Shown piece after piece: positions 1 through 35,645 of a stretch of DNA of 35,645 nt (within the stretch, counting starts at the first letter, position 1; the number at the start of each line of letters is the position of its first letter). Under the pieces are notes generated by a model that was not told the DNA's origin, searched no databases, and saw only the letters and a program-made list of their open reading frames with translations. The DNA lies in the NCBI GenBank assembly GCA_002269645.1, contig NIVC01001041.1, positions 28,521 through 64,165 on the forward strand, read 5' to 3'. The DNA is from Macrostomum lignano. Lineage: Eukaryota. The translations under genes and the position numbers were made by a program.

Positions 1-496
<496 letters not shown>

Positions 497-544
497 TGCA
501 GAGTGAGGTGCATCGGAGACGCTGGAAAATTCAAAAACTGAGCG

Positions 545-885
545 CCCCCCGAGAGCCGAGGCCACGACTCACGGCAGTGTAAGAGTTTTGTCATTCGCTT
601 TTGAGTAAAAAACTCCAGCAAAGCGAATCTTCAGGTGCAAACGAATTTCTGGAAAAAATCCATCTAGCTGCTCTTCTCTTTAACGGCAAATGGTATTCTT
701 ATGAGTACTATGAGTAGCGTATTGTAAGCGATATTGTTTGCGGAGATTTAAAACTATTTTTGAACTGAACGACTATATGCCTACGAAAGCAAGAAGTGAT
801 GCAAGTTATGAAGTCATGAAGTGATTGGATTGATGGCAGCTGTTTTATTGGCGATTTTGAAGGTATTTTGGAAGGTATTTGCCAG
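545..885. mobile_element. Dispersed repeat head (unclassified), copy A, leading into the 36-bp minisatellite
   Basis: Roughly 90% similar by eye to 28548-28886. Shares GTAAGCGATATTGTTTGCGGAGATT with ~18797. No termini or transposase seen. Confidence 0.5.
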
Positions 886-1844
886 CCCTGCCTCTCACCC
901 TACATCTCAGCCTGTCTCTCTCCCTGCCCCTCACCCTACATCCCAGCCTTTCTCTCTCCCTGCCTCTCACCCTACATCCAGCCTGTCTCTCTCCCTGCCC
1001 CTCACCCTACATCCAGCCTGTCTCTCCCTGCCTCTCCCTACATCCCAGCCTGTCTCTCTCCTGCCTCACCCTACATCCCAGCCTGTCTCTCTCCCTGCCC
1101 TCACCCTACATCCCAGCCTGTCTCTCTCCTGCTTCTCACCCTACATCCCAGCCTTTCTCTCTCCCTGCCCCTCACCCTACATCCCAGCCTTTCTCTCTCC
1201 CTGCCTCACCCTACATCCCAGCCTGTCTCTCTCCCTGCCCTCACCCTACATCCCAGCCTTTCTCCTCCTGCTTCTCACCCTACATCCCAGCCTATCTCTC
1301 TTGTCCCTCACCCTACATCCCAGCCTGTCTCTCTCCCTGCCCTCACCCTACATCCCAGCCTGTCTCCCTCCCTGCTTCTCACCCTACATCCCAGCCTTTC
1401 TCTCTCCCTGCCCCTCACCCTACATCCCAGCCTTTCTCTCTCCCTGCCCCTCACCCTACATCCCAGCCTGTCTCTCTCCCTGCCCCTCACCCTACATCCC
1501 AGCCTGTCTCTCTCCCTGCCCCTCACCCTACATCCCAGCCTGTCTCTCTCCCTGCCCCTCACCCTACATCCCAGCCTGTCTCTCTCCCTGCCCTCACCCT
1601 ACATCCCAGCCTGTCTCTCTCCCTGCCCCTCACCCTACATCCCAGCCTGTCTCTCTCCCTGCCCTCACCCTACATCCCAGCCTTTCTCTCTCCGTGCCCC
1701 TCACCCTACATCCCAGCCTGTCTCTCTCCCTGCCCCTCACCCTACATCCCAGCCTTCTCTCCCTGCCCCTCACCCTACATCCGAGCCTGTCTCTCCCTGC
1801 CCCTCACCCTACATCCCAGCCTGTCTCTCCCTGCCCCTCTCCCT
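886..1844. repeat. 36-bp minisatellite (CCCTCACCCTACATCCCAGCCTGTCTCTCTCCCTGC), ~27 units
   Basis: Direct reading. The 12-aa periodicity (PCPSPYIPACLS) appears in all overlapping ORFs. Confidence 0.97.
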
Positions 1845-2368
1845 AATTCTAAACGCCCAATATGAGTGGGAGGCTCGCATCTGAAAACACGAAGTGCCGA
1901 ATATCAAAGGCAGTAAATTTTTGCTGAGAGCACAAGCGCAATGCAAAGCAGTGAATTGTTTGAGCGGGGCAGGGTTAGCGCTCACGCATCTTGTCTCTGT
2001 GCCGCTTTTAGGCAGCCATCAACCCCCCCCCCCTCCTAAAAAAGCATTTGCAGCGAGTCTTCTTTTGACACGCGTTCGCAGGCTGCCGGCTCGGCCCTTA
2101 AACCTCAGCTTCGCCATTGTCCTCTAGGCATTGAGCTCGGCTGGTCTGGAGCTGCTTGGATGGCTAGGGTCGGGGCGAGTAGAAGCAGGGTCAGTCTGTT
2201 GCACCGGATAAATAAATCCAAAGATTATCAAAGGTGGATTACAAAATGCACACCTGAACTGTGTATAAAGATTAGCAAAATAAACCGTGAGTACAAAATG
2301 CAAAATTATTAATAAATTTATAAATAAACTGCATTTGAGCACAAAGCGCCATTGATGAGGTGCCACAG

Positions 2369-2715
2369 CAGGGTGAAGTGAAGGCAGCAAAGTCAGACAC
2401 AAATTCATGCAGACTGCAGTCAAGCGAGCCATATTCAGTACTTGCAGTAGCACAGCTGGGTAAAGTGAAGGCAGCAAAGTCAGACACAAATTCATGCAGA
2501 CTGCAGTCAAGCGAGCCATATTCAGTACTTGCAGTAGCACAGCAGGGTAAAGTGAAGGCAGCAAAGTCAGACACAAATTCATGCAGATTGCAGTCAAGCG
2601 AGCCATATTCAGTACTTGCAGTAGCACAGCGGGTAAGTGAAGGCAGCAAAGTCAGACACAAATTCATGCAGATTGCAGTCAAGCGAGCCATATTCAGTAC
2701 TTGCAGTAGCACAGC
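2369..2715. repeat. 87-bp tandem repeat, 4 units
   Basis: Unit GGGTRAAGTGAAGGCAGCAAAGTCAGACACAAATTCATGCAG...GCAGTAGCACAGC, giving 29-aa periodicity in ORFs. Confidence 0.95.
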
Positions 2716-2941
2716 TGGCTGCACCGAGCTTTTCAATATCCAGGAACCGTTAAGAGTTCTGTGGCTTTTTTCGATAGTCCGACGCTGTACCACTGTGCTA
2801 CAACAGTATGCACACTGTGGGCATTTTGAGATGGCCAGCCAGCCCTGGGCCTTGAACCTCAAATTAATGTAACGGCACGCCGAATCCAAACACAGGTATT
2901 TTAAAGTCTACCATAACTTCAAACCGCAGGCAGTCATGTAC

Positions 2942-3191
2942 CGGCAACCAATACCATCAACGGTCCCTGCCTGAGCTGCTCCCACGGCTGGGGCCGCTGT
3001 TTCGGCCGCGCCATCTGCTGTCACCCCCACGGCGGATATCGCGTCGGCTTCGGCCCGGACACCGCCGCGTGTCGCCGTCTGCCAGCGAAAGTCCTTGGCT
3101 GCGGTCGCGTCGCCACCGTCTGTCTGGGAGGCAAGGGTCGCTGCGCTTCCAGAGGCATCTGCTGCACTGCTGGTAAGAAGCTGTTCCTTCT
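2942..3191 (-). CDS. Possible exon of an unidentified minus-strand gene (Ala/Gly/Thr-rich)
   Basis: GC-rich island in AT-rich surroundings. Open frame (EKEQLLTSSAADASGS...). Pyrimidine-rich acceptor-like TTTCTATTTGGTAG at its start, weak donor, no recognisable domain. Confidence 0.25.
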
Positions 3192-3816
3192 CTACCAAAT
3201 AGAAAGTTTCAAATAAAATATTTCACAATCCAGATATCTTTACTGACATTTTTTTCTATTTTAGATTCTTGCGAAACAATCAACGAGTGCAAAGACGTCA
3301 AGTTTGAAGTCAAGCGTTGATGCGAGACTTTCCAAATGTTTGACATAATATCTACATGCTAAAAAACATTAACTATTTTCGCGTAAGCTTGCTTTAATTC
3401 CCCAATTAGCCCATACAAAATAATAGCTTCTCTATGCGGATGTTAGCGGATATTGTGTTACATGAAATATTTACCCAATCAAATATACCACAGTAGCCCG
3501 TAGTCAAGCTACTAGGACACCCTGGCTGTATAGTTTAAAGTCTCAGCAGTCCTCTAAACCAAGCAATTAAAAAATAGCAATTTTAATGGATCATTTCTTT
3601 GATCAGGTAATTTTTTCAAAGCATCAATCCAAGGAAATTGAATCCAACTTTCAAATTCGTGCACAAATTGTGCGTGTCGTGGAAATTAAATTTCACTAAA
3701 TTTAAATCAGAAAATCAAGTATCATGACTGTCAAGTGACGAATTAATTATTGATTAGTTAAGTGGCGCGATATTTTTCGTCGACTGGGCACTAACGCGCG
3801 GTCTCTCCAGTGGCCA

Positions 3817-4033
3817 GTCACCCGTTAGATACTGATGTCACCTGTTAGATACTGGTGTCACCTTTTAGATACTGGTGTCTTCTGTTAGATACTGGTGTCA
3901 CCCGTTAGATACCGATGTCACCCGTTAGATACCGATGTCACCCGTTAGATACCGATGTCACCCGTTAGATACCGATGTCACCTGTTAGATACCGATGTCA
4001 CCCGTTAGATACTGATGTCACTTGTTAGATACT
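3817..4033. repeat. 20-bp minisatellite GTCACCTGTTAGATACTGAT
   Basis: Direct reading. The same unit recurs at 4315-4454, 4875-5096 and 6651-7158. Confidence 0.95.
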
Positions 4034-4225
4034 ATACTAGATCCTATATTATTACTATATTAGATGTAGTAACTCACACGGACTCCACTGGTTAAGTAAG
4101 TAAGAACTTCTTGAGAAAACTTGAGCGACTGCTAGTTAGCGCACGCGCATATATATTTAATAAGCAAGACGTACATTAGTACACGATACACGTACACGCG
4201 AGGACGAGCAATCAATGAGGTGTAT

Positions 4226-5360
4226 TTACGAGCTACTTAAGCAATAATCAACGTGCCCACGCAACCCTACACCCCAAGCAACCTCAGATCAGTCCAGTGG
4301 CACTTTGCCACAGATGTCACCTGTTAGATACTGGTGTAACCTGTTAGATACTGGTGTAACCTGTTAGATACTGGTGTAACCTGTTAGATATTGGTGTCAA
4401 ATGTTAGATACCGAGGTCACCTGTTAGATACTGATGTCACCTGTTAGATACTGACTAGCAATCTTCGCCCCCGATGGGGGGCATCTAGATAAAATCTCTA
4501 GCTCTCTACAAGTATCAAAAAGACGGCCAAATAAAGCCTTCACATAGACAATAGAAAAACTGCTCAAATGAAGTGCAATGCAAAAAGAAAACATCCCAGG
4601 ACAGCAAGCAACCCCCCAGATAGCAAGCACCCCCAGATAGCAAGCATCTCCAGATAGCAGGCACCCCAGATAGCAAGCATCCACCTAATAGCAAGCACCC
4701 CCAGATAGCAAGCACTCCAAGATAGCAGGCACCCCAGATAGCAAGCATCCACCTAATAGCAAGCACCCCCAGATAGCTAGAACCCCTTACGAGCTACTTA
4801 AGCAATAATCAACGTGCCCACGCAACCCTACACCCCAAGCAACCTCAGATCAGTCCAGTGGCACTTTGCCACAGATGTCACCTGTTAGATACTGGTGTAA
4901 CCTGTTAGATACTGGTGTAACCTGTTAGATATTGGTGTCACCTGTTAGATACCCAGGTCACCTGTTAGATACTGATGTCACCTGTTAGATATTGATGTCA
5001 CGTGTTAGATATTGATGTCACCTGTGAGATACTGATGTCACTTGTTAGATACTGATGTCACCTGTTAGATACTGATGTCACCTGTTAGATACTGACTAGC
5101 AATCTTCGCCCCCCGATGGGGGGCATCTAGATAGAATCTCTAGCTCTCTACAAGTATCAAAAAGACGGCCAAATAAAGCCTTCACATAGACAATAGAAAA
5201 ACTGCTCAAATGAAGTGTAATGCAAAAAGAAAACATCCCAGGACAGCAAGCAACCCCCCAGATAGCAAGCACCCCCAGATAGCAAGCATCTCCAGATAGC
5301 AGGCACCCCAGATAGCAAGCATCCACCTAATAGCAAGCACCCCCAGATAGCTAGAACCCC
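4226..5360. repeat. ~560-bp composite direct duplication (unique head + 20-mer array + hairpin spacer + 16-18-mer array), 2 units
   Basis: TTACGAGCTACTTAAGCAATAATC at ~4226 and ~4787. Both units run to CAGATAGCTAGAACCCC. Confidence 0.9.
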
Positions 5361-5517
5361 CAAGATAGCAAGCATCCCCCCCAGATAGCAAGCACCCCCA
5401 GATAGCACGCATCTCCAGATAGCAAGCACTCCAAGATAGCAGGCACCCCAGATAGCAAGCATCCACCTAATAGCAAGCACCCCCAGATAGCAAGCACTCC
5501 AAGATAGTAGGCACCCC
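4605..5517. repeat. 16-18-bp minisatellite (AGATAGCAAGCACCCCC variants) in two blocks, 4605-4787 and 5245-5517
   Basis: Direct reading. Source of the ACYLG/LAIW pseudo-ORFs. Confidence 0.9.
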
Positions 5518-5519
5518 AT

Positions 5520-6082
5520 TTATGTTTGACATGGTAGCTGTTTTGTGTTTGACATGGTGGCTCTTTAATGTTTGACCTGGTGGCATCTTAATGTCTGTAA
5601 TGATGGCTCTTTAATGTTCGACATGGTGCTCTTTTATGTTCGACATGGTGGCTCTTTAATGTTTGACATGGTGGCTCTTTTATGTTTGACATGGTGGCTT
5701 TTTAATGTTTGACCTGGTGGCATCTTAATGTCTGCAATGATGGCTCTTTAATGTCTGACATGGAGTCACTTATACGCTTGACATGGTGACTCGTTGATGT
5801 TTGACATAGTGGCTCTTTTATGTTCGACATGGTGGCTCTTTAATGTTTGACCTGGTGGCACCTTAATGTCTGTAATGATGGCTTCTTAATGTTCACCATG
5901 GTGGCTCTTTAATGTTCGACATGATGGCTCTTTAATGTTCGACATGATGGCTCTTTAATGTTCGACATGGTGGCTCTTTAATGTTTGACATGGTGGCTCT
6001 TTAATGTTAGACATGGAGTCACATATATGTTTGACATGGTGGCCTTTAATGTTTGAAATGGTGCCACTTTTGTTTGACATTG
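5520..6082. repeat. Degenerate ~23-bp minisatellite ATGTTTGACATGGTGGCTCTTTA
   Basis: Direct reading. Confidence 0.92.
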
Positions 6083-6139
6083 TGCTTCTTTTATGCTTAG
6101 CATTTTGTTTTTAAGATGTTTTAATAAAAAAATTATTTT

Positions 6140-6210
6140 GCACTACTTAGATTCGAACCCAGGTCGCTGAATTAGCAGTCCAGTCTGTTCGCATCTATGC
6201 TATCTCTTGT
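6140..6210 (-). pseudogene. tRNA-derived element (tRNA pseudogene or SINE head) with GCT anticodon-like arm
   Basis: Minus strand reads TAGCATAGATG (A-box-like), CTGGA-CTGCTAA-TTCAG (5-bp stem, 7-nt loop) and GGGTTCGAATC (B-box), followed by an oligo-T tract about 10 nt later. The acceptor stem does not pair. Confidence 0.6.
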
Positions 6211-6650
6211 CGATTGGAGAACATGAATTGTGGCCCTTATAATTCATTCTTATAGCAAATCGGTTAGAGTAAAAAGTTATGACATAATCAATTTCTCAGT
6301 CAGCCAGTATCAGTCTCAATTTAAGTTAGCAATATGGTTACGCAATTTAAATCAAGTCGTGTGTGCATTTCTTTGGCACTGTTTTCAACTTGCTGTGATG
6401 CAATCTTTATCAGAATTGAAATTCAGTCAGTCAGGTTTTTCTCTAGCATTTTTACAATGCATTTCAGGTCGAAAGAGCTGCTTGACCTTTGCAGAAAATC
6501 AGTTTTTTCGAATATTTAATTCCTTTAATATTGATCAATTTCTTAGCCAAGATGCATGCACCATCCCAGGAAAATTTCTGATCGAATGGTGCAAGTTTGA
6601 AGAGAATCGGTTGAGCCATTCTCGAAAAAATCAATTACACGCACGCACGA

Positions 6651-7158
6651 TACTGATGTCACCTGTTAGATACTGATGTCACCTGTTAGATAATGGTGTC
6701 ACGTGTTTGATACCGATATCGCCTGTTAGATACTGATGTCACTTGTATGATACTGATGTCACCTGTTAGATACTGATGTCACCTGTTAGATAATGGTGTC
6801 ACGTGTTTGATACCGATATCGCCTGTTAGATACTGATGTCACTTGTATGATACTGATGTCACCTGTTAGATACTGACGTCACCTGTTAGATACTGACGTC
6901 ACCTGTTAGATAAAGAAGTCACGTATTAGATACTGATGTCAGCTGTGAGACACTTATGTCACCTGTTAGATATCGATGTCACCTGTTAGATACTGATGTC
7001 ACCTTTTTGATACTGATGTCACCTGTTAGATACTGATGTCACCTGTTAGATACTGGTGTCACCTGTTAGATACTGACGTCACCTGTTAGATACTAGAGTG
7101 ACATGTTAGACACTGATGTCACCTGTTAGATACTGACGTCACCTGTTAGATACTGACT
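6651..7158. repeat. 20-bp minisatellite GTCACCTGTTAGATACTGAT, ~25 units
   Basis: Direct reading. Confidence 0.95.
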
Positions 7159-7769
7159 TAAAGTGTCGCTGGCAAACCCAAGCGACCATTCTCCATCTGT
7201 TTCGAGTTCAGCAACAAAAAATCCTCAGTTATAAGCATTTTTCTGCAAAATTTTTGCCATACAATTGCAAACTGAATTGAAAATCGTCAGAGAGCTCCGC
7301 TTGGTTTCCAGGCCTCAGCCCTGCCCTCCCTCCCCCCTCCATCTCTCTCCCCTCGTGTCTCAGCTGCCGCCCCTTCACCCCTGCCCACTGGCAATGCACT
7401 TGCTATGCCGAGCACGCAGCCACAGTCAGCTCTCATTGTTTAAATCAGCAGAGCTCGCAGCATCTCACTGCTCCTGCATCTCTCACCCCGCTGAGCAGAG
7501 CAGCTGCCGGGCCCCCTGGCACCCAATCAGCCCTCAAACTCAGCCGCTGGTCAGAGAAGAGAATCGGCCTCAGTCCATTTAAACAAATTTCTCTGCACAG
7601 GGAGAGCTCAGAGATTTCAGTCCGTGACAGCCGGACTTTTGCTGCTGCTGCTGAGCTGGCAGGCAAATTCGCTTGAAGAAGAGCAAAGCACTCAGTTTGA
7701 AGCCGTGTGGAACAGCTGCGGCAGACAGCAGATCGGTAGAGAAGCGCTGCTAGGAGAAGCTGTGTAGCC

Positions 7770-9330
7770 ATGGCAACAGAGATGAAGCGGAAGCTGAGAG
7801 CGGCGCTGGAGGCTGGAGACAGCGAGGAGCTGCAGCGACTGTGCGGTGAGGTCGGCAGCAACATCGAGCTGGAGGTGGGCGGGTTCGACAAGCAAGACTA
7901 TCCCTTTGAAGAGCTTCACAAAATGCCGCTGGCCCAACACGTGGCTTGCAAGCCGGTGAGCTCGTCGTGCCTGGAGCTGCTGATTGACAGATTCGGAACC
8001 GGCTGTCTGACACGTGGAAATGGTAGAGGGCAGACTCCAGTGCACTTGGCTGCCCAGCATCAGGACGAATCTTGGATGGAGCTGGTTAAAGAGAAGGGAG
8101 GCAGAGGCTGCTTGAGAATTGCCGCTAAAAATGGAGAGACAGTCGCTCACTTTGCCGCTATGAACAGAAAAAGCAACTCTTGTCTGAAGTGGCTGGTGAA
8201 GGAGCTCGGCAGCGACTGTCTCACAGTTCCTGACGAAGACGGTACCACGGGCGTCCATTTGGCCGCTCAGCATCAGGGCATCGAGTCGCTGGAGTGGATC
8301 AAGAGACAGATCGGAACTGACTGCTTTCGGCTGAAGGGAGAATGTGATACAACAGCATTTCACTTTGCTGCTGTGAAGTCTGACAATTCAAATCTGAAGT
8401 GGCTGGTGAAAGAGCTCGCAGCGACTGTCTCACAGTTCCTTACAAATACGGGAACAAGGCCGTCCATTTGGCCGCTGAGCATCAGGGCATCGAGTCGCTG
8501 GAGTGGATCAAGAGACAGATCGGAACTGACTGCTTTCGGCTGAAGGGAGATGGTGATAGAACGGCATTTCACATTGCTGCTCAGAAGTCTGACAATTCAA
8601 TGCTGAAGTGGCTGGTGAAGGAGCTCGGCAGCGACTGTCTCACAGTTCCTGACTCTAGAGGTGACACGGCCGTCCATTTGGCCGCTCAGCATCAGAGCAT
8701 CGAGTCGCTGGAGTGGATCAAGAGACAGATCGGAACTGACTGCTTTCGGCTGAAGGGAGATGGTGATAGAACGGCATTTCACATTGCTGCTCAGAAGTCT
8801 GACAATTCAATGCTGAAGTGGCTGGTGAAGGAGCTCGGCAGCGACTGTCTCACAGTTCCTGACTCTAGAGGTGACACGGCCGTCCATTTGGCCGCTGAGC
8901 ATCAGAGCATCGAGTCGCTGGAGTGGATCAAGAGACAGATCGGAACTGACTGCTTTCGGCTGAAGGGAGATGATGATAGAACAGCATTTCACTTTGCTGC
9001 TAAGAAGTCTGACAATTCAAATCTGGAGTGGCTGGTGAAGGAGCTCGGCAGCGACTGTCTCACAGTTCCTGACTCTAGAGGTGACACGGCCGTCCATTTG
9101 GCCGCTCAGTGGCAGCCAGTCGACTCTCTTCAGTTCATTTTTGACCAAATCGGAGCCGAAATGCTCGGCTTGAAGAACAACGAGGGCAAAACACCGGCTG
9201 ATTATGTTGAGAGTTATTGCTACTTTAGAGACCAGTCAGCAAAGCGGGCCTGGATTTCCTCCACGCAGCGGCAGCTCGAAGCCTCTCGGCCTCCCGCTGG
9301 CAGCTCAGCGCCGACTGCCGCCTCAGCTGG
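7770..9330 (+). CDS. Ankyrin-repeat Ser/Thr kinase, exon 1 (ankyrin-repeat array; 1-bp frameshift at ~8418)
   Basis: ATG in GCCATGG context. Repeated GxTxxHxAA ankyrin motifs across ORFs 7770..8543 and 8399..9334, which join if one G is restored in CTCG(G)CAGC. Donor GG|GTGAGT at 9330/9331 (phase 2). Confidence 0.88.
8191..9110 (+). repeat. 210-bp coding tandem repeat (two 35-aa ankyrin repeats per unit), 4 full units plus a partial
   Basis: GGCTGGTGAA(G/A)GAGCTCG at 8191, 8401, 8610, 8820 and 9030. Confidence 0.95.
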
Positions 9331-9484
9331 GTGAGTCCTGACTGAGAGCTGCTGCCTGACACTGAAAATTCTGAAAATGTTTTTTGGCGAAAATTCATTG
9401 AAATTCATTGCTTTGATGATCGGCGCCCTGAAATTCTCAGCAGCGCCGCAGTCAAGCGAGGGTGTCATGAATCTGTCAGTACAG

Positions 9485-9720
9485 CTCCTCATGGCGCCCC
9501 CAACCTCTACATGGCGCCTCCAACCTCCCCATGGCGCCCCCAACCTCCCCATGGCGCCCCAACCTCCCCATGGCGCCTCCAACCTCCTCATGGCGCCTCC
9601 AACCTCCCCATGGCGCCCCCAACCTCCCCATGGCGCCTTAAACCTCTTCATGGCGCCTCCAACCTCCCAACGCGTCTCCAATCTCCCCATGGCGCCTCCA
9701 ACCTCCCTATGGGCCCACAA
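9485..9720. repeat. ~20-bp intronic minisatellite CCAACCTCCCCATGGCGCCT (intron 1)
   Basis: Direct reading. Confidence 0.92.
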
Positions 9721-10044
9721 CCCCCACCCACAGCTCAATCTGCAGTTTTTAAACACAAAGCATCAGCGAGTGCAAGTGCCATCAAACTCTCCGAAGTTTC
9801 AAACTCTCCGATTTTAGTAGGAATGTACTTGGTGTGATGTTCAAAATATTGGCACTTGAATGATTTGAGAGCCTCCAATCTCTTCGTGGCGCCGCAATCT
9901 CCCGATCGCGCCCCAATGTCCATATAGCGCCACCCAAAGCTCAATCTGCAGGGGCTTTTTATACACGAAGCATTAGCAGAGTTTAAGTGCCGTCTTGGCG
10001 ACCCAGACATTTTTAACGGCTCACTCGTAAAACTCTTCCTACAG

Positions 10045-10131
10045 CGCTGCAGCTCCGCGTCCCCGCCCACGAGCTCGACAGAGCGTCCAGCCGCCTGGGC
10101 CGACTCCGGTCGGACTGCCTGAAAAGACTCG
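10045..10131 (+). CDS. Ankyrin-repeat kinase, exon 2 (87-bp Pro/Arg-rich linker)
   Basis: Acceptor CTCTTCCTACAG|C and donor CG|GTGAGA. Phase 2-2, open (AAAPRPRPRARQSVQPPGPTPVGLPEKT), and in frame with exons 1 and 3. Confidence 0.65.
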
Positions 10132-10244
10132 GTGAGAAATGATGAGGCGACAGTTAGTGAACTCATCAGAACCTGCAGTCTGAGCGCAGGCAACCAGCCA
10201 AAAGGCACCTGGCTCTTCACGGCGCCCGAGGATGCTCATGACAA

Positions 10245-10986
10245 AAGGGTGGTGACGCAGAAGGGTGGTGACGCAGAAGGGTGGTGACGCAGAAGGGTGG
10301 TGACGCAGAAGGGTTGTGACGCAGAAGGGTGGTGACGCAGAAGGGTGGTGACGCAGAAGGGTGGTGACGCAGAAGGGTGGTGACGCAGAAGGGTGGTGAC
10401 GCAGAAGGGTGGTGACGCAGAAGGGTGGTGACGCAGAAGGGTTGTGACGCAGAAGGGTGGTGACGCAGAAGGGTGGTGACGCAGAAGGGTGGTGACGCAG
10501 AAGGGTGGTGACGCAGAAGGGTGGTGACGCAGAAGGGTGGTGACGCAGAAGGGTGGTGACGCAGAAGGGTGGTGCGCAGAAGGGTGGTGACGCAGAAGGG
10601 TGGTGACGCAGAAGGGTGGTGACGCAGAAGGGTGGTGACGCAGAAGGGTTGTGACGCAGAAGGGTGGTGACGCAGAAGGGTGGTGACGCAGAAGGGTGGT
10701 GACGCAGAAGGCTGGTGACGCAGAAGGTTGGTGACGCAGAAGGGTGGTGACGCAGAAGGGTGGTTGACGCAGAAGGCTGGTGACGCAGAAGGGTGGTGAC
10801 GCATAAGGATGGTGACGCATTAGAGTAGTGACGCAGAAGGGTGGTGACGCAGAAGGGTGGTGACGCAGAAGGGTGGTGACGCAGAAGGGTGGTGACGCAG
10901 AAGGGTGGTGACGCAGAAGGGTGGTGACGCAGAAGGGTGGTTGACGCAGAAGGCTGGTGACGCATAAGAGTAGTGACGCAGAAGGC
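10245..10986. repeat. 16-bp intronic minisatellite GGGTGGTGACGCAGAA, ~46 units (intron 2)
   Basis: Direct reading. Confidence 0.96.
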
Positions 10987-11058
10987 TGAGTGACTCCAAA
11001 GTACTCAGAAAGCCCCAAGCAACACAAAATTCATCAATTCCTTCATTTCATGTTTCAG

Positions 11059-11443
11059 CGCCAAGAAGCAGCTGGACCCCAGCTTCACCGACTGGGACTT
11101 CATTCTGCAGGACGACAAGAAGCAGCTCATCGGCCGTGGTGGATTCGGCAAGGTGTACAAGGCCCTCACAGACCGCAACCAGACGGTGGCTGTCAAGGTG
11201 CTGCCCCTGAGCGGCACCGGCCAATCGGGGAAGCTGCAGAGAGCCGTCGAGATGGAGAAGCGGGGAGTTGAGATCCTCAAGCGACTCTCGCATCCCAACA
11301 TCCTGCAGTTCCTCAAGTGCGAGCAGAAGTCGGATGGGCTGTACATCTTCACCGAGCTGGTCTCGGGTCACAGCCTCTTTGAGCTGATGCAGCGTCAAAA
11401 AAAGCCGTTCAAGGAGTCCGGGGTCAGGGACTTCTCCAGACAG
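11059..11443 (+). CDS. Ankyrin-repeat kinase, exon 3 (kinase N-lobe)
   Basis: Acceptor TTTCATGTTTCAG|C. Contains IGRGGFGKVY, VAVK, HPNILQFL and IFTELVSGHSL. Donor CAG|GTGCGT (phase 0). Confidence 0.92.
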
Positions 11444-11476
11444 GTGCGTGTCTGAGTTCTCTGGCATTGCCTGGCA

Positions 11477-11735
11477 TGGGTGGGATCAGTGTGGGATCAG
11501 TGTGGGATCAGTGTGGGATCAGTGTGGGATCAGTGTGGGATCAGTGTGGGATCAGTGTGGGATCAGTGTGGGATTAGTGTGGGTTCAGTGTGGGATCAGT
11601 GTGGGATCAGTGTGGGATCAGTGTGGGATCATTGTGGGTTCAGTGTGGGATCATTGTGGGATCAGTGTGGGATCATTGTGGGTTCAGTGTGGGATCAGTG
11701 TGGGATCAGTGTGGGATTAGTGTGGGATCAGTGTG
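11477..11735. repeat. 11-bp intronic minisatellite GGGATCAGTGT (intron 3)
   Basis: Direct reading. Confidence 0.95.
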
Positions 11736-11784
11736 GGTGGGAGCAGGTATGGGGTCTCATGACTGCTCAAAACTGCTCCTGCAG

Positions 11785-12270
11785 ATCTGCTCAGGCCTGA
11801 ACTTTCTGCACTGCCAGCCGGAGGGCGCTATCTTGCACCGTGACATTAAGAGCTCCAATATTATGCTCACCAACGAGGGCGTCATCAAGCTGATCGACTT
11901 CGGTCTGGCCAAGGAGATTGAGAAGACCTGCGGTCTTAGCACAGGCTTCGGACCAAAAGGTACCATGTACTTCATGGCTCCGGAGCTGTTCGACACAAAA
12001 TTGAAATCACTTCTGTACTCAGCCAAGACCGACGTGTGGGCCTTCGGCTGCACCGTGTATGAGCTGACGGCCATGCAGCCTCCTGATGGAGACCAGCCAA
12101 TTGAAAATATTGGCATTCTGCGGTTTAGAAAGCAGAAGATGCCTCGGATTGCGGACGGGTTCTCAGCCGGCCTGAAGGACTTCTACCTCAGGTGCGTAGA
12201 CTATGACCCGAGGAAGCGAGCGGACACCGCGGAGCTGCTGCGGCACAGCTTCCTGAGTGCCTCATCCTGA
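11785..12270 (+). CDS. Ankyrin-repeat kinase, exon 4 (kinase C-lobe, MAP3K/STE11-like)
   Basis: Acceptor CTCCTGCAG|ATC (phase 0). Contains [20 protein letters not shown] and [18 protein letters not shown]. Stop TGA ends at 12270. Confidence 0.93.
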
Positions 12271-12320
12271 CTGCGAGAGCGATGGGCTGTGAGGGAGCGG
12301 AGCGGCTCTTGGAGCGGCCG

Positions 12321-12800
12321 GTTTTGCTTGGTGATGTTTTTTGTTTATCTGATTGCTCTTTTTGTTTATCTGATTGCCTTCTTGTTTATTCGATTGCCCT
12401 TTCTGTTTATCTGATTGACCTTTTTGTTTATTCGATTGCTCTTTTTGTTTATCCGATTGCTCTTTTTGTTTATCCGATTGCCCTTTTTGTTTATCCGATT
12501 GACCTTTTTGTTTATCTGATTGCCCTTTTTTGTTTATCTGATTGCCCTTTTTGTTTATTTGATTGCCCTTTTTGTTTATCCGATTGAACTTTTTGTTTAT
12601 CTGATTGCCCTTTTTTGTTTATCCGATTGTCCTTTTTGTTTATCCGATTGACCTTTTTGTTTATTTGATTGCCCTTTTTGTTTATCCGATTGCCCTTTTT
12701 GTTTATCCGATTGCCGTTTTTGTTCATCTGATTGCCCATTTTGTTTATCCGATTGCCCATTTTGTTTATCCGATTGGGCATTTTGTTTATCCGGCTGCTT
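12321..12800. repeat. ~21-bp minisatellite TTTTTGTTTATCCGATTGCCC just 3' of the kinase stop
   Basis: Direct reading. Confidence 0.93.
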
Positions 12801-13283
12801 TGTTTGTTCGAACTGCTCATTCAGATTTTAAATTTTGAATTATCGTTTTGTCTATTGATCACCTGCAGCTACCCGATTCCCGGATCAATTATCCAATCAC
12901 AGTTTTGTTTATTCGTCTGCGATTCGGAATTCAAATTTTATTTATTTGACTGCTGGGTTTGTTTTACCGGTTGCTCCTTTCAATTAATGAGACATTTTTG
13001 TGCTCACTCGAGTGCCATTCCAGTTTCAAGCTGATCAATGTTGATTTTGAAACTCTGGCACAAAGCCAATCACAATTTCCCCAATCTGCTCAGACTGCTC
13101 ACTGCCTACTCCAGATTTTCTGTTGCCGAGAATTTTTCACATTTTTCAGCCACCGGTTTGGCGCTTTTTCCGGCTCTGATTTTTGTATTTGATTTTTGGA
13201 CTGACTTTTTATTAGCAACTGTTGAAGCAGGAAGTCCGGTGCTTACTCAAGAGTTCTCAGTTAAATATACAGCCACCGCTTGG

Positions 13284-13905
13284 CTTGCCGTGACCCGCTG
13301 TGTCCTGACTTGCCGTGACCCGCTGTGTCCTGACTTGCCGTGACCCGCTGTGTCCTGACTTGCCGTGACCCGCTGTGTCCTGACTTGCCGTGACCCGCTG
13401 TGTCCTGACTTGGCGTGACCCGCTGTGTTCTGACTTGCCGTGACCCGCTGTGTCCTGACTTGCCGTGACCCGCTGTGTCCTGACTTGCCGTGACCCGCTG
13501 TGTCCTGACTTGCCGTGACCCGCTGTGTCCTGACTTGCCGTGACCCGCTGTGTCCTGACTTGCCGTGACCCGCTGTGTCCTGACTTGCCGTGACCCGCTG
13601 TGTCCTGACTTGCCGTGACCCGCTGTGTCCTGACTTGCCGTGACCCGCTGTGTCCTGACTTGCCGTGACCCGCTGTGTCCTGACTTGCCGTGACCCGCTG
13701 TGTCCTGACTTGCCGTGACCCGCTGTGTCCTGACTTGCCGTGACCCGCTGTGTCCTGACTTGCCGTGACCCGCTGTGTCCTGACTTGCCGTGACCCGCTG
13801 TGTCCTGACTTGCCGTGACCCGCTGTGTCCTGACTTGCCGTGACCCGCTGTGTCCTGACTTGCCGTGACCCGCTGTGTCCTGACTTGCCGTGACCCGCTG
13901 TGTCC
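13284..13905. repeat. 25-bp minisatellite TGACCCGCTGTGTCCTGACTTGCCG, ~25 nearly perfect units
   Basis: Direct reading. The 25-aa ORF period equals 3 units. Confidence 0.98.
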
Positions 13906-14141
13906 CATTTCATATTTCAATATTTCGCAGCATCATTTCTGAGCCTCACTCAGTGCAATGCACACAACAGTGGGAGGAAGGCAGAGCTGATGAAGCAGGC
14001 ATGCAGTGAAGCTGGCCATTGTTTTCAAAGGGCTTGCAGAGTGTCATGAAGTCTGAGGCTGCCCCACGGCTCGGCCCCTCACGCAGTGAGCAAAGAGATG
14101 TGCAGAGCCCTTAACTGCAGAGACGCTGCAGAGCTGCTCCA

Positions 14142-14155
14142 GTTGCCATGGCAAC
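14142..14155. promoter_or_regulatory. Perfect RFX X-box-like palindrome GTTGCCATGGCAAC
   Basis: Exact match to the X-box consensus GTNRCC(N0-3)RGYAAC. No associated gene identified. Confidence 0.3.
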
Positions 14156-14575
14156 GGGGGAGACTCGAGCACGGAGAGTCTGTGGACAGATGAGCAATGT
14201 GCTCACCTGGAGGCTGGGTGGTGCTGCTTGTTGCTTCATCTGCACAAAAGTGTGTTCAAACGAGCATCAGCCATTCTGTGCATCTCTTTTGAACAGCTGA
14301 TGCTGCATCAATGATGCTGGCAGACACTTGAGTCTGTGCTCACTCAGTGCGCTGTGAAATGTACATAAATAAGTGTTTGCAGTGGCTTCGCATTGCATTG
14401 AACTGAGACAATGGCGGGCATGAGGGCTGCTCAGCCACCTCAGCCGCTGTTTTGAGCAGGAAAATGAGAATAGAACCGCATTTCTGCTTTTGTTTGGACC
14501 GAATTTGGTGGGAAAACACTTTTGAGACTACTCTAGATAGCAGAGTATGGTTTTAAACTGAATGCACACTCTTGC

Positions 14576-16399
14576 TGTTAGACATGTCCTGTTAGACATG
14601 GGAGTCTCCTGTTAGACATGGGAGTCTCCTGTTAGACATGGGAGTCTCCTGTTAGACATGGGAGTCTCCTGTTAGACATGGGAGTCTCCTGTTAGACATG
14701 GGAGTCTCCTGTTAGACATGGAGTCTCCTGTTAGACATGGGAGTCTCCTGTTAGACATGGGAGTCTCCTGTTAGACATGGGAGTCTCCTGTTAGACATGG
14801 AGTCTCCTGTTAGACATGGGAGTCTCCTGTTAGACATGGGAGTCTCCTGTTAGACATGGGAGTCTCCTGTTAGACATGGAGTCTCCTGTTAGACATGGGA
14901 GTCTCCTGTTAGACATGGGAGTCTCCTGTTAGACATGGGAGTCTCCTGTTAGACATGGGAGTCTCCTGTTAGACATGGGAGTCTCCTGTTAGACATGGGA
15001 GTCTCCTGTTAGACATGGGAGTCTCCTGTTAGACATGGGAGTCTCCTGTTAGACATGGGAGTCTCCTGTTAGACATGGGAGTCTCCTGTTAGACATGGGA
15101 GTCTCCTGTTAGACATGGGAGTCTCCTGTTAGACATGGGAGTCTCCTGTTAGACATGGCAGTCTCCTGTTAGACATGGGAGTCTCCTGTTAGACATGGGA
15201 GTCTCCTGTTAGACATGGGAGTCTCCTGTTAGACATGGGAGTCTCCTGTTAGACATGGGAGTCTCCTGTTAGACATGGAGTCTCCTGTTAGACATGGGAG
15301 TCTCCTGTTAGACATGGGAGTCTCCTGTTAGACATGGGAGTCTCCTGTTAGACATGGGAGTCTCCTGTTAGACATGGGAGTCTCCTGTTAGACATGGGAG
15401 TCTCCTGTTAGACATGGGAGTCTCCTGTTAGACATGGGAGTCTCCTGTTAGACATGGGAGTCTCCTGTTAGACATGGAGTCTCCTGTTAGACATGGAGTC
15501 TCCTGTTAGACATGGGAGTCTCCTGTTAGACATGGGAGTCTCCTGTTAGACATGGGAGTCTCCTGTTAGACATGGGAGTCTCCTGTTAGACATGGGAGTC
15601 TCCTGTTAGACATGGGAGTCTCCTGTTAGACATGGGAGTCTCCTGTTAGACATGGGAGTCTCCTGTTAGACATGGGAGTCTCCTGTTAGACATGGGAGTC
15701 TCCTGTTAGACATGGGAGTCTCCTGTTAGACATGGGAGTCTCCTGTTAGACATGGCAGTCTCCTGTTAGACATGGGAGTCTCCTGTTAGACATGGGAGTC
15801 TCCTGTTAGACATGGGAGTCTCCTGTTAGACATGGGAGTCTCCTGTTAGACATGGGAGTCTCCTGTTAGACATGGGAGTCTCCTGTTAGACATGGGAGTC
15901 TCCTGTTAGACATGGGAGTCTCCTGTTAGACATGAGTCTCCTGTTAGACATGGGAGTCTCCTGTTAGACATGGGAGTCTCCTGTTAGACATGGGAGTCTC
16001 CTGTTAGACATGGGAGTCTCCTGTTAGACATGGGAGTCTCCTGTTAGACATGGGAGTCTCCTGTTAGACATGGGAGTCTCCTGTTAGACATGGGAGTCTC
16101 CTGTTAGACATGAGAGTCTCCTGTTAGACATGGGAGTCTCCTGTTAGACATGGGAGTCTCCTGTTAGACATGGGAGTCTCCTGTTAGACATGGGAGTCTC
16201 CTGTTAGACATGGGAGTCTCCTGTTAGACATGGGAGTCTCCTGTTAGACATGGGAGTCTCCTGTTAGACATGGGAGTCTCCTGTTAGACATGGGAGTCTC
16301 CTGTTAGACATGGGAGTCTCCTGTTAGACATGGGAGTCTCCTGTTAGACATGGGAGTCTCCTGTTAGACATGGGAGTCTCCTGTTAGACACGGGAATCT
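14576..16399. repeat. 20-bp minisatellite CTGTTAGACATGGGAGTCTC, ~90 units
   Basis: Direct reading. Highly homogeneous. Confidence 0.98.
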
Positions 16400-16725
16400 C
16401 CTGTTTGATATGACAGTCTTCTTTACTCTTCTCTCTACCCTCTCATATCCAGCAAAGTTATCATAATTTTCTAGTAGGCTGCATGCAGGCGTACATCGGA
16501 GAATTATTAATTCATGCATGTCATGTCGCTTTGTCCCCATCTTTGTGAGATTCTGGTGAAACTCGGGTGAGATTCTGGTGAGGGTAAGATCAGGGGAAAG
16601 GGCGTAGAATAGAAGGTAAAAGGGGTTCGTAGGCTTCATGCTATTGTTAATTTTGATCGTTGAATTCATGTACTGTTTATGACCGATTCTTCACAGCTAC
16701 CCTACATGTACGAGTTGTGATCATG

Positions 16726-17408
16726 ATTGTCTATGATCTACATGTACTGAGTATGACCCTAATTGTCTATGACCCACTGAGCATGACCGCAATTGTCTAT
16801 GACCTACTGAGTATGACCGCAATTGTCTATGACCTACTGAGTATGACCGCGATTGTCTATGACCTACTGAGCATAACCGCAATTGTCTATGACCTACTGA
16901 GCATGACCGCAATTGCCTATGACCTACTGAGCATGACCGCAATTGTCTATGACCTACTGAGCATGACCGCAATTGTCTATGACCTACTGAGCATGACCGC
17001 AATTGCCTATGACCTACTGGGCACGACCGCAATTGTCTATGACCTACTGAGCATGACCGCAATTGCATATGACCTACTGAGCATGACCGCAATTGTCTAT
17101 GACCTGCTGGGTGTGACCGCAATTGTCTATGACCTACTGAGTATGACCGCAATTGTCTATGACCTGCTGGGTGTGACCGCAATTGTCTGATGACCTACTG
17201 AGCATGACCGCAATTGTCTGATGACCTACTGAGTATGACCGCAATTGTCTGATGACCTACTGAGGATGACCGCAATTGTCTATGACCTACTGAGCATGAA
17301 CGCAATTGTCTATGACCTACTGAGCATGAACGCAATTGTCTATGACCTACTGAGCATGAACGCAATTGTCTATGACCTACTGGGTATGACCGCAATTGTC
17401 TATGACCT
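16726..17408. repeat. 30-bp minisatellite ATTGTCTATGACCTACTGAGCATGACCGCA
   Basis: Direct reading. 10-aa ORF period (IVYDLLSMTA). Confidence 0.96.
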
Positions 17409-17604
17409 AAATCAATGCCTAAATGCTAAACGAACGATTTGTTATAAATTAATCAAAGGCATCCAAGTAAATTAACAATAAACATGGACCTCATAATCTC
17501 ATAATTGTAGAGTTGCCGTGCCATCAAAATTATTCGATGACATTCTGCACAGTCTCCAGATTGCATTGATTAAAAAATCGATACCAACTCAGAATGACAA
17601 TCTG

Positions 17605-18322
17605 TGAGCACAGTTTAACCAACTCAGGCTTACTGAGCACAGTTTAACCAACTCAGGCTTACTGAGCACAGTTTAACCAACTCAGGCTTACTGAGCACAG
17701 TTTAATCAACTCAGGCTTACTGAGCACAGTTTAACCAACTCAGTCTTATTTAGCACAGTTTAACCAACTCAGGCTTACTGAGCACAGTTTAACCAACTCA
17801 GGCTTACTGAGCACAGTTTAATCAACTCAGGCTTACTGAGCACAGTTTAACCAACTCAGGCTTACTGAGCACAGTTTAATCAACTCAGGCTTACTGAGCA
17901 CAGTTTAACCAACTCAGGCTTATTGAGCACAGTTTAACCAACTCAGGCTTACTGAGCACAGTTTAACCAACTCAGGCTTACTGAGCACAGTTTAACCAAC
18001 TCAGGCTTACTGAGCACAGTTTAACCAACTCAGGCTTACTGAGCACAGTTTAATCAACTCAGGCTTACTGAGCACAGTTTAACCAACTCAGGCTTACTGA
18101 GCACAGTTTAATCAACTCAGGCTTACTGAGCACAGTTTAACCAACTCAGGCTTACTGAGCACAGTTTAACCAACTCAGGCTTACTGAGCACAGTTTAATC
18201 AACTCAGGCTTACTGAGCACAGTTTAACCAACTCAGGCTTACTGAGCACAGTTTAATCAACTCAGGCTTACTGAGCACAGTTTAACCAACTCAGGCTTAC
18301 TGAGCACAGTTTAACCAACTCA
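17605..18322. repeat. 29-bp minisatellite GAGCACAGTTTAACCAACTCAGGCTTACT, ~25 units
   Basis: Direct reading. Confidence 0.97.
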
Positions 18323-18632
18323 GTATTATGCTTCTCTTGACTGCTGTGTTTCCATGGCCTTCAGCTCAAACCCACCGTATGCTGGTAGCAGGTATTCGGC
18401 TCCGATGCTTACTTAAGTGGATCTGCTTTACCATTCTCAATTACGTTAATTTTTGGCCCCTTCTGCTCAAGTGCACTTTAATCTAATTGTCCCATGTCTA
18501 CTAAAGTTGATTTGTTTAACCTTACTTAATTAATGTGAACTTTTTTTCTTATAATATTTTTTCTTTTCGTTCAGTTTTTTACCCTGTGATTATTCGAAAG
18601 TTTTCTAACTAATAAATTACTATTTATTACAG

Positions 18633-19003
18633 TTTTATCGCCACTGAAAAACTTCACATCGCAAACCAATTCGGATTGATTGTTGCTTGGTGACTCCTTG
18701 ATGAGCAGTTGGCAATACATTTTCCTAATATGCTATACGGGTATTCTCTTTTACAACAAGGATATGCTTGCCGCACCTTACTGTAAGCGTACTTACTGTA
18801 AGCGATATTGTTTGCGGAGATTAAAAATATTTTTAGATTGGCAGATTATACTCGTATATCCGCGAGAGCCAAAGAAGCGATGCATAGAGATTGCTGGCAG
18901 CTGCCGTACCGGGTTTTATGCGCTTTTTCATGTTTCTTGGAGTTTTTGTGGGTGTCCAACCATGCAGTATCGATATTGGCCCCTCCCATGGGCCGGCGAC
19001 CAA
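18633..19003. mobile_element. Dispersed repeat head, diverged copy C
   Basis: TTTTATCGCCACT... matches ~28176 and GTAAGCGATATTGTTTGCGGAGATT matches ~724 and ~28724. It leads into the same 36-bp minisatellite. Confidence 0.5.
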
Positions 19004-20130
19004 CCCTGCCCCTCACCCTACATCCCAGCCTGTCTCCCTTCCTGCCCCTCACCCTACATCCCAGCCTGTCTCCCTCCCTGCCCCTCACCCTACATCCCAG
19101 CCTGTCTCCCTTCCTGCCCCTCACCCTACATCCCAGCCTGTCTCCCTCCCTGCCCCTCACCCTACATCCCAGCCTGTATCTCCCTGCCCCTCACCCTACA
19201 TCCCAGCCTGTCTCCCTTCCTGCCCCTCACCCTACATCCCAGCCTGTCTCCCTTCCTGCCCCTCACCCTACATCCCAGCCTGTCTCCCTCCCTGTCATCA
19301 CCTCTCTCCCTGCCCCTCACCCTACATCCCAGCCTGTCTCCCTCCCTGCCCCTCACCCTACATCCCAGCCTGTCTCCCCCTGCCCCTCACCCTACATCCC
19401 AGCCTGTCTCCCTCCCTGCCCCTCACCCTACATCCCAGCCTGTCTCCCTCCCTGCCCCTCACCCTTCATCCCAGCCTGTCTCTCTCCCTGCCCCTCACCC
19501 TACATCCCAGCCTGTCTCCCTCCCTGCCCCTCACCCTACATCCCAGCCTGTCTCCCTCCCTGCCCCTCACCCTACATCCCAGCCTGTCTCCCTCCCTGCC
19601 CCTCACCCTACATCCCAGCCTGTCTCCCTCCCTGCCCCTCACCCTTCATCCCAGCATGTCTCTCTCCCTGCCCCTCACCCTACATCCCAGCCTGTCTCCC
19701 TCCCTGCCCCTCACCCTTCATCCCAGCCTGTCTCTCTCCCTGCCCCTCACCCTACATCCCAGCCTGTCTCCCTCCCTGCCCCTCACCCTACATCCCAGCC
19801 TGTCTCCCTCCCTGCCCCTCACCCTACATCCCAGCCTGTCTCCCTCCCTGCCCCTCACCCTTCATCCCAGCATGTCTCTCTCCCTGCCCCTCACCCTACA
19901 TCCCAGCCTGTCTCCCTCCCTGCCCCTCACCCTACATCCCAGCCTGTCTCCCTCCCTGCCCCTCACCCTACATCCCAGCCTGTCTCCCTCCCTGCCCCTC
20001 ACCCTACATCCCAGCCTGTCTCCCTCCCTGCCCCTCACCCTACATCCCAGCCTGTCTCCCTCCCTGCCCCTCACCCTTCATCCCAGCCTGTCTCTCTCCC
20101 TGCCGCTCACCCTTCATCCCAGCCTGTCTC
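19004..20130. repeat. 36-bp minisatellite, variant unit (...TCTCCCTCCCTGC), ~31 units
   Basis: Direct reading. Confidence 0.97.
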
Positions 20131-20530
20131 TTTCAGGTGGCTGATAAACAGAGCTTGTGCATGCAGGTGAAAGACAGACCACCCAAGAGCTGAGAGGCCA
20201 GTGAGCAGTGCTTTGCGGAGATGCTGAGAGACTCGAGGCTGAGCGCCCACCCCAAGCCTAAGGCAGTCCGAAGCGGGCAGCTGAGAAGATGAGGTGCAAA
20301 GGAGTTGCCAAGTAATTCAGCATTTCATGAGAGACAAAGGCGGTCAGTACGGTGGCACAATGAGCTGCTCAGGGCCTCTGCAGAGAGGAGGCTAGCAGCT
20401 CTAAATGATGCAGAGTGAGATGGGGCTGAGCTGTCGAATCCCAGCAGTACACAGCAGCTGTTCAGAAAATGCAGCTCTTGACAGCATGACATATCAGGGG
20501 CACTGAGAATCAAGGTCATTGCAAAAGCGA

Positions 20531-20770
20531 GATTTAATTAGCGATGAGGCTGCAGAGATGCTGAGCTGTCGGAGGCTGCACTGGCGGCTGCTCCCGAATG
20601 ATTTTCAGCCCCAGCCTTGCACAATGGAGACTCTGCATTGTGCTTGAGCACCCTGCCTTCCCCTCACTGCACCTTCGCTTTTGTGCTCAGAGATGACGGG
20701 CGGAGGCTGGGCTGCCGGCCAGCTGCACTTTTAGCCTATTTAGCTTTCTAGAAACTGGAGAAAACAAGTC
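20531..20770. repeat. Dispersed ~240-bp repeat, copy 1 (copy 2 at ~24784-25003)
   Basis: Shared GATTTAATTAGCGATGA...GCACAATGGAGACTCTGCATTGTGCTTGAGCACCCTGCC...GGAGAAAACAAG. Confidence 0.88.
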
Positions 20771-20777
20771 TTTATTA

Positions 20778-22100
20778 GCCCCGGCCTCAGCCCCATTCCC
20801 AGCCCCAGTCCCAGCCTCAGTCCCAGCCCCATTCCCAGCCCCGGCCCCAGCCCCATTCCCAATCCCAGCCCCATTCCCAACCCCAGTCCAAGCCCCATTC
20901 CCAGCCCCAGTCCCAGCCCCATTCCCAGCCCCATTCCCAGCCCCAGTCCCAGCCCCATTCCCAGCCCCAGTCCAAGCCCCATTCCCAGCCCCATTCCCAG
21001 CCCCAGTCCCAGTCCCAGTCCAAGTCCCAGTCCCAGCCCCATTCCCAGTCCCATTCCCAGCCCCATTCCCAGCCCCAGTCCCAGCCCCAGTCCCAGTCCC
21101 AGTCCAAGTCCCAGTCCCAGCCCCATTCCCAGCCCCATTCCCAGCCCCAGTCCCAGTCCCAGTCCAAGTCCCAGTCCCAGCCCTATTCCCAGTCCCATTC
21201 CCAGCCCCATTCCCAGCCCCAGTCCCAGCCCCAGTCCAAGCCCCATTCCCAGTCCCATTCCCAGCCCCAGTCCCAGCCCCAGTCCAAGCCCCAGTCCCAG
21301 CCCCATTCCCAGCCCCATTTCCAGCCCAAGTCCAAGCCCCATTCCCAGCCCCATTCCCAGCCCCAGTCCCAGTCCCAGTCCAAGTCCCAGTCCAAGCCCC
21401 ATTCCCAGCCCCAGTCCAAGCCCCATTCCCAGCCCCAGTCCCAGTCCCAGTCGAAGTCCCAGTCCAAGCCCCATTCCCAGCCCCAGTCCAAGCCCCATTC
21501 CCAACCCCATTCCCAGCCCCAGTCCCAGTCCCAGTCGAAGTCCCAGTCCCAGCCCCATTCCCAGCCCCAGTCCCAGCCCCAGTCCAAGCCCCATTCCCAG
21601 TCCCATTCCCAGCCCTAGTCCCAGCCTCAGTCCAAGCCCCAGTCCCAGCCCCATTCCCAGCCCCATTTCCAGCCCCAGTCCAAGCCCCATTCCCAGCCCC
21701 ATTCCCAGCCCCAGTCCCAGTCCCAGTCCAAGTCCCAGTCCCAGCCCCATTCCCAGCCCCATTCCCAGTCCCAGTCTAAGTCCCAGTCCCAGCCCCATTC
21801 CCAGCCCCAGTCCCAGCCCCAGTCCAAGCCCCATTCCCAGTCCCATTCCTAGCCCTAGTCCCAGCCTCAGTCCAAGCCCCAGTCCCAGCCCCATTCCCAG
21901 CCCCATTTCCAGCCCCAGTCCAAGCCCCATTCCCAGCCCCATTCCCAGCCCCAGTCCCAGTCCCAGTCCAAGTCCCAGTCCCAGCCCCATTCCCAGCCCC
22001 ATTCCCAGTCCCAGTCTAAGTCCCAGTCCCAGTTCCAGTCCCAGCCCCATTCCTAGCCCCAGTCCCAGTCCAAGTCCCAGTCCCAGCCCCAGTCCCAGAC
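20778..22100. repeat. Hexamer-based array (CCCAGT/CCCAGC/CCCATT/CCAAGC) with higher-order blocks
   Basis: Direct reading. Gives the GL/GM and WD/WE dipeptide pseudo-ORFs. Confidence 0.97.
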
Positions 22101-24783
22101 CCAATGTGAGCCTGGAGCGAAGGGGACCAAAGCTAAGAAGTAGGCCCCAACGCTGCGGACGCTGCCTTTGTCTAAGGCACCCAACGTAGCTCGGCTCACA
22201 CAACCATCAGCAGCAGCATCAACGATGATGCACGACGGCCGGGTCCGATCCAGCCGTGTTCACATGGAACTGGCGTACAGGCGTTCATTTTTTCACTCAA
22301 GTAGTTGCTATTGCGTAGTTCTCTAACCTTCTTGCTATTGTGCAGGTTTCGAATAAAGCGACTGAGCACAAATATGAGCGCGGAAAAGAAGAGAAACTTT
22401 CAACTTGCGCCCGAACAATGGAGCCATTGCAGTTATAAGACTTGGTCTGCACATACTGAAAGTAAAAGGAGGTGCAGCGATCACCGCCCATTCCGACCCA
22501 CGAAAAACCGCCTATACATGCTGGTTGCCTGACTTTCCGGAGTCTGGACAAGCATTTCTTAGAAAACACCAGTTTTTCCAACCAAGAGGACATGAGCGGC
22601 AAAAGACAAGAGCTGGAGGATGACATGCGGCAGAGGCTGAGTTGCAGTGAAATGTATCGATTACTGTATTCATTAGTTTAAATTAAATTGTAAAATATTG
22701 AATTATGTAGACACATCGGTGCACATGCAGGCGATGTCAATTTCAACCGCTGTCTGGTTGCCTCGTCAGACGGAGTCCACGATGAAAACTCTGGACTGCG
22801 ATGTCTGCGAGGCAGTCATACAGTGTGAGAGAGCGGACTAGACAGCATCACGCAGGGCTAGTAGGGTGCTGGCGTCAACAGAACCGGATGTTTGAGACGT
22901 TGTGGCTCGGCTATAGGAATCAGCCTTGTCATGTGACACAGCAAACGACCTGTTGACTTGATCCCAGGTGCTGTCCGCTAAAATTAAGGCAAAAAGGCCT
23001 ACCAAATCCAGCCATGTGCACCGACTGATGGCATTAAAATTGCTCTATTCAGAAAAATTCAGTAAATAAACAAAAAAGAGTAAAGTTGAAAACTGTTTGC
23101 TTAATTAAAGTTGCTTGCTAGTGTTAGATAGTCACCTTAGAAGGCGAAGCATGCCAGCTCTTAGGGGAGTCAAGCATGCTGGTCAAGCGTAAGACAATGG
23201 TTACCCCTTTGAGAGTACCCCCGCAGGCGTCAGCAACCCGACACCACGGCTCTTGGGGGCGGAATCCGTTCGCCCTTGGGAAAAGCCACCTCGAGGTGAG
23301 GAGGCGGCAGACGGAGCAGCACTGCGGCGACCACGGAACGCCACTCTGCTATCTGAATGTTGGAACTCACTCGAGTTCGCGTCACGGCAGCGGCAGGAAG
23401 GTGGGTGCGACCCCCTTGTTGGCTGCAACTTTTGTGTCCGCTAGTGACAGACGGCTGGAGGAGAGACCGAGGGGCCGTAGGCGGCACAGGCATCCGGTAC
23501 CCCGGTAGGAGGGACCAGTGCGCGGGCCTGAGGAGTGAGCCGCCCTGTTTTGGGTGCAGTCTGTTGGGATGGCAAACCCGGCTGACTGGAGGTGAGGCAC
23601 TGGTGTGCAGGGACCGATGCAGTTGTTGCTCACTTTTCCCGCTCAAATAGTTTTGCTCAGCTCTGGGCAGGCACGCGGTCACCAAGTTTGGAGCTCGGTT
23701 GAGTAGATAAGCAGGCACGGAGTGCAGCGAGGACCAATAAGCCCTGCTGAAAATGGAGCAAGCAGCAGAGTTTAAAATATTTTCTACTGTACCATTGCTT
23801 ATCACTGCAACCAGCCGGAACCGCATTATCGCACCTCCAGCCATGGCTCAGCCTACTTGATACCTGCTGAATTTGCTTACCTGTGGGCCCACGCATCTTG
23901 TGAAGACTACTGATGTGCCCTGGAAACTACTGATTTCCCATGAATCTGTGACCCAGCAGAAGTCCAAAAAGCAATCCTTGAAATCCTATCGCATTGTCCG
24001 CATAGTGTACAGGTATGCTGATTAGTACAGTGATTTTAGTTGATATTGGTTCAGCTCCATTAAAAACCAACCCATTGTACCAGAGTGCCTAAGAAGTTGG
24101 CCTTCATGGCTGGGCTGGGAATCACCTCAGGCCAATCGCACAGAATCGAACCACAGTACATGTATAAATTTTTCGCAAGAGGCAGCTGCTCAGCCCCTCA
24201 ATTGCAGTCTCGGGCTTCATCAGTTGTTTATTATTAAAGTGCAGCCGAGCTCTGGCAGCCCATCTCAATTCTGTCCAGCTCTCGGCCGCAGCAACTCACT
24301 GCATTTTGCACTCCTGCCACCTGCAGCCAGCAGCAACAGACAGGCTTTGAGCCGCACTGAATGGCCTGAGAGCCATCAAATTCTGAGATTCGAGCATGGC
24401 AACAATGCCTTATTTATGACAAAACGCAGTCTTGAGTCGTAGAGAGCGGGTGGTTAGAGAGGCCAGCTCGACCTCAAGCAGTAATTAACTCTGCTCGCTC
24501 GCTATTCTCAGGCCAGCGCACCGCTCTGCCAGCCTCCCTGCAGTTTGGCAGACTCTGGGGGGCAACCTGATCTGTTTTGAGCAGTGAGCTGGGTGGAGTT
24601 GCGTTGTAGCTGGACTTGTTTGTCTCAGGCAGGGGTTGCGGGGGGGGGGTTGGGTGGTTCGGGAGGCCAGTATGGGGGGATTGCGAACTCGAGCAGTTTT
24701 CTCTTTGCCGGCCGCTTTTATCACGCCAGACTGTCGCACTGCGAGTGCTGAGCTGGGTGGGGCCGCTAACGATGAAGGTTGAA

Positions 24784-25003
24784 GATTTAATTAGCGATGA
24801 AGCTGCCGAGATGAGCAGCGCAAACCTGAGCTGTCTGAGGCTGCAGTGGCGGCTGCTCCCGAATGAGTTGCAGCCCCAGCCTCGCACAATGGAGACTCTG
24901 CATTGTGCTTGAGCACCCTGCCTGCCCCCCCCCCACTGTCTGGGCTGGCGGCCAGCTGCACTTTTAGCTTTTTTAGCTTTCTCAAAACAGGAGAAAACAA
25001 GCG
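24784..25003. repeat. Dispersed ~240-bp repeat, copy 2
   Basis: Homologous to 20531-20770, with a 12-bp insertion and an internal deletion. Confidence 0.88.
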
Positions 25004-25015
25004 TTTTTTGGGTTT

Positions 25016-25236
25016 GAGCTGGGATCTGATGGAGAATAGAGAAGGTGAGCTGGGATCTGATGGAGAATAGAGAAGCTGAGCTGGGATCTGATGGAGAATA
25101 GAGAAACTGAGCTGGGATCTGATGGAGAATAGAGAAGCTGGCGAGAGGGGGAGGATGAGAGGGGGATGGGTGAGAGGGGGATGGGTGAGAGGGGGATGGG
25201 TGAGAGGGGGATAGGTGAGAGGGGGATGGGTGGGAG
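25016..25236. repeat. 31-bp repeat GAGCTGGGATCTGATGGAGAATAGAGAAGCT (4 units) followed by 15-bp GAGAGGGGGATGGGT repeat
   Basis: Direct reading. Confidence 0.9.
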
Positions 25237-25288
25237 GGGTGTGTAAAAGGGAGATGGTTGGAGAAACACAATAGAGACAATCAGATGG

Positions 25289-27798
25289 TTATGGCACATG
25301 AGCAATGGCTGTGTGCATGAGATATGTGTCATGGCACATGAGCAATGGCTGTGTGCATGAGATAATGGCACATGAGCAATGGGTGTGCATGAGAAACATG
25401 AGCAAATGAGAGTCATGGCACATGAGCAATGGCTGTGTGCATGAGGTCATGGCACATGAGCAATGGCTGTGTGCATGAGATATGTCATGGCACATGAGCA
25501 ATGGCTGTGTGCATGAGATATGGCACATGAGCAATGGCTGTGTGCATGAGTGTCATGCACATGAGCAATGGCTGTGTGCATGAGATATTAGTCATGGCAC
25601 ATGAGCAATGGCTGTGTGCATGAGATATGGGTCATGGCACATGAGCAATGGCTGTGTGCATGAGATATGGGTCATAGCACATGAGCAATGGCTGTGTGCA
25701 TGAGATATGGGTCATGGCACATGAGCAATGGCTGTGTGCATGAGATATGGGTCATGGCACATGAGCAATGGCTGTGTGCATGAGATATGGGTCATAGCAC
25801 ATGAGCAATGGCTGTGTGCATGAGATATGGGTCATGGCACATGAGCAATGGCTGTGTGCATGAGATATGGGTCATGGCACATGAGCAATGGCTGTGTGCA
25901 TGAGATATGGTCATGGCACATGAGCAATGGCTGTGTGCATGAGATATGGTCATGGCACATGAGCAATGGCTGTGTGCATGAGATATGGGTCATGGCACAT
26001 GAGCAATGGCTGTGTGCATGAGATATGGGTCATGGCACATGAGCAATGGCTGTGTGCATGAGATATGGGTCATGGCACATGAGCAATGGCTGTGTGCATG
26101 AGATATGGGTCATGGCACATGAGCAATGGCTGTGTGCATGAGATATTAGTCATGGCACATGAGCAATGGCTGTGTGCATGAGATATGGGTCATGGCACAT
26201 GAGCAATGGCTGTGTGCATGAGATATGGTGTCATGGCACATGAGCAATGGCTGTGTGCATGAGATATGTGTCATTGCACATGAGCAATGGCTGTGTGCAT
26301 GAGATATGGGTCATGGCACATGAGCAATGGCTGTGTGCATGAGATATGGTCATGGCACATGAGCAATGGCTGTGTGCATGAGATATGTGTCATGGCACAT
26401 GAGCAATGGCTGTGTGCATGAGATATAGTCATGGCACATGAGCAATGGCTGTGTGCATGAGATATGGGTCATGCACATGAGCAATGGCTGTGTGCATGAG
26501 ATATGGGTCATGGCACATGAGCAATGGCTGTGTGCATGAGATATGGGTCATGGCACATGAGCAATGGCTGTGTGCATGAGATATGGTCATGGCACATGAG
26601 CAATGGCTGTGTGCATGAGATATGTGTCATTGCACATGAGCAATGGCTGTGTGCATGAGATATGGGTCATTGCACATGAGCAATGGCTGTGTGCATGAGA
26701 TATGTGTCATGCACATGAGCAATGGCTGTGTGCATGAGATATGGGTCATGGCACATGAGCAATGGCTGTGTGCATGAGATATGTGTCATTGCACATGAGC
26801 AATGGCTGTGTGCATGAGATATGGGTCATTGCACATGAGCAATGGCTGTGTGCATGAGATATGGGTCATTGCACATGAGCAATGGCTGTGTGCATGAGAT
26901 ATGGGTCATTGCACATGAGCAATGGCTGTGTGCATGAGATATGGGTCATTGCACATGAGCAATGGCTGTGTGCATGAGATATGGGTCATTGCACATGAGC
27001 AATGGCTGTGTGCATGAGATATGGGTCATTGCACATGAGCAATGGCTGTGTGCATGAGATATGTGTCATTGCACATGAGCAATGGCTGTGTGCATGAGAT
27101 ATGGGTCATTGCACATGAGCAATGGCTGTGTGCATGAGATATGTGTCATTGCACATGAGCAATGGCTGTGTGCATGAGATATGGGTCATTGCACATGAGC
27201 AATGGCTGTGTGCATGAGATATGGGTCATTGCACATGAGCAATGGCTGTGTGCATGAGATATGGGTCATTGCACATGAGCAATGGCTGTGTGCATGAGAT
27301 ATGGGTCATTGCACATGAGCAATGGCTGTGTGCATGAGATATGTGTCATTGCACATGAGCAATGGCTGTGTGCATGAGATATGGTCATTGCACATGAGCA
27401 ATGGCTGTGTGCATGAGATATGGGTCATTGCACATGAGAAATGACTGTGTGCATGAGATATGGGTCATGGCACATGAGCAATGGCTGTGTGCATGAGATA
27501 TGTGTCATTGCACATGAGCAATGGCTGTGTGCATGAGATATGGGTCATTGCACATGAGCAATGGCTGTGTGCATGAGATATGGGTCATGGCACATGAGCA
27601 ATGGCTGTGTGCATGAGATATGGTCATTGCACATGAGCAATGGCTGTGTGCATGAGATATGTGTCATTGCACATGAGCAATGGCTGTGTGCATGAGATAT
27701 GGGTCATTGCACATGAGCAATGGCTGTGTGCATGAGATATGGGTCATTGCACATGAGAAATGACTGTGTGCATGAGATATTAGTCATGGCACATGAGC
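25289..27798. repeat. 40-bp minisatellite GTCATGGCACATGAGCAATGGCTGTGTGCATGAGATATGG, ~60 units
   Basis: Direct reading. Confidence 0.98.
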
Positions 27799-28175
27799 AC
27801 GAATCTGAGATTCCAAACCACGAACAAAATAGCAAAGACAAACACCAGCCGAGAACTTTATGCTCAAATGCACATACTTTACATGTGCTGCTCTGCATTG
27901 TCATCCATTAGTGATCTGACAGAAACATTGAAACAGCAATACTTTTATTTGAGCAATGCAGATGAAAAACTAGATTATTAATGCTGAACTGCTGAGCCAG
28001 TCTGTTGCACCGGATAAATAATGCACATGTAACTGCACTGGCTGTGTGAGCAGTCAGCTACCTGAGGGATGGCTGTGTGAGTCAGCACCAACCACACGCG
28101 CCTGTGATGGACTGTTTCTCATTTTCTAAGGTAGTCCAACGTTTTCGAAATAATAAATCAGTATTCAATTTTCAC

Positions 28176-28886
28176 TTTTATCGCCACTAAAAATCTGCGC
28201 ATCGGCAACAAAATCTGATTGGCTGTTGCTTTTGGACTTCTTGGAGGCAAAAATATAAAGAAGTGTGGAACATCAGTGGGCCAAAGCGAGGGTGGATTGC
28301 TGAATTCTGTCAGTTGATATGCGTGCTCATGTAGCTGGCGAAGAGAGCCCTGTGAGCAGGACTGCTCAAGCTCGCAGCTAAACAAAACTCGAGCTGAGCG
28401 AGCATTTGTTATAAAATGCAATCAGCTGCTTGAGAAGCCAGTTTTTTTACAAGCCAAATGCGGACAATGAAATCGATGGAGAGGCGGACTCGAATGTGCA
28501 ATAAAATTGAATTCTTACAGGTGCGCAACAAAACACAAGCTGACCCACCCCCGAGAGCCGAGGCACGACTCACGGCAGTGTAAGAGTTTTGTCATTCGCT
28601 TTTGAGTAAAAAACTCCAGCATAGCGAATCTTCAGGTGCCAACGAGTTTCTGGAAAAATTCCATGCAGCCTTCTTCTCTTTAACAACAAATGGTATTCTT
28701 ATGAGTACTATGAGTAGCGTATTGTAAGCGATATTGTTTGCGGAGATTTAAAACTATTTTTTAACTGAACGACTATATATCCACGAGGGCCAAGAAGTGA
28801 TGCAAGTTATGAAGTGATGAAGTGATTAGATTGATGGCAGCTGTTTGTTCGCGATTTTGAAGGTATTTTGGAAGGTATTTTGCCAG
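28176..28886. mobile_element. Dispersed repeat head, copy B (longer 5' part than copy A)
   Basis: 5' part resembles 18633 onward and 3' part resembles 545-885. Confidence 0.5.
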
Positions 28887-30075
28887 CCCTGCCTCTCACC
28901 CTACATCTCAGCCTGTCTCTCTCCCTGCCCCTCACCCTACATCCCAGCCTGTCTCTCTCCCTGCCCCTCACCCTACATCCCAGCCTTTCTCTCTCCCTGC
29001 CCCTCACCCTACATCCCAGCCTTTCTCTCTCCCTGCTCCTCACCCTACATCCCAGCCTGTCTCTCTCCCTGCCCCTCACCCTACATCCCAGCCTGTCTCT
29101 CTCCCTGCCCCTCACCCTACATCCCAGCCTGTCTCTCTCCCTGCCCTCACCCTACATCCCAGCCTGTCTCTCTCCCTGCCCCTCACCCTACATCCCAGCC
29201 TGTCTCTCTCCCTGCCCCTCACCCTACATCCCAGCCTGTCTCTCTCCTTGCTTCTCACCCTACATCCCAGCCTTTCTCTCTCCCTGCCCCTCACCCTACA
29301 TCCCAGCCTTTCTCTCTCCCTGCCCCTCACCCTACATCCCAGCCTGTCTCTCTCCCTGCCCCTCACCCTACATCCCAGCTTCTCCCTGCCCCTCACCCTA
29401 CATCCCAGCCTTTCTCCCTCCCTGCTTCTCACCCTACATCCCAGCCTATCTCTTCTTGTCCCTCACCCTACATCCCAGCCTGTCTCTCTCCCTGCCCCTC
29501 ACCCTACATCCCAGCCTGTCTCTCTCCCTGCCCCTCACCCTACATCCCAGCCTGTCTCTCTCCCTGCCCCTCACCCTACATCCCAGCCTGTCTCCCTCCC
29601 TGCTTCTCACCCTACATCCCAGCCTTTCTCTCTCCCTGCCCCTCACCCTACATCCCAGCCTTTCTCTCTCCCTGCCCCTCACCCTACATCCCAGCCTGTC
29701 TCTCTCCCTGCCCCTCACCCTACATCCCAGCCTGTCTCTCTCCCTGCCCCTCACCCTACATCCCAGCCTGTCTCTCTCCCTGCCCCTCACCCTACATCCC
29801 AGCCTGTCTCTCTCCCTGCCCCTCACCCTACATCCCAGCCTGTCTCTCTCCCTGCCCCTCACCCTACATCCCAGCCTGTCTCTCTCCCTGCCCCTCACCC
29901 TACATCCCAGCCTTTCTCTCTCCGTGCCCCTCACCCTACATCCCAGCCTGTCTCTCTCCCTGCCCCTCACCCTACATCCCAGCCTTTCTCTCCCTGCCCC
30001 TCACCCTACATCCGAGCCTGTCTCTCCCTGCCCCTCACCCTACATCCCAGCCTGTCTCTCCCTGCCCCTCTCCCT
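28887..30075. repeat. 36-bp minisatellite, ~33 units (duplicate of 886-1844)
   Basis: Direct reading. Shares terminal variant units (CCGTGCCCC, TCCGAGCC) with array 1. Confidence 0.97.
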
Positions 30076-30598
30076 AATTCTAAACGCCCAATATGAGTGG
30101 GAGGCTCGCATCTGAAAACACGAAGTGCCGAATATCAAAGGCAGTAAATTTTTGCTGAGAGCACAAGCGCAATGCAAAGCAGTGAATTGTTTGAGCGGGG
30201 CAGGGTTAGCGCTCACGCATCTTGTCTCTGTGCCGCTTTTAGGCAGCCATCAACCCCCCCCCCTCCTAAAAAAGCATTTGCAGCGAGTCTTCTTTTGACA
30301 CGCGTTCGCAGGCTGCCGGCTCGGCCCTTAAACCTCAGCTTCGCCATTGTCCTCTAGGCATTGAGCTCGGCTGGTCTGGAGCTGCTTGGATGGCTAGGGT
30401 CGGGGCGAGTAGAAGCAGGGTCAGTCTGTTGCACCGGATAAATAAATCCAAAGATTATCAAAGGTGGATTACAAAATGCACACCTGAACTGTGTATAAAG
30501 ATTAGCAAAATAAACCGTGAGTACAAAATGCAAAATTATTAATAAATTTATAAATAAACTGCATTTGAGCACAAAGCGCCATTGATGAGGTGCCACAG

Positions 30599-31034
30599 CA
30601 GGGTGAAGTGAAGGCAGCAAAGTCAGACACAAATTCATGCAGACTGCAGTCAAGCGAGCCATATTCAGTACTTGCAGTAGCACAGCAGGGTGAAGTGAAG
30701 GCAGCAAAGTCAGACACAAATTCATGCAGACTGCAGTCAAGCGAGCCATATTCAGTACTTGCAGTAGCACAGCTGGGTAAAGTGAAGGCAGCAAAGTCAG
30801 ACACAAATTCATGCAGACTGCAGTCAAGCGAGCCATATTCAGTACTTGCAGTAGCACAGCAGGGTGAAGTGAAGGCAGCAAAGTCAGACACAAATTCATG
30901 CAGATTGCAGTCAAGCGAGCCATATTCAGTACTTGCAGTAGCACAGCTGGGTGAAGTGAAGGCAGCAAAGTCAGACACAAATTCATGCAGATTGCAGTCA
31001 AGCGAGCCATATTCAGTACTTGCAGTAGCACAGC
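30599..31034. repeat. 87-bp tandem repeat, 5 units (duplicate of 2369-2715)
   Basis: Direct reading. Confidence 0.95.
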
Positions 31035-34000
31035 TGGCTGCACCGAGCTTTTCAATATCCAGGAACCGTTAAGAGTTCTGTGGCTTTTTTCGATAGTCCG
31101 ACGCTGTACCACTGTGCTACAACAGTATGCACACTGTGGGCATTTTGAGATGGCCAGCCAGCCCTGGGCCTTGAACCTCAAATTAATGTAACGGCACGCC
31201 GAATCCAAACACAGGTATTTTAAAGTCTACCATAACTTCAAACCCGCAGGCAGTCATGTACCGGCAACCAATACCATCAACGGTCCCTGCCTGAGCTGCT
31301 CCCACGGCTGGGGCCGCTGTTTCGGCCGCGCCATCTGCTGTCACCCCCACGGCGGATATCGCGTCGGCTTCGGCCCGGACACCGCCGCGTGTCGCCGTCT
31401 GCCAGCGAAAGTCCTTGGCTGCGGTCGCGTCGCCACCGTCTGTCTGGGAGGCAAGGGTCGCTGCGCTTCCAGAGGCATCTGCTGCACTGCTGGTAAGAAG
31501 CTGTTCCTTCTCTACCAAATAGAAAGTTTCAAATAAAATATTTCACAATCCAGATATCTTTACTGACATTTTTTTCTATTTTAGATTCTTGCGAAACAAT
31601 CAACGAGTGCAAAGACGTCAAGTTTGAAGTCAAGCGTTGATGCGAGACTTTCCAAATGTTTGACATAATATCTACATGCTAAAAAACATTAACTATTTTC
31701 GCGTAAGCTTGCTTTAATTCCCCAATTAGCCCATACAAAATAATAGCTTCTCTATGCGGATGTTAGCGGATATTGTGTTACATGAAATATTTACCCAATC
31801 AAATATACCACAGTAGCCCGTAGTCAAGCTACTAGGACACCCTGGCTGTATAGTTTAAAGTCTCAGCAGTCCTCTAAACCAAGCAATTAAAAAATAGCAA
31901 TTTTAATGGATCATTTCTTTGATCAGGTAATTTTTTCAAAGCATCAATCCAAGGAAATTGAATCCAACTTTCAAATTCGTGCACAAATTGTGCGTGTCGT
32001 GGAAATTAAATTTCACTAAATTTAAATCAGAAAATCAAGTATCATGACTGTCAAGTGACGAATTAATTATTGATTAGTTAAGTGGCGCGATATTTTTCGT
32101 CGACTGGGCACTAACGCGCGGTCTCTCCAGTGGCCAGTCACCCGTTAGATACTGATGTCACCTGTTAGATACTGGTGTCACCTTTTAGATACTGGTGTCT
32201 TCTGTTAGATACTGGTGTCACCCGTTAGATACCGATGTCACCCGTTAGATACCGATGTCACCCGTTAGATACCGATGTCACCCGTTAGATACCGATGTCA
32301 CCTGTTAGATACCGATGTCACCCGTTAGATACTGATGTCACTTGTTAGATACTATACTAGATCCTATATTATTACTATATTAGATGTAGTAACTCACACG
32401 GACTCCACTGGTTAAGTAAGTAAGAACTTCTTGAGAAAACTTGAGCGACTGCTAGTTAGCGCACGCGCATATATATTTAATAAGCAAGACGTACATTAGT
32501 ACACGATACACGTACACGCGAGGACGAGCAATCAATGAGGTGTATTTACGAGCTACTTAAGCAATAATCAACGTGCCCACGCAACCCTACACCCCAAGCA
32601 ACCTCAGATCAGTCCAGTGGCACTTTGCCACAGATGTCACCTGTTAGATACTGGTGTAACCTGTTAGATACTGGTGTAACCTGTTAGATACTGGTGTAAC
32701 CTGTTAGATATTGGTGTCAAATGTTAGATACCGAGGTCACCTGTTAGATACTGATGTCACCTGTTAGATACTGACTAGCAATCTTCGCCCCCCGATGGGG
32801 GGCATCTAGATAGAATCTCTAGCTCTCTACAAGTATCAAAAAGACGGCCAAATAAAGCCTTCACATAGACAATAGAAAAACTGCTCAAATGAAGTGCAAT
32901 GCAAAAAGAAAACATCCCAGGACAGCAAGCAACCCCCAGATAGCAAGCACCCCCAGATAGCAAGCATCTCCAGATAGCAGGCACCCCAGATAGCAAGCAT
33001 CCACCTAATAGCAAGCACCCCCAGATAGCAAGCACTCCAAGATAGCAGGCACCCCAGATAGCAAGCATCCACCTAATAGCAAGCACCCCCAGATAGCTAG
33101 AACCCCTTACGAGCTACTTAAGCAATAATCAACGTGCCCACGCAACCCTACACCCCAAGCAACCTCAGATCAGTCCAGTGGCACTTTGCCACAGATGTCA
33201 CCTGTTAGATACTGGTGTAACCTGTTAGATACTGGTGTAACCTGTTAGATATTGGTGTCACCTGTTAGATACCCAGGTCACCTGTTAGATACTGATGTCA
33301 CCTGTTAGATATTGATGTCACGTGTTAGATATTGATGTCACCTGTGAGATACTGATGTCACTTGTTAGATACTGATGTCACCTGTTAGATACTGATGTCA
33401 CCTGTTAGATACTGACTAGCAATCTTCGCCCCCCGATGGGGGGCATCTAGATAGAATCTCTAGCTCTCTACAAGTATCAAAAAGACGGCCAAATAAAGCC
33501 TTCACATAGACAATAGAAAAACTGCTCAAATGAAGTGTAATGCAAAAAGAAAACATCCCAGGACAGCAAGCAACCCCCCAGATAGCAAGCACCCCCAGAT
33601 AGCAAGCATCTCCAGATAGCAGGCACCCCAGATAGCAAGCATCCACCTAATAGCAAGCACCCCCAGATAGCAAGCACCCCCAGATAGCAAGCATCCCCCC
33701 CAGATAGCAAGCACCCCAGATAGCAGCATCTCCAGATAGCAAGCACTCCAAGATAGCAGGCACCCCAGATAGCAAGCATCCACCTAATAGCAAGCACCCC
33801 AGATAGCAAGCACTCCAAGATAGTAGGCACCCCATTTATGTTTGACATGGTAGCTGTTTTGTGTTTGACATGGTGGCTCTTTAATGTTTGACCTGGTGGC
33901 ATCTTAATGTCTGTAATGATGGCTCTTTAATGTTCGACATGGTGCTCTTTTATGTTCGACATGGTGGCTCTTTAATGTTTGACATGGTGGCTCTTTTATG

Positions 34001-34432
34001 TTTGACATGGTGGCTTTTTAATGTTTGACCTGGTGGCATCTTAATGTCTGCAATGATGGCTCTTTAATGTCTGACATGGAGTCACTTATACGCTTGACAT
34101 GGTGACTCGTTGATGTTTGACATAGTGGCTCTTTTATGTTCGACATGGTGGCTCTTTAATGTTTGACCTGGTGGCACCTTAATGTCTGTAATGATGGCTT
34201 CTTAATGTTCACCATGGTGGCTCTTTAATGTTCGACATGATGGCTCTTTAATGTTCGACATGGTGGCTCTTTAATGTTTGACATGGTGGCTCTTTAATGT
34301 TAGACATGGAGTCACATATATGTTTGACATGGTGGCCTTTAATGTTTGAAATGGTGCCACTTTTGTTTGACATTGTGCTTCTTTTATGCTTAGCATTTTG
34401 TTTTTAAGATGTTTTAATAAAAAAATTATTTT

Positions 34433-34503
34433 GCACTACTTAGATTCGAACCCAGGTCGCTGAATTAGCAGTCCAGTCTGTTCGCATCTATGCTATCTCT
34501 TGT
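34433..34503 (-). pseudogene. tRNA-derived element, duplicate of 6140-6210
   Basis: Identical sequence within the duplicated segment. Confidence 0.6.
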
Positions 34504-35645
34504 CGATTGGAGAACATGAATTGTGGCCCTTATAATTCATTCTTATAGCAAATCGGTTAGAGTAAAAAGTTATGACATAATCAATTTCTCAGTCAGCCAG
34601 TATCAGTCTCAATTTAAGTTAGCAATATGGTTACGCAATTTAAATCAAGTCGTGTGTGCATTTCTTTGGCACTGTTTTCAACTTGCTGTGATGCAATCTT
34701 TATCAGAATTGAAATTCAGTCAGTCAGGTTTTTCTCTAGCATTTTTACAATGCATTTCAGGTCGAAAGAGCTGCTTGACCTTTGCAGAAAATCAGTTTTT
34801 TCGAATATTTAATTCCTTTAATATTGATCAATTTCTTAGCCAAGATGCATGCACCATCCCAGGAAAATTTCTGATCGAATGGTGCAAGTTTGAAGAGAAT
34901 CGGTTGAGCCATTCTCGAAAAAATCAATTACACGCACGCACGATACTGATGTCACCTGTTAGATACTGATGTCACCTGTTAGATAATGGTGTCACGTGTT
35001 TGATACCGATATCGCCTGTTAGATACTGATGTCACTTGTATGATACTGATGTCACCTGTTAGATACTGATGTCACCTGTTAGATAATGGTGTCACGTGTT
35101 TGATACCGATATCGCCTGTTAGATACTGATGTCACTTGTATGATACTGATGTCACCTGTTAGATACTGACGTCACCTGTTAGATACTGACGTCACCTGTT
35201 AGATAAAGAAGTCACGTATTAGATACTGATGTCAGCTGTGAGACACTTATGTCACCTGTTAGATATCGATGTCACCTGTTAGATACTGATGTCACCTTTT
35301 TGATACTGATGTCACCTGTTAGATACTGATGTCACCTGTTAGATACTGGTGTCACCTGTTAGATACTGACGTCACCTGTTAGATACTAGAGTGACATGTT
35401 AGACACTGATGTCACCTGTTAGATACTGACGTCACCTGTTAGATACTGACTTAAAGTGTCGCTGGCAAACCCAAGCGACCATTCTCCATCTGTTTCGAGT
35501 TCAGCAACAAAAAATCCTCAGTTATAAGCATTTTTCTGCAAAATTTTTGCCATACAATTGCAAACTGAATTGAAAATCGTCAGAGAGCTCCGCTTGGTTT
35601 CCAGGCCTCAGCCCTGCCCTCCCTCCCCCCTCCATCTCTCTCCCC

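Follow-up and report, generated by a model that had tools for sequence, protein, structure and literature searches.

Fungal NLRs (HET-E, HET-D and the NWD family) carry ANK, TPR or WD repeats that are highly conserved internally, and a kinase is among the effector domains listed for them (Dyrka et al. 2014, PMC4986451). The gene that we describe here, BOX15_Mlig034536g1 of the flatworm Macrostomum lignano (7770..12270, + strand, within a window of 35,645 bp, the whole stretch of DNA analyzed, which is identical to positions 28521-64165 of scaffold NIVC01001041.1), belongs to a family that resembles these proteins in several ways: its repeats are at least 85% identical to one another, come in variable numbers, and are reshuffled both inside single paralogs and among them; its hypervariable sites lie in the β-hairpin loop and inner helix, on the ankyrin concave face; and its effector domains are swapped as modules. 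Unlike the fungal genes, it comes from an animal and has its effector at the C terminus, joined directly to the repeats. The original prediction had placed the gene alongside HET-E and the NLRs, and this comparison holds as an analogy of evolutionary mode but not as membership: the gene is not an NLR, since Pfam found no NACHT/NB-ARC NTPase domain in its product.

RNase L combines an ankyrin sensor with a pseudokinase and a KEN ribonuclease; its activating ligand binds to the ankyrin repeats, which also drive dimerisation. In the PDB, it gave the closest match to the architecture as a whole, with a likeness that is one of domain order (an N-terminal ankyrin array, then a kinase fold) and not of geometry, given a TM of only 0.27–0.33. 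The M. lignano gene differs from it in lacking the KEN RNase domain, in having intact kinase motifs, unlike those of a pseudokinase, and in its homogenised, hypervariable repeats. Ankyrin repeats and a kinase also share one chain in TNNI3K and ILK (ANK then kinase) and in RIPK4 and ANKK1 (kinase then ANK, for RIPK4 the reverse of the order seen here), but these distant matches (25–30% identity) are conserved, single-copy genes of the TKL group with repeats that are not homogenised. When aligned to canonical GxTxLHLAA repeats and DARPins, the M. lignano repeats shared with DARPins a fixed framework with diversity at positions 2, 3, 5, and 13, all four of them among the six that are randomised in DARPin libraries. 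They differ from DARPins in being natural and germline-encoded, in consisting of 35-aa repeats of two alternating types (A and B), in varying at position 10 as well, and, in the main subfamily, in conserving position 14 and the last residue. ANK-caspases have been described as specific to parasitic flatworms, in an account that does not report repeat hypervariability and that mentions a kinase-like pro-domain in an M. lignano caspase (PMC11463336). In our data, an array of this type precedes a caspase domain in the sister genes P0029 and P0127, where the window gene has a kinase instead.

The encoded protein runs from 13 ankyrin repeats through a flexible, disordered linker to a kinase of the STE type (Table 1). 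Both the gene limits and the order of array before kinase had been called correctly; Pfam identified ankyrin repeats and a Pkinase domain (E 7e-56), and all catalytic motifs are present. The AF2 model (mean pLDDT 85.9) contains 13 helix pairs at residues 54–506, where pLDDT is ~90 or more. Because neither a signal peptide nor a membrane or hydrophobic segment was found in the protein sequence, the protein is predicted to be cytoplasmic. From its start codon, exon 1 encodes three single-copy N-terminal ankyrin repeats, four homogenised double-repeat units (70 aa, 210 bp), a terminal repeat with C-cap, and the start of the linker, and it ends at a GG/GTGAGT donor site at 9331. The 87-nt cassette exon, flanked by the splice sites ctacag/C and CG/gtgaga, is present in P0002, P0004, P0005, P0008, P0009, P0265, and P0266 and is skipped in P0001 and P0003; it had been overlooked in the original prediction, as had the frameshift after 8418. 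Given that the gene models derive from RNA-seq, it is unlikely that the gene is untranscribed.

Table 1. Features of the ankyrin-kinase gene and of the duplicated segment in the window.
Feature	Position	Strand	Basis or content
Upstream segment	546..7352	+	Self-BLAST: direct repeat of 28548-35645, ~99.3% identity over longest block
Exon 1	7770..9330	+	ORFs and gene model; boundaries match annotated P0005 and P0265
Homogenised 210-bp tandem array	8184..9109	+	TRF: 4.4 copies, 93% matches
Frameshift, 1-bp deletion	8418..8419	+	One G of a GG pair lost in framework segment 'KELGSDC', immediately 5' of unit 2
Intron, first part	9331..10044	+	Contains 20-bp minisatellite, 9485-9722
Cassette exon, 87 nt, frame-preserving	10045..10131	+	Encodes Pro/Arg-rich linker AAAPRPRPRARQSVQPPGPTPVGLPEKTR (29 aa)
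Intron, second part	10132..11058	+	16-bp minisatellite, 47 copies, 10245-10994
Kinase N-lobe exon	11059..11443	+	GRGGFG glycine loop and VAVK lysine
Intron	11444..11784	+	11-bp minisatellite, 23.5 copies, 11480-11737
Kinase C-lobe exon	11785..12270	+	Carries 11-residue stretch and APE; stop codon at end
Upstream segment, second direct copy	28548..35645	+	Ends at scaffold end, just before expected start of a further gene copy

The kinase domain is ~30% identical to ASK1/MAP3K5 and to the STE20 family (STK25, SLK, MST3/4), with which it shares the STE-type motif 'GTxYFMAPE'. Both ASK1 and the STE20 kinases matched at E ~1e-34, and the structural comparison with ASK1 gave a TM of 0.82–0.85 at 30% identity. 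No orthology is evident, as STE20 and STE11 members score alike, and the domain context of these kinases differs from that of the M. lignano gene. The label "MAP3K-like" is accordingly apt insofar as ASK1/MAP3K5 is among the nearest relatives, but STE20 kinases fit equally well. Among paralogs, pN/pS was 0.36 for the N-lobe exon and 0.45 for the C-lobe exon, and the kinase, with its motifs intact, is under purifying selection. The family comprises roughly 30–40 annotated M. lignano proteins. All of the 32 best matches to the protein came from this species, the nearest ones outside it were kinases at only about 30% identity, and no ankyrin-region relative above 40% identity was present outside M. 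lignano among the matches checked (HMMER, 1.84 billion representatives); so far, the family has been seen only in M. lignano.

Within the array of this gene copy, TRF recovered the same 210-bp period that had been read from the letters, with units starting at 8232, 8441, 8651, and 8861 in protein register. The description of these units in the original prediction proved accurate in detail: the identical stretch of units 1 and 2, given as ~70 bp, measures 73 bp and codes for the peptide quoted there; the count of codons that differ between these units (13 non-synonymous, 3 synonymous) is exact; the variants DEDGTTG / YKYGNKA / DSRGDTA, ECDT / DGDR / DDDR, and FAAV / IAAQ / FAAK are all found; and the second repeat of unit 4 is a mosaic that joins the 'GD.DR' loop of units 2/3 to the 'FHFAA...NSNL' helix of unit 1. 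The clustering of the differences was confirmed with binding positions that were set beforehand (positions 2, 3, 5, 13, 14, and the last residue of each repeat; 12 of 70 columns), of which 8 of 12 vary in the window alone, versus 7 of the 58 other columns (Fisher p = 2e-4). The hypervariable codons are at positions 1–5 and 13 of the A repeat and at positions 1–5, 10, 13, and 19 of the B repeat, as determined from the unit alignment and per-codon pN/pS.

The same sites stand out across paralogs. In a dataset of 41 distinct units from 10 loci, change was concentrated at repeat positions 2, 3, and 5 in the loop and 10 and 13 in the inner helix, which approach saturation with amino-acid changes and where pN was 0.3–0.67 (0.58 at A2, 0.67 at A3, 0.31 at A5, and 0.37 at A13; 0.66 at B2, 0.62 at B3, and 0.34 at B13), compared to a framework pN that was mostly <0.07 and a global pS of 0.076. 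Half of the minimal non-synonymous changes (54 of 108) fell within the 12 of 70 preset codons (binomial p = 5e-15), and the ratio of non-synonymous to synonymous counts was 93:10 in seven core codons versus 96:44 elsewhere (Fisher p = 4.5e-5). Among the single-copy repeats at the N terminus, most codons with pN of at least 0.3 belonged to the loop patches that precede TPVHLAA, TVAHFAA, and MPLAHHVA; one further such codon (column 85) sat immediately upstream, in the repeat before. For repeats of fixed position, random 12-codon sets did not match the observed pN in any of 20,000 draws. The units, the flanking single-copy repeats, and a second subfamily with the same variable positions all bear out the proposed placement of the variation at canonical ankyrin binding positions.

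The framework, for its part, was near-identical even at synonymous sites, with a pS of 0.028 within genes and 0.058 between genes, compared to a flanking pS of about 0.11 (0.09–0.16 in flanking exons). Homogenisation and re-shuffling of the repeats, as had been suggested, are apparent from unit numbers that range from 2 to 13 per array across paralogs and from exchange both within and between genes. The 41 units contain 25 A-loop and 22 B-loop variants in many combinations; the loop DSRGD alone combines with 7 distinct B cassettes (each defined by its loop and by positions 10 and 13) across 5 loci, if the window and sister copy L001 are taken as a single locus. Recombination must have occurred at least 8 times inside the 210-bp unit. 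The P0266 and window proteins share a block of ~185 aa that is 100% identical amid otherwise differing sequence, and, in the second subfamily, the kinase gene P0017 and the caspase gene P0029 have identical units in common. The gene also lies in a duplicating segment, as predicted: its upstream segment recurs as a direct repeat, and a second, near-identical gene copy lies on the same scaffold beyond an N gap, in opposite orientation. As the M. lignano assembly is redundant (180 Mb in duplicated blocks), some of the "paralogs" may be alleles or homeologs, and some unit counts could be assembly errors since homogenised arrays are hard to assemble.

The array might have arisen as a neutral by-product, with repeat instability and conversion unifying the framework while diverged loop residues escape conversion and remain unconstrained, without any recognition function. 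Ankyrin repeats as a class are least conserved at positions 2, 3, 5, and 13, a property that underlies DARPin design, and part of the pattern is therefore expected from relaxed constraint. Synonymous divergence is also raised in or near the variable patches (pS of 0.66 at A1, GAC/GAT, and 0.56 at B2). The predicted dN/dS above 1 is in fact obtained only relative to background dS; against the codons' own pS, omega was 1.9 for 14 codons, 2.8 for the 7 core codons, and 1.2 for the single-copy repeats, and a SLAC-like within-codon test was not significant (pooled p = 0.12). Yet multiple hits inflate local pS at saturated codons, core-site pN is 3–9 times the background and flanking pS, and every repeat and the second subfamily vary at the same positions. 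The terminal repeat, whose position is fixed, has a pN of 0.40 versus a local pS of 0.10 at positions 2, 3, 5, and 13, while ORFs stay intact up to 13 units and the kinase is under purifying selection. A neutral origin is, on these data, unlikely. We are equally doubtful that the paralogs are scaffold kinases which each serve a different self protein instead of sensing non-self, for example partners from the fast-evolving pathways of reproduction or sexual conflict in this hermaphrodite. Endogenous partners are indeed bound by other ANK-kinase proteins, among them ILK and TNNI3K; the distant matches include TNNI3K and RIPK4, and the data hold no tie of the family to infection. Reproduction-related genes are reported to evolve rapidly in Macrostomum (PMC7336406). 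With fixed endogenous partners, however, it would be unusual for repeat number to vary, for cassettes to be shuffled, and for binding residues to be close to saturated; the family was found only in M. lignano, and a caspase joined to an array of this type points to an output in death or defence.

A pseudogene or an assembly artefact, and as such no guide to a working gene, is a very improbable reading of the window copy. The window does read GAGCTCGCAGC at 8418 where L001 reads GAGCTCGGCAGC, which leaves unit 2 at 209 bp and puts ORFs 7770–8543 and 8399–9334 in different frames; the NCBI model of the gene, P0265, is 5'-truncated and begins only at 8600, shortly past the frameshift; and the N gap, the inverted sister copy across it, and the redundancy of the assembly fit an artefact as well. 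Over 1250 bp, however, the only differences between the window and the intact sister copy are single-G deletions at 7549 and 8418, with zero substitutions, the C-lobe exon (exon 3) is 100% identical between the two, and there is no other lesion. Exon-1 ORFs are intact in 10 of 10 other loci, with 39 units in total. With a near-identical copy intact on the same scaffold, the frameshift is most likely a consensus error of the PacBio-based assembly rather than a sign of gene death.

We favor, with moderate confidence, the reading that the array has been diversified and selected as a variable binding groove, a sensor coupled to kinase signaling, which makes the ankyrin-kinase a strong candidate for a variable intracellular recognition receptor. 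In the germline, the array would be diversified as units of the same or of different paralogs undergo unequal crossing-over and gene conversion, and selection would favor new residues on the concave binding face, so that each paralog or allele would present a different groove. A protein ligand that occupies the groove would then probably switch on the kinase, whether by drawing several molecules into contact or through relief of autoinhibition, with downstream signaling probably through a MAPK-type cascade. By analogy with the fungal receptors, a role in immunity or allorecognition, in response to non-self or conflict, is plausible. That sister genes couple such an array to a caspase suggests a modular design of variable sensor and effector, as in non-self or conflict sensing, and the pattern recurs in 10 intact loci, whatever the status of the window copy.

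Codon differences among the ankyrin units of the window gene, BOX15_Mlig034536g1, were concentrated at a small set of positions. The original prediction had started from an array of 210-bp units (70 aa, a double ankyrin repeat, with A and B denoting its first and second repeat), and this observation was confirmed: TRF returned a period of 210 bp with 4.4 copies and 93% matches (8184-9109), the identical stretch of units 1 and 2, estimated at about 70 bp, proved to be a 73-bp run, and the count of 13 non-synonymous and 3 synonymous codon differences between these units was exact. The claimed clustering at binding positions was likewise found in the window alone, where 8 of 12 preset columns varied vs 7 of the 58 others (p = 2e-4). 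The interpretation placed on it, a variable recognition receptor, was supported in part.

We then evaluated the variation per codon across 41 distinct 210-bp units, fixing the repeat numbering by alignment to canonical repeats (GxTxLHLAA) and mapping the variable sites through the AF2 secondary structure together with that alignment. At a global pS of 0.076, non-synonymous divergence was highest at a core of seven codons (pN of 0.58 at A2, 0.67 at A3, 0.31 at A5, 0.37 at A13, 0.66 at B2, 0.62 at B3, and 0.34 at B13), with smaller peaks at B1, B4, B5, B10, and B19, and was below 0.07 for most framework codons. Of the 108 minimal non-synonymous changes, 54 fell in 12 of the 70 codons, a preset group (p = 5e-15). 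In the AF2 model, the loop preceding helix 1 contains positions 1-5, and the helix itself carries positions 10 and 13; the ankyrin binding face is made up of these positions. DARPin libraries randomise six positions, including 2, 3, 5, and 13. Repeats at fixed positions varied at the same places as the units. The terminal repeat displayed a pN of 0.40 vs a pS of 0.10 at positions 2, 3, 5, and 13, and the three N-terminal single-copy repeats (overall pS 0.118) reached a pN of at least 0.3 mainly in loop patches. The observed pN was not attained by any of 20,000 random 12-codon sets. A second subfamily (proteins P0017 and P0029) has its own homogenised unit, variable at A3, A5, A13, A14, B2, B3, B5, B10, and B13. 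We also observed a common synonymous GAC/GAT polymorphism at A1 in the 41 units (pS 0.66), adjoining the hypervariable codons. Such a pattern would follow if the loop cassettes predate the homogenised framework or are swapped en bloc.

We regard diversifying selection at the variable sites as likely rather than proven. With background or flanking pS as the reference, core-site omega was ~3-9, a comparison that assumes constant dS, as does codeml M8. Measured against the codons' own pS, it was 1.9 for 14 codons, 2.8 for the 7 core codons, and 1.2 for the single-copy repeats; we take these lower values neither as proof nor as a refutation, since saturated codons inflate the local pS through multiple hits. 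A SLAC-like test, built on NJ trees and Fitch ancestral codons, was not significant, either overall or at any single site, and had too little power, the expected non-synonymous fraction at the tested codons being already 0.82-0.88.

The framework surrounding these sites was strongly homogenised. Its pS amounted to 0.028 when units of one gene were compared and to 0.058 across genes, whereas the exons flanking the array in these genes had 0.09-0.16, and framework pN within genes was 0.017; the 93% matches extended over 926 bp, against a threshold for internal repeat conservation of at least 85% identity over at least 100 aa. At the variable codons, pN was similar within a gene (0.31) and between genes (0.335). 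Among the 41 units there were 39 combinations of 25 A-loop with 22 B-loop pentapeptides, with the DSRGD loop alone paired with seven B cassettes over five loci (the window and its sister copy being taken as a single locus), and at least eight recombination events were needed inside the 210-bp unit. P0266 (BOX15_Mlig009808g1) is a mosaic: A block of ~185 aa, from unit 4 across the C-cap to the linker cassette, was 100% identical to the window protein, while the N-terminus, the first units, and the kinase C-lobe were of another paralog type, and identical units were common to P0017, which carries a kinase, and P0029, which carries a caspase. Unit number ranged from 2 to 13 among paralogs and was 4.4 vs 3.4 in two near-identical copies on one scaffold; assembly errors may account for some of these counts.

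The window gene comprises four exons, including a cassette, with GT-AG splice sites throughout, and yields a protein of 810 aa when the cassette is omitted.

Features of the window, the window gene, and its 810-aa protein (P0005 and P0265 are annotated M. lignano family proteins, the latter that of the window gene)
Feature	Position	Basis or score
Exon 1	7770-9330	Boundaries agree with annotated P0005 and P0265
Cassette exon, 87 nt	10045-10131	Boundaries agree with P0005 and P0265
Exon	11059-11443	Boundaries agree with P0005 and P0265
Exon	11785-12270	Boundaries agree with P0005 and P0265
Tandem repeats (examples)	10245-10994, 11480-11737, 14587-16405, 20777-22103, 25287-27799	
Ankyrin repeats	~residues 54-506 of 810	
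Linker, low-confidence in the AF2 model	residues 507-524	
Pkinase domain	residues 541-806	Pfam E 7e-56

The window is eukaryotic and identical to NIVC01001041.1 28521-64165 of the Mlig_3_7 assembly (GCA_002269645.1), where it extends from directly after an N gap to the scaffold end; an (AG)n tract (1-496) adjoins the gap. Tandem repeats make up 55% of it, and we used self-BLAST in place of the general repeat search, whose output was dominated by minisatellites. Minisatellites occupy every intron of the gene (20-bp, 16-bp x47, and 11-bp x23.5), and tandem arrays of up to 111 copies flank it. Between 22 and 25 kb, where the sequence is non-repetitive, the ORFs gave no convincing gene. A bacterial promoter/terminator scan of the window returned nothing, and bacterial models do not apply to a eukaryote.

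Exon 1 contains one irregularity that the original prediction had overlooked: Unit 2 is 209 bp long, with one G lost after 8418, so that the exon lies in two frames, and the NCBI model (P0265) starts at 8600 because of it. The sister copy BOX15_Mlig008815g1 (locus L001), located on the same scaffold beyond the gap and in opposite orientation, has the GG intact. Over 1250 bp the two copies differed by two single-G length differences and zero substitutions, and exon 3 was 100% identical. An origin of the copies in separate assemblies was ruled out, as both lie on NIVC01001041.1. Mlig_3_7 is a Canu assembly of PacBio reads with Pilon polishing and SSPACE scaffolding, and is known to be redundant. 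Given this provenance and redundancy, and a near-identical copy with the GG intact, the frameshift is probably a consensus error of the assembly. The window copy holds four full units and the sister copy three, of which the third combines window units 3 and 4 through a crossover. The UniProt model P0007 contains 'GTRPSIWPLSIRASSRWS', an out-of-frame translation that the window ORF likewise gives after the frameshift (8419-8543); frameshifts, whether real or assembly-made, thus recur in the arrays of M. lignano gene sets.

Among the matches checked, close relatives of the gene came from this worm only. The best 32 protein matches were all from M. lignano, followed by generic kinases at ~30% identity, and an exhaustive HMMER search of the ankyrin region against 1.84 billion cluster representatives yielded, among the matches checked, relatives above 40% identity in M. 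lignano only. Exon-1 reading frames were intact in all of nine further loci, which hold 2 to 13 70-aa units each. The longest array, in paralog BOX15_Mlig011736g1 (locus L005, 10001-13459), has 13 units in an intact exon-1 ORF of 1153 aa; its annotated protein P0004 has only 835 aa, and transcript-based models therefore collapse these arrays. Its units follow a higher-order pattern in which DSRGD, DKYGT, and DILGD recur and unit 3 equals unit 7. The family is partly clustered, as P0006 is a fused model that joins the kinase end of one gene to the N-terminus of the gene after it, P0001 and P0003 share a contig, as do P0002 and P0004 (each pair ~50-70 kb apart), and an ANK-only relative adjoins P0002. 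The window protein itself has no signal peptide or membrane segment (maximum 19-residue hydropathy 0.98). P0011 (L009:3001) has an N-terminal extension, MGNTRSVAK, that conforms to the N-myristoylation consensus MGxxxS, a hint that one member of the family may be anchored to a membrane.

Both domains could be assigned. Ankyrin repeats as a class are tandem helix-turn-helix repeats of ~33 residues with a GxTxLHxAA core that stack into a solenoid. The window array matched Ank_2 (E 2.7e-40) as well as Ank, Ank_3, Ank_4, and Ank_5 (Pfam clan CL0465), could be aligned to NOMPC, ankyrin, espin, and DARPins, and was modeled by AF2 as 13 helix pairs with pLDDT ~90. The kinase has a complete catalytic motif set (Gly loop, VAIK Lys, HRD, DFG, and APE, the last as FMAPE), covers Pkinase profile positions 3-263 of 263, and evolves under purifying selection (pN/pS 0.36-0.45). 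It belongs to the STE group by sequence and structure relatives: Its top PDB sequence matches were STK25, SLK, MST3/4, and ASK1 (E 2e-34 to 3e-33), and Foldseek aligned ASK1/MAP3K5 with a TM of 0.82-0.85, making STE20 kinases and ASK1 the nearest solved relatives. The description "MAP3K-like" is thus fair for similarity (E ~1e-34) and for nothing beyond it, as STE20 and MAP3K members scored equally and an identity of only ~30% is too low to claim orthology to any named MAP3K. Within the C-lobe (11785-12270), three short stretches, one after DFG, one after APE, and a third one, differed sharply between the window type and other paralogs in an otherwise conserved region, which suggests divergent regulation or substrates among paralogs.

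Several known classes share part of this architecture. Among fungal NLRs, those whose ANK, TPR, or WD repeats are highly conserved internally evolve in a matching mode, and concave-face positive selection, repeat-number polymorphism, and effector swapping have been described in them (PMC4986451). The HET-E likeness that had been proposed holds for this mode and fails for class membership: NACHT and NB-ARC gave no significant Pfam score in the 810-aa protein or in 8 + 9 relatives, and the absence of the NTPase domain led us to reject an NLR of the HET-E/NWD type. RNase L was the closest whole-architecture PDB match when the whole model was searched with Foldseek, a likeness of domain order only (TM ~0.3); the window protein lacks the KEN ribonuclease that follows the pseudokinase in RNase L, and ends four residues past the kinase. 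Domain order also matches TNNI3K and ILK (TKL), but identity to TNNI3K reaches only 25% (E 2e-25) and the best kinase relatives are STE. Orthology to TNNI3K, ILK, or RIPK4 was rejected, close relatives occurring in M. lignano alone among the matches checked.

Platyhelminth ANK-caspases were rejected as a class for the window gene, which has no caspase (Peptidase_C14) domain. Such a domain is present in the sister genes P0029 (E 7e-16) and P0127 (E 1.3e-24), joined to this family's ankyrin arrays. These are ANK-caspases in a free-living flatworm, unlike their description as unique to parasitic platyhelminths (PMC11463336). The same work described flatworm ANK-caspases and, in M. lignano, a caspase whose pro-domain is kinase-like, and did not mention repeat hypervariability. 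Our literature search, which included six family gene identifiers, returned no paper describing this flatworm family.

The window family is thus a candidate diversifying repeat sensor, of a kind already known and in an animal form that is new. In the mechanism we propose, the hypervariable residues would line a single groove of the 13-repeat solenoid, and ligand binding in this groove would switch on the kinase, which is tethered through a flexible linker that varies in length. This might occur via induced proximity or release of autoinhibition, by analogy with RNase L and ASK1, and the caspase-for-kinase sister genes would fit a variable sensor with an exchangeable effector. It is possible, if on the doubtful side, that M. 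lignano holds a germline repertoire of intracellular receptors, undescribed in animals and resembling a natural DARPin library, in which homogenised ankyrin units are continually reshuffled, selected at binding residues, and wired directly to a kinase or caspase without an NLR-type NTPase, for innate recognition of pathogens, viruses, and other non-self. RNAi is usable in M. lignano. Together with the established transgenesis method (PMC5730564), this makes the receptor idea directly testable.

In fungi, homogenised arrays that are hypervariable at their binding sites are regarded as a hallmark of non-self receptors, and a survey found such repeats to be rare in metazoan ANK, TPR, and WD proteins (0.8%; Dyrka et al., PMC4986451). 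The arrays may also be a source of natural binder scaffolds. If the receptor reading is true, an animal would have evolved a variable intracellular recognition repertoire without the NLR core, its sensor joined directly to a kinase or caspase, and this would bear on how infection is sensed by flatworms, in which key parts of extrinsic apoptosis are reported to have been lost (PMC11463336).
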